Origin: an uncultured Bacilli bacterium
GTDB lineage: Bacteria; Bacillota_I; Bacilli_A; RFN20; CAG-631
NCBI GenBank assembly: GCA_947626825.1
Contig: CANQTM010000001.1
Coordinates: forward strand, 32,568-96,567
Reading direction: 5' to 3'
Length of the DNA stretch: 64,000 nt
Shown: positions 1 through 64,000 of the stretch, in pieces
Position numbering within the stretch: position 1 is the stretch's first letter
How the letters are laid out: every line of letters begins with the position of its first letter
Program-made: the position numbers and the translations under genes
The notes under the pieces: generated by a model
Told to the model about the DNA's origin: nothing
Databases searched by the model: none
The model's input: the letters and a program-made list of their open reading frames with translations, nothing else

Positions 1-1836
1 GGTCGTTTACCTGATATTGGAAACTTTTCTAATGATGAAAGTGTAAAAGGCTATAGATATTATCCAAAAGATGTATCTTCAATTGAAATGGCAAAATATT
101 TTGGCGCCGCTAATGCATTTAAAAAGTTATGTCCAGGCGTTCAAATTAATTTAGCTTTCTGTAACATTGCTGATTATCCTGGCGCTGTAAGACAATACAA
201 AGAAGGTAATGGTCATTTACCACATTTGATGTGGGGTACAGATCACTGCGTTCAAATGTTATCTTATGGTTATAACTATGATTTATCACATTATAGCGAT
301 AGTGCATATTATGATCAATATAATGACTATTTGATGACAAGATTTAATTATGGCGGATTCCAAGCTGCATTTCCAATTTCTTCAGAACCTTGGGGAATTT
401 TAACAAATGCTTCAGATTTAGTAAAATATAATCTTGTTTCATCAGTTCTTGATTCTGACACAAGTTTACCTTCATCAGATTATAAAAATTATGTAAGTGA
501 TTTTACATGGGAACGTTTTACTAATTCTATTACTCAAGCAACTGATATTGATAATCACCATGCTGGTATATCAAAAGTTGTTGAATGGTTTGTAGATTAT
601 TCATTACCTACAATTTATGAACAATTTATTAGAACAGGAACAGTTGATTTAACTTCTTCTGAAACGACAGAAAAAATTACAAGATTATTAACTTATGAAA
701 ATAATATTGCAACACAAAAACAAACAGTTTATAGATATGGATTAGTTGATGGTGGAGCGCCTCAAACAGGTAGCAATCCAGATACAGATACATATCCAAG
801 TGCTGCAGCTTGGAATGGTAGAGATAATTTTGTATTAGATAATTATTGTACATTCTGGGGAGAAGCTCCATGGGCAATTGGTACAGTTTCATCAAGAATT
901 AGTACAATTAATGAAGAAGCTGCAAATGGTGAAATTGATAGTGACACAGGCCAACCAATTTCTGAAATAACTGATAAATTTGATGTATTACCTTTTCCTA
1001 AATATGATTCAAGTAGTACTGCATATACAGGAATTGCTGTTGAAGGTATGACAGTTGGTAATCAATGTCCAATTGGAACAGAATGTACAGCAGAAAAACA
1101 ATTAGAAATGGATGTTGCAGCTTACTTTACAATGTTTATGGGTTTAGATCCTAGATCAATTGAATCAAGAAGTAATATTCATTACATATTTAATGGCGAA
1201 GATTATTATGGAGATGCTACATTCCCATTAAGTAAACATGGTTCTAGATTTGCATGGCAAATTGATGGTACTTTATCTGAAAATGATCCAGCAAGTGCTT
1301 ATGAAGATAACTGGCAATATCAAATGGCAAATTATTTTAAAGTATATAATGCATATGTAACAGATGGTAAAGAAGCAGATGTTGTAACATTTAGAAATAT
1401 TATGCCAGGTATTACAGCAGTTTTAGATAGTGTTTATGCAATTCCTGGAATTGGACTTGATGATTATGTTACTTGTTTAAATTATTATAATGAACCAGTT
1501 GACATTGCAGATGATACAGGTCAATCTACAACAGGTACAAGAGATATCTTTAATAAATGGCAAACTAGACATTCAGTATTTTCTGATATGGATGAGTTTG
1601 GTCAAAGAGCAGGTGGTATTTTAGGTACTGGACAATATGTATCAAAAGTTTTATCAAATCTTCAAGATTTAGAAACTGATATTAATACACACTCAATTGA
1701 AGCATGGGCTTATTTGGAAGAATGTGTTGATGCATATTATGGTGAAGGCTTATATAATATGGTTGAGAAAAATGATGATGGAACACTAACAGTTCTTAAC
1801 CAAAATAGAAATAGTTACCAAGGTTATAAAGAATAA
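1..1836 (+). CDS. Putative extracellular solute-binding-like lipoprotein, paralog A (5' end truncated by window start)
   Basis: Frame is open from nt 1. The first 29 codons (GRLPDIGNFSNDESVKGYRYYPKDVSSIE) align with residues ~100-130 of the downstream paralog. About 75% aa identity to the 2417..4438 product. The FxK..PGVxI...DY...V.Q motif resembles SBP family 1. Confidence 0.5.
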   Translation, partial: GRLPDIGNFSNDESVKGYRYYPKDVSSIEMAKYFGAANAFKKLCPGVQINLAFCNIADYPGAVRQYKEGNGHLPHLMWGTDHCVQMLSYGYNYDLSHYSDSAYYDQYNDYLMTRFNYGGFQAAFPISSEPWGILTNASDLVKYNLVSSVLDSDTSLPSSDYKNYVSDFTWERFTNSITQATDIDNHHAGISKVVEWFVDYSLPTIYEQFIRTGTVDLTSSETTEKITRLLTYENNIATQKQTVYRYGLVDGGAPQTGSNPDTDTYPSAAAWNGRDNFVLDNYCTFWGEAPWAIGTVSSRISTINEEAANGEIDSDTGQPISEITDKFDVLPFPKYDSSSTAYTGIAVEGMTVGNQCPIGTECTAEKQLEMDVAAYFTMFMGLDPRSIESRSNIHYIFNGEDYYGDATFPLSKHGSRFAWQIDGTLSENDPASAYEDNWQYQMANYFKVYNAYVTDGKEADVVTFRNIMPGITAVLDSVYAIPGIGLDDYVTCLNYYNEPVDIADDTGQSTTGTRDIFNKWQTRHSVFSDMDEFGQRAGGILGTGQYVSKVLSNLQDLETDINTHSIEAWAYLEECVDAYYGEGLYNMVEKNDDGTLTVLNQNRNSYQGYKE

Positions 1837-1851
1837 ATAGTAAATATTAAA

Positions 1852-1881
1852 AAGAAGGCATTCGATGTCTTCTTTTTTTTG
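1852..1881 (+). terminator. Rho-independent terminator after lipoprotein paralog A
   Basis: Hairpin gaaggcat-tcg-atgtcttc followed by a T8 run. Confidence 0.55.
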
Positions 1882-2416
1882 TTCTCATCGAAAACGTGGA
1901 ATTTGCGTGGGGCTTTCAAAAAAAACTCTTCAAAATCATGGTGCTTCAAAACAAAAGTGAGAATATAAAACTTACTTTTGTTTTTTTATCCAGATATTTT
2001 GAAAAATGTAATTTTTTAAATAGTAACTGCATTTATTAAAATACAAGTAAATTCAATATTTATTATATAAAACAGATAAAAAAAGGCAATTTATTAAATA
2101 TTTATAATTTTTTTGGACATAATATTTTTAATCAAAAATACAGTTGATTTTTATGCAAAATCAATTATTAAAAGCTATTCAAAAACGTGGGGTTTTTCAA
2201 CCCCACGTCATGAACAGCTTTTTTTGACTCCACAAAAAAATAAAGCCGAATTAGTAATGCTAAATGATTATTAATTTAAATTAAAATACAATTTTAACAA
2301 AGTTTTTAATTAGTAACTTTTTTCCATATTTATAAAGTTTTTTTCCATTGTTAGCATATTTTCTTAATGATATATTTAAAAAGAAGACGAATATTTACAT
2401 GGAGGTATTTTGCTTT

Positions 2417-4438
2417 ATGAAAAAAATATTAGCTTTAACATTATTTCCATTACTTACTATGACCATTGCTGGATGTGGAAATAAAACTAATACTGATTCT
2501 AATAATAGTGGAGATAGTAATTCGCCAGTGACAACATGGCCTGAGGAACAACAAGAAGATATTTATGGTGTTTTACCTGAAGAAGTAAAAAATGCCAATG
2601 TTTCAATTGATTTGCTTGTTTACATTGAAGGCCAACAAAAGCGTCTTCCTGATATTGGAAATTTTTCTAATGATCCTAGTAAACCAGGATATAGATATTA
2701 TCCAAAAGATGTTTCAGCTATCGAATTGTCAACATTATTTGGGGCTGCTAATGCATTTAAAAAGTTGTGTCCAGGTGTTCAAATAAATTTATCTTTTTGT
2801 AACATTGATGATTATCCTGGTGCTGTAAGACAATATAAAGAAGCTAATGGCCATTTGCCACAATTAATGTTAGGAACAGAACACGTTGTACAAATGCTTG
2901 CACAAGGATATTGCTATGATTTATCACGTTATAGTGATAGTGCATATTATGAACAATATAACGATTATTTTATTTCAAGATTTAATTATGGTGGTTTTCA
3001 AGCAGCTTTTCCTGTATCAGCAAGTCCATGGGGAATTTTAACAAATGCAACAAGTTTAGAAGATTATAATATTATTTCATCAGTTATTGATCCAAATACA
3101 AATTTACCTTCTCAAGAATATAAAAATTATATAAATGATTTTACATGGGAACGTTTTGCAAAGACAGTTAAGGATACTAACGATAGAATAAATGATTACC
3201 ATGCTGGCATATCTAAACCAGTAGAATGGTTTGTTGATTATTCATTACCATCAATTTATGATCAATTCATAAGTACAGGTACTGTTGATTTTACATCAGA
3301 AGAAGCATTGGCAAAAATCACTAGATTATTGGAATATGAAAATGAAATTGCAAATAATGCTGTTTATAAATATGGTATTGATCCATCAAGTAATATAGTT
3401 TACACAGGAAATGAAGCATATTTTAATGGTGCTGCAGGTTGGAATGGTAAAGATAATTTTGTTGTAGATCAATATTGCACATTTTGGGGTGAAGCACCAT
3501 GGTCAATTGGTGTTGTTTCTTCAAGAGTACAAACTCTTAATGAAGAATATAATGAAGGAAAAACGACACAAGAAATTACAGAAAAATTTGATGTGCTTCC
3601 TTTTCCAAAATTTGATTCAAACAGCACAGCATATACAGGAATTGCAATTGATGGATATACAATTGGAAACCAATGTCCAATAGGCACTGAATGTACTGCA
3701 CAAAAACAATTAGAAATGGATGTTGCTGCATATTTTACAATGTTTCTTACTTTAGATCCTAGAGCAATTGAATCAAGAGCAAATATTCATTATATATTTA
3801 ATGATGAAGATTATTATGGTGAAGCCTCATTCCCATTATGTAAACAAGGATCTAGATTTGAATGGCAAGATAATCCAGAAGTTTCAAAAGATGATCCAGC
3901 AAAAGATTATGCAGATAATTGGCAATATAACATGGCTAACTATTTGAAAGTATACAATACATATATAACAAATGATGAGGAACCTGATGTTGTAACATTT
4001 AGAAATATTATGCCTGGTTTAACAGCACTTTTAGATAGTGTTTATGCAATAAATGGTATAGGTGATGATTATATCACATGTCTAAATTATTATAATGAAC
4101 CAGTAGATATTGCTGACGAAACAGGACAATCATCAACAGGCACAAGAGATATTTTCAAAAGATGGCAAGAAAGATATACTACTTTTGCTGATAAAGGGCC
4201 TGATGGTCAACCATCAACAGGAGTTTTAGGCACTAGTCAATATGTATCAAATGTTTTAGCTAATCTTGAAGATTTAGAAAATGATATAAATAAAAATTCA
4301 ATTGAAGCTTGGGCATATTTACAAGAATGCGTTGATGCATATTATGGAGAAGGTAATTACAAAATTATTGGAAAAGATTCCGATGGTAAAATTGTTGTCT
4401 TAAATGAGGCAAGAAATAATTATAAAGGACATAGATAA
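2417..4438 (+). CDS. Putative solute-binding-like lipoprotein, paralog B
   Basis: GGAGGT RBS lies 8 nt before the ATG at 2417. Signal peptide with lipobox LLTMTIAGC. Full-length paralog of 1..1836. Confidence 0.55.
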   Translation: MKKILALTLFPLLTMTIAGCGNKTNTDSNNSGDSNSPVTTWPEEQQEDIYGVLPEEVKNANVSIDLLVYIEGQQKRLPDIGNFSNDPSKPGYRYYPKDVSAIELSTLFGAANAFKKLCPGVQINLSFCNIDDYPGAVRQYKEANGHLPQLMLGTEHVVQMLAQGYCYDLSRYSDSAYYEQYNDYFISRFNYGGFQAAFPVSASPWGILTNATSLEDYNIISSVIDPNTNLPSQEYKNYINDFTWERFAKTVKDTNDRINDYHAGISKPVEWFVDYSLPSIYDQFISTGTVDFTSEEALAKITRLLEYENEIANNAVYKYGIDPSSNIVYTGNEAYFNGAAGWNGKDNFVVDQYCTFWGEAPWSIGVVSSRVQTLNEEYNEGKTTQEITEKFDVLPFPKFDSNSTAYTGIAIDGYTIGNQCPIGTECTAQKQLEMDVAAYFTMFLTLDPRAIESRANIHYIFNDEDYYGEASFPLCKQGSRFEWQDNPEVSKDDPAKDYADNWQYNMANYLKVYNTYITNDEEPDVVTFRNIMPGLTALLDSVYAINGIGDDYITCLNYYNEPVDIADETGQSSTGTRDIFKRWQERYTTFADKGPDGQPSTGVLGTSQYVSNVLANLEDLENDINKNSIEAWAYLQECVDAYYGEGNYKIIGKDSDGKIVVLNEARNNYKGHR

Positions 4439-4447
4439 AATAAAGAA

Positions 4448-4476
4448 GGATAAGCAAACAAATGCTTACCCTTTTT
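4448..4476 (+). terminator. Rho-independent terminator
   Basis: ggataagca/tgcttaccc stem followed by a T run. Confidence 0.45.
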
Positions 4477-4509
4477 AATATTTGCAAAGTAAGATATAAT
4501 AATCAATGA

Positions 4510-4995
4510 TTAATTTTTGTTTTTCATATAATCAGTATCAATCATTTGATCGATTGTTACATCATCAACTTTAATTTTCAATTTAGTTTCACCAATAATA
4601 TCAATTAAATATTTATATTCGATATCTATAGTAATATTTTGATTTTCATAATTCATTGCAACACAAGTTGGATTTTTAACCACTTGGGCGTGAATTTCAT
4701 TTTTATCATTTAAAATAGTTTTTTCTTGAGTAAATGTATAAGGAATTTCATATTTGAAAGGGAATTGCATCTTGTACATTTCACAATTTGTGTCGTTGTC
4801 ATAACCATACCAAAAAAATGCATCGTATGTTCCTTCAATATATATATCTTGATTTTCTCGAGATAATTTGTAATTATGATTAATAATCCAACATCCTAAA
4901 ACTTTTGACACATCATGATTAACATTAACAGTTTTGGTTTCAAAAACATCTTTTTTTCCTTTAGCTATAATAGCTTTAGTTAAAATTTCTCTATA
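4510..4995 (-). CDS. Hypothetical protein
   Basis: ORF with ATG (MYREIL) preceded by GGTGAT. No recognisable motif. Confidence 0.4.
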   Translation of the reverse strand, partial: YREILTKAIIAKGKKDVFETKTVNVNHDVSKVLGCWIINHNYKLSRENQDIYIEGTYDAFFWYGYDNDTNCEMYKMQFPFKYEIPYTFTQEKTILNDKNEIHAQVVKNPTCVAMNYENQNITIDIEYKYLIDIIGETKLKIKVDDVTIDQMIDTDYMKNKN

Positions 4996-5050
4996 CATAC
5001 AAATCACCAATAAAAAATATGATGAAAATTTTAAAATTATTACTTAAATA

Positions 5051-5347
5051 TTATTTTTGTTTGCTTTTTAATAATTGCATCATAAGTTCTTTGTTATCTT
5101 CTATTAAACTTTTTTTCCAAAATGAAGTGGTAATACCTTTTAAATAAAATAATCGATATACATCATCCGCAGATAAATCAAATATTAGAATCATACGCAT
5201 TATTTCAATTTGTGAAAAAGGTATTTTACCACATTCTTTCTCACGATAATTTCTAACACTTATACCAATGAAAAAACTCATTTCTTTTTGAGTTAGGCAA
5301 AATGATTTTCGTAATTCTACAATATTTTTATAACCTACTGATTTCAT
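5051..5347 (-). CDS. XRE-family helix-turn-helix transcriptional regulator
   Basis: HTH signature LRKSFCLTQKEMSFFIGISVRNYREKECGK. GGAGAAC RBS before the ATG (MKSVGY). Confidence 0.6.
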   Translation of the reverse strand: MKSVGYKNIVELRKSFCLTQKEMSFFIGISVRNYREKECGKIPFSQIEIMRMILIFDLSADDVYRLFYLKGITTSFWKKSLIEDNKELMMQLLKSKQK

Positions 5348-5478
5348 TTTTTGTTCTCCTAAATTAAGTATAAACAAATATAAAAATACTTTTTGTCGAA
5401 CTTTGTTGCAAATCAATAAAATAAATAGCGGCCAAACAAATTATAATAGTAATAATTTATTTTTTCCATCTTTATTTT

Positions 5479-6297
5479 TTATAAATAATATATCATTGAA
5501 AATAGTCCTAGCAAAAACAAATATAATGAATAATATTTATATTTTTTTTCTAAATTTATTTTAAAAAAATATTTTAGTGATATTAAAGTAAATATAAAAG
5601 CTACAATCATGGCAACAATATATAAATAAATTGTGTTTTCATAAAATTGTTTTTGAAAATCATTTTCAAAAATGGATAAAAATGCCGAACCTATTGAAAT
5701 TGGTAATAGCAATAAAAAAGTAAATTCTTTGCCCTTTTGTTCATTTAATTTAGCAATTTTACTGCCAAATAAAGTTGTACCACTTCTTGAAATGCCAGGA
5801 AAAATGCTAAAAGATTGAAAAAATCCAGTAATTAATGTGTTTTTTAAACTATAATTTGATTGATTATTATTTTTAATTTTACTTGAAAGAAACAATATTA
5901 AACTTGTTATTAGAAAACCAAGGGCAACATATATGCCATTATCAAAAAAAATTTCAATAATTGGTTTAAATATAAATCCAAATATAGCTGCAGGTATTGA
6001 GGCAATTATTAAAAATATTATTGTTAAAAAATCTTTTTTAAATTCAATTTTTTTCTTAAATATAAATTGAAAAGAATTTTTTATGATTTGCTTTAATGAT
6101 TTAAAAAAGAAAATAATTAAGGCCAAAGAACTGGCTAAATGTAAATAAATAGTTAAATCTAATTGATTTATTGTTTGAATATTTAACAAATCAAATGTCA
6201 ATGCTAAATGTCCACTACTACTTATCGGTAAAATTTCAGTAATACCTTGAATAAATCCAATAATAATATATTTTAAGATCTCTAAAATTTTTTGCAT
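5479..6297 (-). CDS. uppP: Undecaprenyl-diphosphatase UppP/BacA
   Basis: Motifs GITEILPISSSGHL and PGISRSGTTL. Eight-TM profile. Confidence 0.8.
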   Translation of the reverse strand: MQKILEILKYIIIGFIQGITEILPISSSGHLALTFDLLNIQTINQLDLTIYLHLASSLALIIFFFKSLKQIIKNSFQFIFKKKIEFKKDFLTIIFLIIASIPAAIFGFIFKPIIEIFFDNGIYVALGFLITSLILFLSSKIKNNNQSNYSLKNTLITGFFQSFSIFPGISRSGTTLFGSKIAKLNEQKGKEFTFLLLLPISIGSAFLSIFENDFQKQFYENTIYLYIVAMIVAFIFTLISLKYFFKINLEKKYKYYSLYLFLLGLFSMIYYL

Positions 6298-6372
6298 AAA
6301 ATCACCTAATAAATGCTATGCAAAAAGTTAAAAAAATAATATACTTATATTAAATAAAAGGAGCAAATAATT

Positions 6373-8553
6373 ATGCCTATAAAATTTAATTCAAAAGATA
6401 ATGTTTTACATTTGTATAACAAAACAATTTCTTATTTGATTTTTATTAGTAATGATAAAGGACTGATTCATTTATATTTTGGACCAAACTTGAAAAAGTA
6501 TGATTTAGATACCTTGGTTTATCACACTATTCATTACAATTCAAAATATGTAGATGGTCAAGAAAAATTTAATAGTTTGTTTGATTTAAATGATGAGACA
6601 TCAATGATGGAGTTTCCTGATTTTGGAACAGGTGATTATCGTTCAGTTGCTGTTAAGATAAAAAATTCATATGGTGATTGTACGACAGATTTTCAATATA
6701 AGAAACACAAAATAACAAAAGGTAAAGGAAAATTAGAAGGACTTCCTTCACTTTATGGAACAGAAAATGATTTTACAACTTTGCAAATTTTCCTTCAAGA
6801 TAAAGTAAGTAAAGTAGAAGCTGTTTTGGAATATAATATCATGGAAAATTATCCAATTATTACACGTAATGTTAAATTGGTTAATAAATCATCAAATGAT
6901 ATAGTATTAAAATATTTATATTCTGCTTGTCTTGATTTTCCAACAATGGATTATAATTTCTATTATTTAACTGGTCAATATTGTAAAGAAAGAACAATAA
7001 GACATAACAAAGTTCAACCAGGTATTCAAATGATTTCTTCTTTAGAAGGAAAATCTTCGCATCACACAACACCATTTTGCGCATTGACTAGTTTAGATGC
7101 ATGTGAAGATTATGGTGATGTTTATTCTATTAATTTTATTTATTCTGGCAATTTTGAAATACGTGTTGAAACAAGTCCTTGTGATTCAACAAGATTGCTT
7201 GTTGGTATTAATCCTGAAACTTTTGAATATTGTTTAACACCTTACGAATCTTTCCAATCACCAGAAGCAGTTTTACTTTATACAAATAAAGGTTTAGGTG
7301 AAATGACAAGAATATATCATAAAGTATTCAATAATCATTTAATTAGTAAAAGATGGCAAACAACAAAAAGGCCATTACTTTTGAATTCTTGGGAAGGATG
7401 TATTTTTGATTTTGATACTGAGAAATTATTAAAAATAATTGATGAATCTCACGAATTAGGTATTGAAATGTTAGTTTTAGATGATGGTTGGTTTGGTAAA
7501 AGAAATAGCGATACTTCATCACTAGGAGATTGGTATGTTAATAAAGATAAAGTTGATCTTCATAAAGTAATCAATCATCTTCATAAATATAATATGAAAT
7601 TTGGTTTGTGGTTTGAACCTGAAATGATTTGTCCTGATTCAGATTTATATAGAAAACATCCTAATTATGCAATAAAATCAAATAACAGATATCCTACATT
7701 AATGCGTCACCAAATGGTCTTGAATATGACTTCTAAAGAAGTGTGTGATAATGTTTATCAGCAAATTTCTAAAATGTTAGATGAATATGAAATTGATTAT
7801 ATTAAATGGGATCATAATCGTTCCATTACTGAAGCATATAGTAAAGAATTAGGTTATAAACATATGGGTGAATTTTATCATCGTTTTATTTTAGGAACAT
7901 ATAGCATTTTAGAAAAAATTAACACAAATTATCCTAATGTTTTGATTGAATCATGTTGTGGTGGCGGTGGTCGTTATGATGCTGGTATGTTATATTATGG
8001 TCCTCAAGTTTGGACTAGTGATGAAACAGATGCCATTGCACGTCTTACAATTCAAGAAGGAACAAGTTTTTGTTTTCCATGTTCATCAATGGGAAGCCAT
8101 GTAACTGCCAATCCAAGAACAAATTACAATACTAAAGCAAAAGTTGCCATGATGGGTACATTTGGATATGAATTGAATCCATTGACACTTAGTCAAGATA
8201 TAAAAGAAATGATAAAACAACAAATTAAAGAATATCATCAATATTATAATTTAACTCATTTTGGCAATTTATATCGACTTATTAGTCCAAGTGTTAATCC
8301 ATATAAAGCATCTTGGATGTTTGTTTCAGATAATAAAGATGAAGCTTTATTTACATATGTTGTGCCATTAAGAGGCCCTCAAAGTTTAAGTTATATCAAA
8401 CTTAAAGGCTTAGATGAAAATAAAGATTATTATTGTCCACAATTAGATAAAACATTTAATGGCAAATTTTTAATGACTTATGGTTTGAGATTAACATTTG
8501 CTTGGGTTGATACAGGACAAGCAATATCTTATTATTTTAAAGAAGTAAAATAA
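6373..8553 (+). CDS. Alpha-galactosidase, glycoside hydrolase family 36
   Basis: GH36 motifs LDDGWFG.R, KFGLWFEPEM, IDYIKWDHNR and CCGGGGRYD. AAGGAG RBS. Confidence 0.8.
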   Translation: MPIKFNSKDNVLHLYNKTISYLIFISNDKGLIHLYFGPNLKKYDLDTLVYHTIHYNSKYVDGQEKFNSLFDLNDETSMMEFPDFGTGDYRSVAVKIKNSYGDCTTDFQYKKHKITKGKGKLEGLPSLYGTENDFTTLQIFLQDKVSKVEAVLEYNIMENYPIITRNVKLVNKSSNDIVLKYLYSACLDFPTMDYNFYYLTGQYCKERTIRHNKVQPGIQMISSLEGKSSHHTTPFCALTSLDACEDYGDVYSINFIYSGNFEIRVETSPCDSTRLLVGINPETFEYCLTPYESFQSPEAVLLYTNKGLGEMTRIYHKVFNNHLISKRWQTTKRPLLLNSWEGCIFDFDTEKLLKIIDESHELGIEMLVLDDGWFGKRNSDTSSLGDWYVNKDKVDLHKVINHLHKYNMKFGLWFEPEMICPDSDLYRKHPNYAIKSNNRYPTLMRHQMVLNMTSKEVCDNVYQQISKMLDEYEIDYIKWDHNRSITEAYSKELGYKHMGEFYHRFILGTYSILEKINTNYPNVLIESCCGGGGRYDAGMLYYGPQVWTSDETDAIARLTIQEGTSFCFPCSSMGSHVTANPRTNYNTKAKVAMMGTFGYELNPLTLSQDIKEMIKQQIKEYHQYYNLTHFGNLYRLISPSVNPYKASWMFVSDNKDEALFTYVVPLRGPQSLSYIKLKGLDENKDYYCPQLDKTFNGKFLMTYGLRLTFAWVDTGQAISYYFKEVK

Positions 8554-8578
8554 AATTATCATTTAAATAATTAAAAAG

Positions 8579-8609
8579 TCGAGAACATTTTGAATTTCTC
8601 GGCTTTTTT
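8579..8609. terminator. Bidirectional terminator between the alpha-galactosidase gene and ispE
   Basis: gtcgagaa/ttctcggc hairpin flanked by A and T runs. Confidence 0.45.
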
Positions 8610-8628
8610 CAATGTATAAAATAAATAA

Positions 8629-9495
8629 TTAAAAAATTGTCTTTATTGTTTTATAAACGCCACAAATATCATAATCATTTTTATTAAATATTTGTTTTGC
8701 TTGTTTATATGGCAATGATTTTTCTGAAATAGCAAAGCATGCAGAACCAGAACCAGTTAATGAAACTATTTCAAAACCACATGAACGCATTCTTGTTAAA
8801 ATATCTAAAATATCTTTATTAAGTTTACATGCACTATCCATTAAAGAATTTGCAATATTTTTAGCAATTAATGAAAAATTGTTATTTTCTAATGCTTCTA
8901 TCAATTTATTATTATTTGAATGAGGCATATTTTTGTAATCAAGATTGTTATAAACATCTTTAGTTAAACATCCACTTTTTGGCTTAACAACAAAAATATT
9001 AGCATGAAATTTAGAATTAATTAAATCAATTTTAGTTCCTGTGTCTCTTACTCTTGCAAAACCACCATTAACCATATAAGCACCATCTGATGTTATTGAA
9101 TTTAAAAAATTTCTTTGGGCCAAATAATCCATTTTTTTCTTAAAATGATTGTTTAATATTTTTAATATAGTGGCAGCATTGCTAGAGCCACCACCAAGGC
9201 CACTACAAGCAGGTATATTCTTGATAAGTTTAATTTTAATAGAAAAATTTAAATTATAATATTTTTTAAATTTTTCAACGACTTTATAAATTAAATTATT
9301 ATGATCAGTAGGAACGTTTTCATCATTACATTCAATCATTATTTTATTATTATTATTATCGTTTAAAATATGAACATTAATGGTATCATATAAATTAATA
9401 GAACAATTAACCATATCTAATGTATGTAAATTAGTTGGTTTACTTTTATTTAATACATTTAATGATAAATTAATTTTTGCATAACTTTTTGCCAT
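8629..9495 (-). CDS. ispE: 4-diphosphocytidyl-2-C-methyl-D-erythritol kinase IspE (GHMP kinase)
   Basis: N-terminal AKINLSLNVL and GHMP motif PACSGLGGGSSNAA. Confidence 0.7.
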   Translation of the reverse strand: MAKSYAKINLSLNVLNKSKPTNLHTLDMVNCSINLYDTINVHILNDNNNNKIMIECNDENVPTDHNNLIYKVVEKFKKYYNLNFSIKIKLIKNIPACSGLGGGSSNAATILKILNNHFKKKMDYLAQRNFLNSITSDGAYMVNGGFARVRDTGTKIDLINSKFHANIFVVKPKSGCLTKDVYNNLDYKNMPHSNNNKLIEALENNNFSLIAKNIANSLMDSACKLNKDILDILTRMRSCGFEIVSLTGSGSACFAISEKSLPYKQAKQIFNKNDYDICGVYKTIKTIF

Positions 9496-9630
9496 ATAAT
9501 TTTTCTCCTTTGTAGCTATATTTTCCCTATTTTTATTATATCATTATAATAAAATATGTGATAAAATATTTTTTGCAAAGGAAACATTAATAAATAGTTT
9601 GTTCATGATTATTTATTAATAAAAGAAAAT

Positions 9631-10197
9631 ATGAACGATTATTCAATCTTATTTTTTTCTATATCAATGATAATTGTCTTTTTATATAGAATTATTTTTG
9701 GAATATTTTTACTTTGTAAGAAGAAATATATTATTGATGAAAAATATTATATAATGGTTTTTTATTGTTCTTTGGTTGCTATTTTAGTTTTATTTACTAA
9801 TTGGTGGATTGCAGGTTTAATTTTATATGCTTTATTGCCCTTTGTGCTTTTATTATATGTTTCGTTTGCACCAACTAGAAAATATTGGTTAGTTAATGGC
9901 TATGAACTTAGTGAAGCAACATTTTTAAATCAATTAATAATTGATAATCCCAAATTGAAAGATACAACTTATAGAGTTAATCATTTTCAAATTATAAAGA
10001 AAAAATCGGAACATAAAACTAAAATAGAATTCAAAAAAATTTCATTTGAAGAAAAAGAAAAAATTTTAAATGGCCTAATTCAAGTTTGTAAAGAAAGAGT
10101 CAAAAAATCAAACAAACATGAATTAATAACAATCTTTCTTTACTTAATTTTGATATTAATTTTAATTATAATTATAATTCTTACTATATTTTTATAA
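9631..10197 (+). CDS. Hypothetical membrane protein
   Basis: N- and C-terminal hydrophobic helices. Sits in the position of yybS upstream of gdpP but is not obviously related to it. Confidence 0.4.
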   Translation: MNDYSILFFSISMIIVFLYRIIFGIFLLCKKKYIIDEKYYIMVFYCSLVAILVLFTNWWIAGLILYALLPFVLLLYVSFAPTRKYWLVNGYELSEATFLNQLIIDNPKLKDTTYRVNHFQIIKKKSEHKTKIEFKKISFEEKEKILNGLIQVCKERVKKSNKHELITIFLYLILILILIIIIILTIFL

Positions 10198-10239
10198 CAA
10201 TTATTTGTTATAATAGTTTAAACAAAGGTGGGATTTTTA

Positions 10240-12249
10240 ATGTTTAAAAAGATAAAAAAAGATAGAGGAAATATATTATTGATATTTCTTATAGAATTTA
10301 TTATTTCTATAAGTTTGGTTTTAATTGCTTTCTTCCTTGACAATTATGAAATAGTACATATCTATTCGATATATGTCATGCTTTTATATTTTATTTTGAT
10401 ATGTTTTATCAATATATTTTTAATGTCTCATTTTTTAAATAAAGCAGAAAAATATCTAAATAGAACAGATATTACGATTGCATCTATTTTTGGTAATGAA
10501 GTGGCTCCAGTATTCGAATTTGGCAATATTGTTATTTTAGTTTATAACGAAGTTGAAGAGATTATTTGGATTTCCCAAACCACTTTATTAAGGAAAGAAG
10601 ATATATTAGGGCAAAAAATATATGAATTGATTCCTAAATTTGATGAATTATCATTAATGAGTAATTCAAAAGACGTTTATGTTAATTTAAATGGTAAAAC
10701 ATTTCAAATTGAAATTAATATTGGTATGAGAGTCATTTATTTAAAAGATACAACATCTCAAGTATTGCAAAGTGAAAAAATGGAAATGGAAAGACCTTTT
10801 ATTGGCCATATTGTTATTGATAATTATCAAGATGTTTATGTTTCTTTACAAGAATCTTCATTTGTTTTACATGTAAGTGAAGTAAAAGAATTAATTAATA
10901 ATTTTGCTAAAAAATATAATTTATTTATTCGTTCTTATAATAATGATTCATTTTTAATTATTGGTGAAGAAGAAAATTATTTAAATATTGCTAAAGATAA
11001 ATTTTCTATCATGGATGAAATGCGTGAAATGGCTGAAAAAAATGATAATCCTTTAACAATATCAATTGGTATTGGAAAAGGTAATACCACAAGTATTTTA
11101 AGAACAAGTGAATTGTCTTATATGGCTTTAAATATGGCATTATCACGTGGTGGTGATCAAGTAGTTATTAATGCTTTTGGTAAACCATTAGAATATTATG
11201 GTGCCAAAAATGAAATAAAACAAACAAGATCCCATGTTAGAGGACGTGTTCTTGCTGCATCATTAGCAAATTTAGTTAAAGCTAGCAAAAATGTTATTAT
11301 CACTGGGCATAAAAATGCCGATTTTGATGCTATTGGAGCTTCTCTTGGTATCTATGCAATTTGTAAAAGTTTAAAGGCAAATGCTTATGTATTATATGAA
11401 GATGATTTAATTGAACTTTATACAAAACGTGCTTTTAAATCAACATTTACTTCATCTGAAATTTCAGAAATGACAATTTCCAATCAAAAAGCTTTGCAAA
11501 TTGCTACAGAACAAACTTTATTAATTATTGTTGATACGCATAATAAAGATATGATTTTATTACCTAAACTTGTAGACATATGTAAAGATATTTGTGTTAT
11601 TGACCACCATAGAAAAGGAGATTCATTTATTGACAATCCTATTTTCCAATATCATGAACCCCAATCAAGTTCTGCTTCCGAATTGGTTACTGAACTTATT
11701 TTCTATCAAGCTAATAAAGTAAATTTATCTGAAGATATTGCTAATTTCTTATTAGCAGGAATGAGCTTAGATACTAAATTTTTCAAGGTTGGCACTAGTG
11801 GTAAAACTTTTGAAATGGCTATGATTTTGAAAAATTATCAAGCAAGTAGTGAAGCTGTCAGCGATTTCTTTAGAGAAGAATATGAAGAGAAAAAATTATT
11901 AAGTAGTATTGTCAATAGTGCTACTGCCATCGCTGTAGGAATTTATATGGCAAAAGCTAGCGAAGATGATATTATTACTCGTACTACATTATCTAAAGTT
12001 GCAGATGAAATATTAGATATTAAAGGAGTTCAAGCTGTTTTTGTTATTGGTAGAACAGCTAAAAATCAAATATCTATTAGTGCAAGATCAACACCAGATT
12101 TTAATGTTCAATTAATTATGGAATCATTAGGTGGTGGGGGCCATTTTTCCAAAGCGGCCACTCAAATTGAAAATACTTCAGTTGAAAATGCTGCATCTGC
12201 TTTAAGAGAAAAAGTAAAAATATATTTACGAGATGGAGGACGCGTTTAG
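10240..12249 (+). CDS. gdpP: Cyclic-di-AMP phosphodiesterase GdpP (DHH/DHHA1)
   Basis: Two N-terminal TM helices, a PAS/GGDEF-like middle region, DHH motif VIDHHR, and DHHA1 GGGGH. AAAGGTGGG RBS before the ATG at 10240. Upstream of rplI-dnaB as in Bacilli. Confidence 0.8.
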   Translation: MFKKIKKDRGNILLIFLIEFIISISLVLIAFFLDNYEIVHIYSIYVMLLYFILICFINIFLMSHFLNKAEKYLNRTDITIASIFGNEVAPVFEFGNIVILVYNEVEEIIWISQTTLLRKEDILGQKIYELIPKFDELSLMSNSKDVYVNLNGKTFQIEINIGMRVIYLKDTTSQVLQSEKMEMERPFIGHIVIDNYQDVYVSLQESSFVLHVSEVKELINNFAKKYNLFIRSYNNDSFLIIGEEENYLNIAKDKFSIMDEMREMAEKNDNPLTISIGIGKGNTTSILRTSELSYMALNMALSRGGDQVVINAFGKPLEYYGAKNEIKQTRSHVRGRVLAASLANLVKASKNVIITGHKNADFDAIGASLGIYAICKSLKANAYVLYEDDLIELYTKRAFKSTFTSSEISEMTISNQKALQIATEQTLLIIVDTHNKDMILLPKLVDICKDICVIDHHRKGDSFIDNPIFQYHEPQSSSASELVTELIFYQANKVNLSEDIANFLLAGMSLDTKFFKVGTSGKTFEMAMILKNYQASSEAVSDFFREEYEEKKLLSSIVNSATAIAVGIYMAKASEDDIITRTTLSKVADEILDIKGVQAVFVIGRTAKNQISISARSTPDFNVQLIMESLGGGGHFSKAATQIENTSVENAASALREKVKIYLRDGGRV

Positions 12250-12259
12250 GAGGAAACCT

Positions 12260-12706
12260 ATGAAAGTAATTTTAATACAAGATGTTAAAAATGTTGGTAA
12301 GAAAGACCAAGTTGTAGAAGTCTCAGAAGGATATGCTAACAATTTCTTAATAAAAAAAGGTTTAGCAATTGTTCAAAACAAAGCTAATTTAAATGATTTA
12401 AATCGACAAAAAGAAGAAAGTAAAAAACTAGATATTTTAAAAAGAGAAGAAGCAGTCGAATTAAAAAATAAGTTAATGAATATTGTTGTTGTTTTTAAAA
12501 CTCAAGCTGGTCTTGAAGGACGTCTTCATAATGCTATAACATCAAAAATGTTAGAAGATGAATTAAATAATATTTATAATATTAAAGTTGACAAGAAAAA
12601 TTTTAAAAATTTTATGCCAATTAAAGCTTTAGGTAAAGCTACTGTTGATGTAATTTTATATAAAGATATTATTGGCAAAATTAATATTGAAGTTGTTGAA
12701 AAATAA
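12260..12706 (+). CDS. rplI: 50S ribosomal protein L9
   Basis: MKVILIQDVKNVGKKDQVVEVSEGYANNFL. GGAGGA RBS. Confidence 0.85.
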   Translation: MKVILIQDVKNVGKKDQVVEVSEGYANNFLIKKGLAIVQNKANLNDLNRQKEESKKLDILKREEAVELKNKLMNIVVVFKTQAGLEGRLHNAITSKMLEDELNNIYNIKVDKKNFKNFMPIKALGKATVDVILYKDIIGKINIEVVEK

Positions 12707-12730
12707 TAAGTCTTAGGAGGGCTAAGAAGT

Positions 12731-14116
12731 ATGGATTTACCTTTTAATGCCGAAGCCGAAAAACAAGTTTTAGCAAATATGATATTTTCTCAGGATATTT
12801 TGATAGATACTTTATCAAGATTAACTGTAGATGATTTTTATGTTACTGAACATAAAATTATTTTTACTACTTTAAAAAATATTTTTGAAAGTAATAAAGC
12901 AAAAGTAGAACCATATGCATTAATAGATAAACTTTCTATTGATGGAAATTTAGAAAAAGTCGGGGATGCTTCATATATTTTAGAATTGGTAGATTCATAT
13001 CATGATATTGCAAATGCAACTTATTATATAAATTCTGTTTCTGAAAAAGCAATTTTAAGAAATATTATTGTTTTTTCAAATAATGTGGTTAATAAATGGC
13101 CGCAAGAATCATCTGGTGATATACCAAGTTATATAAACAAAGTTGAAAAAGAAATCACAGATATCACTAAAAAAAGAAGAGTTGAAGATTTTGTTCCTAT
13201 TACTGAAGCTTTTGATCGTTATAAAACAAGAGTGGCCTACATTAAGCAAAATGGAGCTAATGTTGATGGATTAACAACAGGATATAGTATTTTTGATAGT
13301 ATTACATTTGGATTTAAACCAAGTGAAATGACAATTTTAGCTGCAAGACCATCAGTTGGAAAATCAGCTTTAGCCTTAAATTTTTTATATCGTGTAGCTT
13401 TAAGAACTAAAAAACCATGTGTTTTTTTCTCGTTGGAAATGGGACTTGATTCCTTAACTGATAGGATTTTAGCTTCTAAAAGTGGTGTTGCAAATAGAAA
13501 AATTCAAACAGCAAATTTTAATAAAGAAGAAGAAAGACGCCTTCATAATGCTATGAGAGATATTTCTAATTCAAATTTATTTATTGATGAAACTCCAGCT
13601 ATTAAAGTTGTTGAAATTCGTGCAAAAGTTAATAAATTATATTCACGTTTTGGTGAAATGGGCTTAATTGTTATTGACTATATTGGTTTAATTACTCCAG
13701 ATGTTAAAAATAAAAAAGATGTTCCAAGAAGTTTAGAAATAGGTGAAATTTCTGCATCATTAAAAGCTTTAGCAAGAGATTTTAAATGTCCTATTTTAGT
13801 GCTTGCTCAATTAAACCGTAATGTAGATGATAGAAAAGATAAAACACCTATTTTTTCTGATTTGAAGGAATCGGGTTCTCTTGAACAAGATGCAGATGTT
13901 GTATTGTTTATTGATAGACCAGATTATGGAAAAAACGAAAAAAATGATCAAGAAGCTAATGATGATAAAGCTTCTGATTCAATGGTTAAAGTCATTGTTG
14001 CTAAAAATAGAAATGGTAGTACAGCTACTATTGATTTTATGTTTCAAAAGCATATTAGCCGTTTTGTCGAAATGGATAACACATTTGAAAATGAAAAAAA
14101 AGAAAATGAAGGATAA
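12731..14116 (+). CDS. dnaB: Replicative DNA helicase DnaB (DnaC in Bacillus nomenclature)
   Basis: Walker A GARPSVGKSALAL. RecA-like C-terminal domain. Conserved N-terminal FNAEAEKQVL. Confidence 0.85.
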   Translation: MDLPFNAEAEKQVLANMIFSQDILIDTLSRLTVDDFYVTEHKIIFTTLKNIFESNKAKVEPYALIDKLSIDGNLEKVGDASYILELVDSYHDIANATYYINSVSEKAILRNIIVFSNNVVNKWPQESSGDIPSYINKVEKEITDITKKRRVEDFVPITEAFDRYKTRVAYIKQNGANVDGLTTGYSIFDSITFGFKPSEMTILAARPSVGKSALALNFLYRVALRTKKPCVFFSLEMGLDSLTDRILASKSGVANRKIQTANFNKEEERRLHNAMRDISNSNLFIDETPAIKVVEIRAKVNKLYSRFGEMGLIVIDYIGLITPDVKNKKDVPRSLEIGEISASLKALARDFKCPILVLAQLNRNVDDRKDKTPIFSDLKESGSLEQDADVVLFIDRPDYGKNEKNDQEANDDKASDSMVKVIVAKNRNGSTATIDFMFQKHISRFVEMDNTFENEKKENEG

Positions 14117-14118
14117 GT

Positions 14119-14889
14119 ATGAAGTATTATTTGTTAGCTAGTGGCTCTGGCGGTAATTGTACCGCTTTAGAAAATGATAAACACGAAATATTGTTGATAG
14201 ATTGTGGCCTAGCCATTAAAGAAATAAAAAATAGGTTAAAACAAGTTAATCTTGATTTTTCAAATGTCAAAAAAGTTTTAATCACACACATGCATACAGA
14301 CCATGTAAAATCATTAAAATATTTTGATGAAAAAGATGTTTATATTAATTATTTATGTGGTATGAATGAATATAATCAATTTGATTATTACCAAACATTA
14401 GAAATTTTAGATTTTAAAATATATACATTACCATTATCACATGATACTCAAGGAACAACAGGTTTCTTAATTGAATATAATGGCGAAAAGATGGCTTATA
14501 TAACTGATACAGGCTATGTACATGAAAATGTTCAAAAAATAATTAATAATTGTGATATATATTGTTTTGAAAGTAATCATGATCCTAGACTTTTAATGTT
14601 AACTAAAAGGCCAATTATGTTAAAGCAAAGAATTTTATCTTCAGTTGGTCATTTATCTAATCAAGATAGCGCATATGTCTTAGGAAATATTATTGGGCCA
14701 AGAACTAAAGAAATTGTTTTTCTTCATCGCTCTTTAGAAGCAAATAGTGAAGAAATGTTACTTGAAACATTTTTGCAAATAATGGATAAAATGAAAGTGG
14801 ATATTTCAAAAATTAAAATTAATATTGCTAAACAAGATGAACCAATTATATATGGGCAAAATACACCATTAATAAAAATTACTAATTGA
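14119..14889 (+). CDS. MBL-fold metallo-hydrolase, YycJ/WalJ-like
   Basis: HMHTDH metal-binding motif and SGSGGNC N-terminus. Confidence 0.65.
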   Translation: MKYYLLASGSGGNCTALENDKHEILLIDCGLAIKEIKNRLKQVNLDFSNVKKVLITHMHTDHVKSLKYFDEKDVYINYLCGMNEYNQFDYYQTLEILDFKIYTLPLSHDTQGTTGFLIEYNGEKMAYITDTGYVHENVQKIINNCDIYCFESNHDPRLLMLTKRPIMLKQRILSSVGHLSNQDSAYVLGNIIGPRTKEIVFLHRSLEANSEEMLLETFLQIMDKMKVDISKIKINIAKQDEPIIYGQNTPLIKITN

Positions 14890-14933
14890 TAAAATATTAA
14901 AATTATTTTATAATTTGTGCATGGTGAACAAAA

Positions 14934-15482
14934 ATGATAACAAATAAAGCATATTTTAAATTGGAAAATCCAAATGAAAGAAATATTTTAAAAAAAATAT
15001 TAGAAGAATCTTTTCAAGAAATTTCTATAAATTGGTTAAATGATGTTGCAACATTAGAAACAGTTAATAAAGAAAATTTTCAATTACAATTATGCAAAAT
15101 TTTATCAACTGCATTTTTGGATTTTAATTTACAAGTTTCTTTTTTAATTGTTCCTTTTTTTAATGATATTTTTTTAAAATACATTTATAAACTAAATTCT
15201 GAAGTTGCAAGTGCTTTTGAAATATTTATAAGATATATTGATGATCCAATAGTAAAAAAAGATTCTATAGCATTAGTGAAAAAAATAAGTGATAATGATT
15301 TAGATACATTAAAAGCATTTTTAAAATGTAATGCAAATTCTTCTTTAACCGCTAATGAATTATATGTTCATAGAAATACTTTAAATTATCGCATTAATCA
15401 TTTAATAAATGATTTAAATATTGATATAAGAGACTTAAATACTTTGATGTTTTTAAATTTAATTATTAATATTTGTGCATAG
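14934..15482 (+). CDS. Putative transcriptional regulator with PucR-type C-terminal HTH
   Basis: C-terminal LTANELYVHRNTLNYRINHLINDLNIDIRD matches the PucR/CdaR HTH_30 pattern. Confidence 0.45.
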   Translation: MITNKAYFKLENPNERNILKKILEESFQEISINWLNDVATLETVNKENFQLQLCKILSTAFLDFNLQVSFLIVPFFNDIFLKYIYKLNSEVASAFEIFIRYIDDPIVKKDSIALVKKISDNDLDTLKAFLKCNANSSLTANELYVHRNTLNYRINHLINDLNIDIRDLNTLMFLNLIINICA

Positions 15483-15542
15483 TGCACAATACATTTTTAA
15501 AATTATGATGTATAATAATATCAAACAAAAGGAGAAATTCAT

Positions 15543-16739
15543 ATGGCAACATTAAAATTTGTAAATATTAATAAAGTTTACGATAGTAAAGTTCAGGCTG
15601 TTTTTGATTTTAATTTAGATGTAAGAGATAAAGAATTTATTGTCTTTGTTGGCCCATCAGGTTGTGGTAAAACAACAACATTAAGAATGGTAGCTGGACT
15701 TGAAGAAATTACTTCTGGAGAATTGTATATTAATGATCGTTTAGTTAATGATATTGCTCCAAAAGATAGAGATATTGCAATGGTTTTCCAATCATATGCC
15801 CTATATCCTCATATGACAGTATTTGACAATATGGCATTTGGTTTGAAACTAAGAAAAATTCCAAAAGAAGAAATTGAAAAAAGAGTTAATGAAGCAGCTG
15901 CTATTTTAGGCCTTGAACCTTATTTAAATAGAAGACCTAAAGCATTATCAGGTGGACAAAGACAAAGAGTTGCACTTGGAAGAGCAATTGTTAGAAATCC
16001 TAAAGTTTTCTTAATGGATGAACCTTTAAGTAACCTAGATGCAAAATTAAGAGTACAAATGAGATCTGAAATTGCAAAAATTCACCAAAGAGTAGGTGCT
16101 ACAACAATTTATGTTACTCATGACCAAACAGAAGCTATGACAATGGCAACAAGAATTGTCGTTATGAAAGATGGTCATATTCAACAAATTGGTACACCAA
16201 AAGAAGTTTATAACTATCCAGCAAATGTTTTCGTTGGTGGCTTTATTGGCGCTCCAGCAATGAACTTTTTACGTGGAAAATATATAGATGGTAAATTTGT
16301 TATTGAAGCTGATAAAACTCAAAGAAGAATTGAAATTGAATTAACAGAAGAATTACGTTTAAATATTCAAGGTTATGAAAATGAAGAAGTTATTTTAGGT
16401 ATTAGACCTGAAGATATTTATGTTGATGGACCAATGGTTGAAAAATATCCTGGTGCTACAACAGAAATTGAATGTGATGTTGTTGAACTTTTAGGCCACG
16501 AATTAATTGTTTATGGTTTTATGAATGGTCAAAGAATTATTATTAAAACAAGTGCAACACATGATATTCAAGTTCATGATAAATTAAACTTTACGTTTGA
16601 TATGAGTAGAGCTCATTGTTTTGATCCAACAACAACAACTCGTCTTGTTTATAAGAAAGAAAAACTTGGTGCTCAAAATAATGAAAATGTAGAAACTGAT
16701 GAAGCAGAATCATTAGAAAACACTGATAAAGCCAAATAA
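15543..16739 (+). CDS. Sugar ABC transporter ATP-binding protein (MsmK/MalK/MsmX type)
   Basis: Walker A GPSGCGKTT, signature LSGGQRQR, Walker B FLMDEP, plus a C-terminal TOBE/MalK regulatory domain. No cognate permease is adjacent. Confidence 0.8.
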   Translation: MATLKFVNINKVYDSKVQAVFDFNLDVRDKEFIVFVGPSGCGKTTTLRMVAGLEEITSGELYINDRLVNDIAPKDRDIAMVFQSYALYPHMTVFDNMAFGLKLRKIPKEEIEKRVNEAAAILGLEPYLNRRPKALSGGQRQRVALGRAIVRNPKVFLMDEPLSNLDAKLRVQMRSEIAKIHQRVGATTIYVTHDQTEAMTMATRIVVMKDGHIQQIGTPKEVYNYPANVFVGGFIGAPAMNFLRGKYIDGKFVIEADKTQRRIEIELTEELRLNIQGYENEEVILGIRPEDIYVDGPMVEKYPGATTEIECDVVELLGHELIVYGFMNGQRIIIKTSATHDIQVHDKLNFTFDMSRAHCFDPTTTTRLVYKKEKLGAQNNENVETDEAESLENTDKAK

Positions 16740-16834
16740 TTATTTTGTAGACAATTAAATATAAAGCAATTATAATTGAAAATGTAAGCAATCCCAACTA
16801 TAATTGCTTTTTTGTTGTAAAAGGATAAAGAAAT

Positions 16835-18706
16835 ATGGCAATATTATCAGTAAATAATTTATATAAATCATATAATGGCAATGTCATTTTAGATGATATT
16901 TCTTTTACTATTAATAAAAATGATAAAGTTGCAATTGTTGGCGATAATGGCGAAGGAAAAACCACCTTATTAAAGATTTTAACAAAAGAAATAGAAGCAG
17001 ATAAAGGAAATATTTATATAGATGATAATAACGTTATAGGTTACCTTTCACAAAATATTATTAATGATGTATCAAATACTTTATTAGAAGAAATGGAAAG
17101 TGCTTTTTTAGATTTGCATAAAATAGCTAAAGAAATGAATGAATTAGTTGACAAAATGGCAATTTATGAAAACAAACAATATATTGAAAGATATTCATAT
17201 TTGCAAGAATTATATCTTAATAAAGGAGGGTATGAATATCAATATCAAATAAAACAAATGCTTAATAAATTTGGTTTTGATGAATCATATTATCAAAGAA
17301 CATTAAAATCTTTTTCTGGTGGTGAAAGAACTAGGGTGGCATTTGCAAAACTATTATTAAAAAATCCATCTATATTATTGCTAGACGAACCTACAAACCA
17401 CTTGGATTTAGCAATGATAGAATGGTTGGAAAAATATTTAAAATCATATTCTGGTACAATTGTTTTGGTTTCACACGATCAGGTTTTTATTGATAATATT
17501 GTTACTAAAATAATTGAAATTGAAAATCATAAGGCAACAATGTATACAGGCAACTATTCAACTTATGTTATTGAAAAGCAGCAAAATTATGAACATTTAT
17601 TAAAATCTTACAAAGTTCAAGAAAAAGAAATAAAACGATATGAAATGTTGATTCGAAAATTTAAACCAAAACCAACAAAAACATCTTTTGCTCAGCAACT
17701 TGAAAAAAAATTAGATAAAATGGAAAAAATTGAGTTGCCAAAAATAAAAAAGAAAAATATACATGCCAAATTAGAAAGTAACTTAAGTCCTTATAATGTA
17801 AAATTACATGTTTGTGAAAATTTATTATTTGGTTATAATAATGTTGCACTAACTGAACCATTAAATCTTTTAATTAAAAATCAGGATAAAATATGTATTA
17901 TGGGTAAAAATGGTTCTGGAAAAACAACAATGTTAAAATGCATAATGCAAAATGAAAATAAAATTAGTGGATTTAATAATGATCTAAGAGACAACATAAA
18001 ATATTTTTATTTTGATCAAACTCAAGAAATTCTCAATCCAGATTTAACTTTATTTGATACTATACATGATGAATTTCCATTAATGAATGATAGCGAAGTT
18101 AGAAATATTTTAGGTAGATTTTTATTTAGTGATGATGAAGTTTTTAAATATAATAGTGACTTATCTGGTGGAGAAAAAATTCGCCTTATCTTTGCCATCA
18201 TTTCTTTAAGAAATTATGATATTTTATATCTAGATGAACCTACAAATCATCTTGATTTTACAACAAAAAGAGTTATTTCAGATATATTAGAAGATTATCC
18301 TGGAACTATTGTTATGGTTTCTCATGATCGTTATTTTGTAAACAGAGTGGCAAATAAAATTATTTATTTGATGAATAAAAAATTTATTATTGAAGATGGA
18401 AATTATGATCATTTTATTTCTTTACATGATTTATCAAGTGATTCAATTAATTTTATGAATAAAAAGGATAACATAAAAGCTAAACCACAAAATATCATTA
18501 ATAAAAATAATAAAAATTTAACAAAAGAAAAAATCAAATTAGAACAAAAATTAGAAATGTTACTAAATGAATTAGATGAATTAAATAATAATATAAATGA
18601 TGATAAAGAATATAATTGGATTGATTATCAAAATATGCAAAAGCAAATAGAAAATAAAGAACAAGAAATCGATGAATTAATTAAGAAATTAGAATCATAT
18701 AATTAA
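16835..18706 (+). CDS. ABC-F family ATPase (two ABC cassettes, no TMD) with C-terminal coiled coil
   Basis: Two Walker A motifs (GDNGEGKTT and GKNGSGKTT) and two LSGGE signatures. Coiled-coil tail. Confidence 0.75.
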   Translation: MAILSVNNLYKSYNGNVILDDISFTINKNDKVAIVGDNGEGKTTLLKILTKEIEADKGNIYIDDNNVIGYLSQNIINDVSNTLLEEMESAFLDLHKIAKEMNELVDKMAIYENKQYIERYSYLQELYLNKGGYEYQYQIKQMLNKFGFDESYYQRTLKSFSGGERTRVAFAKLLLKNPSILLLDEPTNHLDLAMIEWLEKYLKSYSGTIVLVSHDQVFIDNIVTKIIEIENHKATMYTGNYSTYVIEKQQNYEHLLKSYKVQEKEIKRYEMLIRKFKPKPTKTSFAQQLEKKLDKMEKIELPKIKKKNIHAKLESNLSPYNVKLHVCENLLFGYNNVALTEPLNLLIKNQDKICIMGKNGSGKTTMLKCIMQNENKISGFNNDLRDNIKYFYFDQTQEILNPDLTLFDTIHDEFPLMNDSEVRNILGRFLFSDDEVFKYNSDLSGGEKIRLIFAIISLRNYDILYLDEPTNHLDFTTKRVISDILEDYPGTIVMVSHDRYFVNRVANKIIYLMNKKFIIEDGNYDHFISLHDLSSDSINFMNKKDNIKAKPQNIINKNNKNLTKEKIKLEQKLEMLLNELDELNNNINDDKEYNWIDYQNMQKQIENKEQEIDELIKKLESYN

Positions 18707-18844
18707 TTGTTATTTTATTAAATAAATATAAAAAAATAATTAAGGACAATAATTGAAAAAGTAGAAATGTATTTTCATAGTGTTTATTTTTTTAAATAAA
18801 AATAGTATAATTAAATAGCAAACTTTCAAAGGAGACTAACTAAT

Positions 18845-19324
18845 ATGCCAAATATCAATAAAAAAGAAGTTGTTACAAAAGAATATTATGATGAATTACA
18901 GGCCCAATATAGACATTTACTTGATGTTGAAAGACCACAAGTTTTGCAAGAATTAGCAGAAGCTCGTTCTCAAGGTGACTTATCAGAAAATGCTGATTAT
19001 GATGCTGCTAGAAATAAACAAGCTGAAATAGAAGCAAAAATTAGAGAAATTGAATATACTTTAAGTAATATTGAAGTAGCACGTGAAAAAACTTCTAAAA
19101 ATAAAATTAATGCTACTAGTACAGTTGTACTTTTAGATTGTGAAGATAATGAAGAATATACTTATCAATTAGTTGGTTCTATTGGTTCAGATCCTAATAG
19201 TTTTAAAATTACTACTGAATCTCCATTAGGAGCAGCATTACTTGGTAAAGAAGTCGGCGATGAAGTTGAAGTTATTTGTGGCGATGGCTCAAGTTATAAA
19301 GTAATTATCAAAGCAATAAAATAA
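18845..19324 (+). CDS. greA: Transcription elongation factor GreA
   Basis: N-terminal coiled coil followed by an FKBP-like C-terminal domain. DLSENADYDAAR motif. Confidence 0.85.
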   Translation: MPNINKKEVVTKEYYDELQAQYRHLLDVERPQVLQELAEARSQGDLSENADYDAARNKQAEIEAKIREIEYTLSNIEVAREKTSKNKINATSTVVLLDCEDNEEYTYQLVGSIGSDPNSFKITTESPLGAALLGKEVGDEVEVICGDGSSYKVIIKAIK

Positions 19325-19378
19325 ATTAAAGTAATTATAAAAGAAAATCACTAAGATAATTGTAGGAGGATGTTTTTT

Positions 19379-19915
19379 ATGAAAACAATTATTGGAGTGA
19401 TTTTTTTAGTTTTTTTAATAGTTATTGGCATGAGCGCTATTGAGTATAATGAAGCACTATTTTATAATAGTGCAGGTTTACAAAAAAATAGTACTGAAGT
19501 AAGTAATGATATTTTTTCAAGTGAAGAAGATACAACATATGAAGTTACATTGTCTGGTGAAATTAAAAATGAAGGTTGTTATACAGTAAATGAAGGAGAT
19601 TTTTTATTAAATGCCATTCAATTAGCCGGAGGTTTAACAATTAATGCAGATGCTACTTGTTTTAATAATTATTTACCTATAACTGAAGATTTATCTATTT
19701 ATATTCCTGCCACAAGTGATATAAATAAAATATCATTGAATAAAGCAACAATAGAAGAATTAATGAGTTTATCTGGTGTTGGACAAACCATTGCTAATCG
19801 CATAATTGATTATCGTTATAATAATGGCGGTTTTAAATATCTTGAAGAAATAATGAAAGTTGATGGTTTAGGACAAGCCTTTTTTGAAAAATCTAAAAAT
19901 AAAATATGTCTTTAA
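19379..19915 (+). CDS. comEA: Competence protein ComEA (helix-hairpin-helix DNA-binding)
   Basis: N-terminal TM helix. C-terminal HhH LNKATIEELMSLSGVGQTIANRIIDYR. GGAGGA RBS. Confidence 0.75.
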   Translation: MKTIIGVIFLVFLIVIGMSAIEYNEALFYNSAGLQKNSTEVSNDIFSSEEDTTYEVTLSGEIKNEGCYTVNEGDFLLNAIQLAGGLTINADATCFNNYLPITEDLSIYIPATSDINKISLNKATIEELMSLSGVGQTIANRIIDYRYNNGGFKYLEEIMKVDGLGQAFFEKSKNKICL

Positions 19916-21969
19916 AGGGAAGTATATTTTATCTATTTTTAAGTGCTATATTAGGAATTGGATTTGCCTATACTCATTCTATTATTATAATTGTTGCTTC
20001 AATAATATTATTAATAATAATTTTTAAAAAATTTTCATATCAAAACGCTATTATTTTTTTAGTGGTTTTTCTGTTTTTTAATCTATATCGCATAAATAAA
20101 GAACCAATTGTAAAAAATGATGATTTTAATAATGTAGTAATTGTCGAAGAAACAAAACCAAGTTATATGATAGTTTATAGTAAAGATAACAAATGTAAGT
20201 ATTTAGTTTATCTTGAAGAAGAAACATTTCAAATAAAAGATCAATTATCAATAAAAGGAAATATAAAAAAAATTGAAAATGATTTAGAATTAGATGTTTT
20301 TGATTTTAAAGAATATTTAAATCATCAACGTGTTTTCTTTGAGTTAGAACCAATTGAAATTGATGTTGTTAAAACAAATCAATCACTATCAAATAATATT
20401 GTAAACAAATTAACATCTAAATTAACTGATGAAAGTTATGCAATGACCCAAATGCTTCTTTTTAATGATAAATATGCCGATGTTGAAACTTATAATGCCT
20501 TAAAAAATATTAATGCTTTACATCTATTTGTTGTTTCTGGATTTCATATATCATTTTTCTTTAATTTGATTATGAAAATTTTTAAAAAGAAAAAAAATAT
20601 AGGTTATATTATTGCTTTTAGTATTATATCTATTTATGTTTTTTTACTTGATTTTTCTATAAGTGCTACAAGAGCATTATTAACATTAATTTTAATAACA
20701 TTTTGTAATAAAATTTTTAATAGACTTGATTGTATTTCATTGACTGGATTATTATTTTTATTGATAGAACCTTTAAATATTTTTAATTATTCTTTTATTA
20801 TGACCTATCTTATGACAATCACAATAACTTTTTCAAGCAATGCTTTAAAAGATTATCATAAAATAATCCAGTTATTAGTAAATTCATTAATTTGTTTTTT
20901 AGCAATGATGCCTATTCAATTATTATTAAATTACAAAATTAATTTTATTAGTTTATTAAGTAATATTATTTTAAGTTATATTGTAATGGGAATTTTTATT
21001 TTATGTTTATTTGGTTTGCCTTTGTCTTTAATTAATGGCAATTTATTTGGAAAAATATATGAAGTTTTTAATAATTTAGTTAATAAAATTAGTCAAATTG
21101 ATTCCTCAATAACATTTGGCAGTTTAAATGTTTATTTATTAGTTGCATATTATGCTATATTTATATTATTTATTTTTTATTTAGAGAAGAAAGAAATATC
21201 CAAAATTGCCTTAAATATTACTTTAATATTTTTCTTTTTTATTTGTTTATATAATCGTAATTTCTTTGTATTTTATCAACAAGTTACTTTTTTAAATGTA
21301 TATCAAGGTGATTGTGCCATTATACAAGATTCATTTAATGGCAAAGTGATGCTAATTGATACAGGAGGACTTACTAATTATGATATAGCTAATAAAAAAA
21401 TAATGCCATATTTAAATTATCATGGCATAAGAAAAATAGATGTTGTTGTAATATCGCATAATGATTATGATCATTGTGGAGCTTTAGAAACTTTAAAAAA
21501 AGAAATAGTTATTAAACAAATAATAAATGATCCAAGCATTGAAAATATTAAGATGGGGAAAATTAATTTAGAAAATTTAAATAAATATTATACTAATTCT
21601 AGCAGTGAAAATGATCATTCTTTAGTTTTATATGGGAATATATGTAATTATAATTTTTTGTTTACTGGTGATATATCAAAAACAATTGAAAAACAAATTA
21701 TTACAAATAATCCTTATTTAGATGTTGATATATTAAAAGTTGCTCATCATGGCTCAAAAAGCTCAAGTGATAGTGAATTTATAGAAGCAATATCACCAAC
21801 ATATGCTATTATAAGTGTAGGAGCCAATAATTTTTATGGCCATCCTACTAAAGAAGTATTGGATATTTTAAATAAAAATGATGTAATTGTTTATCGAACA
21901 GATATAAATGGTACCACAAGATTTAAAGGAGAAATATTTAATAAATGTTTTATAGATAGTGCAAAATAA
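19906..21969 (+). CDS. comEC: DNA internalization channel ComEC/Rec2 with C-terminal MBL domain
   Basis: Polytopic membrane domain plus a C-terminal metallo-beta-lactamase domain (HNDYDHCG, VAHHGS). Confidence 0.8.
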   Translation: MSLKGSIFYLFLSAILGIGFAYTHSIIIIVASIILLIIIFKKFSYQNAIIFLVVFLFFNLYRINKEPIVKNDDFNNVVIVEETKPSYMIVYSKDNKCKYLVYLEEETFQIKDQLSIKGNIKKIENDLELDVFDFKEYLNHQRVFFELEPIEIDVVKTNQSLSNNIVNKLTSKLTDESYAMTQMLLFNDKYADVETYNALKNINALHLFVVSGFHISFFFNLIMKIFKKKKNIGYIIAFSIISIYVFLLDFSISATRALLTLILITFCNKIFNRLDCISLTGLLFLLIEPLNIFNYSFIMTYLMTITITFSSNALKDYHKIIQLLVNSLICFLAMMPIQLLLNYKINFISLLSNIILSYIVMGIFILCLFGLPLSLINGNLFGKIYEVFNNLVNKISQIDSSITFGSLNVYLLVAYYAIFILFIFYLEKKEISKIALNITLIFFFFICLYNRNFFVFYQQVTFLNVYQGDCAIIQDSFNGKVMLIDTGGLTNYDIANKKIMPYLNYHGIRKIDVVVISHNDYDHCGALETLKKEIVIKQIINDPSIENIKMGKINLENLNKYYTNSSSENDHSLVLYGNICNYNFLFTGDISKTIEKQIITNNPYLDVDILKVAHHGSKSSSDSEFIEAISPTYAIISVGANNFYGHPTKEVLDILNKNDVIVYRTDINGTTRFKGEIFNKCFIDSAK

Positions 21970-21981
21970 TGTATAATATTT

Positions 21982-22953
21982 ATGAGGAATTTAAAAATGA
22001 TAAGGTTATTAATTAGTGAATCTTCGATTTTACTTAAATCAAAATTAAATAATTATACAAATGATGTTTTAGAAAGCAAAAACGAATTTAATTATTGTGT
22101 TTTTGATTTTGAAGAAACATCTTTAGATGATATTATAACAACATTAGAAAGCCCTTCTTTTTTTGGTGAAAAAAAAGTAATTGTTTGCAAAAACCCATAT
22201 TTTTTTAAAGATGAAAAAATGAAATTACCTTTTGAAAACAATTTAGAACAATTTTTGAAATATTTAAGTAATCCTAATCCAGACAATGATTTAATTGTTG
22301 TGTGTCCAGAAAAATATTATAATAACAAAAATAAATATTTTAATGCATTAAGCAAAGTATCAGAAGTAGAAAATTTATTATTTGAAGATGAAAAGGATTT
22401 TACAAATTATGCCAATATGTTATTGAAAGGAACTAAAATTTCTTTAGATAATGATGCTAAAAATTTATTAATAAATAGATGTCTTGGTGATGTTTGCAAA
22501 CTTGAAAGAGAAATTGCAAAATTGTCATTATATCCTGAAAAAATAGATGTTGATATAATTAATAAAATGGTAGCTAAACCATTAGAAGATGATGTTTTTG
22601 AATTATCAAATGCTATTTTGAAAAAAGATCATAAACAAATAATGCAGATATATAATGATTTAAAACTTTTAAAAATAGAACCAATTAATTTAATTAGTTT
22701 ACTTGCTAATCAATTTCGTTTAATGTTACAAGTTAGTATCTTAAAAAATCAAAATTTAACAGATAATGAAATTGCTACTACTTTAAATGTACATCCTTAT
22801 AGAATAAAACTAGCTAAACAATATATCCAACAAAATTATTCTTTAAATACAATAAAAAATATTTTATTAGATTTATCTGATTTAGATTATAAAATTAAAA
22901 TAGGCGAATATGATCGTTATGTCGATTTTGAACTTTTTTTAGCAACAAAATAA
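21982..22953 (+). CDS. holA: DNA polymerase III delta subunit HolA
   Basis: Sits after comEC as in Bacilli. Its length and helical C-terminal domain fit HolA. Confidence 0.6.
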   Translation: MRNLKMIRLLISESSILLKSKLNNYTNDVLESKNEFNYCVFDFEETSLDDIITTLESPSFFGEKKVIVCKNPYFFKDEKMKLPFENNLEQFLKYLSNPNPDNDLIVVCPEKYYNNKNKYFNALSKVSEVENLLFEDEKDFTNYANMLLKGTKISLDNDAKNLLINRCLGDVCKLEREIAKLSLYPEKIDVDIINKMVAKPLEDDVFELSNAILKKDHKQIMQIYNDLKLLKIEPINLISLLANQFRLMLQVSILKNQNLTDNEIATTLNVHPYRIKLAKQYIQQNYSLNTIKNILLDLSDLDYKIKIGEYDRYVDFELFLATK

Positions 22954-23022
22954 GATTTGTAAATTTCACTGACATTTTGCCAAAAAATATGATAAAATAT
23001 TATTAGTTAAGGGGGATTTCAC

Positions 23023-23520
23023 ATGTTTTCAATTAATGATTGCGTAGTGCATAAAACAGCAGGTGTTTGCATTATAAATAATATTGTTTATTGTGATTTT
23101 GGCAATGGAAAACAAGAATATTATTATTTGCTCCCTAAATATCCAACAACAACAAATAAATCTTTAGAAATTTATCTTCCTGTTGATAAAGAAACTAATT
23201 TTATACGTAAACCAATTGATAAAGATACAGCTGAATTAATTATCAAATCATTTCCACAAATGGACATTTTTTGGGTAAACGATAGTAAAGCACGAAAAGC
23301 AAAAATTGAAGAAATTTGGCATAGTGGTAATTTTGTTGAATTGTGCCGTGTTGTAAAACTTTTATACAAAAATCAGGAAGAATTACCACGACCAATTAGT
23401 CCAACAGAAAGAGTAATGCTTAATAAAATAAGAAATCATGTTTTTGATGAATTTGCTATTGCTTTAGATATTATGCCTGAAAATGTTGAAAATTATATAA
23501 ATAATCATGTTTTAAATTAG
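23023..23520 (+). CDS. CarD/CdnL-family RNA-polymerase-binding transcriptional regulator
   Basis: N-terminal MFSINDCVVHKTAGVCII...GKQEYYYL matches the CarD_TRCF RNAP-interacting domain pattern. GGGGGA RBS. Confidence 0.5.
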   Translation: MFSINDCVVHKTAGVCIINNIVYCDFGNGKQEYYYLLPKYPTTTNKSLEIYLPVDKETNFIRKPIDKDTAELIIKSFPQMDIFWVNDSKARKAKIEEIWHSGNFVELCRVVKLLYKNQEELPRPISPTERVMLNKIRNHVFDEFAIALDIMPENVENYINNHVLN

Positions 23521-23533
23521 AAAGGATAATAAA

Positions 23534-24700
23534 ATGTTTGAAAAAAATAAATTGTTACCATTTCTTGTTTTATCTTTATCATTAATGATTTGTAGTTGTG
23601 ATACCATAAATAATTCAGATTCATCAATTGATACTAGTACTGACACTGCTTCTTTAGAAAATTCATCAACAAATGAATCAAGTTCTAGTCTTAATTCTTT
23701 AGATTCATATAAAGAAAACGAACATGATGATACAATCTATACTACTTTAGTAAAATTAGATGATATTAAAATTGAAATTAATGAAAGATATAGTTTAAAA
23801 AGAGCTTTAAAATCATTAAAAGATGTTAAAGTTACTTTTAAAGATGAAGATATTGCAACTTTTGATGATACCACAAAACAAGTAATAGGTCTTAAAAAAG
23901 GTGTAACTGCTCTAATTTTATCTTCTCAAGACAAACTCCAAAAAGTATATGTTCAAGTTGATGATATTGGAAAATATAGTGGTAATTTTAGTTTTGATTA
24001 TTTTCATCTTGAAGATAAAAAAATTGTCGCATTTGGTGATTCTGTTACGGCTGAAGCAACAATTGCTCCAAGCAAAACATATTATACTTTGTTTGCTGAA
24101 CATTTTAATATGATAAAAGTTAAAAATTATGCTATAGGTGGTACTACTGGGACATATGCATATTTTGGCTCTAATGTAAATAAAGAATATAGTTATGAAA
24201 CACCATATCTTGATGGCTGTAGAGTTGTAAATAATGCTGTTAATAATAATGAAATAAATGATGTCGATTATGCTTTTATTGCTTATGGTCATAATGATCA
24301 ATATTTTCAACCACCAATTGATGTTAAGGGCGATGAAAATGTAAACATTAATAATTTTTCAACTTGTAATTCATTTAGTGGTAGTTATCGTTTTATGATT
24401 AGCAAGTTAAGATCTGCTAATCCAAATATAAGAATTATTTTATTAGGTTGTACATATTCTGAATATGATAAAACAAATCCAACACGATATGCAGTTGATA
24501 AAGACCACCCTATAACTTATGCTGATTATTGCCAAGCAATTGATGACATTTCTATTGAAATGAGATGTCGTTTAATACTTCCTTGGAATTATATGAAACA
24601 ATATTTTGATTATAATAATGGTGGATTTTATTATAAAGATTCAGTTCATTTAACTGGAAATGGTCATCAAAAATTATATGAATATATAATTGAAAATTAA
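23534..24700 (+). CDS. SGNH/GDSL hydrolase lipoprotein with N-terminal Big_2-like region
   Basis: Signal peptide with lipobox (LMICSC). GDS block FGDSVT, GHND block, and DSVHLTxxGH catalytic block. Confidence 0.6.
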   Translation: MFEKNKLLPFLVLSLSLMICSCDTINNSDSSIDTSTDTASLENSSTNESSSSLNSLDSYKENEHDDTIYTTLVKLDDIKIEINERYSLKRALKSLKDVKVTFKDEDIATFDDTTKQVIGLKKGVTALILSSQDKLQKVYVQVDDIGKYSGNFSFDYFHLEDKKIVAFGDSVTAEATIAPSKTYYTLFAEHFNMIKVKNYAIGGTTGTYAYFGSNVNKEYSYETPYLDGCRVVNNAVNNNEINDVDYAFIAYGHNDQYFQPPIDVKGDENVNINNFSTCNSFSGSYRFMISKLRSANPNIRIILLGCTYSEYDKTNPTRYAVDKDHPITYADYCQAIDDISIEMRCRLILPWNYMKQYFDYNNGGFYYKDSVHLTGNGHQKLYEYIIEN

Positions 24701-24715
24701 ATAATTTATAAAAAA

Positions 24716-24742
24716 ATGGCAACTAATCGTTGCCATTTTTAA
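24716..24742. terminator. Bidirectional rho-independent terminator
   Basis: atggcaac-taatc-gttgccat hairpin followed by a T run. Lies between convergent genes. Confidence 0.6.
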
Positions 24743-24751
24743 TGATATGAC

Positions 24752-25282
24752 TTATTCAATATCTATAACGCCATAGCCTCCACTTTTTCTTTTATAAACG
24801 ACAGAAACAGTGTGATCTTCAATATCTTCATATATAAAGAAATCATGGTCTGTTGAATCCATTTCCATAATAGCATCATCTAATGTCATTGCTTGTGGAT
24901 GAATAGTTTTATTTTTAATATAAATATCTTCTTTTGGCTCATCTTCATCTAAAACGCCAAATGTTCTGCCAAGATTTGTTTTATTACTTGAACGATCAAG
25001 ACGAGCTTTTACTTTTTTGATTTGTGAAATTAATTTATCAACTGCAATTTCAACAGCATCTAAAAGTTCATCTGATTCAACTTCACTTCTTAATAGTAGA
25101 TAAGGAGTAGGAATTGTAATTTCTACTTTTGACCTATTATTTCTAAATTTAACAACAATACGGCAATCAAAATTTTCACTTTTATAAAGTAGTTTTTCAA
25201 CTTTTGAAAATTCATTAATAATTTTTTCTTGTACTTTTTGAGAAATTTTGGTTGCACCACTACAAATAAATTGATATTTCAT
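24752..25282 (-). CDS. hpf: Ribosome hibernation promoting factor (long HPF)
   Basis: RaiA/YfiA-fold N-terminal domain plus a C-terminal dimerisation domain. GGAGGT RBS before MKYQ. Confidence 0.7.
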   Translation of the reverse strand: MKYQFICSGATKISQKVQEKIINEFSKVEKLLYKSENFDCRIVVKFRNNRSKVEITIPTPYLLLRSEVESDELLDAVEIAVDKLISQIKKVKARLDRSSNKTNLGRTFGVLDEDEPKEDIYIKNKTIHPQAMTLDDAIMEMDSTDHDFFIYEDIEDHTVSVVYKRKSGGYGVIDIE

Positions 25283-25381
25283 ATAAACGTACCTCCTAGA
25301 TATATTATACATCTTAAATTTTAAAAAAATAGACTTTTAATATAAGTCATATTATGATAGAATAGACTTGTTGAGTACGAA

Positions 25382-25921
25382 TTATAAAAAATTTTCTTTT
25401 AAAAAATTACTAATTGTATCGATGCTTTTTTGTGATAAAGATATTTTACCGTTTGTTTGTTTATTCATTCTTGAAATACGTCTTTTACAAATAGAACGAA
25501 TTGCATCTACTTTTAAATATGAATGAGCATTGGCATTTTCTAAATTTAATTCATCAATAATACCCAAATCTAAACTTAATTTACTACTTGGAATTGGCTT
25601 GCTTGATAATGGAATAACTATAATATTACCTAAATCAATGGCCCAAACAACAGCATAATGTCCTTTTTTATTCATATCTGATAATTCAGTTCCTACATTA
25701 ATGCCAAATTCAACCCAAACAATGTCTCCTTTTTTTAAATCATCTGGTTGTGGTAAATAACTACTTTTTTGTAATGATTGTTTTAAATATGTTGTTTTTT
25801 TATCAAACCATTCTACAAATTCAGTGGCAATTTCACTATCAATATTTGCTAATTTTTTTTCAATGCTTTGTGTGACTTTAACAAATTTTTCTTGGGCCTT
25901 TTTGTCACGCTTATATTTCAA
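25382..25921 (-). CDS. MazF/PemK-like domain protein with ~60-aa N-terminal extension
   Basis: KKGDIVWVEFGINVGTELSDMNKKGHYAVVWAIDLGNIIVIPLSSK aligns to the EndoA/MazF core ([30 protein letters not shown]...AAITAQ). Starts 12 nt after rimO. Confidence 0.5.
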   Translation of the reverse strand: MKYKRDKKAQEKFVKVTQSIEKKLANIDSEIATEFVEWFDKKTTYLKQSLQKSSYLPQPDDLKKGDIVWVEFGINVGTELSDMNKKGHYAVVWAIDLGNIIVIPLSSKPIPSSKLSLDLGIIDELNLENANAHSYLKVDAIRSICKRRISRMNKQTNGKISLSQKSIDTISNFLKENFL

Positions 25922-25933
25922 ATAATCACCTCA

Positions 25934-27229
25934 TTAGAAGTTACATTCTCCTTCTACATCATATGCAGTGACTTTTTTAATTTTTACTTTAACATATTCT
26001 CCTATGATTAAGTCTTTTTTACTATGGATGATAAAACGTCCATCATCAGCATCTGGTGCATAGAGATAACTTCTTCCATAATAATTATTACCATCATAGT
26101 CCTCAATTAATACATCATGAACTTCATTAATTCTTTTTTTGTTTAATTCTAAAGAAATTTTTTGTTGTAATTCCATAATTTCTTTAACTCTTTGTTTTGC
26201 GACTTTTTTTGATATTTGGCCTTTTAAATTATAAGCAATTGTATTTTCTTCTTTTGAAAAAGCAAAGGCACCTAAATGGTCAAATTTAACTAAAGAAATA
26301 AATTCTTTTAGTTCTAAAAAATCTTGTTCATTTTCTTGTGGAAATCCTAAAATTAATGTTGTTCTTAAAACAGCATTAGGAATATTTTTTCTTATTTTTT
26401 CTATAATATTTAAATATTTTTCTTTTGTTCCTGTACGCCCCATTAAATTTAATAATCTATTATTACAATGTTGAATTGGAATATCAAAATAAGGCATTAA
26501 ATTATGGTTTTCTTTAAAAATATTAATTAATTTATCAGTAATTCTATCAGGATATAAATACAAAACTCGAAAATAAGTTTGAGAATTTAATTTTACTAAA
26601 TCTAATAATAATTCTTCTAAACCATAATTTGTATATATATCTTTTCCATAACGAGTTGGATCTTGTGCTATAACTATAATTTCTTTTTTACCTAAATAAA
26701 TAAGGCGTTTTGCATCATTAATAATTTGTTCTTTAGTATATGAATGATAATCATTTCTAATAATAGGAATAGCACAATATGCACAGCGATTTGAACAACC
26801 TTCACCTATTTTAAGATATGCAACAGGCAAAGGATTAGACAAACTTCTTTTTAATGGATCATATGTTTTAGGCAAATTTTCATTAAATAATTTATTTAAT
26901 TGTTCACCAATGGTGTCATATTCATCAACACCAACAATTAAATCAATTTCAGGGATATCTTTTGCAAGTTCTTGTTTATAGCGCTTAGCTAAACAACCAA
27001 TAACAACAAGAAAAGCATTAGGGCTTTTTTGTCTAATTACATCAAAAATAGTATCTATTGCTTCTTTTTTGGCACTTTCGATAAATCCACATGTATTGAT
27101 AAAAATAGCATCACTAGTAGGAATATCATCGATTATTTGAATTTCACGACTTTCTTTAAGTAAACCTAAAATATATTCGCTATCTACTAGATTTTTTGCA
27201 CATCCTAAAGATATAAATGATATTTTCAT
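25934..27229 (-). CDS. rimO: Radical-SAM methylthiotransferase, RimO-like (MiaB family)
   Basis: N-terminal MTTase domain MKISFISLGCAKNLVDSE, radical-SAM CSNRCAYCAIP, and a C-terminal TRAM domain. Confidence 0.7.
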   Translation of the reverse strand: MKISFISLGCAKNLVDSEYILGLLKESREIQIIDDIPTSDAIFINTCGFIESAKKEAIDTIFDVIRQKSPNAFLVVIGCLAKRYKQELAKDIPEIDLIVGVDEYDTIGEQLNKLFNENLPKTYDPLKRSLSNPLPVAYLKIGEGCSNRCAYCAIPIIRNDYHSYTKEQIINDAKRLIYLGKKEIIVIAQDPTRYGKDIYTNYGLEELLLDLVKLNSQTYFRVLYLYPDRITDKLINIFKENHNLMPYFDIPIQHCNNRLLNLMGRTGTKEKYLNIIEKIRKNIPNAVLRTTLILGFPQENEQDFLELKEFISLVKFDHLGAFAFSKEENTIAYNLKGQISKKVAKQRVKEIMELQQKISLELNKKRINEVHDVLIEDYDGNNYYGRSYLYAPDADDGRFIIHSKKDLIIGEYVKVKIKKVTAYDVEGECNF

Positions 27230-27230
27230 A

Positions 27231-28181
27231 TTATAAAAGATTGTCTAAAGAAACGATTAATTGCTCTATTTCTGCTAAATTTTTACATTTAGCGCCCGCA
27301 GCATTATCGTGTCCTCCTCCATTAAAATTAGTTGCTACATCATTGATTTTAATTCCACGTGAACGAATAGATACACGCCATTTGTATTCATCTTCAACTT
27401 CAATATCTTCTGTTACTTGTACCCAAATTTTAATTTCTTCATAGCCTGAATATAAATTAACAAAAGCTTTCACTTGTTCACGCCAAATATTAAAATCTTT
27501 TAAAGTTTGATCTGAAATAATATAATAAGCAACACCTTTATCTGTGAACTTTGTAATTTCATAAATATATTTAATAATTTTTAAATCACTAATTGATTTG
27601 ACATACATTTTGTTATATATATCTTGAAAATCAAATCCTGTTTTAAATAATTTTGCACATATTTTAAAAGTTTTTTCATTAGTATCTGAATATTGAAAAC
27701 GTCCACTATCACCAACAATACCACTATATAAATAATAAGCACATTCTTTTGAGATGGTCTTTTTGAATGAAATTAACATGTCTGCAATAATTTCAGCAGC
27801 TGCTGAAGCGTGTTCATTAACAAAAGAAATGTCTCCAAAAATATCACAAAGTGGATGGTGATCAATTTTTATAACACAATTTGCTTTTTCAAGATATTCT
27901 TTGCCATCAATTCTTGGCTGATTTGCAACGTCAACCACAATGCATAAATAATTATCTAATTCTTGTTTTAATGTATCAGTTACAGGATACAATTTTGGTG
28001 AAAAAATTTTATGTGGCTCACCAAGAGCATAAACCTTTTTTTTAGGAAAATTATCTTTTATCCAATATAGTAAACCAAATTGGGAACCAGAAGCATCAAA
28101 ATCAGGAGCTTCATGTCTTAAGATAATAATTGTGTCATATTTAATAATAGCATCTAAAACTTTTTTATAAATCTTATTCAT
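27231..28181 (-). CDS. nrnA: DHH/DHHA1 phosphoesterase NrnA (nanoRNase/pAp phosphatase)
   Basis: DHH motif KIDHHP and DHHA1 GGGH. Confidence 0.7.
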   Translation of the reverse strand: MNKIYKKVLDAIIKYDTIIILRHEAPDFDASGSQFGLLYWIKDNFPKKKVYALGEPHKIFSPKLYPVTDTLKQELDNYLCIVVDVANQPRIDGKEYLEKANCVIKIDHHPLCDIFGDISFVNEHASAAAEIIADMLISFKKTISKECAYYLYSGIVGDSGRFQYSDTNEKTFKICAKLFKTGFDFQDIYNKMYVKSISDLKIIKYIYEITKFTDKGVAYYIISDQTLKDFNIWREQVKAFVNLYSGYEEIKIWVQVTEDIEVEDEYKWRVSIRSRGIKINDVATNFNGGGHDNAAGAKCKNLAEIEQLIVSLDNLL

Positions 28182-29400
28182 GTTTTAGACCCTTAATAAT
28201 TTCATATGTATCTTTACACATCATTAATTCTTCATTTGTTGGAATGACAAATACATCTATTTTTGAATCTTTATTTGAAATTAAATATCCTTTACCCCCA
28301 CAAATTTCAACTTTATTTTTCTCACCAACAGTATATTCAATTCCTAAAGCTTTAGAAATCATAGGAATAAGAACACTTCTAGTTGAAATTGAGTTTTCTC
28401 CAACACCTGCTGTTAAAACAATGGCATCACAACCACCAAGTTCAACAAAATATGAACCAATAAATTGAGCAATTCTTGTACAATAAACTTTTCTAGCTAA
28501 AAAACTATTTTTATCATTTTCAGCTTCGCCTTTATCAATATCTCTCATGTCACTTGATCTATTATTTGACATACCAAGCAAACCAGAATCATAATTACAA
28601 ATATGATTCATTTCATCAGGAGTAAGGTGCTCTTTATTCATAATATATGTTAAAATTGATGGATCTAAATCACCGCTTCTAGTACCCATAGCAATACCAC
28701 CAAGAGGAGTAAATCCCATTGATGTATCAACAGACTTACCATTTTCAATAGCACAAATTGAAGCGCCACTTCCTAAATGACAAGAAATTAGTTTTACATC
28801 TTTTTTATAATATTCTTTCATAACAGAGGCAATATATTTATGAGAAGTTCCATGAGCTCCATATCTTCTAATTTTATAATCTTTATAATAATGATATGGA
28901 AGAGGATAAATATATCTTTCTTCTGGAATTGTTTGATGGAAAGCAGTATCAAAAATCATAGTATGAACTGCATTAGGAATAATTTGTTTAAATGCTAAAT
29001 AACCATCATGTTCAGCTTTGTTATGATGTGGTGCTAGTTCAGCAAGTTCTAACACTTTGTTTTCAACATCTTTAGTAACAATTTCAGCTTTTGAAAAATA
29101 TTCTCCTCCTTGAACAATTCTATGTCCAACACCTTTTATATCATCAACTTTGTCGATAATATGAAATTCAGTAAATTTATCCATTATGGCTTTAACAGCA
29201 TCAGGATGATTATTAATTACTGCATCTCTAATTTCCCATGTAGAGTTTTTATCATCTTGATAATTATATTTAACAGTTACAATTGCATCTTTCAAACCTA
29301 TTCTTTCAACCTGTGCTTTAGCAATTAATGTTTCACTTGGCATTTCAAGTAATTGGACTTTTAAAGAAGAACTTCCAGCATTTACAGCTAATATTTTCAT
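28174..29400 (-). CDS. ackA: Acetate kinase
   Basis: MKILAVNAGSSSLK N-terminus. Conserved acetokinase motifs. Confidence 0.9.
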   Translation of the reverse strand: MKILAVNAGSSSLKVQLLEMPSETLIAKAQVERIGLKDAIVTVKYNYQDDKNSTWEIRDAVINNHPDAVKAIMDKFTEFHIIDKVDDIKGVGHRIVQGGEYFSKAEIVTKDVENKVLELAELAPHHNKAEHDGYLAFKQIIPNAVHTMIFDTAFHQTIPEERYIYPLPYHYYKDYKIRRYGAHGTSHKYIASVMKEYYKKDVKLISCHLGSGASICAIENGKSVDTSMGFTPLGGIAMGTRSGDLDPSILTYIMNKEHLTPDEMNHICNYDSGLLGMSNNRSSDMRDIDKGEAENDKNSFLARKVYCTRIAQFIGSYFVELGGCDAIVLTAGVGENSISTRSVLIPMISKALGIEYTVGEKNKVEICGGKGYLISNKDSKIDVFVIPTNEELMMCKDTYEIIKGLKHE

Positions 29401-29514
29401 AAATAAAACCTCCGTTTTTTAAATAATTTTCACCATTAATTTTACTATTTGCATAGTAAAAAGTCAAAAAGTATTATTGAAAGAAAAAAGGTATTCAATT
29501 ATAATTATCTGTAT

Positions 29515-29603
29515 GAAGAAATACCCAAGCGGTTTAAGGGGGCAGTTTCGAAAACTGCTAGAGGTTAACACCTGCAAGGGTTCGAATCCCTTTTTCTTCG
29601 CCA
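29515..29603 (+). tRNA. tRNA-Ser (anticodon CGA)
   Basis: Acceptor stem GAAGAAA/TTTCTTC, anticodon stem GCAGT/ACTGC with loop TTCGAAA, long variable arm, T-arm AAGGG-TTCGAAT-CCCTT, discriminator G and encoded CCA. Confidence 0.8.
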
Positions 29604-29767
29604 GTTACGGACAATGATTGCAAAGAATCATTTATAAATATAAAAAATTTAATTGGTTTAATTTTTAATAAAAATGTTTTAAATCGACATTTTTTAAAAA
29701 TTATGTTGCTTAATTTAATAAAACGTTTTGCTAAAATGTAGGTGTAAAAAAAGGAGAAATTTAAAAA

Positions 29768-30118
29768 ATGAACACAGATAAAATTTATGCAGAACGTATT
29801 GCAACAGAATATGCCCCAAAGGATGATATGAAAATTAAACAATTAAAAAAATTAGATAACAAAGCAAAACAACCAGCTAATATTTTTGCTTATTCATTTG
29901 GTATAATAAGTGCAATTATTTTAGGTGTCGGTATGTGTTTATCAATGAAAGTTATTGGCTCTGGAAATATTGCTATGATTTTAGGAATATTAATTGGAAT
30001 AATTGGTATTATCGGTTGTAGTGTAAATTATTTTATTTATAAAAAGATGCTAGCCAAAGGTAAAAATAAATACGGAAATGATATAATAAAACTTGCAAAA
30101 GAAATTAGTGAAGAATAA
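29768..30118 (+). CDS. Small hypothetical membrane protein
   Basis: AAGGAGAAA RBS. Two central hydrophobic helices. Confidence 0.45.
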   Translation: MNTDKIYAERIATEYAPKDDMKIKQLKKLDNKAKQPANIFAYSFGIISAIILGVGMCLSMKVIGSGNIAMILGILIGIIGIIGCSVNYFIYKKMLAKGKNKYGNDIIKLAKEISEE

Positions 30119-30147
30119 TAAAATAATTTTGAAAGGAAAGTAAGCAT

Positions 30148-30741
30148 GTGAATAAATCAGAAAGTAAATATTACCATACTTCACTTTTAATGAATCAAGC
30201 CTTTGTTGAACTATTAAACAAAAAAGAATATGAATTTATAACAATTAAAGAAATATGTAAAAAGGCTGGAGTTAATCGTTCAACATTTTACTTGCACTAT
30301 GATAACATAAATGATTTATTATTAGAGACAATATCTAATATCAATAAATCATTTTTTGAAGTTTTTAAAGATAAAGAGTTATCTTTAAAAATAAATAATA
30401 ATTCCAAAAAAGATTTAATACTTATTACTCCTTACTATTTAATTCCTTATTTAAATCATGTTAAAGAAAATAAAATAATTTATAAACTTTCAACAAAATA
30501 TCCTCTTTTAATGCGATCAATAGAAAAATATAAATATTTACAAAATGAAGTATTATTTCCAATTTTTAAAAATTTTGATATTGAAGAAAAATGGCAAAAA
30601 TATATTTCATCTTATTATATTAAAGGAACATATGCAATAATTGAAGAATGGATTAAAGATGATTGCAAAGAAGATGTAAATGAAATATGCCAACTTATTA
30701 TAAAATGTGTAAGACCTTATGAGCAAAATGAAAATAATTGA
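30148..30741 (+). CDS. TetR/AcrR-family transcriptional regulator
   Basis: HTH TIKEICKKAGVNRSTFYLHY. Apparent GTG start. Confidence 0.6.
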   Translation: MNKSESKYYHTSLLMNQAFVELLNKKEYEFITIKEICKKAGVNRSTFYLHYDNINDLLLETISNINKSFFEVFKDKELSLKINNNSKKDLILITPYYLIPYLNHVKENKIIYKLSTKYPLLMRSIEKYKYLQNEVLFPIFKNFDIEEKWQKYISSYYIKGTYAIIEEWIKDDCKEDVNEICQLIIKCVRPYEQNENN

Positions 30742-31384
30742 ACATATAAAAAAGATAAAAAACGATTTTTCTTATAGAACTACATTATCAACGATATTTT
30801 CTTTATTAATAAATTTGGTTTTCATTATATATAATGGATATTTAGGAATTAAATATTATGATGCTTTTTCAATAGGAATAACAATTTATTATGCATTATT
30901 GTTTTGGGTGATGTTAGCAACGCTTATTGTAGAAAGAAATATTGTTAAAAATAATAAAGAGCAAAAAGATAAAATAAGAATAAAAAATTATAAAATCTCA
31001 TCCATTTTTATTTTTATTATTGATTTTAGTCTTATTGCTCCAATTATTTTAATGGTTGTAAATCCAAAAGATGTGAATTTTGGATTAATTCCTGCTATTG
31101 TAATGGCCACTTATTGTGTTTATAAAATAATAAAAGCAATTATAAATTATAAAAAATCTAAAAAAACAAATAATTTATCAATAGTTTTGCTTAAAGAAAT
31201 AAATATTATTGGTGCAATTGTTTCTATATTAAACTTACAACATACTTTAATTATGGTTAATGGAGGTATGAATGATGATATGAAAACATTATCTTTTGTT
31301 TCAAGTGTTGGCTTTATTATATTAATCATAATGTTTTCAATATTTTCTTTTGTTAAAAATAAAACTTTATATAAAGAAAAATAA
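30719..31384 (+). CDS. Hypothetical polytopic membrane protein
   Basis: Four to five hydrophobic helices. Overlaps the end of the TetR gene, so the two are probably co-transcribed. Confidence 0.45.
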   Translation: MSKMKIIEHIKKIKNDFSYRTTLSTIFSLLINLVFIIYNGYLGIKYYDAFSIGITIYYALLFWVMLATLIVERNIVKNNKEQKDKIRIKNYKISSIFIFIIDFSLIAPIILMVVNPKDVNFGLIPAIVMATYCVYKIIKAIINYKKSKKTNNLSIVLLKEINIIGAIVSILNLQHTLIMVNGGMNDDMKTLSFVSSVGFIILIIMFSIFSFVKNKTLYKEK

Positions 31385-31404
31385 AAATAATAAAATTATA
31401 TTTC

Positions 31405-31540
31405 TTGACAAGTAAGTTGTCAAAATAGTAGAATGATTTCGTTAAGTTTCTAATAGAAAATATTTAGAAAATTTTAATGGCTTTGTAACGTTTTATTTGC
31501 AAATGTGTTTTTTGTAAAAAAAAACGTTTTTTTTGTTTAA
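31405..31540 (+). promoter_or_regulatory. pyrG promoter (TTGACA-18-TAGAAT) with overlapping palindrome and leader hairpin / putative attenuator
   Basis: -35 TTGACA at 31405-31410 and -10 TAGAAT at 31429-31434. Inverted repeat TTGACAAgtaaGTTGTCAA. Leader hairpin aacgtttt...aaaacgtt followed by a T8 run. GAAGGAG RBS. Confidence 0.45.
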
Positions 31541-31562
31541 AACATTGTGAAGGAGTGGTAGT

Positions 31563-33170
31563 ATGAAATATGTTTTTGTTACAGGCGGTGTTGTTTCAGG
31601 ATTAGGAAAAGGTATTGTAGCAGCTTCTTTAGGAAGATTACTAAAATGTAGAGGATTAAAAGTTGCAGCCCAAAAATTTGATCCTTATATGAATATTGAT
31701 CCTGGAACTATGAATCCAATTCAACATGGTGAAGTTTATGTAACTGAAGATGGCGCAGAAACAGATTTAGATTTAGGCCACTATGAAAGATTTATTGATG
31801 AAAATTTGACAAAATATTCAAACCTTACTAGCGGTAAGGTATTTTGGAAAGTTCTTAATAAAGAAAGGAATGGTGAATATGATGGACAAACAGTACAAAT
31901 TATTCCCCATGTTACAAACGAAATCAAACGATTTATTAAGAAAAATGCTGATTTAACACAAGCAGATGTTATGATTACTGAAATTGGTGGTACTATTGGT
32001 GATATTGAAAGTCAACCATTTTTAGAAGCAATTAGACAATTTTCTATTGAAGTTGGTCGTAAAAATTGTTTATTTATCCATGTATGTTTAGTACCATTTA
32101 TTGCTGGATCATATGAATTTAAATCAAAGCCAACACAACATTCAGTAAAAGAATTACAATCAAATGGTATTAATCCTGATATTATTATTACAAGATCTGA
32201 AACTGATTGTGGTGAAAAAATTCGTCAAAAAATAGCATTATTTTGCAATGTGGAAGAAGATTGTGTTATTCAAAATTCAACTGCTAAATGTTTATATGAA
32301 GTACCTTTGATGCTTCATAAAAATGGTTTAGATAAAGTTGTTTGTCGCAAATTTGGATTTAGAAAAAAATGTGATTTAACTATTTGGAAAGAAATGGTTA
32401 AGTCAATACATAGTAGAAAAAATAAAGTAACTATTGCCTTGGTTGGAAAATATGTTACTTTACATGATTCATATTTATCAATTATTGAGGCATTAAATCA
32501 TGCTTCATATGCTAATCATGTAAATGTTGAAATCAAATGGATTGATAGCGAAAAAGTAAAAAAATCAACTATTAAAAGCCTTTTTAAAGATGTTTATGGA
32601 ATTATAGTTCCTGGAGGATTTGGCAATAGAGGTATTGAAGGAATGGTTTTAACATGTCAATATGCAAGAGAAAAAAATATACCTTATTTTGGTATTTGTT
32701 TGGGCATGCAAGTTGCTGTTATTGAATATGCAAGAAATGTCGCAAAAATATCTGATGCCACTAGTGGTGAATTTTCAAATAATGGCAGTAAAGTTATTGA
32801 TATAATGGAAGATAAAAAAGGTAAAATTATTGGTGGAACAATGCGACTTGGTGCATATCCTTGTAAAATTAAAGATGATAGCATTATGCAAAGAGCATAC
32901 AATCAAGAACTTGTTGAAGAAAGACATAGACATCGTTATGAATTTAATAATGAATATAGAAAAATTTTAGTAGACAAAGGACTTTTTATTAGTGGAACAT
33001 CACCTGATAATAAAATTGTTGAAACTATAGAAGTAAAAGAAAACAAATTTTTTATTGGTGTTCAATTCCATCCAGAATTTAAAAGTAGACCTAATGCAGT
33101 TCATCCATTATTTTATCATTTTGTTAAATGCTCAATTGAAAAAATGGTAGGTGAGAATGTTGAAAAGTAA
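31563..33170 (+). CDS. pyrG: CTP synthase
   Basis: MKYVFVTGGVVSGLGKGI N-terminus. GATase domain GICLGMQ. Confidence 0.9.
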   Translation: MKYVFVTGGVVSGLGKGIVAASLGRLLKCRGLKVAAQKFDPYMNIDPGTMNPIQHGEVYVTEDGAETDLDLGHYERFIDENLTKYSNLTSGKVFWKVLNKERNGEYDGQTVQIIPHVTNEIKRFIKKNADLTQADVMITEIGGTIGDIESQPFLEAIRQFSIEVGRKNCLFIHVCLVPFIAGSYEFKSKPTQHSVKELQSNGINPDIIITRSETDCGEKIRQKIALFCNVEEDCVIQNSTAKCLYEVPLMLHKNGLDKVVCRKFGFRKKCDLTIWKEMVKSIHSRKNKVTIALVGKYVTLHDSYLSIIEALNHASYANHVNVEIKWIDSEKVKKSTIKSLFKDVYGIIVPGGFGNRGIEGMVLTCQYAREKNIPYFGICLGMQVAVIEYARNVAKISDATSGEFSNNGSKVIDIMEDKKGKIIGGTMRLGAYPCKIKDDSIMQRAYNQELVEERHRHRYEFNNEYRKILVDKGLFISGTSPDNKIVETIEVKENKFFIGVQFHPEFKSRPNAVHPLFYHFVKCSIEKMVGENVEK

Positions 33171-35247
33171 TATTTTAAATATATTTGAAAAAGATGTTTT
33201 TACTGATAAATTAATGAAAAAAAGTTTGTCAAAAAAAATTTATAAACAATATCAAAAATTAATTACCAATAAAACACCTTTAACGATAGATGTTGCAAAT
33301 GAAATTGCAAAAGCAATGAGAACGTGGGCTATGAAGAAAAAAGTAACTCATTTTACTCATTGGTTTCAACCACTTACTGGTATTACTGCTGAAAAACATG
33401 ATAGTTTTTTAGATAAAGATTTAAATAATAAACCAATAAGTATTTTCACAGGAAAATCATTAATTAAAGGTGAACCTGATGCGAGTTCTTTTCCAAGTGG
33501 TGGAATGAGGAGTACTTTTGAAGCAAGAGGTTATACAGTTTGGGATCCAGCATCACCAGTTTTTATTCTAAATAATACTTTATATATTCCTACTGCCTTT
33601 TGTTCATATAGTGGAGAAGCTTTAGATAAAAAAACACCTTTATTAAAAAGTATTGAACTTTTAGATGAAAAAGCCACAAAACTTTTAAGCATATTAGGCT
33701 ATCAAGTTGATAAAGTTGATACAACAGTAGGTGCTGAACAAGAATATTTTTTAATAGATAAAGAAGTATATAAAAAAAGAATCGATTTAATGAATTGCGG
33801 ACGAACTTTATTTGGAGCAAGACCAGTAAAAGGACAAGAATTAGACGATCATTATTTTGGTCAAATTAAAAATCGTGTTGCAAATTATATGGCTGATTTA
33901 GATAAAAAGTTATGGGCTGTTGGTATTTATTCAAAAACGGAACATAACGAAGTTGCTCCTGCACAACACGAACTTGCTTCAGTATATGCTTATACTAATG
34001 TTGCTACTGATAATAATCAATTAACAATGACAATTATGAAACAAACGGCTTTTGAACACCAAATGGTTTGCTTATTACATGAAAAGCCTTTTGAATATAT
34101 AAATGGTAGTGGTAAACATAATAATTGGTCTTTATCGGCTAATAATGAAAATCTATTAAATCCAACTAAAAATCCTAAAAATAATATTAGATTTTTATTA
34201 CTTTTAACAGCAATTATCGAAGCTGTTGATAAATATAGTGATCTTCTTAGAATATCTGTTGCCAGTGCTAGCAATGATCATAGGTTAGGTGCAAATGAAG
34301 CACCACCAGCAATTATTTCTATTTTTCTAGGAAATGAATTAACAGATATTTTAGATTCTATTGAACAAAGTAAAGATTATCATCAAAAAATTCGTGAAAG
34401 AATTGATTTAAAAATTCAATCAATTCCTGAACTTATTAAAGATACATCCGATAGAAACAGAACGTCGCCATTTGCTTTTACAGGTAACAAATTTGAATTT
34501 AGAATGGTAGGTTCAAGTCAATCACTTGCAGATCCTAATATGATTTTAAATCTTATCGTTGTAAGTGTTTTAGATGATTATATTAAAGAATTAGAAAATG
34601 CTACTAATGTTCCTGAAAAAGCATTAGAAATTATAAAAAAATCTTATAAAAACCATAAAAGAATTATTTATAACGGAAACGGTTATTCAAAAGAATGGTT
34701 AGAAGAAGCAAAGGCAAGAGGACTTAATAATTTAAAAGATACTGTTTCTTCATTACAATGTTTATTAGAAAAGAAAAATATTGATTTGTTTGAAAAATAT
34801 CACATTTTTTCTGAAAAAGAACTGCACGCACGTTATGAAATATTGTTAGAAAATTATTATAAAACAATATATATTGAAGCAGAGACAATGTGTGAAATGT
34901 TATATAAAAATATTTTGCCCGACATTTTTTCATATAAAAATTTCCTTGCTTTAGAAATTCATAATTTAGAAAAAATAAAATGTAGCGCTATTTATGAAAA
35001 AGAACTTTTAAATAAAATAAATGATTTATGTGATAGAATTAATGTTAGTGCTAAAAAATTAACAAATACTATTGAAAAATTTAAAATGGAAAACGATACA
35101 TATTCTAAAGCAAAATATTGTCATGATGTAATGTTATCGTCAATGGAATTTTTGCGTAAAGATGTTGATAATATTGAACCATTAATTCCTAAACAATTTA
35201 ATAGTTTGCCAACATATGCAGATATTTTATATAGCGTCAATGATTAA
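33151..35247 (+). CDS. glnN: Glutamine synthetase type III (GlnN-like)
   Basis: ~700-aa GS with N-terminal TVGAEQEYFLID and catalytic-domain motifs. Overlaps the pyrG stop. Exact start uncertain (GTG at 33151 or ATG at 33157). Confidence 0.65.
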   Translation: MRMLKSNILNIFEKDVFTDKLMKKSLSKKIYKQYQKLITNKTPLTIDVANEIAKAMRTWAMKKKVTHFTHWFQPLTGITAEKHDSFLDKDLNNKPISIFTGKSLIKGEPDASSFPSGGMRSTFEARGYTVWDPASPVFILNNTLYIPTAFCSYSGEALDKKTPLLKSIELLDEKATKLLSILGYQVDKVDTTVGAEQEYFLIDKEVYKKRIDLMNCGRTLFGARPVKGQELDDHYFGQIKNRVANYMADLDKKLWAVGIYSKTEHNEVAPAQHELASVYAYTNVATDNNQLTMTIMKQTAFEHQMVCLLHEKPFEYINGSGKHNNWSLSANNENLLNPTKNPKNNIRFLLLLTAIIEAVDKYSDLLRISVASASNDHRLGANEAPPAIISIFLGNELTDILDSIEQSKDYHQKIRERIDLKIQSIPELIKDTSDRNRTSPFAFTGNKFEFRMVGSSQSLADPNMILNLIVVSVLDDYIKELENATNVPEKALEIIKKSYKNHKRIIYNGNGYSKEWLEEAKARGLNNLKDTVSSLQCLLEKKNIDLFEKYHIFSEKELHARYEILLENYYKTIYIEAETMCEMLYKNILPDIFSYKNFLALEIHNLEKIKCSAIYEKELLNKINDLCDRINVSAKKLTNTIEKFKMENDTYSKAKYCHDVMLSSMEFLRKDVDNIEPLIPKQFNSLPTYADILYSVND

Positions 35248-35356
35248 AAATTAAAAAAATAGAAACACTTTTAAAAGATACAATTTAAGAAAAATATAAA
35301 AAGTGTTTTTATTTTACTAATTAATTTAGTATAATTAAACAAATGGAGGTTAATTT

Positions 35357-36760
35357 ATGCAAAAAGATCAAATATTAGAAATCTTAAATGCCGCTTTGTC
35401 AAGTGGTGGTGATTACAGTGAATTATTTTTTGAAGATACGAATTCTAGAAATTATTTATTAGAAAATAGCAATGTTTCTACTGCCCTAACTTCAAATGTT
35501 TATGGCTGTGGAATTAGAATTTTGAAAAAAGATAAATGTGTATATGGATATACTAATGATATTTCTTTTAATAATTTATTAAAAATGGCTAATTCTTTAA
35601 AAGATAGTTTTGAAGGAGAAAGAATTCTTAAAGTTACTAAATTAGAAAATGTTAAGAGTGCAAATCGTAATAAACCTATAATACCATATGATAAAATGCC
35701 ATTAGATAAACAAATTTCTTTATTAAAAGAAGCTAGTGAAGTGGCATTAAATTATGATGAAAGAATCAAAAAGGTGGATATAAATTATAGTTTTAAAACA
35801 CAATTAGTAACTATATATAATAGCGATGGTAAAATAGTAAAAGATAGCCGTACAAGAGGCCGAGTTTATATAAATGCAATTGCTGTTAAACCAAATGCTA
35901 TGCAAGTTGGTGGAAAAGGCCCAGGGGCACAACGTGGCTTTGAATTTTTTAATGAATTAATAGATTTAAAAGAATATGCCAAAGAAGCAGCAAGAATTGC
36001 TATTACAATGTTAGATGCTGATGATTGTCCATCAGGAGAAATGCCTGTCATTATTGATAATGGTTTTGGTAGTGTTATTTTCCATGAAGCTTGTGGACAT
36101 GGCCTAGAGGCAAGTTCAGTTTCTAAAAATTTATCGATATTTTCAAATAAAAAAGGCCAAAAAATTGCTTCAAATATTGTAAATGCTTTTGATGATGGAA
36201 CAATTGCTGGTGGTTGGGGTTCTGGAAATTTTGATGATGAAGGCAATCCAACACAACGAACACAACTTATTAAAGATGGTGTTTTAATAAATTATTTAGT
36301 TGATAATTTTAATGGTCGAGCTATGAATGAAAAAGGAAATGGTGCTTGCCGAAGAGAATCATATAAATATGCACCAACTTCAAGAATGTCAAATACTTTC
36401 ATTGGCAATGGTACATCAACAAAAGAAGAAATTATTGCTAATACTAAGTTTGGCTTATATGCAAAATCTTTAGGTGGCGGTTCTGTAAATCCAACAACAG
36501 GAGATTTTAATTTTGCAGTTCAAGAAGGATATTTAATTGAAAATGGTAAAATAACAAAACCTGTGAAAGGTGCTACATTAATTGGCAATGGTGCAAATAT
36601 TTTATTTAATATTGATATGGTTGGTAATAATCTTTTAAGAGAACAAGGAATGTGTGGTGCCGCATCTGGTTCAATTCCAGCTGATGTTGGACAGCCAACA
36701 ATAAGAGTTAAATCAATTTTAGTTGGTGGAACAGGAGGAAAAATCAAAAATGAACTTTAA
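35357..36760 (+). CDS. tldD: TldD-family metalloprotease
   Basis: HEACGHGLE motif. GGAGG RBS. Confidence 0.75.
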   Translation: MQKDQILEILNAALSSGGDYSELFFEDTNSRNYLLENSNVSTALTSNVYGCGIRILKKDKCVYGYTNDISFNNLLKMANSLKDSFEGERILKVTKLENVKSANRNKPIIPYDKMPLDKQISLLKEASEVALNYDERIKKVDINYSFKTQLVTIYNSDGKIVKDSRTRGRVYINAIAVKPNAMQVGGKGPGAQRGFEFFNELIDLKEYAKEAARIAITMLDADDCPSGEMPVIIDNGFGSVIFHEACGHGLEASSVSKNLSIFSNKKGQKIASNIVNAFDDGTIAGGWGSGNFDDEGNPTQRTQLIKDGVLINYLVDNFNGRAMNEKGNGACRRESYKYAPTSRMSNTFIGNGTSTKEEIIANTKFGLYAKSLGGGSVNPTTGDFNFAVQEGYLIENGKITKPVKGATLIGNGANILFNIDMVGNNLLREQGMCGAASGSIPADVGQPTIRVKSILVGGTGGKIKNEL

Positions 36761-38069
36761 TAAATATTTTTCATATGCAAAAGAAAAAGGCTTTTCAGAT
36801 ATTGAATTTAAAACAATAACTCATAATAACTTAGCTATTCAAATTTTTCATAAAAATGTTGAAAATTATCAAATATCAGAAAATGAAGTTATTTATATTA
36901 GAGGCATTTTTAATGGTAATTTAGTTTCAGGTCAAACAGAAAATAAAAACAATATTACTGATATTATTGATATTATGGCTTTAAATGCTAAATTAATTGA
37001 TGAAAAAAAAGAACAAGAAATATTTAAAGGATCAGATAAATATAAAAATTTTAAAACATATAATGATTCTTTCAATCAAAAAAGTTCAAATGAAAAAATT
37101 AATATGTGCTTAGAACTTGAAAATAAAGCATATGATTATGATTCAAGGATTGTTGATGTGGAAGAAGTATCTTATGAAGAAGTTACTTCAGCTATGAAAA
37201 TAGTTAATTCAAAAGGTCTAAAACTTTCATATAAAGTTAATTATGCAATGCTTGTTTTATCTGTTGTTGCAAAAAGTGAAAGTGATGTGCGTACTAGTTT
37301 TTCTTATCAAGTAAAAGATAACCCTAATGATTTTGATTTAGATTATCTTGTTAAAAAAGCCTGTGATGATGCTATTAATTCTTTAGATGGTCAACAAATT
37401 AATTCTAAAAAATATAAAGTGATTTTATCACCAAATGTTTTTGCTTCTTTTGTTTCATTTTTACTAGAATCAGCATCAGGAGAAAAAATTAACAAAGATA
37501 AATCGCTTTTAAAAGATAAATTAGATAAAGAAATAGCGTCTAAAAAACTAACAATCATTGAAAATCCATTAAATAAAAATTATCCATATTATTATAGAGC
37601 ATTTGATGATGAAGGTGTTGCAACTTATAAAAAAACAATTATAGATAAAGGAATATTAAAAACATATCTTTATAATATTGAAGAAGCCAAAGTTGCTAAA
37701 GTAAATTCTACAGGTAATGGCTATGGTGGTTCAAAAATTGGTATTACTACATCTTTTGTAGAAATAAAACCAAGCAAAAAATCATTAGATGATTTATGTC
37801 TAATGGTTAAAGATGGAGTTTTAATAAATAATGTTCATGGTCTTCATGCTGGCATGAATCCATTATCAGGAGATTTTTCTTTACAAGCAAGCGGCTATAT
37901 AATTGAAAATGGTAAAATTGCCAAACCAGTGAATCTTATTACCATTGCTGGTAATTTGTTTGAAATGTTTAAAGATATTAAAGAAGTAGGAAATGATATC
38001 TTTGTAACTTATGGTGGTATTTCAACACCATCAGTATTTATAAAAAAATTGGCAATATCAAGTAAATAA
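36750..38069 (+). CDS. pmbA: PmbA/TldE-family protein (TldD partner)
   Basis: PmbA_TldD fold. GGAGGA RBS before the ATG at 36750. Overlaps the tldD end. Confidence 0.65.
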   Translation: MNFNKYFSYAKEKGFSDIEFKTITHNNLAIQIFHKNVENYQISENEVIYIRGIFNGNLVSGQTENKNNITDIIDIMALNAKLIDEKKEQEIFKGSDKYKNFKTYNDSFNQKSSNEKINMCLELENKAYDYDSRIVDVEEVSYEEVTSAMKIVNSKGLKLSYKVNYAMLVLSVVAKSESDVRTSFSYQVKDNPNDFDLDYLVKKACDDAINSLDGQQINSKKYKVILSPNVFASFVSFLLESASGEKINKDKSLLKDKLDKEIASKKLTIIENPLNKNYPYYYRAFDDEGVATYKKTIIDKGILKTYLYNIEEAKVAKVNSTGNGYGGSKIGITTSFVEIKPSKKSLDDLCLMVKDGVLINNVHGLHAGMNPLSGDFSLQASGYIIENGKIAKPVNLITIAGNLFEMFKDIKEVGNDIFVTYGGISTPSVFIKKLAISSK

Positions 38070-38081
38070 AAACAATCGAAA

Positions 38082-38118
38082 AGAAGTGGCCCACTACAAC
38101 CACTTCTTTTCTTTTTTT
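38082..38118. terminator. Bidirectional rho-independent terminator
   Basis: gaagtgg/ccacttc hairpin followed by a T run. Lies between convergent genes. Confidence 0.55.
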
Positions 38119-38153
38119 ACACACAAACTTATCGCTTGAGAACAGTAGACAAT

Positions 38154-38522
38154 TTAATTTTTGATTGGTAATGCTAGTTTTATTTGATTTGCATATTCAC
38201 TAGCCATTAAACCAACAACTAGTGTGACTTTATTTGTTGATTTAACAATACCAATACCAGCTAATTTAAGTTTATCATCATCTATTTTTTTATAATCTTT
38301 TAAGACTAATGATAATCTTGAAGCAATAGCTTTAACTTCAAGAATGTTATTTACTCCGCCAACCGCTAAAATAATATTTTGATAATATTGTTTAGCATCA
38401 GCATTGATTGCTTTTTTCTTTTTTAAAGCAACTAAATAAATAATTAAAAAAGTAACTAAAGCAATTATTAATAAAGCAGCAATGATTGAAACAATTAAAA
38501 TAATAATTTCTTGTGTTGTCAT
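38154..38522 (-). CDS. Membrane-anchored PTS EIIB(Glc)-like domain protein lacking the phosphorylatable Cys
   Basis: N-terminal TM helix. AVGGVNNILEVKAIASRLSLVLKD aligns to the EIIB(Glc) motif GGxxNIxxxxxCxTRLR with Cys->Ala and RLR->RLS. Confidence 0.5.
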   Translation of the reverse strand: MTTQEIIILIVSIIAALLIIALVTFLIIYLVALKKKKAINADAKQYYQNIILAVGGVNNILEVKAIASRLSLVLKDYKKIDDDKLKLAGIGIVKSTNKVTLVVGLMASEYANQIKLALPIKN

Positions 38523-38532
38523 ATTTCTACCC

Positions 38533-39162
38533 CTATAAAATTTTCTTTAAATTTTCTTTAAGTTTATCATAGGCTTTTTGGGTTAAATGAATACCATCTA
38601 GTGTATCATCAAGACTTAATGAATCATTTTTGTCAGCTAAGATTTTATATAAATCAAATACTTGAATGTTATCTTTTGGATTGTCCATTTTTCTAATTAA
38701 TTCATTAAGACCTTTAACCTTTAAAATATCACGACAAGCAGGATAAATGTTTTCAACATGTTTAGCTTCATAATAACAAGGTGGAGTAATTGTTGCTATA
38801 ATAATTCTAACATTAGGTAAATTTTCTTTTAACATGTAAACAATATCATGAATATTATTTATAATTTGTTCTAAAGTATAACCATCGCAAATATCATTGC
38901 TGCCAATAAATAGATATACTATTTTTGGATGTATAGCAATAACACGATCAGTTAATGTCATCAAAACGCCTTGACTTTTATCTGATACGATCCCCCTATT
39001 TATACATTTTAAATTAAAATCACTAACATCCATCATCTCTACTATTGAATCTCCAAGAAAACAAATATCACATGAATCATTTGTTTTGTTTTCTTCCATA
39101 AATTGATTCATTCTATCATAGAAATGTTGATATGTTTGAAAGATAACTTTGTTCATAACCAT
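38533..39162 (-). CDS. SGNH/GDSL-family hydrolase (cytoplasmic)
   Basis: Blocks CFLGDSIVE, LFIGSNDI and DGIHLT. Confidence 0.6.
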   Translation of the reverse strand: MVMNKVIFQTYQHFYDRMNQFMEENKTNDSCDICFLGDSIVEMMDVSDFNLKCINRGIVSDKSQGVLMTLTDRVIAIHPKIVYLFIGSNDICDGYTLEQIINNIHDIVYMLKENLPNVRIIIATITPPCYYEAKHVENIYPACRDILKVKGLNELIRKMDNPKDNIQVFDLYKILADKNDSLSLDDTLDGIHLTQKAYDKLKENLKKIL

Positions 39163-39264
39163 CCTTTATTTATTGCTATTTTGTGTCTTGTATAGCTCAA
39201 GAAATTTTATAAATTAATTATAGCAAATAATTAAAGTGATTAGCAATTTAAAATAACAACATTA

Positions 39265-40761
39265 TTATCTTTGCACTTGAGGTGCTTGTATATTATTATC
39301 ATCTTCAGAAAAATATTGATAGTATTTATAATTATAGTAATGATAATAACTTGAACCTCTATATGCTTTCTTTTTGATGCCATTTAAAACAAAACCTAAG
39401 ACAGGAATTTTTGAAAATTCTATCTTTTTCATTGTTGCATCTAACGAATTATTTGTTGTTACTTCATAACGAACAGCTAGAACAATTCCTGAAATAACTT
39501 TAGATAATTCTAAGACATCTGTAACTGCATTAATTGGAGGAGTATCAATGATGATATAATCATATGTACTACTCAATTCTTCTACTATGATTTTCATTTG
39601 TGCTGAACCTAATAGTTCAGATGGATTTGGGGGTAGCGGCCCAGCACAAATTAAATCCAAATTTGGAACGACATCTTTTTTAATGCTTTCATCCATAGTA
39701 CTATCTTTACTAATAAGCGTTGATAGTCCTTTTTCATTAATCACATTAAAAATTTTGTTTTGCTGATTTTTTCTTAAATCAGCATCTATTAACAATACCT
39801 TCTTGCCGGCTTCAGCTAAGGCAATAGACATATTAGCAGCTAATATTGATTTTCCTTCACTTGGATTAGCACTACTTACAGCTAAAATTTTCTTTTCAAA
39901 AGGTGATAGAGAAAAAATGACATTCATTCTAATTGTTTTAAAACTTTCCGTAATATAAAATGGAGTTTCTTCATCTGTTATTTTAAATGGATGAACCTGT
40001 TTTTCCTTTTTCTTTTTTTCGCTTGAATATTGTAAAACTTCTCCAATAATAGGCTTTTTATATTTTTTATCTAATATTTCTGTAGATTTAATAGTGTTGT
40101 CTATAGCGTCTAAAAACAAACATACTAAAACACTTATTATAAAACCTAAAATTAAACCAATTAAAGTATTTGAAAATAAATTTGGAGATACAGGTATTTT
40201 ATAAACAAAAGCATCTTCTGTTTTTTGTAATTCTCCTGCATTAATGGCCTTTTCAGTTGATGGCTTACTTTCTGAAAATAAAGCATTACATAGAGCTGCA
40301 GATAAATATGGATCTTTTGTTGTTGCTTCCACATTTATGACATTTGTATCTTCTTTATAACGAATAGAATAACATTTCTTAATTGATGAAGTTTTAACTT
40401 TATTATCACTACTAAAACTAAAATTATTTTTTAATACATCATTACTAATGTAATATGTTTCTTTATAATCAGTTGATTGCAATTTAGCATAAACATCTTC
40501 AATTACTTTATCATCTAATAACACTTCTATAAAAGTATTAGCAAGTTTCTTTGATTCAACTATATCTTGTTCACTATTTGGCAAATTGGAATTCTTTTCA
40601 ATGCGAACATAGAAATTCATATGTGATGAATATTTAGGTGCTATCAATGTTTTGGTAACTGTAAAAGCTACTAGCCCAGCACAAAATGTAATTAAGATAA
40701 TTAATTTTATTTTTGACAGTAATAAACTAAAAAAGTTTCTTACAGAGTAGTTGCTGTTCAT
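39265..40761 (-). CDS. Fused Wzz chain-length-determinant / BY tyrosine-protein kinase (Wzc/CapAB-like)
   Basis: Two TM helices flank a periplasmic-type Wzz region. Walker A SANPSEGKS, A' VLLIDADLR, Walker B IIIDTPP, and a C-terminal Tyr cluster YRGSSYYHYYNYKYYQYF. GGAGAAAAA RBS before MNSNYSV. Confidence 0.75.
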   Translation of the reverse strand: MNSNYSVRNFFSLLLSKIKLIILITFCAGLVAFTVTKTLIAPKYSSHMNFYVRIEKNSNLPNSEQDIVESKKLANTFIEVLLDDKVIEDVYAKLQSTDYKETYYISNDVLKNNFSFSSDNKVKTSSIKKCYSIRYKEDTNVINVEATTKDPYLSAALCNALFSESKPSTEKAINAGELQKTEDAFVYKIPVSPNLFSNTLIGLILGFIISVLVCLFLDAIDNTIKSTEILDKKYKKPIIGEVLQYSSEKKKKEKQVHPFKITDEETPFYITESFKTIRMNVIFSLSPFEKKILAVSSANPSEGKSILAANMSIALAEAGKKVLLIDADLRKNQQNKIFNVINEKGLSTLISKDSTMDESIKKDVVPNLDLICAGPLPPNPSELLGSAQMKIIVEELSSTYDYIIIDTPPINAVTDVLELSKVISGIVLAVRYEVTTNNSLDATMKKIEFSKIPVLGFVLNGIKKKAYRGSSYYHYYNYKYYQYFSEDDNNIQAPQVQR

Positions 40762-41076
40762 AAATATTTTTCTCCTTTTGTAGATATATTTTTTGAAAAA
40801 AGGCAATAATAAAAATAAGTCATCTTTCGCGTTTATGCTTAAAATGGTTATTAAATATCTACGAAATGATTATATTACTTATTAATTTGTAATTTCAAGA
40901 AAAATTTTTTAAAAAAGTATTGCATATTTGATAAATTATGTAATATAATATATATTTTTGTAAAAAAATAAAAAAATATGTCGAAAATCACTAATTTTTT
41001 ATTTGAATCACAAATTATCAATAAAAATAAAAAAAGAATTTGTAATTTTTTAAAGAAGGATACATTTTTAAATCTT

Positions 41077-41202
41077 TGGACATTTAAATATTTAACTAAT
41101 TTCCTTTTTGTGCTATATTGTGTATAGGTAGTTAAATAAAAAACCATAGTAAAAATTCAATAGTAATTTCCGTTTGTCAAACTAAATTGCTACTGCTAAA
41201 TG
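41077..41202. repeat. Direct repeat copy 1 (~126 bp, ~97% identical to 42172..42296)
   Basis: The string tggacatttaaatatttaactaatttcctttttgtgctatattgtgtat(a/g)ggtagttaaataaaaaaccatagtaaaaattcaatagtaatttccgtttgtcaaactaaattgctac is present twice. Contains an extended -10-like TGCTATATT. Confidence 0.85.
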
Positions 41203-41298
41203 TATATTTGTTGATGAGGTTTCCTATCTTTATTGATTTTCACAATATTTAGAAAAGAATTCTAAAAATAAATTAAGAAAATATAACAAAATAAAATG

Positions 41299-41335
41299 CT
41301 GAACCTTTAAAATTTGTTCAGCAATTTTTTTTTAA
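41299..41335. terminator. Hairpin plus T run (bidirectional terminator candidate)
   Basis: gctgaac-ctttaaaattt-gttcagc followed by T9. Confidence 0.5.
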
Positions 41336-41365
41336 ACTATTAGAAGGTTGTTTGGGATTTACTTT

Positions 41366-41826
41366 TTATTTTTTTTCGTTCCAAATTCTTCTTGATTCAT
41401 TTAATGATATACTATTAGCTCCACCATCGCTATCAGGATATGTTTCTCCATATGTTTCATTTTCCCACCCGCATATTGGACAAATGTCATAATCATCAAC
41501 ATCTTTAAAAGTATATTTACCACATACTGGGCATTTATGTTTTATTGGCTTTGGGGCAATTGATGATAAATAATTATAATTTTTGTTTTTCTTTCTTAAT
41601 TTTAAAAAATTATTTCTTAATTCTTCTATATCATGGCCTTCTGAATCTTTAGCTTTTGGATTTTCTAGTTGCTCAAGATTATATTTCCAACCACAAATAT
41701 AACAAAAGCGATCTAATCCATCTTCCCCCCTCATTAATTAGAATTTTGGTTAATTTGGGAAAATAAAATTCGTTGCACACAGGGCATTTAGTTGGTCTAT
41801 ATTTTTTTTCCTTCATGTTATTTTTC
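41366..41826 (-). pseudogene. Tandem CPCC-family cysteine-rich zinc-ribbon protein, frame broken at a G6 (C6 on + strand) homopolymer
   Basis: ATG at 41826 (MKEKKYRPTKCPVCNEFYFPK...) continues into the annotated 41366..41734 frame only if the G-run at 41725-41730 is one base shorter. The C-terminal CPVCGKYTF..YDICPICGWE..GGANSISL matches the CPCC domain. Confidence 0.5.
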
Positions 41827-42171
41827 CTTTCTTTTCTTTTGATTTAAATAGTACTTATATTCATCCTGAGGACAAAAACAAGTAATTACAATTCCATTTT
41901 TACTGATAATTGCAAATTCATTAGTCTTTATATTGTATTTAAAAGTAGATCCTTTTTTATCAACAAACAAGTTTTCTGTTTAAGTTTTCCTTATTTATTT
42001 TTAAATTTTTAGAGGAATAAAAAGTAATACTAACTTATTAAATAAAGTAATTCTATAAAATAGTATGTAATATTATTTTTATATAGTATTTTTGTTCAAT
42101 TCCTTTTCTATAATGATTTATAACAAATTATCATAATATTGTAAACACATAAAATTTATTTTTTAAATTTC

Positions 42172-42296
42172 TGGACATTTAAATATTTAACTAATTTCCT
42201 TTTTGTGCTATATTGTGTATGGGTAGTTAAATAAAAAACCATAGTAAAAATTCAATAGTAATTTCCGTTTGTCAAACTAAATTGCTACCGTTAATG
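42172..42296. repeat. Direct repeat copy 2
   Basis: See copy 1. Similarity continues at lower identity for ~35 bp beyond both ends. Confidence 0.85.
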
Positions 42297-42336
42297 CCTA
42301 TTTTTTTTAGTGGTTTCCTACTTGTTATTTTAATTT

Positions 42337-42410
42337 GTTACTTTAAAAGTGCTGGTTTTAAAGTAACATCTTTAGGATTGATTTCTACAATCCTAATTTT
42401 TTTTAGAAAT
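42337..42410 (+). terminator. Two consecutive hairpins upstream of nagA (second is a canonical intrinsic terminator)
   Basis: gttactttaaa-N9-tttaaagtaac, followed by aggatt-N11-aatcct and a T9 run. Confidence 0.45.
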
Positions 42411-42560
42411 CATCACTGTAATAAATTGATTGTAATTTATATATAAAAAAATATTTAATTTATTTTTTTAAAATTATTTTAATTGTGAAATAGACATTTA
42501 AAAATTATCTTTTTTTTTAATTTTTAGTAGTGTAAAATATTTTTTGTGGAGGGACAAAAA

Positions 42561-43691
42561 ATGGTCATTAAAAATTTAAAAATTGTTACTTTAAAAAAGA
42601 TCATTGAACATGGTTATATTGAAATAACAAATACAAAAATTACTAATATACAAGAAGGCGATTATAACAAAGATGATTCTGATGTCATAGATGGTCAAAA
42701 TCACATAGCCATGCCTGGTTTTATTGATATTCATATTCATGGCTCTTGTGGTATTGATTTTATGGATGCTGATGTAGAAGATATAAAAACTATTGCTAAA
42801 GCATTATATAGTGAAGGAACAACAACATTTTTAGCTACAACTTTAACAAGTGATACAAAATCTTTAGAAAAAGTATGTAAGGTTGTTGCTAAGGCCAAAA
42901 AAGAAGTTGCTTCTTTAGGTGGTATTCATTTTGAAGGGCCATATATTAATGCTAAATATAAAGGTGCCCAAAATGAAGCTTTTATTAGAGACCCAAACAT
43001 AGAAGAATTTAATCATCTTGTAAAATTGTCATCTAATAATGTTCGTTATATTTCTTTAGCACCTGAAAAAAATAATGCTATGGAATTTATTGCTAATGCT
43101 GTAAAACATGGAGTAACTGTTTCTGCTGGTCATACAGATGCAACATTTAATGATATTGAAAAAGCAATCTCATATGGATTAACTAATACAACTCATACTC
43201 ATAATGCAATGAGTGGTCATCATCATAGAAATCCTGGCGTAGTAACTGCAGCAATGTATTTTGATAATTTGTTTACAGAAGCTATTTGTGATGGCATTCA
43301 TGTTTGTCCAAATTCTTTAAAAACATTTTATAAGATAGTTGGACCTGATAGATTTATCATTGTTACTGATGCATTGCTTGGAAAACATTCAAATATAAAT
43401 GAATTTAAATTATTTGGTTTAGATTGTATTAAAAAAGACGGTGCTGCTTATTTAACAACAGGGCCTTTGGCTGGATCTTTGTTAACAATGGATCAAGGTG
43501 TTAGAAATATGCGTGATTATACAAATGCATCATTAATTGATTTAGCTAAAATATCTTCAACTAATGCTGCAAGAGCACTTCATTTTAAAGATCGTGGTGT
43601 TTTAGCAAAAGGAAAATTAGCCGATATTGTTTTACTTGATGATTCTTTAAATGTTGTTAATGTTTATAAACTTGGAGAAAAAGTTTATTAA
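42561..43691 (+). CDS. nagA: N-acetylglucosamine-6-phosphate deacetylase
   Basis: HIHG metal-binding motif and amidohydrolase fold. GGAGGG RBS before the ATG at 42561. Confidence 0.8.
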   Translation: MVIKNLKIVTLKKIIEHGYIEITNTKITNIQEGDYNKDDSDVIDGQNHIAMPGFIDIHIHGSCGIDFMDADVEDIKTIAKALYSEGTTTFLATTLTSDTKSLEKVCKVVAKAKKEVASLGGIHFEGPYINAKYKGAQNEAFIRDPNIEEFNHLVKLSSNNVRYISLAPEKNNAMEFIANAVKHGVTVSAGHTDATFNDIEKAISYGLTNTTHTHNAMSGHHHRNPGVVTAAMYFDNLFTEAICDGIHVCPNSLKTFYKIVGPDRFIIVTDALLGKHSNINEFKLFGLDCIKKDGAAYLTTGPLAGSLLTMDQGVRNMRDYTNASLIDLAKISSTNAARALHFKDRGVLAKGKLADIVLLDDSLNVVNVYKLGEKVY

Positions 43692-44230
43692 TGTATTTTG
43701 ATGATGTAAATAAAAAATATTTAATATTAGATATTGAAGGTAATTCTTTGGCAGATGAAAGCCAAAGAAAAATAACTCAATTTGCTGGAATTGTTTTGCA
43801 AAACCATCATGAAGTTCAATTAATTAATTGGTACAATCGAAATGTTAATTTAATAAATCCTTATGTAGTTAGAATGAACAAAATTTCTGTTGAATATTGT
43901 AAAAAAATAGGATATGCAGAAAAACATTTAATAAATAATATTTATCAATTATTAAAAAATTGTGATGTTATTTATGCTTATGGTTGTGAGTTTGATAAGG
44001 CAATTTTAAAATTAATGTTTGCTAAATATCATTTAGATATTAACAAAGTAGTTTTGTATGATGTTATCAACGATGTTAAAAAATATTTAAATCCATCAAA
44101 AAACAAATTAGAAGTTGCTGCTATGGAATATGGTTTTCAAAAAACATCATTCCATGATGCATTAGTAGATTGCTATGCCACTTTACATTTAATGAAAACT
44201 ATAGAAACAATGAAAGGAATAACCAATTGA
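43691..44230 (+). CDS. DEDDh-family 3'-5' exonuclease (DnaQ-like domain)
   Basis: Exo I LILDIEG and Exo III FHDALVDCYAT. Start overlaps the nagA stop (TAATG). Confidence 0.55.
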   Translation: MYFDDVNKKYLILDIEGNSLADESQRKITQFAGIVLQNHHEVQLINWYNRNVNLINPYVVRMNKISVEYCKKIGYAEKHLINNIYQLLKNCDVIYAYGCEFDKAILKLMFAKYHLDINKVVLYDVINDVKKYLNPSKNKLEVAAMEYGFQKTSFHDALVDCYATLHLMKTIETMKGITN

Positions 44231-44676
44231 TGATTTATCTTGTGTGTGTTGGCAATTTAAAAGAAAAATATTTGGAATTGGCTTGTAGTGAATATAGTAA
44301 AAGAATAAGTCGTTATAGTCAAATTAAAATAATTGAATGTAAAGAATCAATAGTTAATAATATTAATGTGGCTTTAAAAAATGAAGCCCAAGACATTATT
44401 AAGTCCTGCAAAGGTTATGTTATTAAACTTGCTATCAATGGTGAACAATTAAGTAGTGAACAACTAGCAAAAAAAATAGAAAATATAACTGTAAATGGTT
44501 ATTCTGACATTACTTTTATTATTGGTTCATCATATGGATTAGATGAAAATATTAAAGCAGATTTTTCTTTAAGCATTTCTAAAATGACATTTCCTCATCA
44601 ATTGGCAAGAGTTATTTTACTTGAACAAATTTATCGTGCATTTACGATTTTAAATAATACTCCTTATCATAAATAA
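44230..44676 (+). CDS. rlmH: 23S rRNA (pseudouridine1915-N3)-methyltransferase RlmH
   Basis: SPOUT-fold length and motifs. ATG overlaps the preceding TGA (TGATG). Confidence 0.7.
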   Translation: MIYLVCVGNLKEKYLELACSEYSKRISRYSQIKIIECKESIVNNINVALKNEAQDIIKSCKGYVIKLAINGEQLSSEQLAKKIENITVNGYSDITFIIGSSYGLDENIKADFSLSISKMTFPHQLARVILLEQIYRAFTILNNTPYHK

Positions 44677-44678
44677 AA

Positions 44679-44709
44679 AATAAGTGTTAAATTCACTTAT
44701 TTTTTATTG
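44679..44709. terminator. Rho-independent terminator
   Basis: ataagtg-N7-cacttat followed by T6. Confidence 0.5.
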
Positions 44710-45730
44710 TTAGCTTATGATATTGTTTTTTTGTTTTTAAATTTACAATTATTTCATGAGGATCAATTTTATTTAATAATGCTAAAGATTCAATTGGAAC
44801 ATTATGTCCAAAAATTTCTATTTCATTATTTAAATCAAAATAACTATTTGAAAAAAATGTAGAATAATCCATAGAAATTTTTCCTGCTTGTTTTAAAAAC
44901 GCATAATTTGTATATACAATTGAGTCATTAAATCTTGGTAATCCTTGTCCATAACCTATTGGTAAAATATATAAATATCCATCACTTGAAGTAGTATATG
45001 ATAAATCATAACCTACTTGTTCATTTTTTTTGATTGTTTTAATATCTAAAATTGGAGCTTTCAATGTTAATGCCAAATGTAAAAAAGTACTTCTTTCGCC
45101 AATGCCATAAAGTTTAAGACCAACTCTAATATAATTTGTTATATTATCAAAATATTCATTTAATGAATTAGAAGCATGGCAATGTATAATCAAATTTTTA
45201 TAATTAAGCATTTTTACTAATTTTTCAAATTTATAATAAAAAGCATGGTCTTTATCATCTGTAGGAATATGGGTTAAAGCACCGACCAAGTTATAATTTT
45301 TTGGTTTACTATTTAATATTTTAATAGCTTTTATTGCATCAATCTCATTTAGTCCAAGTCTATTCATTCCTGTATTAAATTTAATATGAAAAGGAATGAG
45401 ACTATTTTTTAATAATTTTAATTGATCTAAAGAATTTAAAATAACACTAATATTATATTTTTTAATAAAATCAAGATCATTTTCATCAAAAACATTTAAA
45501 TACAAAATATCTTTAGCAAAATTATTTTCTCTTAATAATTTTGCTTCATTTAGATGATTAATAGCAATAATAAGGCCATCTTCATTTTCTAAAGTTTTAG
45601 CAATTTCTATTAAACCTAAACCATATGCATTATCTTTTAAAACAGCAATAACATTTTTTTTATAAAAACATTTAAGATGACGATAATTATAAAGTATGGA
45701 ATCTAAATCAATATGAAGTATTGCTTCTTT
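44693..45730 (-). CDS. alr: Alanine racemase
   Basis: PLP-lysine motif AVLKDNAYGLG. Confidence 0.8.
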   Translation of the reverse strand, partial: KEAILHIDLDSILYNYRHLKCFYKKNVIAVLKDNAYGLGLIEIAKTLENEDGLIIAINHLNEAKLLRENNFAKDILYLNVFDENDLDFIKKYNISVILNSLDQLKLLKNSLIPFHIKFNTGMNRLGLNEIDAIKAIKILNSKPKNYNLVGALTHIPTDDKDHAFYYKFEKLVKMLNYKNLIIHCHASNSLNEYFDNITNYIRVGLKLYGIGERSTFLHLALTLKAPILDIKTIKKNEQVGYDLSYTTSSDGYLYILPIGYGQGLPRFNDSIVYTNYAFLKQAGKISMDYSTFFSNSYFDLNNEIEIFGHNVPIESLALLNKIDPHEIIVNLKTKKQYHKLTIKNK

Positions 45731-45856
45731 CATAAAATCACCCATTTAATAGTATGATGTTAAAAGAAGTTTCATACTTAAATAAATTTAGATTTAAAAT
45801 ATTATAAAAAAAGTTCAAAAACCTAATAGTTCTTGAACTTTTAAAAATAAATTAAA

Positions 45857-46429
45857 TTAATAAAGGATAATTCCAATGCCGCCTGTAACTGTAGCTATAA
45901 TTCCAGTAGTCATTGCATATGCTTTAACATTTCCAAATTTACAACATAATGAAATCATAACGCCACTAACAATTAATAATCCAGCAATAACGAAATCCAT
46001 AACTAACCAAAATCTATTGCTTCTATGACTAATAATAAATTTTATAAGGATTAATAAACCATATACTCCAATTAAAATACCAGCAATAAGATAAATGTAG
46101 TAATTTAAATCTGTAGCAAAACGTACTAATAGGACACCACATATAATTAATAAAATACCAATTAGTAAATTAATAGTTGCACCTTTTGTTTTGTCCTTAT
46201 CTTTATCTTTTTTAAATAAAGTTTTTAAATTTCCTGAGCACAATAAAACGCCAACTAGTAACATAATAACACCAACCAATTCAATTATACTTTGAAAAAA
46301 TTGTTCATTGTTTAATAATAGTAGCATTACTCCAAAAAGTGCTGTTATAAAACCAGCATAACGAACTGCGGCATTACCAAAGATGTCGTTTTTTGCACCA
46401 TTGAACATGTTTTTCATTGTTCTTGCCAT
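45857..46429 (-). CDS. Hypothetical membrane protein (HdeD/DUF308-like)
   Basis: Six short TM helices with small-residue-rich repeats. Confidence 0.35.
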   Translation of the reverse strand: MARTMKNMFNGAKNDIFGNAAVRYAGFITALFGVMLLLLNNEQFFQSIIELVGVIMLLVGVLLCSGNLKTLFKKDKDKDKTKGATINLLIGILLIICGVLLVRFATDLNYYIYLIAGILIGVYGLLILIKFIISHRSNRFWLVMDFVIAGLLIVSGVMISLCCKFGNVKAYAMTTGIIATVTGGIGIILY

Positions 46430-46550
46430 AATAATTTCCTCCGTTTTCTTCTAGAAATATTTTATCATTTTTCATTTGGTTTGACTACTACAAAATAAAA
46501 AAAGATGATAACTTTTATATATTATCATCAATTTAATAAATTATTTAAAA

Positions 46551-47471
46551 TTAATTATCTAATTTTTCAACATCTTGTTTTGGCTTAGAAGTTTTCTTTT
46601 TAACATAATATTCACTAAGTAAAACACTAGCACAGCCTAATATTAGGCTAAATATAGAAAAAACGATAGTTAATGCATCAAATTTTACATTATATTCTGA
46701 AGATGTTATTGTAGAATAAATTATACTAAATGGCGATGCAACTAATAAGCCTAAAATTGTACAATAAATTGTCTTTGGAAATTTATTAAATAATTTTTCA
46801 ATTAATTTTGATACACCAACCAAACCAATTATGCATCCTAAAGAAAAACATACAAATAATAATACTCTAGGCCAATAATCTTGAGATCCAAATTCAAAGA
46901 TGTTTGTTAACCATTCTTTAATGTTAGTCATTATAAATGTGTAATAACCAAAAGCCATTAAAATTAATGAACCACTTATACCAGGTATAACCATAGCAGA
47001 TGATGATAAAGCGCCTAATAAAAATAAAATTATATATGTTGATACAGAAAAGCCTTTATCATTATTAGATTCTCCATTTTTACTAGCAATTGGTAAAATT
47101 ACCAAAATTGCGATTGCAATAATAAAGAAAATTACATCATAAACTTTTAATTTGCCTTTTTTGGACTCTTTAAATATTTGAGGAATACTGCCAATAACAA
47201 GTCCAACAAAGAACATAATTGTTATAAAAGGAATAACTTCTAATAATTTTGCAATTGTAAACATAGCAACAGCAAATCCAACAATAATTCCTAAAAACAA
47301 TGACCAACTTTTTTTAACTACATTTTTGAAATCATTAAACACATTGGCAAATGCATAAACAAATAAATCATATATTCTTAACATTACAGCCATAGTTCCA
47401 CCTGAAAATCCAGGAATGATATTGGCAATTCCTATGGCAATGCCTTTAAAAAAATGTATAACATGTTTCAT
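46551..47471 (-). CDS. DUF368-family membrane protein (putative polyprenyl-phosphate transporter PopT-like)
   Basis: Duplicated PG[FI]SG[GS] motifs (IIPGFSGGTMAVML and VIPGISGSLILMAFG). Start is either the ATG at 47471 or the TTG at 47504 overlapping the rbfA stop. Confidence 0.55.
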   Translation of the reverse strand: MKHVIHFFKGIAIGIANIIPGFSGGTMAVMLRIYDLFVYAFANVFNDFKNVVKKSWSLFLGIIVGFAVAMFTIAKLLEVIPFITIMFFVGLVIGSIPQIFKESKKGKLKVYDVIFFIIAIAILVILPIASKNGESNNDKGFSVSTYIILFLLGALSSSAMVIPGISGSLILMAFGYYTFIMTNIKEWLTNIFEFGSQDYWPRVLLFVCFSLGCIIGLVGVSKLIEKLFNKFPKTIYCTILGLLVASPFSIIYSTITSSEYNVKFDALTIVFSIFSLILGCASVLLSEYYVKKKTSKPKQDVEKLDN

Positions 47472-47500
47472 ATTAATACCTAAATGCCGTTTTATTCGGT

Positions 47501-47842
47501 TCAATCTTTCTTTTTGCTTTCATTTAATAATTGTTCAATATGACGATAATTATCAATAGATTCATCAATTTTAAACACTATTTCAGGTACTTTTCTTAAT
47601 GCAACTTCGTGACCAAGTTCTGTTCTAATGAAACCTTTTATTTTATTTAATGCTTCGAATTTTTCATGATTTGGATCATTTAAAATAGATACATAAACAT
47701 AGCAATATGATAAATCTCTGGTAACTTTAGCTGCAGTTATTGTAACAAATCCTATCTTATCACTTTTAACTTTATATTGAACTATATCTGAAATAGCTTT
47801 TTGAACAATACTTGATATTCGATCTGTTCTCTTTTCGTTCAT
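47501..47842 (-). CDS. rbfA: Ribosome-binding factor A
   Basis: KH-like RbfA motifs. Position after infB. Confidence 0.85.
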   Translation of the reverse strand: MNEKRTDRISSIVQKAISDIVQYKVKSDKIGFVTITAAKVTRDLSYCYVYVSILNDPNHEKFEALNKIKGFIRTELGHEVALRKVPEIVFKIDESIDNYRHIEQLLNESKKKD

Positions 47843-47844
47843 TT

Positions 47845-49728
47845 TTATTTCCTTTCAACTTCTTGCATCTCATATCCTTCGATAATATCTAATTCTTTAA
47901 TATCATTATATCCATCAATCATCATACCACATTCAAATCCTTCTTTAACTTCTTTGACATCATCTTTGAATCTTTTTAGTGATGATAATTTCCCCTCATA
48001 AACGACAATACCAGCACGAATTAGACGAACAGTAGCATTAGATTTAATTACACCTAATGTTACATAACATCCAGCAATAACGCCTACTTTACCAACTTTA
48101 AATGTTTGTCTTACTTCTGCCTGTCCTGTAACAACTTCTTTATAAATTGGTTTTAGCATGCCTTTCATTGCGGCTGTCATTTCTTCTAATAAATTATAAA
48201 TAATATTATGAAGACGTATATCAACTCCTTCTTCAAGTGCTTTTCTTCTAACAATTGAATCAGGACGAACATTAAATCCATAAATAATTGCATTACTTGT
48301 TTTAGCAAGTAATACATCTGATTCTGTAATTGCACCTGCATATGATGCAATGACATTTACAGATACATCTTCTACTTTTAGTTTCTCTAAAGCATTTTTA
48401 ACAGCTTCTGCAGAACCTTGAACATCAGCTCGTATAATAACATTAATTTCTTGATGTTCACCTGATGTTGCAATAAATGATTCAAGCGTATTAGCACTTG
48501 TTACTTTTCTTTCTGATAATATTTTTGCTTCTTTACGTTTAGCAGCGATTTCTCGCGCCATTTTTTCGTTTTCAAAAGCCATGAATTTATCGCCAGCTGT
48601 AGGAACATCTTGTAATCCAGAAACTTCAATTGGTGATGAAGGTCCAGCTTCAGATAATTGTCTTCCAAAATCATCTCTTAATTGTCTTACTTTACCAAAA
48701 CATGTACCAGCGACAACACAATCACCTATTCTTAAAGTCCCATTTTGAACTAAAAATGTTGCAATAGGTCCTCTTTGTTTATCAAGTTTGGCTTCAACAA
48801 TTGTACCTAATGCATATCTATTAGGGTTAGCTTTAAGATTTTCCATTTCTGCAACAAGCAAAATTGTTTCTAACAATTCATCAAGACCTGTACCAACTTT
48901 GGCAGAAATCTTTCGATAAATTGTACTTCCTCCCCATTCTTCAGGCATTAAGCCTAAATCTGACATTTGTTGAACAACTCTATCATAATTAGCTGCAGGT
49001 TTATCCATTTTATTGACTGCAACAATAATTGGTACGTGAGCGGCTTTGGCGTGGTTTACTGCTTCAATTGTTTGTGGTTTCACACCATCATCGGCAGCAA
49101 CTACAATAATAACAATATCAGTTATTTTTGCTCCTCTAGCACGCATTTCTGTAAATGCTTCATGTCCTGGAGTATCAATAAAAGTAATTTTGTTTCCTTT
49201 AACTGTTGTTTGATAAGCACCAATATGTTGTGTAATACCACCAAATTCACCGGCAACAACTCGAGATTTTCTAATTGCATCTAATAATGTTGTCTTACCA
49301 TGGTCAACATGTCCCATAATAGTAACAACAGGTGGTCTTTCGACAAGCATCGTAGGATCATCATTTATTTCCATTTCTTCAAAATTTTCTAAAGCAACTA
49401 TTTTTTCTTTTTGTACTTCATATCCAAATTTTAATGCGACAAGTTCAATATAATCATCATTCAATGTTGTATTGACATTAACCATAATTTTTTCTAAAAA
49501 TAAAGAGCGGACAATATCAACGGCTGAAACACCTAATTTTTCAGAAAGTTCTGTGACAGTTAGTGGTCCACTATAAACCAAAACACCATCATTTAATTTG
49601 TTTTTAATATCTTGCTTATTCATTTTATGATTATTAACATTTGATATTAAAGAACCTTTTTTCTTGTTTTGGAAATGTTGACTTTTATTATTAGGTTTTT
49701 TATTTGAATAGTTTTTGTTAGTTCCCAT
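47845..49728 (-). CDS. infB: Translation initiation factor IF-2 (short N-terminus)
   Basis: G-domain [20 protein letters not shown] and NKMD. Confidence 0.95.
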
Positions 49729-50041
49729 TTGAAAATCCTCCTTTATTTAAATTTTCTAAAAATTTCTTAGTTAAATTAGCATCTAAAATACCAAACGAAG
49801 AGATATTTTTATTAAAAATGTGATACATTTCATCTTTTGTTAAAAGATTAATATAAGGAATGTTGTAATATTGGCATTTATCACATAATTTTTTTTGATT
49901 TGCATGTCCCATGTCAGTTGCCATTACAACCAAATTAATTTTTTGAAAACGAAGTTTATATAAAAGTGTTTCACCAAAGCAATAATTATTTGATTTTGCA
50001 ATAATACGGAGTGTATTTATATATAAACTATTGTTGTTCAT
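49718..50041 (-). CDS. ylxQ: L7Ae/L30e-family RNA-binding protein YlxQ
   Basis: Position between ylxR and infB. L7Ae-like length. Confidence 0.6.
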   Translation of the reverse strand: MNNNSLYINTLRIIAKSNNYCFGETLLYKLRFQKINLVVMATDMGHANQKKLCDKCQYYNIPYINLLTKDEMYHIFNKNISSFGILDANLTKKFLENLNKGGFSNGN

Positions 50042-50297
50042 TGATAATTATTTTTCTTATCCTTTCGTAAACGGCACTATCTATTTGACATTCAAGAGCC
50101 TTTTCTAAATTTTTATTTTTAATTGCTAATTCTAATACTGATAAATCTTTTTTGATATAAGCACCTCTACCATTTGCTTTAGAACTTAAATCTACAAATA
50201 CTTCACCTTCATTATTTTTAACGATTCTTAATAAATCTTTTTTTGGTAAACGTTCTTGTGTAACAACACATTTACGTAATGGTATTTTTTTAATCAT
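50028..50297 (-). CDS. ylxR: YlxR/RnpM (DUF448) RNA-binding protein
   Basis: PLRKCVVTQERLPKKDLLRIV..GRGAYI motif. Confidence 0.75.
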   Translation of the reverse strand: MIKKIPLRKCVVTQERLPKKDLLRIVKNNEGEVFVDLSSKANGRGAYIKKDLSVLELAIKNKNLEKALECQIDSAVYERIRKIIINEQQ

Positions 50298-50299
50298 TA

Positions 50300-51925
50300 T
50301 TAATCCTCATCATCATAATAATCGTCGAATTCATCATAATCGATGTCTTCATCATATTTGCTTGCTTCTTCTGCTTCTTCTTGTTCTTGTTCAGCTTGAA
50401 TAGATTTTAATTCTTCTTCAGTATAAATAGGAAGAGCTGGAGAAACTTGCTTTTTAACTTCTACTTTTGGTTCATCTTCAGCAGGTTTTTCTACTTGTTT
50501 TTTAGCAGGTTTTCTTCTACTTGGAGTTTGTTTGTCTTCATTATTTGATGAAGAATTTAATGCTGCTTCTAATTCACTAAAGGCATTAAGTGATTTATTT
50601 GTTGTTGGTTTAACTTTTGGTTCTGTTGGTGTTACTGGAATAGTTGTTGGTTCAACAACTGTTTCAATAATATTATTATCAATAGTTGGTGTTGTTTCAA
50701 TTTCAGGTTCAATTGTTTCATTAACTTTCTTTTCTTCAACAATTGGTACTGATTTATTTTCATTATCAAGTTTTGCTGTTCTAATTCTTTTAGCATTTTC
50801 AATAATCTTTAGGTCTTCGACATTTACATATTCATAGCCTTGTTCAACAGCCTCTTCTTCTTTTTTAATGTCAATTTTCCAACCAGTTAATCTAACTGCT
50901 AAATTAACATTTTGTGCTTCTTTTCCAATAGCTAAAGAATATTGATCATTATTAACAATTGCTCGGCAAGATTTTGTATTTTCATCAATCATTTGCATAC
51001 CAGTAACAATTGCAGGTTTTAAAGCATCAGCTACATATAATAAAGGATTATCACTATAATTAACAACATCAATTTTTTCATTGTTTATATAACTCAAAAC
51101 ATGACTGATGGTCATTCCATGAGGACCAATACAAGCACCACTTGGATCTACATTTGGATCTTTTGAATAAACTGAAACTTTAGTTCTTGAACCAGGTTGA
51201 CGAGCGACACCTTTAATTTCTACAGTGCCATTTGCAATATCTGATATTTCCATTTCCATTAAACGGACAATAAATCTAGGATTAGTTCTTGAAACAATAA
51301 CAGGGGCTCCTGTAGCTGTTTTATCTACTTCTTCAACATATACTTTAACATTTTGTCCTTTGATAAAATTATCACCAGGCAACATATGATTTTTATTTAA
51401 ATATGCATTTGTATGATTATCAAGTTTTATAATACAATGTTTTGATTCAACTGCATCAACAACACCTGTTAATATATCTCCAACTCTATTTGAAAAGTTT
51501 TTAACAACTTGTTGTTTTTCTGCTTCTCTTAATTTTTGTTTGAAAACGCTTTTTACTTGCATTGCTGCCATTCTTTTGAAAGATGAAATATCAATTGGTG
51601 TTTTTACAACATCACCAATATTATATTGAACACCAGTTTCTTCAAATGCTTCTTCAGGATCAGTTTCAAAAACATCATCTTTTATTTCTTCAACAACATT
51701 TTTGATTTTAAACATTTCAATTTTCCCAGTATTTAAATCAATATTAACTTCCAAAATTGTATCAGTGTAATCTTTAGTTGCTCTAAAATAAGCTTTCTTT
51801 AAAGCTTCACTCATTGCATCAACTACTACATCTACAGGTAAAGCTTTATCTTTACATAATTCACTAAAAGCTAAAGCAATATTTTGTTCTTCACTAACAG
51901 CTGTTTGTTTTACTTTTCTTGGCAT
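50300..51925 (-). CDS. nusA: Transcription termination/antitermination factor NusA with long Pro/Thr-rich and acidic C-terminal tail
   Basis: NusA N-terminal domain, S1 and KH domains. Confidence 0.9.
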   Translation of the reverse strand: MPRKVKQTAVSEEQNIALAFSELCKDKALPVDVVVDAMSEALKKAYFRATKDYTDTILEVNIDLNTGKIEMFKIKNVVEEIKDDVFETDPEEAFEETGVQYNIGDVVKTPIDISSFKRMAAMQVKSVFKQKLREAEKQQVVKNFSNRVGDILTGVVDAVESKHCIIKLDNHTNAYLNKNHMLPGDNFIKGQNVKVYVEEVDKTATGAPVIVSRTNPRFIVRLMEMEISDIANGTVEIKGVARQPGSRTKVSVYSKDPNVDPSGACIGPHGMTISHVLSYINNEKIDVVNYSDNPLLYVADALKPAIVTGMQMIDENTKSCRAIVNNDQYSLAIGKEAQNVNLAVRLTGWKIDIKKEEEAVEQGYEYVNVEDLKIIENAKRIRTAKLDNENKSVPIVEEKKVNETIEPEIETTPTIDNNIIETVVEPTTIPVTPTEPKVKPTTNKSLNAFSELEAALNSSSNNEDKQTPSRRKPAKKQVEKPAEDEPKVEVKKQVSPALPIYTEEELKSIQAEQEQEEAEEASKYDEDIDYDEFDDYYDDED

Positions 51926-51942
51926 AATAAATTAACTCCTTT

Positions 51943-52419
51943 TTAAAATTTAACTGCAATATGTGCCTTTTGAATATTATCAAAAGAAATTTTTATTTGT
52001 TTTGTTCTTGTTTTATCTTTATATGAAATTAAGATATCATCATCATTAACTTCTATCAAATCGCCAGTATAACTAGGCATTTCACCTTTATTATATTTTT
52101 TCAAATAAACTGTAATATAATTATTTAAATTATTAATAAAATCTTGTTTATTATTAAGTGGCTTTTCGATTCCAGGTGAACATACATCTAAAATATATGA
52201 ATGGTCAATAGGATCAATTTCATCTAATTTTTTTGAAACTAAATTAGAAATAAATTCAGCAGTTTCAAAATCCATAGAGCCATCTTTTTTTTCAATTGAT
52301 ACTCTTAAAATCCAATTTCCATCTTCTTTAACATATTCAAGATCATATAAATTAAGATTATTTTCAGTGACAATTTTACTTATGTCTGGTTTTACTTTTT
52401 TAATGATATCATCATTCAT
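51943..52419 (-). CDS. rimP: Ribosome maturation factor RimP
   Basis: Immediately upstream of nusA. Length fits RimP. Confidence 0.75.
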   Translation of the reverse strand: MNDDIIKKVKPDISKIVTENNLNLYDLEYVKEDGNWILRVSIEKKDGSMDFETAEFISNLVSKKLDEIDPIDHSYILDVCSPGIEKPLNNKQDFINNLNNYITVYLKKYNKGEMPSYTGDLIEVNDDDILISYKDKTRTKQIKISFDNIQKAHIAVKF

Positions 52420-52432
52420 TTTTTGACTCCTT

Positions 52433-52463
52433 ATAAAACAAAGAGTGAGGTTACTTCCTCACT
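52433..52463 (-). terminator. Rho-independent terminator upstream of the rimP operon
   Basis: Minus-strand hairpin agtgagg/cctcact followed by CTTTGTTTT. Confidence 0.45.
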
Positions 52464-52514
52464 TCTTGAAAATATAATACATTTTTTCAAAGAAAAAATC
52501 AATATAAATTTTAA

Positions 52515-52871
52515 TTATGGTCTAAATCTTGGCACATAACTAATATCTTCATTATTTCTTGAATCTCCATTAACTACTAATGGTAATGGTTCCTCATTAA
52601 CTATTTTACCCGTTATAACATCATTTCCAACAGTATTATAAGGTATATTATTATATTGAGGATATTGCATTGAATTAGTTGGCAATATTTGTGTGTTATA
52701 GGCGTATGGATTATAGTTATAGAATTGTTGAGGTGGATAATTATAGTATGGTTGTTGATTGAAATAACCATTGTTGTAATATGGATATTTATTATTTTCT
52801 ACTGCAGCGCCACCGACACCACCAATAACAAGTCCACCTAAGAAAGGAATTAGTCTATCATCATTTCTCAT
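52515..52871 (-). CDS. Hypothetical protein with an N-terminal glycine-zipper helix and Tyr/Asn/Gln/Pro-rich low-complexity region
   Basis: LIPFLGGLVIGGVGGAAV followed by YPYYNNGYFNQQPYYNYPPQQFYNYNPYAYNTQ. Confidence 0.45.
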   Translation of the reverse strand: MRNDDRLIPFLGGLVIGGVGGAAVENNKYPYYNNGYFNQQPYYNYPPQQFYNYNPYAYNTQILPTNSMQYPQYNNIPYNTVGNDVITGKIVNEEPLPLVVNGDSRNNEDISYVPRFRP

Positions 52872-52882
52872 AAAAAAACCTC

Positions 52883-53464
52883 CTAATTTATCATATGATA
52901 ATTAGAAGATCTTGGATATTTTAAATATTTTTTTAATTTATAAATTGGTAATCCAACGATATTATTGTAATCGCCTTTAATTTTTGTAATAAATTTTTTT
53001 GCTTCACCTTGAATTGCATATGCACCAGCTTTATCATAAATTGTTTTTAATTGACAATATAAATTAATTTCTTGTTCTGTTAATTCTTTAAAAGTCACTT
53101 TACTAGTACATGAAAACTTTTTTAAATAATTTTCTTTAATTATGCAAACTCCTGTAATAACTAAATGAGTTTTACCTGATAATAATGAAATCATTCTTTT
53201 TGCATCTTCTTCATCTTTTGGCTTTCCAAGAATTTGTTTATCAATCAAAACAATTGTATCAGCGCCAATAATTAAACTATCTGGATGCTTTTGATATATC
53301 TCTAATGCTTTTTGTGTTGCCAAATGTTTTGAAATAGATTTTAAAGGCCATTTATTATCGATAATTTCTGGATTTTTAGGAACGTCAATAGTAAATTGAT
53401 CACAAATTTTATTTAATAATTCTTTTCTTCTTGGTGATTTACTTGCTAAAACAATCGGTAACAT
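52883..53464 (-). CDS. maf: Maf-family nucleoside triphosphate pyrophosphatase
   Basis: LASKSPRRKELL N-terminal motif. Confidence 0.8.
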   Translation of the reverse strand: MLPIVLASKSPRRKELLNKICDQFTIDVPKNPEIIDNKWPLKSISKHLATQKALEIYQKHPDSLIIGADTIVLIDKQILGKPKDEEDAKRMISLLSGKTHLVITGVCIIKENYLKKFSCTSKVTFKELTEQEINLYCQLKTIYDKAGAYAIQGEAKKFITKIKGDYNNIVGLPIYKLKKYLKYPRSSNYHMIN

Positions 53465-53466
53465 AA

Positions 53467-55197
53467 TTAGTCTCTTTTAATAAGTATTACTGGAATAACA
53501 ATTGGTTCTCTTTGAGTTCTTTCAAATACAAACTCAGAAGTAGCCTTTTTAATGGTATTTTTAATATCAGTAAGACTTACTCTTTCTTTCAATAATTTAC
53601 TTAAAGCATCATATACTACTCTTTCAGCTTCAACTAATAGTTCTCCCCATTCTTTTAAGAAAATAAAACCTCTTGAAACGATTGATGGTGGTTTAAGCAT
53701 GTTCATGTTTTTAATATCTATAGGTACAACTACAGATATTAAGCCATCATTTCCTAAACGAATTCTATCTTTAATTACATTTTCATCGATTCCATTAATA
53801 TCTTTACCATCAATATATTTAGTGGCTATTTCTAATTTTTTACCTCTTCGAACTTCACCTTTATACATTACTAAAATATCGCCATTTTCACATATAAATG
53901 TTTTATCTTTATTAACAATTCCAACCATTACTGCTAAATCAGCATGTAATTTTAGCATTCTATATTCACCATGAATTGGCATAAAATATTTTGGACGTAC
54001 TAATTTTAACATTAATTTCAATTCTTCTCTTTGTGCATGTCCAGAAGTATGAATTGAATATAAAGAACTATTAACAATAACTTCAGCGCCTTGCTTTGAC
54101 AACATATTAATTACTTTAGTTACTGGAGCTAAATTTCCAGGAATTGGATTTGATGAAAATACAACAGTATCTCCTGGAATTATTTTAATTACTTTATGTG
54201 TATTATTTGCAATTCTACTTAATGCTGCCATTGGTTCACCTTGTGAACCTGTACATAAAATTAATAATTCATTTAAGTTTTGATATGCAGAAATTTTAGC
54301 TGTTTCAATATCGTAAATATAATTATCTGGACATCTAATATATCCGAGTTTACGACCTGTTGAAATAGCGTTTTCCATTGAACGACCAAAAACTAGAATT
54401 TTACGATTATATTTTACTGAAGCCTCAATTATTTGTTGAATTCTATGTACATTACTTGCAAATGTAGCAATAATAATTCTTCCAGTAGCATTTTTAAAGA
54501 TTTCATGTAATGATTTTGCAACATCTCTTTCAGATTTTGAAGAACCTTCAACTTCGGCATTTGTTGAATCAGCCATGTATAAAGTGACACCTTGGTCACC
54601 TAAAGTGGCAATTTTTGAAATGTCAATATCTTGACCTATAGGTGTTAAATCTATTTTAAAATCACCAGTTTCAACAATTCTACCATTTGGTGTATCAATA
54701 CAAACACCTAATGAATCAGGAATAGAGTGTGTTGTTGCAAAAAAAGAAATTTTCATAGCTCCAATTTTTATAATATCATTTGGATCTATTTCTTTAATTC
54801 TAGTTAAATAGTTTAAATTATCTTCATCTAATTTATTTTTAATTAATCCAGCTGTTAATTTTGAAGCGTAAATAATAGGAATATTAACGGTTTGAATTAA
54901 AAAAGGAATGCCACCAATATGGTCTTCATGACCATGAGTGATAATCAAGGCTTTAATTTTAGATCTGTTTTTAATTAAATGTTGAAAATCGGGAATAACA
55001 TAATCGATTCCTGGTAATTCATTTTCGGGGAATTTGACACCAGCATCAATGATAATCATACTATTTCCATGTTCAATACAATACATGTTTTTTCCGATTT
55101 CATTAAGTCCACCTAAAGCATAAATATAAGTTTTTACTAACTTGTTTTCTAAATCTTGATTGCTAGACGCACCTAAATTATTTTGTTTAACTTCCAT
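53467..55197 (-). CDS. rnj: Ribonuclease J
   Basis: HxHxDH motif THGHEDHIG in a beta-CASP MBL architecture. Confidence 0.9.
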   Translation of the reverse strand: MEVKQNNLGASSNQDLENKLVKTYIYALGGLNEIGKNMYCIEHGNSMIIIDAGVKFPENELPGIDYVIPDFQHLIKNRSKIKALIITHGHEDHIGGIPFLIQTVNIPIIYASKLTAGLIKNKLDEDNLNYLTRIKEIDPNDIIKIGAMKISFFATTHSIPDSLGVCIDTPNGRIVETGDFKIDLTPIGQDIDISKIATLGDQGVTLYMADSTNAEVEGSSKSERDVAKSLHEIFKNATGRIIIATFASNVHRIQQIIEASVKYNRKILVFGRSMENAISTGRKLGYIRCPDNYIYDIETAKISAYQNLNELLILCTGSQGEPMAALSRIANNTHKVIKIIPGDTVVFSSNPIPGNLAPVTKVINMLSKQGAEVIVNSSLYSIHTSGHAQREELKLMLKLVRPKYFMPIHGEYRMLKLHADLAVMVGIVNKDKTFICENGDILVMYKGEVRRGKKLEIATKYIDGKDINGIDENVIKDRIRLGNDGLISVVVPIDIKNMNMLKPPSIVSRGFIFLKEWGELLVEAERVVYDALSKLLKERVSLTDIKNTIKKATSEFVFERTQREPIVIPVILIKRD

Positions 55198-55269
55198 TTT
55201 TATCCTTCCTTTTTAAATCCGCTATAGCAAAAATATTCTAACATATTATCAAAAAAATTTAAAGATTGT

Positions 55270-55611
55270 TTATAATTTTGAAAGTGCTTTCAAAATGTTT
55301 TTTTCATTTTTTCTTAAAATTAGTCTCTGTTTTATTAAATTTGTGCAGCCAAATAAAACAATAACATCAAAATCATATGGTATATTAGTACATAAACGAA
55401 TTGTTATTTTTTTCTTTTTAAATAAATCATTAACTTTATTAGCTAAAGTTGGTTCACATTTTGAACCATAATAAATATTGACTCCTAAAAAAAATCCATA
55501 ATCAAAACCAAAATAAAGTTTTTTATTATCTTTATCTTTTAAAACTTCCCTAATTCTTTTTAAAAAAATATTTTCAAAAGAATTTTTTGGCCAGTTTTGT
55601 ATGAAAATCAT
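55270..55611 (-). CDS. Hypothetical protein
   Basis: ORF only. YFGFDYGFFLGV weakly resembles an RNase-H-like fold start. No confident assignment. Confidence 0.3.
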   Translation of the reverse strand: MIFIQNWPKNSFENIFLKRIREVLKDKDNKKLYFGFDYGFFLGVNIYYGSKCEPTLANKVNDLFKKKKITIRLCTNIPYDFDVIVLFGCTNLIKQRLILRKNEKNILKALSKL

Positions 55612-55643
55612 TTATTATCACCATTAAAGTATATGATTATTAT

Positions 55644-56924
55644 TTATTCATTATCATTTTCTTTATCATTTTCAGTTGGTTCTAGATTAGTTATTGAAAC
55701 TCTTTCAATAGTAAATTGTGTAGCACTAATAATTTTTATGCGATAATGCCCGAATGTAAAACTTTCTTTTTCTTTAGGGAAATGTCCTAATTGATCAATA
55801 ACCCAACCACCAACAGTTGTATAGATATTATCATAGTTTTCGTAATCATATTCGATAGTATCGAAAAAATCATAAATATTCATATCACCAGCAACAGTAA
55901 ATGTTTTTTGATTAACTTTGTGATATTCTTCATTTTCTTCTTTGTCTTTTTCATCATAAATATCACCAACAAGTTCTTCAATGATATCTTCCATTGTCAA
56001 TATTCCTAAAGTTCCACCATATTCATCTTTTACAATGGCCATATGGATATGATATTGACGCATTTGTTTTAAAATTTCTGAAATTGATTGCGTTTGGAAA
56101 ACATATAATGGTTCAGTTAATAAATTGTTTATATCAATTGAATCACCATTTAAATGTTGTTTTATAATTTGTTTGGTATTTAAAATTCCAACAATGTTGT
56201 CAATATTATCTTTAAAAACAGGAATACGGGAATAATTCAACAATTTTGGATCATTTAATAAAGCATTGATATCATCATCAATATCAAAAGCATATACATC
56301 AGTACGATGCTTCATGATTTCAACAGCATCAACATCAATAAAATCGATTGCGTTTGTTATAAGAGTTTGAATATCTTCATTAATCAATCCTTGTGCTTCT
56401 AATGTATCAACCATTTCAATTAATTCATCATCTGTAACTTGAACTTTCTTTTTCTTTTTTGACAATAATTTATTAAATCCTTTTAAAGATATTTGTACAA
56501 TGAAAGTAATAGGATAAAAAATAATTTGAAAAAATTTTAAAGGAAATGAAAACAATTTACTAAAATTAAATGCATAACTTGTAGCAAGGGATTTTGGAAT
56601 TATTTCACCAAAAACTAAAATTACAAGAGTCATAATAATAGCAGCTAAAGTTTCTGCATTGTTTGGAAAAGTTTGAATTAATAAAATGGTAGCTAAGGAT
56701 GTTGCAGTAATGTTAACTAAATTGTTTCCAATTAAAATTGTTGTTATTGTATCGTTATAGTTATTGACAAAATAGTTAGCTAATTTTGCACCTTTTTCAT
56801 TTTTAGTTACAGCTCTTTCTAAACGAACTTTATTAACCTTTGCCAAAGCAATTTCAATTCCAGAAAAGAATGATGACAAAATCACACACAAAATTATTAA
56901 AATAACAATGATTACCTTATTCAT
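55644..56924 (-). CDS. CNNM/CorC-family protein (DUF21 + CBS pair + CorC_HlyC)
   Basis: Four TM helices, CBS domains, and a C-terminal transporter-associated domain. Confidence 0.75.
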   Translation of the reverse strand: MNKVIIVILIILCVILSSFFSGIEIALAKVNKVRLERAVTKNEKGAKLANYFVNNYNDTITTILIGNNLVNITATSLATILLIQTFPNNAETLAAIIMTLVILVFGEIIPKSLATSYAFNFSKLFSFPLKFFQIIFYPITFIVQISLKGFNKLLSKKKKKVQVTDDELIEMVDTLEAQGLINEDIQTLITNAIDFIDVDAVEIMKHRTDVYAFDIDDDINALLNDPKLLNYSRIPVFKDNIDNIVGILNTKQIIKQHLNGDSIDINNLLTEPLYVFQTQSISEILKQMRQYHIHMAIVKDEYGGTLGILTMEDIIEELVGDIYDEKDKEENEEYHKVNQKTFTVAGDMNIYDFFDTIEYDYENYDNIYTTVGGWVIDQLGHFPKEKESFTFGHYRIKIISATQFTIERVSITNLEPTENDKENDNE

Positions 56925-57964
56925 GATTTTTTCTTCTTCTTTCCTTCATTACTTTCATCAATATCACCAACTAAACGTTCTAAAACATCTTCCATTGTAA
57001 TAATTCCAACAGTTTTATCTTTGTTATCTTTAACAATAGCCATATGTGTTTTCTTTCTTTTAAATTTCATAAAAACTGTTTTTATTTCAGAAGCTGGTGT
57101 AGTAAAAATAGGCTTAACCAACATGTCTTCTAAGTTATATTGTTCATTTGACATTAATACTTTAAGTAATTTTTGCAAATGTAAAATACCAATTATGTTA
57201 TCTATATTTCCTTTATATACAGGAATTCTTGTATATGGATTATCTAAAACATAATCAATTAATTGTTCTCTATTTAAGTTTAAATCAATATTATATGCTA
57301 CTATTTTATTTTTTGGGCACATAACATTTTTAACTCTAATACTTTTAAAATCAACAGCTGATTGAATAATTTGCTTTTCTTGTTCTTCAATTAAACCTTC
57401 TTGTTGAATATTTCCAACAATTTGTTGAAAATCTTCTTCATCAATTAAAGGATCTTCTTTTTTTGCTTTAAATATTTTTTTTAATAATCCTATCAAACCA
57501 CTAAATAATAAAGAAATAGGTGTTAAAATCCAAGCTAAAGCAAAAATTGGGTAAACAATAATTTTAACTATAAAATTAGCAAATGTTTTACCAATATTTT
57601 TAGGAATTATTTCACCAAAAAAGAATACTATTAATGTTGAAAAAATAATAGCAAATAAAGAACCTACTTCTTCTCTTGACATATTTTGAAAAAAAGTAGT
57701 ATTTTGCACTAAATTTGTGCATAAAATTGTGGCTAAAATAGAAATTAAAATATTAACAATATTGTTGCCAATTAAATTGGTAATAATATATTTATCAAAA
57801 TTATTTAAGCATCTAACTACAAGTTTAGAACTTTTTTTCCCATCATCTGCTTCAACTCTTAATTTTATTTGATCACAATATGAAAAAGCACTCTCACTCA
57901 TTGAAAAAAAAGCCGAAAGAAATAAAAGTATAACCAATAGTATAGATCTGGTCAGGCTCGACAT
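56921..57964 (-). CDS. CNNM-family protein (DUF21 + CBS pair), tandem paralog lacking the CorC_HlyC tail
   Basis: Same architecture minus the C-terminal domain. Overlaps its downstream neighbour by 4 nt. Confidence 0.7.
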   Translation of the reverse strand: MSSLTRSILLVILLFLSAFFSMSESAFSYCDQIKLRVEADDGKKSSKLVVRCLNNFDKYIITNLIGNNIVNILISILATILCTNLVQNTTFFQNMSREEVGSLFAIIFSTLIVFFFGEIIPKNIGKTFANFIVKIIVYPIFALAWILTPISLLFSGLIGLLKKIFKAKKEDPLIDEEDFQQIVGNIQQEGLIEEQEKQIIQSAVDFKSIRVKNVMCPKNKIVAYNIDLNLNREQLIDYVLDNPYTRIPVYKGNIDNIIGILHLQKLLKVLMSNEQYNLEDMLVKPIFTTPASEIKTVFMKFKRKKTHMAIVKDNKDKTVGIITMEDVLERLVGDIDESNEGKKKKKS

Positions 57965-58008
57965 AAAAGCTCATCACACTCCAAAGCATATTAATTGCAT
58001 ATATATAA

Positions 58009-58599
58009 TTATAACAAGAAAAATTGAGTTTTCAATGTTTTTATATTTTTAAGTCCTTCATAAATAAAATTGCTAATTAAATAAATAAACCCACTAAATT
58101 CTATAATTGCAAAGATAACATATAAAATAATTCCAAAAATTAAACCAAGACATAATGAACTATAACTTCCTTTATAAAAAATTAATATGCTTATAGCAAA
58201 AAGCAAATATTTTCCAATAAAAGATACTAATAAAATAGTAAAAATTAGTAACTTTTTACTTAAAAAGTTCCAATTTATGAAAATAAACTTTAAACATAAT
58301 AAAATAGCAAAAAATATTAAAAATAATATAGGAGCTATATTTAAATTATTGAAAAAGGCACCAATGACATTCATAACGACTTGAAAATTAACAAATTCAG
58401 TTTGCCCTATTTCATGATATATTTGACCTACAATGCCATTATTTAAAATTGTATCTAATTCGTTTTCACTTAAACTATAACATTTAAATAAAGGAAGCAT
58501 TGCAATTAAATCTTTTATAATAAAAATTCCTGCCAAAAAAGCCAAAATAAATAGGCCAAAATTAATTATAAATTCGCATAATTTTTGATTTTTTGACAT
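58009..58599 (-). CDS. Hypothetical polytopic membrane protein
   Basis: About five TM helices. No motif recognised. Confidence 0.4.
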   Translation of the reverse strand: MSKNQKLCEFIINFGLFILAFLAGIFIIKDLIAMLPLFKCYSLSENELDTILNNGIVGQIYHEIGQTEFVNFQVVMNVIGAFFNNLNIAPILFLIFFAILLCLKFIFINWNFLSKKLLIFTILLVSFIGKYLLFAISILIFYKGSYSSLCLGLIFGIILYVIFAIIEFSGFIYLISNFIYEGLKNIKTLKTQFFLL

Positions 58600-58747
58600 T
58601 TAAATCACCAATAAATATTATAACTTTAAAATATTTGAAAGAAAACACTTTTCTATAATATTTAAAAATATTATTGAAAATCGCTTGCGTTTTGTGTTAT
58701 TATATTTAAGCGTATGTAGTATTTGTTTTTTTAGGAGGTATTACGTA

Positions 58748-59551
58748 ATGAAAAAAATTAAGGCATTTTTTGCTAGAGTTGGTAATTATATTAAAAATAC
58801 AGCTTGGATTCAACCTTTGTTGATTGTTATAGTTATTTTCGTTCTTTTATTTTCTTTAGCACCAATTACTGGTTGTACTAAATCATTTTGGGCTAGAGTA
58901 ACAACAGTTAATAAAATGGATAAAATTTCTTATAAAGAATATATTGAAAAAATTAAAGGTTCAAAAGAAGATGATAAATTTATCATTGTCTTTACTCAAG
59001 AAAATTGTGATGTTTGCCCTATGTTCTATAAAAATATGAATGATTATTTAAAAAATGATTATGGCAAAAAAGCACAAGATTTTGAAATTTTTAATGTTGA
59101 TTTGTCAACTAAATCTAGCAAAGTAAAAATTAATGGTTCAAAATATCAAGTTTATAAAGATAAGACATTAGGATTAGTTTCTCCTACAAGTTATGCAAGC
59201 AATGAAATTATTGCCCAAGATTATGCTAAAAAACTTGATGAAAGAATTAAAACATTCAATGAAAGAGCTTTTGATGGTGCTAATAGCAGTGAATTAGAAC
59301 CTGTAAGTGAAAGTGCTTATACATATTTATCAACTCCATTAGTTATTTGGTATGAAGGTGGTTTAGAAACTAGAATTTCAAATAAATATGATTCTCTTGA
59401 AAAACAATCAGATAACAAAAAAGTTAAAACAACTGAATTTAAAAAGTACATTGAAAACTTTGAAGGTGAAACTAAAGCTGAATGGAATGATGAATTTGAT
59501 TTAACATTCAGTGAATATAAAAACATTAAGGATGCATTTGAAGAGCACTAA
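58748..59551 (+). CDS. Membrane-anchored thioredoxin-like CxxC protein
   Basis: AGGAGGT RBS. N-terminal TM helix. Thioredoxin-fold-like FIIVFTQENCDVCPMF. Confidence 0.55.
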   Translation: MKKIKAFFARVGNYIKNTAWIQPLLIVIVIFVLLFSLAPITGCTKSFWARVTTVNKMDKISYKEYIEKIKGSKEDDKFIIVFTQENCDVCPMFYKNMNDYLKNDYGKKAQDFEIFNVDLSTKSSKVKINGSKYQVYKDKTLGLVSPTSYASNEIIAQDYAKKLDERIKTFNERAFDGANSSELEPVSESAYTYLSTPLVIWYEGGLETRISNKYDSLEKQSDNKKVKTTEFKKYIENFEGETKAEWNDEFDLTFSEYKNIKDAFEEH

Positions 59552-59566
59552 TTAAAGTGCTTTTTT
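59543..59566 (+). terminator. Hairpin plus T run between the two thioredoxin-like paralogs
   Basis: agcact-aattaa-agtgct followed by T6. Confidence 0.4.
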
Positions 59567-59573
59567 CTTAAAA

Positions 59574-60230
59574 ATGAAAAAAGGATTTCTCCTTTCAATT
59601 ATTTTATTAGCAAGTTTTGTTAGTTGCGCTAATGAAAATGATTTGGCATTAAAAACTATCACCTACAAAGAATATATAAATAAAGTTTCTAATGAAGTTG
59701 AAAATGATAGAGATATATTTATTTTTACGACATCAACTTGCACACATTGTCAAAAAATTAGACCACTTTTAAATAAATATGTTGCTTTAAATCCAGATGT
59801 TAATATTTTTGAATTATCTTTAGATGTTAAAATTTCTACTTTTGGTGATAATACATATATATTTAAAGATAGTTCAATGGGATATTTCACTGGTGATGCA
59901 AAAGATGATTGTATAAAATCATTGGATAATCGTATTGCTTTATATGCTAATGCAAATAATTTAGAAAATAATTCTAGTACTAATGCTTTATATTCTCCAA
60001 TCGATATTGAAGGAAATAGCAAATATATGTATGTTTATACTCCATTAATTATTTTTTATGAAAGTGGTTTAGAAGTAAATATTATTAATAATGTTGAAAG
60101 TTTATTAACATATGATAAAAAAAATAAAATTGAATATGATTCATTTGCTAAAATATTTGAATTTCCAACAGAAAAAAATCAATGGGATAAACCATTTGAT
60201 TTAACTTATTCAACTGCTTTTACTCTTTAA
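59574..60230 (+). CDS. Thioredoxin-like CxxC lipoprotein (paralog of the preceding gene)
   Basis: Lipobox LASFVSC. IFIFTTSTCTHCQKI motif. Shares C-terminal blocks (PL[VI]I[WF]YE.GLE and FDLT[FY]S) with the upstream paralog. Confidence 0.55.
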   Translation: MKKGFLLSIILLASFVSCANENDLALKTITYKEYINKVSNEVENDRDIFIFTTSTCTHCQKIRPLLNKYVALNPDVNIFELSLDVKISTFGDNTYIFKDSSMGYFTGDAKDDCIKSLDNRIALYANANNLENNSSTNALYSPIDIEGNSKYMYVYTPLIIFYESGLEVNIINNVESLLTYDKKNKIEYDSFAKIFEFPTEKNQWDKPFDLTYSTAFTL

Positions 60231-60258
60231 TGTCTACTTTGTGTAGACATTTTTTTTA
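60230..60258. terminator. Bidirectional rho-independent terminator
   Basis: atgtctac-tttg-gtagacat followed by T8. Confidence 0.6.
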
Positions 60259-60265
60259 TAAAAAA

Positions 60266-60876
60266 GTGATAAATAATCACTTAACGATTATATAAATCTA
60301 TATCAATACCGCATTTAGGAGGCAAACTATCACTAAGATTCCAAAACGTTTTATCAAATGTAGCGTTAATTTTTGTATAAGTTTGTGATTCATTGAATGG
60401 AAAATAAATAATCATTTCGTCTTCAAATTCAGGTATATCATAATAACTAATTGGAAAGACGCCCTCAGACCAAGATTGCATATATTCACCATTTGCAAAA
60501 ATATGATCAACACCACGAATATATGCTATAACTAAATTATAATTACAGTTTTCAGATTCAGATAAGTTGTTAATTAATTTTATTTCAAATCCTTTACTAT
60601 TAATAGATATAAACTCTACATCATAAGAAAAATCATATTCAAGATAATCATATTCACTATTGTTGACTTCCCATCTATCTCCAGGTGAATATTTTATAAC
60701 TTTTTCACCATTTGAACATGATATAAGAGGAATAGTCAAAGAAAGAATCATTATTTTTTTTAACATCTTCATTTCCTCCTTTGTTGTCATCATTATATCA
60801 TATTAAATGTTTATTGACAATTTATACAATTCACGATATTGTTAAAAAAATTAACCTGCAATATATGGAATTGTCC
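60266..60876. repeat. ~611 bp duplicated segment, copy A (~85-90% identical to 62704..63317)
   Basis: Carries the lipoprotein gene, its TTGTCA-17-TGATATAAT promoter and RBS, and a remnant of the 3' end of an upstream gene. Confidence 0.9.
60281..60772 (-). CDS. Secreted lipoprotein of unknown function, copy A
   Basis: AAGGAGGAA RBS lies within the annotated MMTTKEE, so the true start is MKMLKK. Lipobox LISC. Confidence 0.6.
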   Translation of the reverse strand: MKMLKKIMILSLTIPLISCSNGEKVIKYSPGDRWEVNNSEYDYLEYDFSYDVEFISINSKGFEIKLINNLSESENCNYNLVIAYIRGVDHIFANGEYMQSWSEGVFPISYYDIPEFEDEMIIYFPFNESQTYTKINATFDKTFWNLSDSLPPKCGIDIDLYNR

Positions 60877-61052
60877 ATTTAGATTTTCTTAGTTAATTTA
60901 GATTTGGTGTCATTTATTTGCCATTTTCTCAATTAATTTTTTTAGTAGAAAATCTAATTTTTTAAATTATATATATATTGTCAAATTGATTTATATATTC
61001 ATATTTTGCAAATGTAAGGAATGTAAAACAAATTTAAAAATTATAATTAGCA

Positions 61053-61355
61053 TTAAATTTGCTCATCGCTAGTACTACTTTTTTTAAATATTTGTTTAAT
61101 AATTTGATTTGCACCTGTAGAACTTGCACCACTTACAATTCCAACACCTAATGCAAACCATACATTATCTGCATTTAATATCATTTTAGGAGCAGTAAAA
61201 TAAATTAAAACACCCAATATGCCCCCAATAACTGCAACTAATATTGGAATCAATTTGTATGCTTCTTGCTTCTTTTTAAATAAAATCTTGTAAATTTCTC
61301 CTATGATATAGCAACATACAACTATAATAGGAACACATGTAAAATTCATCATCAA
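61053..61355 (-). CDS. Phage-type holin (phiLC3/A118 Hol-like, class with GxxxG-rich second TM helix)
   Basis: Three hydrophobic helices. LIPILVAVIGGILGVL...VGIVSGASSTGANQIIKQIFKK resembles the A118/phiLC3 holin family, recalled from memory. Confidence 0.45.
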   Translation of the reverse strand: MMMNFTCVPIIVVCCYIIGEIYKILFKKKQEAYKLIPILVAVIGGILGVLIYFTAPKMILNADNVWFALGVGIVSGASSTGANQIIKQIFKKSSTSDEQI

Positions 61356-61400
61356 TTAACCTCCTTCTTAAAATGAATTTTTAGTAATTTAAAATTTTAA

Positions 61401-61706
61401 TTATGTATTATCTAGTTTATACATGTCATCAACTCGTTTCGTAACATTAACTACTGACTCTTCAACTTTTGCAAGACGCTCAGCAATATTACGATCACGC
61501 TCATCTACTTTATTTAAGTTTTTTTCAACTCGATCTACACATGCTTTGATATAACCAATATCTGAAAACATCACCCCTTCTGTTTTACCATCAGTTCTTT
61601 GTTCTTGCTTATCGCTTCTTTTAAATGCTAAATAAGCAAATACAATACTTGAAATAGATGCAAAGAAACCTACTAAAATAACAATTAATTCAAAAGTCAT
61701 AACCAT
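61401..61706 (-). CDS. BhlA/UviB-like holin-like protein (N-terminal TM helix + charged coiled-coil tail)
   Basis: Architecture match: a TM helix at residues 4-27 followed by a Lys/Glu/Asp/Arg-rich helix. Confidence 0.4.
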   Translation of the reverse strand: MVMTFELIVILVGFFASISSIVFAYLAFKRSDKQEQRTDGKTEGVMFSDIGYIKACVDRVEKNLNKVDERDRNIAERLAKVEESVVNVTKRVDDMYKLDNT

Positions 61707-61865
61707 CAGCTCCTTAATCTTTTTGTTAAGAAATTTATTTCTTCATAAATAAGGAAACGAAAAGTTCAAAAGTACATGGTTTATTTTTAACTTTTTATTT
61801 TAATAAATAACATTAAAACAAAAAAATGTTAACGCCTTTTGGGCATTAACACTTTTAAAAAATTA

Positions 61866-62684
61866 TTAAAATATTTTATATGTTTTTGTTATATCATGTG
61901 ATTCGATGAAATCATTATATTCCACAATATCACAAGATCTATGAAATGCATTTAAAATTATTGATGCTATGTATTTTTTACTTTCATTTATTGTTTTAAA
62001 TGAAATAGGATTGTTAAATAATACCACGAGATCTACGTCGCTATTTTTGTGATATTCATTTTTATACATAGAACCAAACAAGAACATTGATTTAATTTCT
62101 TTTTCTACTAATTCATCTTTTTTACTTTGAAGTAAATTTATTATTTCTTCTTTTAAATTATGGTTATTTTCATTATTATTGATAAATAATGTATTAAAAT
62201 AACTATATAAAAAATATATACGAGAATTAACATTTTTTATTGTTTGATAAACTTCATACAAATTTGCTGGTGGTACACACGGATAATTGTATTGTCTTGT
62301 CAAATATATAGTCAATAGTAGAAAAAACAAATAACTTTCAGATGATGCCATTTCTTTAAATTTTATTAGATATCTATCTAACCATTCAAACACACGAATT
62401 CCTGGTTTTATTCTTTCAATTATTAAGTCAAGATTTACAATCTTCTTGTCATATATCATTTCAAAACATCTTTTATATTCTAATTCATTAGAATTAATTG
62501 GTAATGAATATATCATTTGGAACAATTTAAAATAATTTAATATTTCCTGATTAAAATTTGTATCGTTATTTTGTATTCTAAAAGTAATTTTCTTTATATC
62601 ATCGTATTTATGAACACCATAATAATTGTCATAAAATGATGATATTACTTTGCAAGGAAACGTTGAAGTATATGTTGTATCCAT
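61866..62684 (-). CDS. Protein with a C-terminal minimal nucleotidyltransferase (Pol-beta superfamily) domain and an N-terminal uncharacterised helical domain
   Basis: FLFGSMYKNEYHKNSDVDLVVLF fits the GS-x(9-13)-DhD NTase motif. Confidence 0.5.
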   Translation of the reverse strand: MDTTYTSTFPCKVISSFYDNYYGVHKYDDIKKITFRIQNNDTNFNQEILNYFKLFQMIYSLPINSNELEYKRCFEMIYDKKIVNLDLIIERIKPGIRVFEWLDRYLIKFKEMASSESYLFFLLLTIYLTRQYNYPCVPPANLYEVYQTIKNVNSRIYFLYSYFNTLFINNNENNHNLKEEIINLLQSKKDELVEKEIKSMFLFGSMYKNEYHKNSDVDLVVLFNNPISFKTINESKKYIASIILNAFHRSCDIVEYNDFIESHDITKTYKIF

Positions 62685-62703
62685 TTTTACTCCAAAAAAA
62701 TAA

Positions 62704-63317
62704 GTTATAAAATAATCACTTAATGATCGTATAAATCTATATCAATACCGCATTTAGGAGGCTCACTATCACTAGGATTCCAAAACAAATTATCAAATGT
62801 AGCGTTAATTTTTGTATAAGTTTGTGATTCATTGAATGGAAAATAAATAATCATTTCGTCTTCAAATTCAGGTATATCATAGTTGGGTCTTGGAAAGATC
62901 ATGCCTTCAGTATGAAATTGTATAAATTCACCATTGGCAAAAATATAATCCACTTCACGAATAGATGCTATAACTAAATTATAATTACAGTTTTCAGATT
63001 CAGATAAGTTGTTAATTAATTTTATTTCAAATCCTTCACTATCAATAGATATAAATTCTACATCATAAGAAAAATCATATTCAAGATCATCATATTCACT
63101 ATTGTTGACTTCCCACCTATCTCCAGGTGAATGTTTTATAACTTCTTTACCATTTGAACACGATATAAGAGAAATAGTCAAAGAAAGAATCATTATTTTT
63201 TTTAACATCTTCATTTCCTCCTTCGTTGTCATCATTATATCATATTAAATGTTTATTGACAATTTATACAATTCACGATATTGTTAAAAAAATTTACCTG
63301 CAATATATGAAATTGTT
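62704..63317. repeat. ~614 bp duplicated segment, copy B
   Basis: See copy A. Confidence 0.9.
62720..63214 (-). CDS. Secreted lipoprotein of unknown function, copy B
   Basis: Same promoter, RBS and signal peptide as copy A. Mature part ~85% identical. Confidence 0.6.
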   Translation of the reverse strand: MKMLKKIMILSLTISLISCSNGKEVIKHSPGDRWEVNNSEYDDLEYDFSYDVEFISIDSEGFEIKLINNLSESENCNYNLVIASIREVDYIFANGEFIQFHTEGMIFPRPNYDIPEFEDEMIIYFPFNESQTYTKINATFDNLFWNPSDSEPPKCGIDIDLYDH

Positions 63318-64000
63318 TCATTACACTTTATAACATTTCCATGACTATAATTACTTTTATAAACATTATAATATTGAGCATTATTAGGATCCTCTATTGC
63401 CTCATCATAAATACCATTTATAATGTCGTTCATAATAGGATAGTTTGTTAATTCGAATTCCATTTTGTCATTATGAATCCATGAATCTATCAAATCTTCT
63501 AATACTTGCAAACCAGTAACTAATAAAGCAGATTCTAAGTTGAAAGATGGCAAGCAACAATTTTTATAACAAGTTTTATATGTTCCATATTGGTAATAAC
63601 AATTTCCGCACATAAATTGTTTTGAGTTATAACATTCTAAGGACCTATCTGTTATACCAACAATTTTAGCGTTTTCAATATCGGTTTGTTCACCAATTGA
63701 AACTAATCCATCAAATGGATATTTATAAATACTATTTGGAATATATACACCATTATAATCACAATAACCAGGAATTACCTTGAACAAATGTCCTGAAACA
63801 CTTGAAATTACTGTTAAGTTAGGTCTATTTGATAATTTATTCCATCGTCCTTTAACATCATCGAAATAATCAGATTTAGCTAAGATCTCAACACATTCCT
63901 TATATTTTTTGGCAGTTCCTGGTTTGTCTTGAATTACTTCATACAAATCTGTTCCAAAAATTTTTGTAAGTACATTTACATTGATTAATTTTTTTGCCAA
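63284..64000 (-). CDS. Cys-rich hypothetical protein, N-terminally truncated by window end
   Basis: Open frame runs to nt 64000. Cys cluster CYNSKQFMCGNCYYQYGTYKTCYKNCC. Its last eight codons are duplicated upstream of lipoprotein copy A. Confidence 0.4.
   Translation of the reverse strand: MAKKLINVNVLTKIFGTDLYEVIQDKPGTAKKYKECVEILAKSDYFDDVKGRWNKLSNRPNLTVISSVSGHLFKVIPGYCDYNGVYIPNSIYKYPFDGLVSIGEQTDIENAKIVGITDRSLECYNSKQFMCGNCYYQYGTYKTCYKNCCLPSFNLESALLVTGLQVLEDLIDSWIHNDKMEFELTNYPIMNDIINGIYDEAIEDPNNAQYYNVYKSNYSHGNVIKCNETISYIAGKFF

Follow-up and report, generated by a model that had tools for sequence, protein, structure and literature searches.

A membrane-tethered EIIB(Glc)-like protein family lacking the phospho-acceptor cysteine in uncultured Bacilli

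Proteins of the PTS are textbook transport components that double as regulators, and to our knowledge their regulatory action always proceeds via the phosphorylation state. The contacts of Mlc on IICB(Glc) have been located by cryo-EM at Arg424, Arg426, Ser428, Val450, and Gln456, with Cys421 outside the interface, and a work in the reference list of that article found that Mlc is inactivated by localisation to the membrane as such (PMC13482132). In Enterococcus faecalis, OG1RF_10478 is an orphan EIIB-like protein that its authors derive from PTS EIIB and for which a regulatory role has been suggested (PMC10773906).

Here, we describe a protein of 122 amino acids, referred to as EIIBL, which is encoded in a 64 kb stretch of DNA from an uncultured Bacilli bacterium (the window, i.e., the whole stretch analysed). 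The initial annotation had considered this protein a membrane-anchored EIIB(Glc)-like domain without the phosphorylatable cysteine, located apart from EIIC and EIIA and likely to serve as a regulatory or decoy module.

The EIIBL gene, its fold, and its membrane anchor

The coding sequence of EIIBL (38154..38522, minus strand) was assigned from the open reading frame and from matches to PF00367 and a family HMM; it begins with ATG, ends with TAA, and is preceded by an RBS-like AGGGG 8–12 nt 5′ of the start. Directly upstream, across a 10-nt gap, lies the gene of an SGNH/GDSL hydrolase without signal peptide or transmembrane (TM) helix (38533..39162, minus strand; PF13472 62.3 bits, PF00657 55.2 bits), and beyond it the gene of a Wzz (chain-length determinant) domain fused to a BY tyrosine autokinase (39265..40806, minus strand; TIGR01007 190.8 bits, PF02706 Wzz, C-terminal Tyr cluster). 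A promoter-like site is located between the two latter genes at 39246–39217, although such sites are not enriched over shuffled sequences. The SGNH-EIIBL unit is closed by an intrinsic-terminator-like hairpin (38078..38111, minus strand), which comprises a 14-pair stem with 5 G–C pairs and a T-rich tail and additionally serves the convergent PmbA gene; four terminator-like sites were observed versus 1.1 expected. An Rfam scan of the window found no RNA element near EIIBL, its sole match being a tRNA at 29515–29600. An alternative genetic code with TGA as Trp is unlikely, all long ORFs being intact under table 11 and the checked stops being TAA or TAG. The exact EIIBL sequence occurs on nine contigs of the NCBI, ENA, and Logan assemblies. 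The EIIBL ORF is a real, functional, and conserved gene.

The EIIB(Glc) fold proposed for the protein was borne out by profile searches and by structural superposition. Briefly, PF00367 matches EIIBL with 30.8 bits (E 1.9e-7; gathering cut-off 27) over the entire profile, positions 1–34 of 34, and the NCBIfam model TIGR01998, which covers IIB within the Nag IIBC transporter, matches with E 7.6e-10. The domain (residues 44–118; 38169..38393, minus strand) was delimited by the AF2 model, Foldseek, and HMMER alignment to the IIB domain of PtsG. The model has a pLDDT of 93.6 and the order α-β-β-α-β-β-α in the domain, and its best Foldseek matches in the PDB are the E. coli IIB(Glc) chains 1o2f_B, 3bp3_A, and 3bp8_C, with an rmsd of 1.3–1.6 Å over 72–74 residues and target-normalised TM scores of 0.79–0.86. 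As modelled, the EIIBL domain is a split α/β-sandwich of the IIB(Glc) fold. Among the relatives described below, 86 of 98 match PF00367 (E ≤ 0.01) and 97 of 98 match TIGR01998, and Glc/Nag-type IICB transporters are the nearest canonical relatives of the family.

The single N-terminal TM helix, a further claim of the initial annotation, is likewise well founded. It spans residues 6–33 (38424..38507, minus strand), with a mean Kyte-Doolittle hydropathy of 3.34 in its best 19-mer, and is followed by KKKK; the AF2 model contains a continuous helix over residues 3–53. No K or R precedes the helix, whereas four are found in the 15 residues after it, and K+R are more numerous after the helix than before it in 95 of 98 members (mean 5.1 vs 1.1). 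An N-out, C-in orientation is therefore predicted from the KKKK segment, by which the EIIBL domain would face the cytoplasm while tethered to the membrane.

The degenerate active site and the extent of the family

The residues equivalent to those of PtsG were obtained from an ungapped HMMER alignment of EIIBL to 1o2f_B. The active-site loop, A-C-x-T-R-L-R in canonical proteins, is degenerate in EIIBL and reads A65-I66-A67-S68-R69-L70-S71 (38310..38330, minus strand; codons GCT ATT GCT TCA AGA TTA TCA in the reverse complement). Cys421 of PtsG thus corresponds to Ile66, between Ala65 and Ala67, whereas Thr423 corresponds to Ser68, Arg424 to the retained Arg69, and Arg426 to Ser71. The initial annotation was correct that the cysteine is missing, although it placed the replacement one position off, at an Ala; its replacement of the TRLR arginine by Ser holds for the second Arg and not for the first. 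Cys is found in none of the 98 aligned relatives, nor does any appear at the active site of EIIBL itself, in agreement with the proposed non-phosphorylatable domain; the column varies among K, N, R, T, V, S, I, and M, and a substitute nucleophile is absent. The second Arg of TRLR is kept in only 1 of 98 members. With Ile66 in place of the phospho-acceptor Cys and Ser71 in place of the second catalytic Arg, EIIBL would be unable to relay phosphate from EIIA to sugar, and the domain is predicted from its sequence not to serve as a PTS phosphocarrier.

Other positions are strongly retained. Ser68, Arg69, Lys98, Gly55, and Asn59 are 90–100% conserved in the family, with Ser68 in 96, Arg69 in 95, Lys98 in 90, and Thr100 in 81 of 98 sequences, and Lys94 is common; Lys98 and Thr100 occupy the positions of Gly454 and Gln456 of PtsG. 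Variation at the Cys position and at several surface positions around it would not be expected if a universal, conserved partner such as EIIA or HPr docked there, and it counts against a docking function.

A word-indexed search with the single EIIBL protein gave a near-identical copy only, and the family emerged in an exhaustive search that returned 371 representatives at E ≤ 1e-3, among which 97 of the best 150 share the single-domain architecture. The hallmark of the family (the window protein and 97 relatives) is a stand-alone protein of 95–145 amino acids in which one N-terminal TM helix is followed by a stalk rich in K and R and then by a single IIB domain; the homologues are not EIIC fusions. 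The signature is GG-x-[DE]-N-I-x6-G-S-R-[LIV] plus a downstream K-[IV]-T-L-V-x-G; the window protein, with I-A-S-R-L-S and K98-V-T-L-V, conforms to the loop pattern x-[G/S/A]-S-R-[LIV]-x, whose first residue is any but Cys, and has the Lys at the start of β4. Scores of the family HMM, which was built from alignment A1, are bimodal: members form the upper mode of at least 75 bits (75–132), canonical EIIB proteins score 35–52, and the window ORF, at 110.2, falls among the members. All sources that bear a name are uncultured metagenome-assembled genomes (MAGs) labelled Bacilli, Erysipelotrichaceae, or 'Mollicutes'. A description of the family was not found in a literature search, and within that scope EIIBL is a coherent, previously undescribed family. 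Public annotation labels its members 'PTS transporter subunit EIIB' or 'hypothetical'; metabolic reconstructions of gut MAGs may therefore count a non-working PTS component. The model NF046005, an 'MPN207a family PTS transporter accessory protein', is described as a small membrane protein of the glucose PTS in Mollicutes; membership of EIIBL was rejected, with 10.9 bits (E 0.42) against a cut-off of 45 and a match to the TM segment only.

Genomic neighbourhood, origin, and possible roles

Two subfamilies differ in gene order. The larger one, for which 27 GTDB-species loci were obtained by a genome-contig search with a tight subfamily-1 alignment, has the order CYTH/NAD kinase-EIIBL-Maf-RNase J, and this synteny is kept in 26 of the 27 loci; gene order is conserved in metagenome loci as well. 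The subfamily of the window, drawn from encoding contigs and one metagenome scan, has NagA divergent from an SGNH-EIIBL pair, with gaps of 1–18 nt in five lineages (window, L013, L014, L015, and L070/L071); a genome-contig search with alignment A3 found no related loci. The SGNH gene is missing beside EIIBL in L016 and L069 of the window's subfamily and in the entire larger subfamily. Thus, the position of EIIBL is conserved in relatives, whereas the SGNH partner accompanies it in part of one subfamily only. The neighbourhood gives no hint of function, since EIIBL is co-transcribed with NAD kinase in some loci, with the SGNH hydrolase in others, and with no other gene in the rest.

Components of the PTS are absent from these neighbourhoods, as the initial annotation had noted for EIIC and EIIA. 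In the 64 kb window, Pfam scans of the other ORFs of at least 120 amino acids found no further EIIB, EIIC, or EIIA. Searches with 22 canonical EIIBC(A) proteins matched the EIIBL gene alone in the window and in all family loci, and no PTS gene was found beside EIIBL within ±6–8 kb in about 50 related loci. Nor was a ROK or PRD regulator found near any member, and cre (CcpA) boxes were found neither upstream of 34 family genes nor in the operon region of the window; these absences count against a docking function.

With the phospho-Cys lost, EIIBL probably binds a partner instead of transferring phosphate. By alignment, Arg69, Ser71, Val73, Lys94, and Thr100 correspond to Arg424, Arg426, Ser428, Val450, and Gln456 of PtsG, and we infer that the conserved residues of EIIBL lie on the exposed β-sheet face that docks EIIA, EIIC, and Mlc in genuine IIB(Glc). 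The reading favoured here, with a probability somewhat better than even, is that EIIBL serves as a docking module, tethered to the membrane and devoid of catalytic activity, whose ancestor may have been the last TM helix plus IIB domain of a Glc/Nag-type EIICB. EIIBL would be a bitopic inner-membrane protein with a very short outside N-terminus and one TM helix, and a short basic helical stalk would keep the EIIB(Glc)-fold domain near the membrane on the cytoplasmic side. By binding, and without catalysis, it would dock or sequester a partner from the cytoplasm on the inner membrane surface; the candidate partner is either a protein that recognises the surface of unphosphorylated IIB(Glc) or a ligand that is anionic or phosphorylated. 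The proposed 'regulatory or decoy module' fits the conserved docking face and, by analogy, the E. coli Mlc precedent.

The origin of EIIBL is suggested by a locus in an Erysipelotrichaceae MAG (L068:6711-8294), whose product is a divergent EIIC with a Cys-less IIB at its C-terminus (527 amino acids; NCBI name 'PTS transporter subunit EIIC'). Its EIIC part matches PF02378 with 33.3 bits, its loop reads T-P-D-K-L-T, its score of 49 bits with the family HMM is in the canonical range, and its IIB is homologous to the EIIBL family with an hhalign probability of 97.9%. The fusion gene adjoins CYTH-NADK and is divergent from FtsW/RodA, neighbours common to EIIBL loci. Furthermore, EIIBL matches TIGR02002 and PRK11089 in a colinear manner across the last TM helix, the linker, and IIB. 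From this colinearity, the one fused example, and the shared neighbours, EIIBL may have originated as the last TM helix and IIB of a Glc/Nag-type EIICB in which the IIB was already dead.

Two other roles are each considered unlikely. In the first, EIIBL would be a membrane anchor or accessory subunit for the cytoplasmic SGNH (O-acetyl) esterase in amino-sugar or envelope-polysaccharide metabolism. The close spacing of the SGNH-EIIBL pair in five lineages and its divergence from nagA agree with such a role, as do the BY-kinase gene that precedes it in the window, the lack of a TM helix or signal peptide in the SGNH protein itself, and the polysaccharide cluster that follows in L013 (Bac_transf, two GT4 glycosyltransferases, and epimerases). 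It is opposed by the larger subfamily, in which EIIBL stands without SGNH (26 of 27 GTDB loci), and by L016 and L069, which keep EIIBL at the same place without SGNH and NagA. Furthermore, between the window and L013 the SGNH protein is far better conserved than EIIBL (84.5% vs 57% amino-acid identity), and co-variation was not seen. EIIBL as a whole diverges faster than its neighbours in this comparison (57% vs 84–85% for SGNH and NagA; whole-gene dN/dS 0.41), an observation that also counts against a docking function.

In the second role, similarly improbable, EIIBL would be a trans-acting non-catalytic IIB of an EIIC-type permease encoded elsewhere; it would dock on the cytoplasmic face of EIIC and thereby gate or stabilise a sugar carrier that is independent of the PTS or competes with it. 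That a homologous Cys-less IIB is retained with a divergent EIIC in the L068 fusion agrees with this role, as do the Glc/Nag-type kinship of the family and the predicted-helical short stalk, which would hold the domain at the membrane surface. Nevertheless, only this one fused example is known, the EIIC gene is missing within ±6–8 kb of about 50 loci and from the window, and EIIBL has lost Arg426, on which transfer to sugar depends in real IIB, so that its EIIC-facing chemistry would have changed.

That the EIIBL ORF is a decaying, functionless leftover of EIICB (last TM helix and IIB) is largely refuted by its conservation and is very improbable. In favour of such decay, EIIBL has the same order of parts as the C-terminus of EIICB, the catalytic residues are gone, and the gene evolves faster than its neighbours, with a dN/dS of approximately 1.3 in the TM/linker part; by contrast, the dN/dS of the domain is 0.19 between the window and L013 and 0.06–0.21 in eight closer pairs. 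Intact ORFs of equal length and motif are found in approximately 100 divergent clusters, Ser68, Arg69, Lys98, Gly55, and Asn59 are conserved, and the chromosomal position is kept in 26 of the 27 species-level genomes. In L001, a metagenome contig of 99% identity, 51 bp (17 amino acids) of the TM region are deleted in frame. Since coverage of this contig is 1.4x and the adjacent PmbA gene has a further deletion, of 34 bp, the change is probably an assembly artefact and was rejected as evidence of decay. The EIIBL gene is chromosomal, present in one copy, inherited vertically, and subject to purifying selection.

A tie of EIIBL to the BY-kinase as substrate, modulator, or scaffold in capsule/exopolysaccharide control is hardly credible, despite adjoining genes on a common strand in the window and conserved Tyr46, Tyr47, and Tyr110 in its subfamily, since a 100-nt gap with the promoter-like site noted above separates the kinase from SGNH-EIIBL and the kinase adjoins EIIBL in this window alone and in none of the other related loci; the kinase is thus probably outside the EIIBL unit, and of the two neighbours named in the initial annotation, both present here, it was rejected as a family trait.

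Comparison with known systems

EIIBL is homologous to EIIB(Glc) of PtsG and NagE/NagP (PF00367, TIGR01998, PDB 1O2F/3BP3/3BP8), with the same split α/β fold, and retains GG-x-x-N-I, Thr/Ser423, Arg424, and the V-x-D motif; as in the C-terminus of IICB, a TM helix precedes the domain, which is predicted to be cytoplasmic. Unlike EIIB(Glc), EIIBL lacks the phospho-acceptor Cys and Arg426, has the family-specific Lys98 and Thr100 in place of Gly454 and Gln456, and is a stand-alone protein of 95–145 amino acids with its own TM helix, neither fused to nor encoded beside EIIC or EIIA. The L068 EIIC-IIB shares with EIIBL a homologous, Cys-less IIB and the CYTH-NADK and FtsW/RodA neighbours, although it has a full divergent EIIC and lacks even the Ser-Arg pair. 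OG1RF_10478 is likewise a small stand-alone EIIB-derived protein; in contrast to EIIBL, it is of the Chb/Lac type with a REC-like fold, no TM helix is mentioned for it (PMC10773906), and its sequence is unrelated to PF00367.

A family that has kept the docking face and discarded the phospho-Cys would show that binding by IIB is selectable alone. A bolder proposal, considered doubtful, is that EIIBL is a lineage-wide core pseudo-EIIB of uncultured gut Bacilli, the natural counterpart of an engineered membrane-anchored IIB. It would have arisen from a truncated EIICB with a dead IIB and become, independently of sugar transport, a hub that docks or sequesters a regulator, a PTS protein, or an envelope enzyme at the membrane. 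If true, the signalling components derived from the PTS would gain a new class that works without phosphotransfer. The family additionally gives simple, testable access to regulation in Erysipelotrichales-like bacteria, most of which are uncultured although they abound in gut and rumen samples.

Mlc sequestration by PtsG in E. coli differs from the present case in that a ROK/Mlc-type regulator was not found near any EIIBL member and in that Arg426, which forms a salt bridge to Glu144 of Mlc, is Ser/Thr/Asn in the family. The hosts of EIIBL are Bacillota, in which we know of no Mlc. In the E. coli system, including engineered membrane-anchored IIB, any membrane anchor joined to an unphosphorylated IIB(Glc) suffices to inactivate Mlc. 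EIIBL has the same architecture, with conserved residues that, by analogy, occupy positions equal to the Mlc contacts in the cryo-EM structure (PMC13482132).

The EIIB(Glc)-like domain and its altered active site

The open reading frame proposed in the initial annotation is present at 38154-38522 (-) (122 aa, ATG start, TAA stop), and its product belongs to a membrane-tethered, Cys-less EIIB(Glc)-like family, referred to here as EIIBL. The protein carries an EIIB domain. Residues 48-81 cover the entire PF00367 profile with 30.8 bits, exceeding the Pfam gathering score of 27 and upholding the original EIIB(Glc) assignment; among NCBIfam models, the top match is to TIGR01998 (GlcNAc-specific IIBC), in its C-terminal IIB part (E 7.6e-10). 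The AlphaFold2 model, built on 98 relatives (mean pLDDT 93.6), comprises a single long helix (residues 3-53) formed by the transmembrane (TM) segment, the stalk and domain helix 1, followed by a beta-beta-alpha-beta-beta-alpha order. The PDB structures closest to this model are the E. coli IIB(Glc) chains 1o2f_B, 3bp3_A and 3bp8_C, with an rmsd of 1.3-1.6 A over 72-74 residues and a target-normalised TM-score of 0.79-0.86.

Residue equivalences with PtsG, the E. coli glucose permease IICB(Glc), were taken from an ungapped HMMER alignment to 1o2f_B. Cys421 of PtsG aligns with Ile66, and the phospho-acceptor is therefore absent; Thr423, Arg424, Arg426, Ser428, Val450, Gly454 and Gln456 correspond to Ser68, Arg69, Ser71, Val73, Lys94, Lys98 and Thr100, respectively. 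The Cys had been described as replaced by Ala and the TRLR arginine by Ser: the Cys is indeed missing, but the aligned residue is Ile66, lying between Ala65 and Ala67, and only the second Arg is lost (Ser71), the first being kept as Arg69. When the window protein is aligned with 97 relatives, none of the 98 sequences has Cys in column 66, which is occupied by Lys (22), Asn (17), Arg (12), Thr (9), Val (9), Ser (7), Ile (6) and Met (5) among others, in agreement with the description of the domain as non-phosphorylatable. Because the residue at this position is variable and non-nucleophilic, a substitute phospho-acceptor at that site is ruled out. The second-Arg column (71) is similarly mixed (Ser 39, Thr 13, Asn 12, Val 11, Arg 1), whereas Gly55 and Asn59 are invariant, Ser68, Arg69, Lys98 and Thr100 are found in 96, 95, 90 and 81 of the 98 sequences, and position 67 is Gly in 66. 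As judged from the alignment, the EIIBL protein cannot act as a phosphocarrier.

The single N-terminal TM anchor likewise stands: the predicted helix of the window protein is preceded by no Lys or Arg and followed by KKKK, and in 95/98 members Lys+Arg residues are more numerous in the 15 residues after the hydrophobic segment than in the whole N-terminal flank (on average 5.1 after versus 1.1 before). By the positive-inside rule, this distribution would place the IIB-like domain in the cytoplasm, held at the membrane via a stalk of ~10 residues that AlphaFold2 predicts to be helical. EIIBL is thus both membrane-anchored and non-phosphorylatable.

Extent and conservation of the EIIBL family

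A word-indexed search with the window protein found nothing beyond one near-identical copy, and HMMER, run exhaustively against 1.84 billion cluster representatives, returned 371 proteins at E<=1e-3. Among the best 150 of these, 97 are single-domain proteins of 95-145 aa with one Cys-less EIIB-like loop motif and, by hydropathy analysis, a hydrophobic N-terminal segment; the relatives are hence not EIIC-fused. Most of the others in the best 150 are either soluble proteins with tandem EIIB domains or fragments of EIIC tails, in which C-x-T-R-L-R is present. The tandem proteins ranking among the best matches (P0006, P0007, P0019, P0024, P0034, P0049 and P0051) are soluble, 250-430 aa long and without EIIC, and contain 3-5 EIIB(Glc) domains, most repeats keeping the Cys (C-A-T-R-L-R or W-C-S-T-R). 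PF00367 is still matched by 86/98 EIIBL members and TIGR01998 by 97/98, and a family HMM gives members 75-132 bits (window ORF, 110) versus 35-52 bits for canonical EIIBC(A), with zero overlap. As a family, EIIBL is a conserved pseudo-EIIB of uncultured gut-type Bacilli. The named sources are all MAGs, labelled Bacilli, Bacillales, Erysipelotrichaceae, Erysipelotrichales, Coprobacillus, Izemoplasmatales or Mollicutes, and public annotation of the proteins reads 'hypothetical protein' or 'PTS transporter subunit EIIB'. The identical window protein is recorded in NCBI, ENA and Logan assemblies (longest contig, 120,405 bp). Membership in NF046005 ('MPN207a accessory protein') was rejected, the match (E 0.42) being limited to the TM segment.

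Between the window and L013, the locus of the closest related species, whole-gene EIIBL shows 57% amino acid identity and a dN/dS of 0.41, compared with 84.5% and 0.13 for the SGNH hydrolase and 85.4% and 0.11 for NagA. By region, dN/dS is 0.19 in the IIB domain and ~1.3 in the TM/stalk, the latter consistent with constraint on hydrophobicity only; eight closer pairs within one subfamily (subfamily 1) give 0.06-0.21. These ratios, the conserved motifs and the synteny together exclude a pseudogene. An ENA contig 99% identical to the window (ERZ27248973 NODE_35068, 1590 bp), compared with 37300-39500, lacks 51 bp of the EIIBL TM helix, the deletion being in frame and flanked by similar AT-rich repeats; since its coverage is 1.4x and a further 34 bp are missing from the adjacent PmbA gene, these differences are more probably assembly artefacts than true variants.

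Chromosomal position, host and origin

In the window, EIIBL is separated by 10 nt from the upstream SGNH/GDSL hydrolase gene (38533-39162 (-)), whose TAG stop is overlapped by the RBS-like AGGGG of EIIBL, and is followed by a strong hairpin terminator (38111-38078 (-)). This bidirectional terminator is common to the convergent TldD/PmbA metallopeptidase pair (35357-38069 (+)), the genes of which overlap by 38 nt. Upstream of the SGNH gene, a Wzz-type transmembrane modulator and a BY tyrosine autokinase form a single 513-aa polypeptide with a C-terminal Tyr cluster (39265-40806 (-); TIGR01007, 190.8 bits). To our knowledge, Bacillota seldom have the two fused in this Wzc-like manner; genes for a glycosyltransferase, flippase or phosphatase were not found nearby. 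Both neighbours named in the initial annotation are accordingly in place, but the kinase adjoins EIIBL in the window only and is missing from the syntenic locus of relatives, rendering that association incidental. In L013 (3526-10174), a 350-nt gap separates the SGNH-EIIBL pair from a downstream APH-family kinase and a cluster for polysaccharide synthesis (Bac_transf, two GT4 glycosyltransferases, and epimerases of the Polysacc_synt_2 and other types); in place of these, the window has the BY-kinase, on the other side of the pair. Between the BY-kinase and nagA lies a gene for a 122-aa Cys-rich CPCC-family zinc-ribbon protein (41366-41734 (-); PF14206, 70 bits), not present in the relatives' syntenic loci.

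Two EIIBL subfamilies each have their own conserved chromosomal position, with one copy per locus. Subfamily 1 (motif K-M-S-N-K-I-T-L-V) shows the order <-CYTH (NADK->) EIIBL-> <-Maf <-RNase J <-Def, then YlbF-> RsmD-> CoaD->, in 26/27 GTDB species loci and in metagenome loci, EIIBL in many starting 1-3 nt past the NAD kinase gene. In subfamily 2, which includes the window, EIIBL adjoins an Alr / <-RlmH <-RNase T <-NagA block; the SGNH-> EIIBL-> pair (gaps of 1-18 nt) occurs in the window, L013, L014, L015 and L070/L071, and L016 and L069 have EIIBL at the same spot without SGNH and NagA. A third group (P0200), from spore-formers, is divergent from an FtsW/RodA/SpoVE gene. The window's Maf-RNase J slot (52883-55197) contains no EIIBL gene. 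Downstream of maf is a 118-aa ORF (52515-52871 (-)) with a very high content of Tyr, Asn, Gln and Pro (e.g., YNNGYFNQQPYYNYPPQQFYNYNPYAYNTQ), and the loci L002 and L006 have small unannotated ORFs at the equivalent place, between EIIBL and maf. No EIIB, EIIC or EIIA gene lies within +/-6-8 kb of any member, extending the earlier statement that no EIIC or EIIA is nearby to the other EIIBL loci.

The window (25.8% G+C, standard bacterial code) encodes cotE, bacA, alr and housekeeping operons, from which the host is taken to be a walled, spore-forming, low-GC Bacillota; type III glutamine synthetase (33151-35247 (+); GSIII_N, 248.6 bits), the CotE spore-coat protein (4510-5010 (-)) and the GdpP c-di-AMP phosphodiesterase (10228-12249 (+)) are markers of the same placement. 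Two large ORFs at 88-1836 (+) and 2348-4438 (+) (582 and 696 aa) match no Pfam family at E<=1e-4.

The PtsG-type models TIGR02002 and PRK11089 match EIIBL colinearly from the TM helix through IIB (residues 5-114 versus model 379-496), and the architecture therefore corresponds to the last TM, linker and IIB of a Glc/Nag-type IICB. In the MAG Erysipelotrichaceae bacterium CGS6M4-bin48, L068:6711-8294 (+) encodes a 527-aa EIIC-IIB-like fusion (NCBI name 'PTS transporter subunit EIIC') with a divergent EIIC (PF02378, 33.3 bits) and a C-terminal Cys-less IIB-like domain (loop S-T-P-D-K-L-T) homologous to EIIBL (hhalign probability 97.9%). The gene adjoins <-CYTH NADK-> and is divergent from FtsW/RodA, and so has neighbours in common with subfamily 1 as well as with the P0200 group. 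These similarities suggest that EIIBL arose from a dead-IIB permease of this kind by loss of the EIIC body, and the fusion is possibly the ancestral form. The same MAG also encodes a canonical EIIBCA (L052), indicating a PTS in that lineage at least.

Proposed function and comparison with known systems

Conservation in EIIBL is concentrated in the fold core and in a polar, basic patch on strands beta2 and beta4 (Ser68, Arg69, Lys98 and Thr100, often with Lys94 and Ser96), which by alignment would correspond to the surface around the phospho-Cys in real IIB(Glc). In the Mlc:IICB(Glc) cryo-EM structure, Mlc contacts Arg424, Arg426, Ser428, Val450 and Gln456, and Cys421 is outside the interface (PMC13482132). 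Family-conserved EIIBL residues align with these Mlc-contact positions of PtsG. Membrane localisation itself, and not IICB binding, inactivates Mlc, according to an earlier finding cited in the reference list of PMC13482132. Together, these data would make a TM helix carrying an unphosphorylatable IIB(Glc) a naturally occurring counterpart of the minimal construct engineered for sequestration, and for this reason we lean slightly towards EIIBL being a membrane-tethered, non-catalytic docking module. Its partner might be a regulator, an EIIA(Glc) domain or an EIIC that recognises unphosphorylated IIB(Glc), in subfamily 2 the co-transcribed SGNH hydrolase, or an anionic or phosphorylated small ligand. 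A universal PTS partner is made less likely by the variable Cys-position residue and by the absence of PTS or regulator genes linked to EIIBL. No cre box was found upstream of EIIBL in 34 loci. The 'regulatory or decoy' role initially proposed is plausible by analogy.

No account of an IIB(Glc) family that is both Cys-less and TM-anchored was found in full-text literature searches. The family has no bearing on any long-standing open question; to a PTS specialist, the loss of the Cys throughout a strongly conserved family with a natural 'minimal tethered IIB' architecture would be unexpected. EIIBL is homologous to the functional EIIB domain (PF00367) but is without its three defining features, namely the Cys, the second Arg and the EIIC/EIIA association, and the label 'PTS transporter subunit' is not appropriate for it. 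Its single TM helix and unphosphorylatable IIB(Glc) match the minimal architecture of the engineered Mlc sequestration construct. Among published EIIB derivatives that are orphan and presumably regulatory, the one precedent found is E. faecalis OG1RF_10478, whose Chb-type fold is unrelated to that of EIIBL (PMC10773906).

Follow-up and report, generated by a model that had tools for sequence, protein, structure and literature searches.

Classical IS30 is a 1.2-kb element, and a short target-site duplication of 2-3 bp is a trait of the IS30 family. Tandem dimers, adjacent deletions and composite transposons are known features of IS30 (PMC9330008), and an antisense RNA is reported to limit translation of its transposase (Arini et al. 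1997, as cited in PMC8450116 and PMC9330008). Our analysis brings a pair of intergenic repeats close to these systems. In the window, i.e., the whole stretch of 64,000 nucleotides that was analysed, two direct repeats are very probably what remains, truncated and immobile, of the 3′ tail of an insertion sequence (IS) of the IS30 family, and they bracket a decayed two-gene cassette within an acquired segment of ~3.3 kb. The basis of this reading is that copy 2 is physically continuous with the last codons of a transposase and that the same module is found elsewhere as a 526-bp unit with inverted repeats (IRs).

A repeat search of the window paired 41065-41199 with 42160-42294 (135 nt, 96% identity, spacing 1095), and gapped similarity runs on to about 41226-41237 / 42320-42328 (162 nt, 92%). 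Overall, the repeat measures ~135-165 bp and is direct, both copies being on the minus strand. An earlier note on this DNA had described near-identical copies at 41077-41202 and 42172-42296, and we find the same, with 3 substitutions and 1 indel between them. The weaker similarity that it had reported for ~35 bp on each side was recovered on the high-coordinate side, up to the limits given above, but not on the low side, where the repeat ends at 41065/42160 and the AT-rich “similarity” below these positions is not above chance. A core 48-mer of the repeat occurs exactly twice in the window against 0 expected, and no third copy was found in the 64 kb, which have a GC content of 25.8%, at relaxed BLAST stringency. 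Nine metagenome contigs of the same species align collinearly with the window (98.9-100% identity). The arrangement of the repeats is not a misassembly, since the same-species metagenome contigs L008, L009 and L011 cross both copies collinearly at an identity of at least 99.6%. The Logan contigs L014, L015 (1038 bp) and L025 end inside the repeat copies (41106, 41164 and 42201), which is expected because a multi-copy sequence here exceeds the assembly k-mer.

Copy 1 (41065-41237, minus strand) would be a fragment of the IS30-family 3′ non-coding tail, with a core at 41065-41199 that is 96% identical to copy 2 and a degenerate outer part (41200-41237, minus strand). It has neither a transposase remnant nor a terminal inverted repeat, and its identity to the 526-bp mini-element, over positions 303-463 of the latter, is 87-88%. 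Copy 2 (42160-42331, minus strand) would be the same 3′ non-coding tail, from the stop codon at 42329-42331 to a truncation at 42160; the end of the tail (~65-125 nt) is missing, as is the right inverted repeat (IRR). Copy 2 is 88-98% identical to contigs L026-L030 and L012, and shows a sharp end of homology at 42159/42160. No inverted repeat was found in the window even with 3 mismatches permitted, and both copies are therefore immobile internal fragments. In a shuffle test, neither homology of copy 1 to the IS past 41065 nor homology of the window to the IS past 42442 was significant. Each copy holds IS sequence that is absent from the other, so that neither is, as it now stands, a simple copy of its partner; the second copy may be due either to another insertion or to the local duplication of a fuller copy.

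Read on the minus strand, copy 2 directly continues from the ~35 final codons and the stop codon of an IS30-family transposase (42332-42442, ...EEFLKKIRIVEINPKDVTLKPALLK*). The 5′ part of this relic is decayed or frameshifted in the window, and a 62-aa ORF (P0241) that covers it is intact in L012 and L026-L030. L012, a same-species contig from another sample, tracks the window from 40670 to 42442 and diverges beyond; its ORF equivalent to the minus strand reads ...NLTQEKVDLMMSHINSYERKSISTTPYKLQLAYYGEEFLKKIRIVEINPKDVTLKPALLK*, the final codons and stop of which are window 42442-42329. The 62-aa ORF has 56% identity to a JGI protein named “IS30 family transposase”. The extended remnant matches the last 44 positions of NCBIfam NF033563 (transpos_IS30; 224-267/267, E=1.2e-4), staying under the 80-bit full-length cut-off of that model because the sequence is a fragment. 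It matches annotated IS30 transposases of Clostridium beijerinckii and Butyrivibrio plasmids with E down to 4e-19. For one annotated IS30 transposase of 431 aa, the BLASTP alignment covers residues 347-430 (51% identity, E=6e-26), and the two share the LKPALLK end. Fuller transposase remnants in L033 and L034 gave E down to 1e-13.

The transposase codons present, ~35 in the window or ~85 in the mini-element, are all C-terminal; the catalytic core is absent from every copy recovered for the window species, and no full-length copy of the exact IS was recovered from the same species. With neither a full-length IS copy nor an IR in the window, the family assignment is drawn from the ~85-residue C-terminal remnant and from contig linkage, the latter read from short, low-coverage metagenome contigs, some of which may be chimeric via the repeat (L029; L028 versus L026). 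The two hairpins that the earlier note had placed before nagA do exist (42337-42367, and 42372-42396 followed by T8), although they belong to the 3′ coding end of the transposase. We also considered the 62-aa ORF as a conserved, independently expressed protein and discarded the idea, as L034 holds a full-length gene cut by the contig end and the Met in L033 is native to the subfamily.

The exact 62-aa ORF is carried by five further contigs of the same study (L026-L030), followed each time by the repeat at 88-98% identity. In L026, L027 and L028, both lie within a unit of 526 bp that has a perfect terminal inverted repeat of 22 bp at either end (GTAAATTGACAAAGTAAATTCC and its complement; ~30/32 when extended). 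Between IRL and IRR, this unit contains ~85 final transposase codons and then ~290 nt of non-coding tail, and its positions ~303-463 match the window repeat at 87-92% identity. It is flanked by at least two different sequences on the left (L026 versus L027) and at least two on the right (L026 versus L028), and in the assemblies that contain both, its coverage is close to that of the window locus (13.7 for the unit versus 16.8; 3.5 versus 3.8). These varied flanks and the matching coverage make the unit look like a MITE-like deletion derivative which has been mobile in the same genome as the window locus. The L026-L028 loci have the properties of MITEs (length below ~600 bp, terminal IRs, no functional transposase, several sites), whereas the window copies do not; terminal IRs in the range of the IS30 family (about 20-30 bp) are likewise found in L026-L028 and not in the window copies. 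Occurrence in multiple copies, also as in the IS30 family, is seen from the flanks of L026-L028 together with the two window fragments. No clear target-site duplication was seen in the L026-L028 flanks, where the exact termini are ambiguous in AT-rich DNA and some contigs may combine flanks from different loci, and around the window copies such duplications are not readable in the AT-rich flanks.

More distant relatives extend the comparison. In L034 (JGI 3300038985), from a different organism, the transposase 3′ end (NF033563 E=7e-13) is followed by a tail of ~205 nt and by an IRR with 88-90% identity to the mini-element IR. After a spacer of 23 nt comes the IRL with the start of another copy, so that two IS30-family copies stand head to tail at 501-620. 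The IRR-IRL junction of L034 is spanned by a promoter-like TTAACG-17-TAAAAT, reminiscent of the junction promoter of (IS30)2 dimers. A Butyrivibrio IS30 relative has a tail of similar length, ~260-285 nt. Within the window copies, a sub-terminal motif on the plus strand (AAATTCAATAGTAATTTCCGTTT, at 42247-42270 in copy 2 and 41152-41175 in copy 1) resembles the IR (AAATTGACAAAGTAAATTCCGTTT), and 1 of 500 shuffles scored as well; this putative site may be an extra place of transposase binding. Another sub-terminal motif of the tail lies at 42193-42207.

Exact-word scans of GTDB representatives, JGI metagenomes and IMG/VR with the repeat cores (19-21 nt) and the 22-nt IR returned chance seeds only, with no extension; these lay in contigs of 45-66% GC, one of them within a sigma-54 activator motif. 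When plasmids and phages were searched by BLASTN with the mini-element, the only similarity was to one Clostridium plasmid, in its transposase-coding part. L034 was reached via its protein, and the repeat and IR were otherwise unseen in the DNA scans of GTDB, JGI, IMG/VR, plasmids and phages. The situation that the earlier note had named as telling against its proposal, one copy of the element per genome with the cassette absent, was not found, and the element is multi-copy.

The repeats sit in DNA that close relatives do not have. Four relatives (L016, L017/L018 and L020), Erysipelotrichaceae-like by the name given in one source, carry nagA proteins 79-85% identical to that of the window and share with it the gene order PTS-EIIB, GDSL lipase, nagA, RNase T, rlmH, alr. 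In L016-L018 and L020, the GDSL-lipase gene and nagA are divergent neighbours, 150-200 nt apart. BLAST against L016 placed the breakpoints at ~39222/39223 and 42503/42504, and the window therefore carries ~3.3 kb (39223-42503, from synteny and BLAST) that its closest relatives lack, containing in order the BY-kinase gene, copy 1, the CPCC cassette and copy 2. No trace of the repeat was found in L016-L018 and L020. The BY-kinase gene (39265-40761, minus strand) is an orphan fused Wzz/BY-kinase gene (Pfam Wzz and AAA_31); its best non-self homologue is 53% identical and most of its matches are from Clostridia, which suggests horizontal acquisition.

Some features of the surroundings may be added. 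The BY-kinase gene has no polysaccharide-synthesis neighbours in view, and L016, the closest relative, has an EPS gene cluster past the PTS-EIIB gene instead. An extended -10 of nagA, TGTAAAAT, lies at 42531-42538, with TGTACAAT / TGTAGAAT as the equivalents in relatives (L016/L017/L020). It is ~20 nt upstream of the ribosome-binding site and is kept in relatives without the repeat; this candidate is likely the native nagA promoter. Farther along the window, at 61053-62684 on the minus strand, small membrane proteins adjoin a 272-aa ORF.

The segment flanked by the direct repeats measures ~0.93 kb and holds two damaged genes. One is a CPCC zinc-ribbon gene (41366-41816, minus strand; Pfam PF14206, E=1.4e-19), of which the called product is a 122-aa ORF (41366-41734). 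It is frameshifted at a C6 run (plus strand 41725-41730): when one base is removed, an upstream CPVC-containing piece (41679-41816) fuses in frame with the 122-aa ORF, and the reconstructed fusion still matches PF14206. The frameshift is the same in all same-species contigs, so the split gene is a pseudogene or, possibly, a homopolymer phase switch. The other is a 5′-truncated small gene (41818-41979, minus strand) that still encodes only ~48 C-terminal residues, matching a protein family (75-150 aa) with a conserved ...HF.KHG...FAN.VDR.N.VSF.D..GSTYKYN.KTNE.AIITK.G.V.TYFKP... pattern, for which no family was found in Pfam, PHROGs or NCBIfam. Its position beside the CPCC gene may point to a former toxin/immunity-like pair. 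The hairpin at 41299-41335 (GCTGAAC...GTTCAGC), which the earlier note had assigned as a terminator following copy 1, is present; read directly from the sequence it is a bidirectional terminator, with ATTTTATTTTGTT following on the minus strand, and because of this T-rich tract on that strand too it is taken as the natural terminator of the CPCC gene.

Other explanations of the repeats were weighed against the IS remnant. The earlier note had considered that they could be the footprint left by insertion or duplication of the CPCC cassette: mobile DNA is indeed what they appear to be, but by way of truncated IS30-family tails and not of a target-site or att duplication. That the repeats are a recombination footprint of the cassette itself, whether an att or target-site duplication, Campbell-type integration of a one-copy circle or integron attC, seems improbable to us. 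Direct repeats around a ~0.93 kb segment are what such an event would leave, and inside each copy there is a 7-nt pair (ATTTAAC...GTTAAAT) similar to RYYYAAC...GTTRRRY; however, copy 2 has the transposase 3′ end and copy 1 does not, the copies differ at the other end of the tail, members of the repeat family occur at other loci without the cassette, the insertion contains no integrase or recombinase gene, there is no third repeat past the BY-kinase gene, and a 165-nt duplication far exceeds any IS30-type target duplication. Integron attC was discarded in its own right, as only a 7-nt core-like pair in a 48-nt hairpin was found, with no integrase and no third site, and the IS tail accounts for the sequence. 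The cassette may have joined by homologous (Campbell-type) recombination between IS tails. We give hardly any weight to the repeat being a duplicated promoter/5′-UTR module that serves the BY-kinase gene and the CPCC cassette on the minus strand, as the earlier note had also proposed. Each copy does lie 200-350 nt upstream of a minus-strand ORF, but in every fuller copy the minus-strand repeat follows the transposase stop codon, better promoter matches are nearer the genes (TTGAAA-18-TATAAT at 40898-40869, 11/12, by the BY-kinase gene, and 42099-42072), the repeat is found elsewhere beside unrelated genes, e.g., an ABC transporter, and its minus-strand folds are not significant, with no Rfam leader. 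A role as a nagA leader is not supported either, given the plus-strand terminator between copy 2 and nagA and the gene's own extended -10, kept in repeat-less relatives.

An addition to the IS-relic reading, which we regard as unlikely, is that the IS tail encodes an antisense sRNA; only in this altered form would the small RNA proposed in the earlier note survive. The promoter-like site that the earlier note had pointed out occurs in both copies as TTAACT-16-TATATT with a preceding TG (42187-42214, plus strand; copy 1: 41092-41119), a match to consensus only, and in copy 2 it faces inward with regard to the IS, in the antisense direction of the transposase. Written as TTTAAC-17-TGCTATATT, it would drive a plus-strand transcript of ~185 nt that, in copy 2, would cross the tail and the ~25 last codons of the transposase and stop at the hairpin-T8 terminator (42372-42405). 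In that case, both window copies would be orphan genes for an antisense RNA, able to damp in trans the transposase of whichever family members are active. The diverged L026-type tails retain the TG and both hexamers, with 3 substitutions in the spacer and many in the upstream sequence, although promoter-like matches in this 26%-GC DNA come at chance frequency (17 found in 40700-42600 versus 16.9 expected). The intrinsic terminator, ~190 nt downstream of the promoter-like site, was the one found, on the plus strand only, versus 0.2 expected; however, both hairpins lie in codons of the conserved ...VTLKPALLK* end, and coding may explain them, and the full-length Clostridium and Butyrivibrio relatives have no antisense terminator. 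The predicted 188-nt transcript folds with z=-2.55 (3/200 shuffles as stable), and the repeat itself folds on both strands no better than shuffles (z 0.12 to -1.32). Rfam returned tRNA only for the whole window at the gathering threshold and sub-threshold eukaryotic snoRNA noise only for the repeat region at E<=10. An antisense-oriented promoter match of 11/12 is present in the tail of the distant relative L034, too, and IS30 is reported to use an antisense RNA (Arini et al. 1997, as cited in PMC8450116 and PMC9330008); against this, IS30's own antisense promoter is described as central in the element and not in the tail (PMC9330008), and copy 1 has neither the target-complementary part nor the terminator. 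With still more reserve, we hypothesize that the long 3′ tail of this IS30 subgroup could be a functional module made of transposase-binding repeats and an antisense promoter, with orphan tails as “immunity” sRNA genes. If this were true, a ~185-nt RNA would pair with the 3′ end of the transposase mRNA, and orphan tails would persist and restrain the IS family in trans.

Returning to the IS-relic reading, it is reasonable to propose that IS30-family elements delivered or rearranged the ~3.3 kb segment between the GDSL-lipase gene and nagA. In the order of events that we infer, two IS copies, or one that was later duplicated, would have flanked the cassette, either in a composite transposon-like structure or through IS-mediated rearrangement, and later deletions would have removed the transposase genes and the IS ends. 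In their present state, the repeats most likely serve no dedicated purpose, except that homologous recombination between them (135 nt, 96%) could delete the cassette. No reliable cassette-deleted recombinant allele was seen among the contigs: L029 resembles one, but has 1.8x coverage and an unmatched end.

For annotation, these results show how a near-perfect intergenic repeat with promoter-like and terminator-like features may be mistaken for an sRNA or a regulatory module when it is very probably IS debris. Analysis of the repeat dates and explains a small lineage-specific insertion in a very AT-rich, Erysipelotrichaceae-like gut or environmental bacterium. The result is an ordinary mobile-DNA scar and alters no general principle.

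Among the closest known systems is the IS30 family (IS30 of E. coli, ISAba125, and WP_173710111.1 of Clostridium beijerinckii), with which the locus shares the transposase C-terminus (51% over 84 residues). Like members of that family, the fuller copies have 22-30-bp terminal IRs and a single ORF followed by a non-coding tail, they can be tandem or adjacent (L034), and they are tied to rearranged, acquired DNA. Unlike them, the window copies, at 165-280 nt, are internal fragments only and contain neither IRs nor a catalytic domain, and the 3′ tail of the element, at ~205-290 nt, is long in comparison with classical 1.2-kb IS30. The 526-bp unit of L026-L028 resembles MITE-like IS deletion derivatives in having terminal IRs and no functional transposase, and the presence of the same internal deletion at more than one locus implies mobilisation in trans. 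It differs from MITEs in retaining a 62-85-codon transposase remnant and in having been seen at only 2-4 loci, and the window copies are not complete mini-elements.

As in composite transposons, such as the ISAba125-flanked aph(3′)-VI (PMC9330008), two directly oriented copies of the same IS family surround passenger genes. Here, however, the passenger genes are pseudogenised, the IS copies are truncated and without ends, so that the unit is no longer able to move, and the original structure is a proposed one. The possible antisense promoter that lies opposite to the transposase within the IS recalls IS30 RNA-C (Arini, Keller & Arber 1997), from which it differs in lying in the 3′ tail and not in the central part, and in being known from consensus matches alone. 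What is new is an IS30-family element for which no name was found, together with its MITE-like derivative; the kind itself is well known.

Follow-up and report, generated by a model that had tools for sequence, protein, structure and literature searches.

Genes and features at the locus

The window, by which is meant the whole 64-kb stretch of DNA that was analysed, contains between two sets of housekeeping genes a short segment of damaged genes on the minus strand (Table 1). On one side lie genes for TldD/PmbA, PTS EIIB, a GDSL lipase and a Wzz-kinase, and on the other those for NagA, an exonuclease and Alr. The long ORFs of the window are intact under translation table 11, the standard genetic code, which made a reading in the Mollicutes code 4 unneeded. 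A search of the whole window with Rfam at the gathering threshold returned a single tRNA, and nothing in the damaged cassette or in the repeat that brackets it. A scan found promoter-like sites to be no commoner than in shuffled sequence.

At the center of the segment is a gene with two CPCC zinc-ribbon units that is split by a frameshift. Its start codon is the ATG at 41816-41814 of the minus strand, preceded at 8 nt by an AAGGA ribosome-binding site; the earlier note had placed this ATG at 41826. From here the frame encodes MKEKKYRPTKCPVCNEFYFPKLTKILINEG, enters the run of six G residues, which had been located correctly at 41725-41730 as the reverse complement of cccccc, and stops after 45 codons at 41679, which is 15 codons after ...INEG rather than the 13 counted previously. 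The 122-aa ORF reported by the gene caller lies in the other frame and begins MRGEDGLDRFCYICGWKY; on inspection of the sequence there is no Shine-Dalgarno sequence before its ATG at 41734. As had been proposed, this ORF carries the second part of the CPCC unit that begins in the 45-codon fragment, and the loss of one G fuses the two halves. With G5 there is one ORF of 149 aa and with G8 one of 150 aa, while G6 and G7 are out of frame. The hairpin found by reading the sequence 3' of the gene was missed by an automated scan, its 11-nt loop exceeding the 8-nt limit of that scan. The G6 tract is the only G/C run of six or more in the window, which is 25.8% GC and in which about 1.1 such runs are expected under a first-order Markov model. 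Its occurrence is statistically ordinary, and the window is not enriched in G/C runs.

Table 1. Features of the decayed locus, with positions numbered along the window
Feature	Position	Strand	Remarks
Direct repeat copy A, 135 nt	41065..41199		96% identical to copy B
Terminator-like hairpin	41288..41322	-	GCTGAAC / 11-nt loop / GTTCAGC, then T-rich tail; 3' of the CPCC gene; from reading of the sequence
Tandem-CPCC gene, putative immunity gene	41366..41816	-	149 codons with G5; split by +1 G frameshift
122-aa ORF, gene-caller version	41366..41734	-	Second CxxC of unit 1 and the complete C-terminal CPCC unit; product P0001
A8 run at the end of the CPCC gene	41369..41376	-	A7 in strain L010
45-codon N-terminal fragment ORF	41679..41816	-	First CPVC pair kept, out of frame thereafter
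G6 homopolymer (C6 on the + strand)	41725..41730	-	Frameshift site; the in-frame, putatively ancestral G5 reads GAG GGG GAA (E-G-E)
3' stump of predicted toxin gene, last 50 codons	41818..41970	-	Family of ~125-aa colicin-D/CdiA-CT-like proteins; N-terminal ~75 residues, with conserved H41/H45, missing
3'-end remnant of a further cassette gene	42033..42092	-	Like the 135-aa L099 gene that precedes DUF4417; would mark the upstream edge of a ~1.1-kb deletion
Direct repeat copy B, 135 nt	42160..42294		Spacing of 1095 nt from copy A

The CPCC units

The fused protein matches the Pfam family PF14206 (Cys_rich_CPCC) in two stretches, with 70.4 bits and an E-value of 1e-19, and the 122-aa ORF matches it at 70.1 bits, both against a gathering score of 24.5 bits. 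When the units are scanned separately, the C-terminal one reaches 59.1 bits. The N-terminal one, at 21.2 bits, falls below the 24.5-bit cut-off, yet it aligns to the same span of the profile, 2-54; the 45-codon fragment by itself has no Pfam match. The four-cysteine zinc-ribbon motif of the C-terminal unit consists of C95-P-V-C98 and C112-P-I-C115-G-W, and that of the N-terminal unit of C11-P-V-C14 and C38-Y-I-C41-G-W, which are linked only in the fused frame. The zinc-ribbon cysteines are invariant or nearly so among 19-21 homologs, as are C11, P12 and C14 of the first CPxC pair in all two-unit orthologs.

Other arrangements of the unit occur among relatives. Three CPCC units, with six CxxC pairs, are present in ORFs of about 240-250 aa at six loci (L046, L049, L058, L067, L077, L078), and a 388-aa ORF (L055, 3968-5134) has a toxin-like segment flanked on both sides by CPCC units. 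The number of units is variable within the family.

Homology to a solved toxin-immunity pair

A profile of the tandem-CPCC proteins matches two PDB chains, 8ey4_I and 8ey3_A, with E about 1e-14, both of which are named "Cys_rich_CPCC domain-containing protein". Entry 8EY4 is the CdiA-CT/CdiI toxin-immunity complex of E. coli O32:H37, and 8EY3 is its immunity protein alone. The CPCC gene of the window thus has homology in sequence and in fold to a solved CdiI-type immunity protein (8EY3; 8EY4 chain I), and it is encoded immediately 3' of its cognate toxin gene, the stump of which ends 1 nt before the ATG. Because the pair is homologous to the structurally solved 8EY4 pair, the window gene is best regarded as the putative immunity partner, and the CPCC protein would by inference bind and neutralise the toxin. 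Searches of the literature for PF14206/CPCC, for CPCC with immunity and for 8EY4/8EY3 returned nothing relevant. Through 8EY4, an uncharacterised Pfam family, PF14206, can be tied to a probable role in immunity.

The toxin gene survives in the small ORF upstream, which the earlier note had left unidentified and which homology to a ~125-aa family now identifies as a 3' stump. It had been described as overlapping the start codon in the string TAACATG; the two genes do adjoin there, as TAA-C-ATG, with a gap of 1 nt in place of the overlap. This 50-aa ORF (FVDKKGSTFKYNIKTNEFAIISKNGIVITCFCPQDEYKYY...) recurs directly 5' of the tandem-CPCC gene in about 50 of the 79 genome loci, and its 50 residues are the C-terminal end of a protein of about 125 aa that starts M-[AS]-T-K-G-x-S-N-R-Y-G-N. 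The family consists of free-standing proteins of 120-130 aa, of which about 480 members were detected. It has no model in Pfam or in NCBIfam, both of which were searched, and two of its members have been named "pyocin large subunit-like protein" by JGI. An AlphaFold model of the toxin (pLDDT 80.5) is made up of two helices, four strands and one helix, and among its structural matches are BrnT and a number of other CdiA-CT toxins. By sequence profile alone, 8ey4_A is found with an E-value of 6e-4, the H-x-x-x-H-G motif being aligned. The toxin has homology to the CdiA-CT from E. coli O32:H37, and is predicted to be of RNase type and to have the BECR/colicin-D fold. On these grounds we infer toxin and immunity activities for the Firmicute family, and a group of ~125-aa proteins without a name can be tied to a CdiA-CT/colicin-D-like toxin role.

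The ~75 N-terminal toxin residues that are missing from the window carry the invariant W29, H45, Y57, F64 and N66 and the nearly invariant H41. Only residues ~76-125 are present, and no upstream frame in the window is similar to the first ~75. There is a stop codon three codons before FVDKK of the stump. A nearly invariant tyrosine of the stump is cysteine in the window and tyrosine in four sister contigs, a change consistent with relaxed constraint. Toxin stumps truncated at the 5' end start near the same residue (~76-83, where the beta-sheet begins) in several unrelated loci, namely L011, L036, L039, L043, L054 and L069 and, at 41967, the window; some of them have a start codon of their own. 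The shared starting point may be an artefact of detection, the C-terminal 50 aa being the best conserved, or it may be a recurrent breakpoint.

The cassette in related bacteria

In many relatives the two genes are the last of a full cassette, in which an XRE-HTH gene is followed by genes for an HExxH protein of about 175 aa, a DUF4417 protein, the toxin and the CPCC protein. These encode an XRE-HTH protein of 119 aa, an HExxH protein of ~175 aa, a DUF4417 protein of 225 aa, a toxin of ~125 aa and a tandem-CPCC protein of 150-165 aa. The five genes, overlapping or abutting, are found in Allobaculum stercoricanis (L090, 4294-6874) and in L027, L038, L040, L044, L051, L076 and L085, among others, and the conserved arrangement is widespread among metagenome-assembled genomes of gut Bacillota. 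The HExxH protein has no Pfam match and DUF4417 no sequence relative in the PDB. PADLOC returned nothing meaningful for any cassette protein, and the five-gene arrangement was found neither there nor in the literature searched.

Incomplete forms are common among the 79 genome loci. DUF4417 is upstream in 46. About 38 loci have an intact toxin gene just upstream of the CPCC gene, overlapping or abutting it (L090 and L099 are examples), about 10 have toxin genes that are 5'-truncated or frameshifted (including L011, L036, L043 and L082), and in about 21 the CPCC gene is alone. Of two such lone genes, one adjoins serine recombinases (L096) and the other lies upstream of a methyltransferase-like gene (L100). 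The genome contigs that were scanned include none from the window's own species; the closest relative among them, a metagenome-assembled genome (MAG) of Anaeroplasma sp. (L014), retains only a C-terminal CPCC stump that lacks a start. In this survey, decay is typical of the toxin-CPCC module.

Two further arrangements deserve mention. At L099 (1-10020) the intact toxin-CPCC pair lies amid defence-type genes, Eco57I-like, T5orf172/MUG113 and AAA_21 with RloB, and its DUF4417 gene is itself truncated (133 aa). L021 (798-3128) and L031 (1930-4790) have two or three tandem copies of toxin-family genes alternating with other genes, and these look like polymorphic toxin-immunity arrays.

In many gut Bacillota and some phages the toxin and CPCC genes are carried as a pair that usually stands behind DUF4417, and the cassette is worth a separate study. 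The two may serve as effectors in a system of the order XRE - HExxH - DUF4417 - toxin - CPCC, undescribed so far and widespread among gut Firmicutes, of which the window may hold a fossil.

Remnants and repeats in the window

L099 is the locus of P0005, an ortholog of the CPCC protein with 70% identity. Its gene upstream of DUF4417, which matches phrog_5978, is recognizable in the window at 42033-42092, with 72% identity over 88 nt by blastn (E 3e-10) and by tblastn as KILYKNN--ITYYFIELLYLIS. There are no DUF4417, XRE or HExxH genes in the window. Compared with an ancestor like L099, the window lacks about 1.1 kb that comprises DUF4417 and the 5' portion of the toxin gene.

The remnant is bracketed exactly by the 135-nt direct repeat, of which there are only two copies in the window, with weaker similarity to it at 41234 and 42323. 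The repeat has no Rfam match and is absent from L099, and its RNA fold is not better than that of shuffled sequences (z -1.5). The JGI metagenomes contained no matches to the core of the repeat and no empty site. It could be the mark of a single-crossover insertion, or else a leader or promoter of the Wzz-kinase operon that was duplicated. The short ORFs that it contains (MVFYLTT[YH]TQYSTKRKLVKYLNVQ) are likely to be spurious.

G6 and G5 alleles among strains

Nine metagenome contigs (L001-L009) from separate ENA and Logan samples encode exactly the 122-aa product (P0001). Over the CPCC gene all nine match the window with 100% identity and have G6, three of them at 15-17x coverage, although they may all represent one circulating clone, which weakens them as independent replicates of tract stability. 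Clustering at 90% identity adds one member to P0001, a 151-aa protein (P0028) on contig L010. This contig is 98.5% identical to the window and has G5 and an uninterrupted gene of 151 aa, but its coverage is only 1.6x and two of its differences are homopolymer lengths. Compared to the window, the L010 gene has three synonymous changes in cysteine codons and no non-synonymous substitutions; at its 3' end A7 in place of A8 moves the stop codon, so that the tail reads NEKNKK rather than NEKK before the stop, a gain of two residues. There are further SNPs downstream of the gene. Because of the three synonymous changes and the other SNPs, L010 is a truly separate lineage and not a corrected copy of the window.

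At the level of consensus sequences, tract length therefore sorts perfectly by haplotype: all 10 window-type sequences have G6, and the sole G5 is on the L010 haplotype. The exact products that G5 or G8 would give on the window background are absent from ~15 billion proteins, and scans of JGI metagenomes for tract alleles from G4 to G8 gave zero matches. Orthologs with 56-76% identity are single ORFs of 142-149 aa, to which the G5 repair aligns without gaps. At the position of the tract their codons are GAA GGA ATA, GAT GGT GAT or GAT GGC GAT, with no homopolymer. The tract in the window is a lineage-specific accident arising from the codons GAG GGG GAA, and the distribution of alleles fits a single G5 to G6 slippage event that was fixed in a clone. 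The earlier note had proposed that uniform G6 in the reads together with separate short ORFs in the orthologs would favour a pseudogene over both sequencing error and phase variation; the outcome was mixed, as the orthologs proved to have one uninterrupted ORF, and a sister strain has the G5 allele. The frameshift is genuine and has become fixed in one clone, and the sister strain represented by L010 has an intact G5 allele.

Weighing the explanations

Three explanations of the interruption had been offered: a sequencing error, a decaying pseudogene and a slipped-strand, phase-variable switch. An error of sequencing or assembly, the true sequence being G5, comes readily to mind, since homopolymers are error-prone and the L010 contig does show G5. 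It is rejected because G6 was found in nine independent contigs, at up to ~17x; these assemblies, additional to the window, come from different runs, and L010 is a distinct haplotype. We give this explanation next to no credence. Reversible switching between G5 (ON) and G6 (OFF), which would leave a population mixed for immunity, draws on the existence of both alleles among strains at least 98.5% identical, on the position of the tract inside an ORF, where a change of one unit switches the frame, and on its being the longest G/C run in the window. The alleles are nevertheless divided by haplotype, the only G5 being accompanied by three synonymous and other SNPs, and neither a G5 nor a G8 product on the window background has been recorded. 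Contingency loci of poly-G or poly-C typically have tracts of 7-8 or more, and six G residues fall below this. The orthologs lack a tract here, the window has no excess of G/C runs, and there would be little left to regulate because the partner toxin has already been deleted. The switch is accordingly unsupported and we consider it very improbable. If it were true, a gut Mollicutes-like bacterium would be stochastically toggling an orphan immunity gene, with varying protection against colicin-D/CdiA-CT-like RNase toxins from phages or neighbours.

It is somewhat less improbable, though still unlikely, that the gene is functional, either through the 122-aa ORF as an immunity protein with a single domain or through a +1 ribosomal slip at GGG_G that restores the 149-aa product. 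Proteins of 60-70 aa with one CPCC unit occur naturally in 8EY4 and in phage FP_Brigit, the C-terminal unit here is undamaged and scores 59 bits, and no additional lesions have accumulated. For a slip, the tRNA-Gly on GGG would re-pair perfectly with the overlapping GGG and bring GAA into the A site; there is, however, no known +1 stimulator, and the 0-frame A-site codon, GGA, is presumably common in an AT-rich genome. Initiation at ATG 41734 is made doubtful by the lack of a Shine-Dalgarno sequence, and since the stop of the upstream ORF is in addition 50 nt downstream of this ATG, translational coupling is unlikely. Moreover, unit 1, which is broken in the window, appears to matter because two-unit orthologs all conserve the first CPxC pair. 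Residual function and decay are not mutually exclusive, and the former is compatible with the latter.

The explanation that we consider probable is that an immunity gene persisted as an orphan after the loss of its toxin and that a +1 G slippage has recently disrupted it, so that it is a pseudogene in the making. This agrees with the pseudogene proposed earlier, which is supported by the fixation of G6 in one clone and by the 5' deletion of the toxin gene.

A probable history of decay

The homologies and the gene order hold; the order of events given here and the loss of function are probable. A mobile toxin-immunity cassette would have landed between the Wzz/tyrosine kinase gene and nagA, and the segment from 41366 to 42092 would be its decayed tail. 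Where relatives have the pair intact, the gene for the predicted ~125-aa RNase-type toxin precedes a tandem-CPCC zinc-ribbon gene that overlaps or abuts it. In the window's lineage a deletion of about 1.1 kb would have taken DUF4417 together with ~75 codons from the 5' end of the toxin gene, leaving an orphan immunity gene that retained its ribosome-binding site and terminator. In a second and more recent event, replication slippage would have turned a chance G5 (GAG GGG GAA) into G6 and split the immunity gene. The inactivation is either very recent or incomplete, since the CPCC gene has no second lesion and its ribosome-binding site and terminator are still in place. What the 122-aa ORF retains in full is the C-terminal unit, to which the 70-aa functional CdiI is homologous.

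The locus itself is a case of ordinary gene decay, and what is gained is useful annotation, namely CPCC as a putative immunity protein and a toxin family that had no name. Annotations should mark the 122-aa "hypothetical CPCC protein" as a probable frameshifted immunity pseudogene, and the 50-aa ORF as a toxin-gene stump.

Comparison with known systems

Contingency loci of Campylobacter, Neisseria, Haemophilus and Mycoplasma resemble the CPCC gene in that a run inside a gene toggles the frame by a change of one unit and two lengths are found among close strains. The intragenic, frame-switching repeat is present here, but the tract of 5-6 units is short, it is not maintained in orthologs, and at the consensus level there is no variation within a haplotype. 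In addition, the locus has no surface or restriction-modification function.

The polymorphic toxins of MuF phages were also considered (Jamet et al., 2017; PMC5576092), in a paper that does not mention CPCC or colicin D. In Streptococcus phage Javan336 the last ~100 residues of a Phage_Mu_F protein (PF04233, 4e-19) are made up of the toxin domain, which is also similar to the C-terminus of phrog_15528 "portal" proteins. Phage genes of this kind are followed by CPCC genes with a single unit, and in FP_Brigit CPCC genes come after the portal genes. Neither the window nor the Firmicute cassettes are MuF loci, and near the window locus there is no MuF, portal or other delivery domain. In Javan336 (L094) the gene that follows the MuF gene (1792-3345) encodes, in place of a CPCC protein, a 59-aa ribbon-helix-helix protein (3638-3817); in that phage the toxin fold may have a different type of immunity protein or antitoxin as its partner.

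In its action the locus may be likened to CdiA-CT/CdiI or to the colicin D/ImmD pair, the homology being to a toxin-immunity pair only. The CdiA-CT/CdiI pair of E. coli O32:H37 (8EY4) has one CPCC unit, whereas there are two in tandem here. CdiA-CT is the C-terminal tip of a large CdiA protein with a VENN motif, in contrast to the free-standing toxin of ~125 aa, which has no CdiB. The former is from E. coli, while the hosts here are low-GC gut Bacillota or Mollicutes-like bacteria, and in the window both genes are damaged. The locus is not a contact-dependent (CdiBAI) system, as there is no CdiA body, VENN motif or CdiB, and its neighbours are housekeeping genes. Colicin D, a tRNase, and ImmD (1TFK, 5ZNM) belong with the RNase toxins of BECR fold, but sequence similarity is low and ImmD is not a CPCC zinc ribbon. 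Orphan modules, such as orphan cdiA-CT/cdiI and Rhs orphans, share with the window the order of a 5'-truncated toxin fragment followed by an immunity gene, and the difference is that in the window the immunity gene appears to be decaying too.

Follow-up and report, generated by a model that had tools for sequence, protein, structure and literature searches.

What is the function of a Cys-rich protein whose gene runs off the end of the available sequence, next to genes for a lipoprotein, a nucleotidyltransferase (NTase) and a holin? The gene lies at the edge of the window, the 64,000-nt stretch of DNA that was analysed, and an initial annotation took its product for a small disulfide-rich secreted effector. 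All of the open reading frames (ORFs) listed there are present where they were placed, and the Cys string CYNSKQFMCGNCYYQYGTYKTCYKNCC is found in the ORF in question. The annotation had conceded that this ORF might prove to be the C-terminal part of a cytoplasmic enzyme, and this is borne out in part: the full-length protein is an alpha/beta-hydrolase of 421 aa whose nucleophile elbow reads GHSQGG. The window encodes the catalytic Asp (FDGLV), the catalytic His (YSH) and a four-Cys site; the Ser elbow and the other ~183 N-terminal residues lie beyond it. The full-length protein was therefore read from contig L047, whose sequence matches window positions 59619-64000 at 99.2% identity. Because the Cys-rich ORF is thus the tail of a lipase-like enzyme that travels with a lipoprotein and an NTase, the hydrolase and lipoprotein look like a new lipase toxin/immunity family. 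In our estimate, there is about an even chance that the chromosome carries a competition island here, which would run from 60260 to past 64000 and combine a lipase toxin/lipoprotein-immunity cassette with holin-assisted release.

What kind of enzyme is the hydrolase? An exhaustive HMMER search found 54 relatives, most of them ~400-420 aa long with the motif LVGHSQGG. The family is therefore very rare (54 representatives among 1.84 billion proteins; 3 of 185,579 species genomes). Ser152, Asp280 and His403 are invariant in all 36 sequences compared. In the AF2 model (pLDDT 92.1), the first strand starts as early as residue 11, leaving no room for a signal peptide. The nearest solved folds are Firmicute surface hydrolases and bacterial family I lipases, and by sequence the enzyme comes closest to family I.2 lipases. 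A lipase of that family bound to its dedicated foldase (PDB 2es4) is among the Foldseek matches. Any known hydrolase aligns to only ~210 of 423 residues, with different domain insertions, and the Pfam Tle3 match is sub-threshold (E 1.3e-3 to 0.05). On the competition reading, the hydrolase would be a toxin that attacks membrane lipids. Two observations count against this reading: the similarity to proven lipase toxins is one of shared fold alone, and the hydrolase gene is frameshifted in one lineage, represented by five assemblies.

Features of the island and its boundary, with positions in the window
Feature	Position	Strand	Description
Terminator-like hairpin	60229..60251	+	Between island and convergent thioredoxin (Trx)-like gene; island boundary
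Orphan lipoprotein copy 1	60281..60793	-	85% protein identity to copy 2
Duplicated promoter-like site	60792..60820	-	5' of lipoprotein copy 1
Hydrolase 3'-end remnant, 33 nt	60842..60874	-	Start of duplicated unit
Degenerate NTase280 5'-end remnant	60963..61052	-	NTase280 in sister loci leads into NTase279 and RHS toxin
Holin	61053..61355	-	Pfam Phage_holin_5_2 (Hol44 family), E 8e-13, above gathering score; PHROG holin 3.8e-13
XhlA-like membrane/coiled-coil protein	61401..61706	-	Weak XhlA match, E 0.02; phrog_1863 5.7e-17
41-nt element ACCRTGTACTTTT-N5-TTTHGWYTCCTTATTTATGAAGA	61740..61780	-	One match in 64-kb window versus 0 expected
Intrinsic-terminator-like hairpin	61822..61856	-	Closes hydrolase-lipoprotein-NTase unit
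NTase protein, 272 aa	61866..62684	-	N-terminal 170-aa domain without assigned fold; C-terminal MntA-like minimal nucleotidyltransferase
Cognate lipoprotein copy 2	62720..63235	-	Lipobox LISC
Sigma-70-like promoter	63234..63262	-	5' of lipoprotein copy 2; TTGTCA-17-TGnTATAAT, 11/12; consensus match only
Hydrolase, C-terminal 238 codons	63284..64000	-	Last part of 421-aa lipase-like alpha/beta-hydrolase

The hydrolase gene travels with partners. A lipobox protein is encoded between hydrolase and NTase in 11 loci, in keeping with the earlier outline of a signal-less protein with a cognate lipoprotein; it lies upstream in L009, and none was found in L046. The NTase gene comes next wherever the available sequence extends far enough. 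Together, the three genes evidently form a fast-changing cassette. For example, in one sister genome (L008) the flanking genes are conserved (sigma-like gene 80%, XhlA 94%, holin 86% and RHS 81% identity), whereas the hydrolase (36-40%) and NTase (28%) are divergent and the lipoprotein is undetectable by BLAST, a pattern that marks a swap of the cassette between conserved flanks. Divergence of the three proteins is correlated (Spearman 0.76 and 0.87), which linkage alone could explain. At 111-171 aa the lipoproteins are short, and neither Pfam (DUF576 included) nor NCBIfam scans assigned them to a family. They have the highest dN/dS at the locus (0.39-0.42, and 0.59 between the two window copies, versus 0.28-0.33 for the hydrolase and 0.06 for XhlA), although gene-wide dN/dS is below 1 for all genes, which counts against a role in competition. 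On the competition reading, the fast-evolving surface lipoprotein would be the cognate immunity protein, binding the hydrolase outside the membrane.

The lipoprotein gene is also duplicated. Positions 60260-60874 and 62697-63316 are 92% identical in DNA, confirming the two lipoprotein genes described originally, and the differences between the proteins are grouped in two patches. The likely start of copy 2 is at 63214 or 63208, downstream of an AAGGAGG ribosome-binding site (RBS). Copy 1 retains its own promoter-like site and RBS, which agrees in outline with the proposal that duplication generated an orphan immunity-type gene. The “toxin 3' remnant” reported beside it does exist, but it amounts to just the last 10 codons and stop of the hydrolase gene, interrupted by TAA. 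In L047, gene conversion has occurred between the two copies.

The NTase domain called originally is confirmed by Pfam (Polbeta 4.7e-11, NTP_transf_2 2.9e-10), and its GS...DxD...D motif is invariant. The closest relatives are the MntA antitoxin (NCBIfam 3.4e-8; PDB 5YEP 2.5e-6) and the PADLOC candidate PDC-S09 (2.9e-13). NTases of the MNT type usually belong to toxin-antitoxin or defence modules; this, and the presence of a conflict system next to the island, counts against the competition reading. The initial annotation gave this third conserved cassette member no role.

How is the cassette connected to the holin? The holin assignment holds, and Pfam places the Hol44 family in holin superfamily V. 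The gene upstream, described as BhlA-like, has no BhlA match, but it does have phage lysis relatives: these are the first genes of lysis cassettes, directly 5' of holin and endolysin. The XhlA-like/holin pair thus evidently derives from a phage lysis cassette, although neither an endolysin nor a spanin was found beside it. The 41-nt element occurs twice per complete locus, the second copy lying 5' of the hydrolase gene beyond the window, and it precedes both the hydrolase and the XhlA-like/holin operons in L001, L004, L008, L047 and L052. The two operons therefore appear to be co-regulated, which fits the outline of a holin-like pair tied to the effector. Against the competition reading, four independent contexts (L007, L045, L051 and L054) contain the trio but no holin, no sigma-like gene and no RHS, so the holin is not a general requirement.

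Sister loci extend into two further NTase genes and an RHS toxin, which lies 3' of the holin and also lacks a signal peptide. Because NTase280 continues there into NTase279 and the RHS gene, the remnant that is all the window retains is a deletion scar. Past 64000 lie the rest of the hydrolase gene, a sigma-like regulator with region 4 only (region 2 was not detected), an AAA_23/MC2/CTD6 conflict system and housekeeping genes. The holin genes thus belong to no prophage, whereas one extending past 64000 had been foreseen as a possible outcome.

Which other explanations could account for the locus? The initial reading was of one dedicated locus in which a small disulfide-rich secreted effector is folded by the adjacent Trx-like pair and a membrane protein. 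In its favour are six Cys within 27 residues, and two extracytoplasmic CxxC proteins less than 4 kb away that weakly resemble PedC/BrcD and TrbB disulfide isomerases. This reading is now largely refuted and seems very improbable indeed. Besides the ORF being part of a much larger enzyme, conservation extends to only four Cys; at positions 3 and 4, His replaces Cys in 5/36 and 3/36 sequences, respectively, and all four are missing from two members. Because the conserved Cys are exchanged for His or vanish together, the site points to metal binding rather than disulfides. The motifs of the “thioredoxin-like” proteins (CDVC and CTHC) are present, but thioredoxin-type models matched below threshold only (Thioredoxin 1.3e-3, TrbB 1.3e-5, PedC/BrcD 7e-3). 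Nor is a dedicated role of these proteins in effector folding, or their grouping into the same locus, supported: their genes and the membrane-protein gene recur without the island in L055 and L056, directly before a SpoU methylase gene and beside CorC/CNNM genes, and L001 and L006-L009 yielded no homologues less than 10 kb from the trio. They are, on this distribution, core-genome neighbours. Alternatively, the hydrolase could have a physiological role, as a lipase or esterase that scavenges lipids of host or dietary origin, with the lipoprotein as membrane anchor or foldase, the NTase as regulator and the holin nearby by an accident of island structure. Such an enzyme would suit a low-GC, Mollicute-related gut bacterium; its nearest folds are ordinary secreted lipases and “cell-surface hydrolases”, the lipase-foldase complex offers a precedent, and the trio sits among housekeeping genes in L007, L045 and L054. 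This is distinctly unlikely given the extreme rarity of the family and the missing signal peptide; a cassette swap and an orphan lipoprotein are unexpected for a metabolic enzyme, and short lipoproteins that matched no Pfam or NCBIfam family and an element common to the holin operon also argue against it.

An unlikely alternative is that the trio acts inside the cell in conflict, as a toxin-antitoxin, abortive-infection or phage-defence module. In that case, infection would be sensed, or the effector neutralised in the manner of MntA, by the NTase; once infected, the cell would have its own membrane destroyed from within by the hydrolase. The holin pair and neighbouring MC2/CTD6 genes would then serve suicide or defence as well, all in one defence island. 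The signal-less hydrolase, the affinities of the NTase domain, the adjoining conflict system and the stand-alone trio in varied contexts, one resembling a mobile element, are all consistent with this. It is hard to reconcile with an obligatory lipoprotein partner that is extracytoplasmic, the fastest-evolving member and duplicated as an orphan with its own promoter. Furthermore, PADLOC recognises neither the hydrolase nor the lipoprotein, viral contigs gave no relatives, and the locus is contiguous to, and apparently co-regulated with, an RHS polymorphic toxin.

Are there precedents for a competition island? [quoted passage not shown] As there, a GxSxG lipase-type enzyme is encoded beside an extracytoplasmic immunity-type protein; the sub-threshold Tle3 match, different domain insertions and lack of T6SS genes in the loci examined set it apart. 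Colicin-type operons combine a toxin with a lysis gene induced alongside it and an immunity gene expressed from a separate, constitutive promoter. The window likewise has a signal-less toxin-type protein, an adjacent immunity-type gene with its own promoter-like site and an apparently co-regulated lysis function, although the locus is chromosomal rather than plasmid-borne, has an XhlA/holin pair instead of a lysis lipoprotein, and encodes a predicted lipid-acting enzyme without recognised receptor or translocation domains (for the comparison with colicin-type operons, see PMC3482391). In the MntA/HepT type VII system (PDB 5YEP; NF047752), the NTase core is similarly minimal, here the C-terminal 90 of 272 residues with GS...DxD...D intact, so by analogy the NTase may nucleotidylylate a partner protein and thereby neutralise it. 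Unlike MntA, it scores below the family cut-off (33 versus 60 bits), carries the extra N-terminal domain and neighbours a hydrolase rather than an RNase, with no HEPN partner. The Clostridium perfringens UviA/UviB-BCN5 system is a clostridial toxin locus with a dedicated regulator and holin. The same is true of the C. difficile PaLoc, with TcdR/TcdE (PMC3369941, PMC12485765), and of P. sordellii TcsL (PMC8878733). Shared features are a signal-less protein beside a phage-derived holin, no functional endolysin, a small sigma-type regulator and a promoter-type element common to toxin and holin units. The window differs in its region-4-only regulator, its lipase-like cargo (plus RHS in sister loci) in place of a glucosylating toxin, its holin family, its XhlA-like partner and its immunity-type lipoproteins.

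The composition, in which the initial annotation recognised no described class, does have described analogues: these include TslA/TilA (PMC10730906) and holin-released toxins such as those of TcdE (PMC3369941) and type 10 secretion (T10SS; PMC10847048), with holin-dependent release also covered in PMC8878733 and PMC9527704. [quoted passage not shown] The window shares the signal-less lipase fold, the adjacent extracellular lipoprotein (with a putative immunity role), polymorphism between strains and several non-identical lipoprotein copies. Among the differences, the two enzymes have only the fold in common, with no relationship detectable from sequence; neither an LXG-like helical domain at the C terminus nor any TlaA-type partner genes or T7SS genes were seen; the lipoproteins matched neither DUF576 nor any other Pfam family; and the NTase is present as third conserved partner, along with the holin pair. 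In Yersinia entomophaga T10SS, a specialised subpopulation releases the very large Tc toxins through a lysis cassette (PMC10847048). The sister loci are comparable in that RHS lies directly 3' of the holin; the T10SS cassette belongs to a diderm and adds endolysin and spanin to the holin, whereas neither of these two is found here and the host is related to Bacilli/Anaeroplasmataceae.

How would a competition island work? In this lineage, the cassette adjoins a sigma-70-region-4-type regulator and the phage-derived XhlA-like/holin pair. Because both transcription units carry the 41-nt element, production of the toxin would be induced in step with permeabilisation or lysis of the membrane by the holin, probably in only part of the population. 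This would release the hydrolase and, in sister strains, the RHS toxin too. More speculatively, the cytoplasmic NTase protein might keep the hydrolase harmless in the producer, or otherwise modify it. In the window lineage, the RHS module has been deleted, and duplication of the lipoprotein gene with its promoter has given rise to a diverging orphan immunity-type copy.

What is the cysteine-rich ORF at the 3′ edge of the window? The initial annotation took it for a disulfide-rich secreted effector, but a closely related contig and a family alignment show that it is the C-terminal part of a 421-aa alpha/beta-hydrolase. The contig, L047, was obtained by an exact-sequence look-up of the nucleotidyltransferase (NTase)-domain protein encoded in the window; it is 99.2% identical to window positions 59619–64000 and reaches 1,581 nt beyond position 64000. 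The hydrolase gene is intact in L047, and the last 237 residues of its product are the window ORF, which merely opens with TTG. A word-indexed search returned a single homologue of the window ORF, the 267-aa protein P0001 (71% identical), and an exhaustive HMMER search of 1.84 billion proteins returned 54 relatives of P0001, mostly ~400–420 aa long, with P0001 aligning to residues ~156–420 of the full-length proteins. These start with MSS..IVLFQGGLGD and contain LVGHSQGGLVNLE, a classical nucleophile elbow. The G-x-S-x-G elbow and the Ser-Asp-His triad are all found in canonical order (GHSQGG, FDGLV, YSH), with Ser152, Asp280 and His403 conserved without exception in 36 of 36 family members. 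The catalytic Asp and His lie inside the window; the Ser, outside it, was read from L047.

The hydrolase also has the three-dimensional core fold of an alpha/beta-hydrolase. An AlphaFold model of the family reached a pLDDT of 92.1 and a pTM of 0.91; the full-length family alignment was needed for this, as folding the 267-aa fragment with its one close homologue gave a pLDDT of 37. The first beta-strand of the model begins at residue 11, too close to the N-terminus for a signal peptide to fit. Foldseek and a profile search of PDB sequences converge on family I lipases. Membership in the true lipases of bacterial families I.1/I.2 was nevertheless rejected: a 55-residue stretch around the elbow is alignable (E 1e-4), with a TM score of 0.36 and 12–14% identity, and there is no full-length homology, no Sec signal peptide, and a downstream gene that encodes a lipoprotein rather than a Lif foldase. 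Pfam offers only borderline matches, to PGAP1, DUF676 and Abhydrolase, in the region of the elbow; neither the hydrolase nor the lipoprotein has a match in PADLOC, PHROGs or NCBIfam, and the BFVD viral fold library returned only generic lipase-like folds. This rare family is found only in uncultured gut bacteria of low GC content. A scan of 185,579 species genomes with a 14-sequence alignment found three true relatives, in genomes labelled "Bacilli bacterium," "Anaeroplasmataceae bacterium" and "bacterium"; the other 34 matches were generic GHSQGG lipases of Proteobacteria, Actinobacteria and other phyla, with ~60 residues matched. A metagenome scan added only three further loci.

The cysteines themselves argue for a different role from the one first proposed. 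Four of the six in the original string are conserved in the family (C306, C317, C327 and C331 in L047 numbering). The third and fourth are replaced by His in 5/36 and 3/36 sequences, respectively, and two family members lack all four at once. Interchange with His, which cannot form a disulfide, and loss of all four together are the pattern that a structural metal site would give; the four-Cys loop, where model confidence is lowest, is thus probably a metal site rather than a set of disulfides. Together with the missing signal peptide, this pattern argues against a disulfide-rich secreted effector.

In one lineage, represented by five independent assemblies (L001–L005), the hydrolase gene is frameshifted. 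A run of eight A residues splits it into ORFs of 140 and 267 aa, and the lipoprotein and NTase genes are still intact; the homologous site in the related contig L052 is intact, with seven A residues. An alternative genetic code or recoding was rejected for the split L001 ORFs, since they lie in different frames and join perfectly when one A is removed. The frameshifted hydrolase is either a pseudogene or a phase-variable toxin. It is also an annotation trap, leaving a 267-aa "orphan" protein without a detectable family.

The hydrolase gene does not stand by itself. In 11 loci (Window/L047, L001, L052, L053, L008, L006, L044, L007, L045, L054 and L051), it is followed by a gene for a lipobox protein of 111–171 aa and, wherever the sequence continues, by one for an NTase protein of ~270 aa. 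The lipoproteins matched no family in Pfam and NCBIfam scans. This trio occurs in several contexts. It is accompanied by a sigma-like gene and a holin pair in Window/L047, L001, L052, L053 and L008, and by an RHS gene in all of these except the window lineage. Two loci are on short contigs (L006 and L044), one lies between rplQ and ecfA (L007), two are among housekeeping genes (L045 and L054), and one (L051) is beside Amidoligase_2, GGACT and DUF3846 genes in a mobile-element-like setting; no holin, sigma-like gene or RHS gene is near the trio in L007, L045, L051 or L054. The genes that come after the L051 trio (Amidoligase_2, GGACT, DUF6329 and DUF3846) suggest that a conjugative element, or a mobile element of another kind, is one means by which the cassette travels.

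The 272-aa NTase protein of the window has a C-terminal Pol-beta-type nucleotidyltransferase domain, with a GS...DxD...D motif in the last 90 residues. Its closest matches are MntA antitoxins (PDB 5YEP, 2.5e-6; NF047752, below cut-off; PADLOC PDC-S09). Membership in the MntA-type (type VII toxin–antitoxin) antitoxins was rejected because the score against the family model is 33.3 bits (cut-off, 60) and there is no HEPN gene; the catalytic motif is nevertheless invariant. The N-terminal 170 residues had no match, including in a PDB profile search, and inspection by eye found no HEPN Rx4-6H motif there. NTase paralogues of 280 and 279 aa are encoded directly upstream of the RHS gene, suggesting that NTase proteins accompany toxins in general and not just the hydrolase. 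A conserved NTase partner for a lipase-like toxin appears in none of the libraries or literature searched.

Coordinates of features in the window and in related contigs
Feature	Location	Strand	Remark
Membrane protein and CxxC block	58009–60230; L055:4043–6258; L056:1100–2541
Terminator-like hairpin	60229–60251		island boundary
Duplicated unit	60260–60874; 62697–63316		direct duplication, ~620 nt
Lipoprotein, copy 1	60281–60793	-	orphan
Toxin 3′ remnant	60842–60874		33 nt
NTase280 5′ remnant	60963–61052		after holin stop
Holin	61053–61355	-
41-nt element	61740–61780	-	single match in 64-kb window, 0 expected by chance
Terminator-like hairpin	61822–61856		separates hydrolase unit from XhlA-holin unit
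NTase protein (272 aa)	61866–62684	-
Lipoprotein, copy 2	62720–63235	-	adjoins hydrolase
Hydrolase, C-terminal part	63284–64000	-	continues beyond 64000
Downstream lipoprotein copy	L047:4789–5304		chimera
AAA_23/MC2/CTD6 conflict system	L001:5332–8558; L052:586–3737; L053:2342–5568; L008:3377–6603
A8 run	L001:9915–9922		splits hydrolase gene
NTase paralogues (280 and 279 aa)	L001:13072–14753; L008:11436–13180
Extra lipoprotein	L008:10236–10664		142 aa
Genes after the trio	L051:2809–6689

The window has two lipoprotein genes, and, as initially proposed, duplication has yielded an orphan immunity-type copy. The direct repeats are 92% identical in DNA and 85% in protein. Because the duplicated unit begins 30 nt before the stop codon of the hydrolase ORF, the toxin 3′ remnant reported upstream of copy 1 is real, although it is very short and interrupted by TAA. 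Each copy is preceded by TTGTCA-17-TGnTATAAT and an AAGGAGG RBS, and the mechanical ORF start is too far upstream. The downstream copy in L047 has the body of copy 2 and the C-terminus of copy 1, which indicates that gene conversion between the copies is ongoing. An orphan copy, a remnant and gene conversion are what is expected of the orphan immunity and toxin-tip cassettes that arise by recombination in polymorphic toxin systems as defined by Zhang et al. 2012 (PMC3482391).

The holin gene is a confident member of Phage_holin_5_2/Hol44 (superfamily V; 48.9 bits versus a cut-off of 29.2, E 8e-13) and also matches the PHROG 1129 holin (3.8e-13), in agreement with the initial annotation of the gene as a holin. 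The neighboring gene had been called BhlA-like; no BhlA family was matched in a Pfam scan at E ≤ 0.1. It scores 15.4 bits against Pfam XhlA, below the cut-off of 34.7, and matches phrog_1863 at 5.7e-17. In phages of Clostridium perfringens and Bacillus cereus, its homologues have the tail genes on one side and the holin–endolysin pair on the other, as XhlA does in a lysis cassette. The holin pair of the island is of lysis-cassette origin, with the endolysin absent. A prophage origin of the locus, which the initial annotation had itself considered, was rejected because no genes for phage structure, replication or integration lie within 10 kb in L001, L008, L047, L052 and L053 and no hydrolase relatives were found among IMG/VR viral contigs.

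A 41-nt element, ACCRTGTACTTTT-N5-TTTHGWYTCCTTATTTATGAAGA, is present in exactly two copies per complete locus. In L001, L004, L008, L047 and L052, copy A is 5–6 nt past the sigma-like gene, upstream of the hydrolase, and copy B is ~35–60 nt upstream of XhlA. Hence, the hydrolase operon and the XhlA-holin(-RHS) operon have a cis element in common, and we infer that the adjacent region-4 protein acts on it. This sigma-like protein is 155–166 aa long, and sigma-70 region 4 is all that was detected in it: the Sigma70_r4_2 and r4 models match residues 97–150 of 155, region 2 has no match, and the NCBIfam sigma70-ECF alignment spans the C-terminal two-thirds only. It was not assigned to the TcdR/UviA group-5 sigma factors, which require both regions 2 and 4. 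An Rfam scan found nothing in 57900–64000.

Gene order in the sister loci L001, L052, L053 and L008 is divergent AAA_23-MC2-CTD6, sigma-like, hydrolase, lipoprotein, NTase272, XhlA-like, holin, NTase280, NTase279 and RHS; the L053 contig stops before the holin, with its RHS gene beyond the contig. The divergent genes, beside the sigma-like gene in every sister locus, are a conflict system of a 599-aa AAA_23-type ATPase, MC2 and CTD6, and L047 has sequence homologous to it at its left end. The RHS/YD protein exceeds 2,400 aa, has no signal peptide and fits the polymorphic-toxin layout of an N-terminal trafficking/filament domain with a variable C-terminal toxin domain. The window retains a degenerate 5′ remnant of NTase280 of ~90–110 nt, which shows that NTase280-NTase279-RHS has been lost from its lineage; that site is now taken by the duplicated lipoprotein unit. 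At least 10 assemblies have this arrangement, so it is not a misassembly.

Identity to the window lineage (RHS, to L001)
Gene	L001/L052/L053	L008
Sigma-like	77–82%	80%
Hydrolase	72–76%	36–40%
Lipoprotein	59–63%	undetectable by BLAST
NTase272	76–80%	28%
XhlA-like	90–94%	94%
Holin	80–83% (L001/L052)	86%
RHS	96% (L052)	81%

Divergence of L001, L052 and L053 is fairly even across genes. In L008, the trio has been exchanged as one block between conserved flanks. This swap, together with the lipoprotein gene beside the hydrolase in all 11 loci, matches the polymorphic-toxin pattern, in which the toxin varies even between close strains and its cognate immunity gene is closely linked to it. The hydrolase departs from the other hallmark of such toxins, a conserved N-terminal trafficking domain joined to a variable C-terminal toxin; it is a single globular enzyme that varies along its whole length. 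The dN/dS ratio is highest for the lipoprotein (0.39–0.42, and 0.59 between the two window copies), intermediate for the hydrolase (0.28–0.33) and lowest for XhlA (0.06), exceeding 1 in no gene of the locus. L008 also has an extra, unrelated lipoprotein gene between the NTase and XhlA-like genes.

Two thioredoxin-like genes to the left of the island had been proposed to serve the toxin as dedicated folding helpers. Contigs L055 and L056 repeat this left flank (the RNase-J side, a 113-aa ORF, two CNNM/CBS/CorC genes, the membrane protein and both thioredoxin-like genes) and then pass straight to SpoU methylase, YebC and PFOR; the lipoprotein, holin, NTase and hydrolase genes are all absent there. 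Conversely, BLAST found no homologues of the thioredoxin-like or membrane proteins within 10 kb of the trio in L001 and L006–L009. A dedicated folding system was rejected on these grounds, and the three genes are, judged by sequence comparison, core-genome neighbors of the island. The thioredoxin-like proteins, with CDVC and CTHC motifs, fall below threshold for thioredoxin-type models (Thioredoxin, 19.2 bits versus 23.5; others weak), and a homologue, P0067, has a weak Thioredoxin_2 match. The 218-aa thioredoxin-like lipoprotein is very rare, with three homologues among 5.8 billion proteins, two of them encoded on L055 and L056. Beside the CNNM/CBS/CorC genes, the 196-aa membrane protein and the two extracytoplasmic CxxC proteins, which are paralogues, make up a conserved core block; the CxxC proteins have a C-terminal extension in common, and the 218-aa one has a lipobox. 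Positions 1–55000 are ordinary chromosome of ~25% G+C and standard code, encoding DnaB, HolA, ComEC, an ABC-F protein, PyrG, TldD/PmbA, a Wzc-like tyrosine kinase, IF-2, NusA, AckA, RimO and NrnA. Among the 20 large window ORFs annotated, none is a peptidoglycan-synthesis gene, and those identifiable are all housekeeping.

The functionally closest described case to the trio is TslA/TilA of Staphylococcus aureus, in which a polymorphic lipase toxin that lacks a signal peptide is accompanied by several immunity lipoprotein genes that differ from one another (PMC10730906). Unlike TslA, the hydrolase has no C-terminal LXG-like domain; its catalytic His is ~18 residues from the C-terminus, so no extra C-terminal domain fits. 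The trio loci also lack small helical TlaA-type partner genes, their lipoproteins have no Pfam match where DUF576 would be expected, and no T7SS is evident at the loci examined. Nor is the hydrolase a close match to T6SS Tle effectors (Pfam Tle3, 13.6–18.8 bits; cut-off, 27), and no locus has T6SS genes. Polymorphic toxin systems do include toxin domains of the alpha/beta-hydrolase type (Tox-ABhydrolase-1 to -3; PMC3482391), but these are C-terminal tips of multidomain proteins. The same survey lists just one immunity family made up of lipoproteins and a single immunity protein that is an enzyme. The export logic resembles that of TcdR/TcdE-type loci (PMC3369941, PMC8878733, PMC12485765; reviewed in PMC9527704) and T10SS release of Tc toxins (PMC10847048); in the island, though, the regulator has region 4 alone, the holin is of another family and there is no endolysin.

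How might these parts work together? The reading we favor, at about an even chance, is a lipase toxin countered by an immunity lipoprotein and released with the help of a holin. The hydrolase would attack membrane lipids, the lipoprotein would protect against it from outside the cell, and the NTase protein, in the cytoplasm, would act either upon the hydrolase or together with it. The regulator would turn on the toxin and XhlA/holin together, and toxins would be released by membrane permeabilization or lysis. The main rival, which we consider unlikely, is that the trio is an intracellular toxin–antitoxin or defense module: the MntA-like NTase, the lack of a signal peptide on the hydrolase and the holin-less occurrences of the trio speak for it, while the obligatory, fast-evolving and duplicated lipoprotein and the linkage to RHS speak against it. 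A metabolic lipase with the lipoprotein as its helper is distinctly unlikely. As for the initial annotation, every ORF it named exists, and both its observations and its interpretation hold in part; a disulfide-rich effector served by thioredoxin-like helpers is scarcely credible.

A more elaborate version of the toxin reading is unlikely as a whole. Here, a dedicated MntA-like NTase would hold the signal-less lipase toxin inert in the producer cytoplasm by nucleotidylylation, its variable N-terminal domain would recognize its own toxin allele, and the surface lipoprotein would block the toxin from outside. The sigma-region-4 regulator would fire the toxin operon and the endolysin-less XhlA/holin operon through the shared 41-nt promoter element, so that one export and regulation chassis could carry swappable cargo, either the lipase trio or NTase-NTase-RHS modules. 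If true, this would be a PaLoc-like "holin export locus," not described before, through which Mollicute-related gut Bacilli would release polymorphic toxins.

What would the favored toxin–immunity reading add? On present sequence comparisons, the protein families of the trio are best filed as undescribed and the overall type of system as already known. First, if this reading holds, the hydrolase would be a lipase-toxin family that had gone unannotated, paired with an immunity lipoprotein family of its own; there is no dedicated Pfam or NCBIfam model for either. Second, the conserved NTase partner would hint at self-protection that is enzymatic and specific to one compartment; immunity of the latter kind was reported only recently for another Gram-positive toxin (PMC12744356). 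Third, the island would represent compact, apparently co-regulated, holin-assisted release of signal-less antibacterial-type toxins (lipase and RHS), extending such release beyond the clostridial large toxins and the Gram-negative T10SS, and its 41-nt candidate control element would make regulation directly testable.
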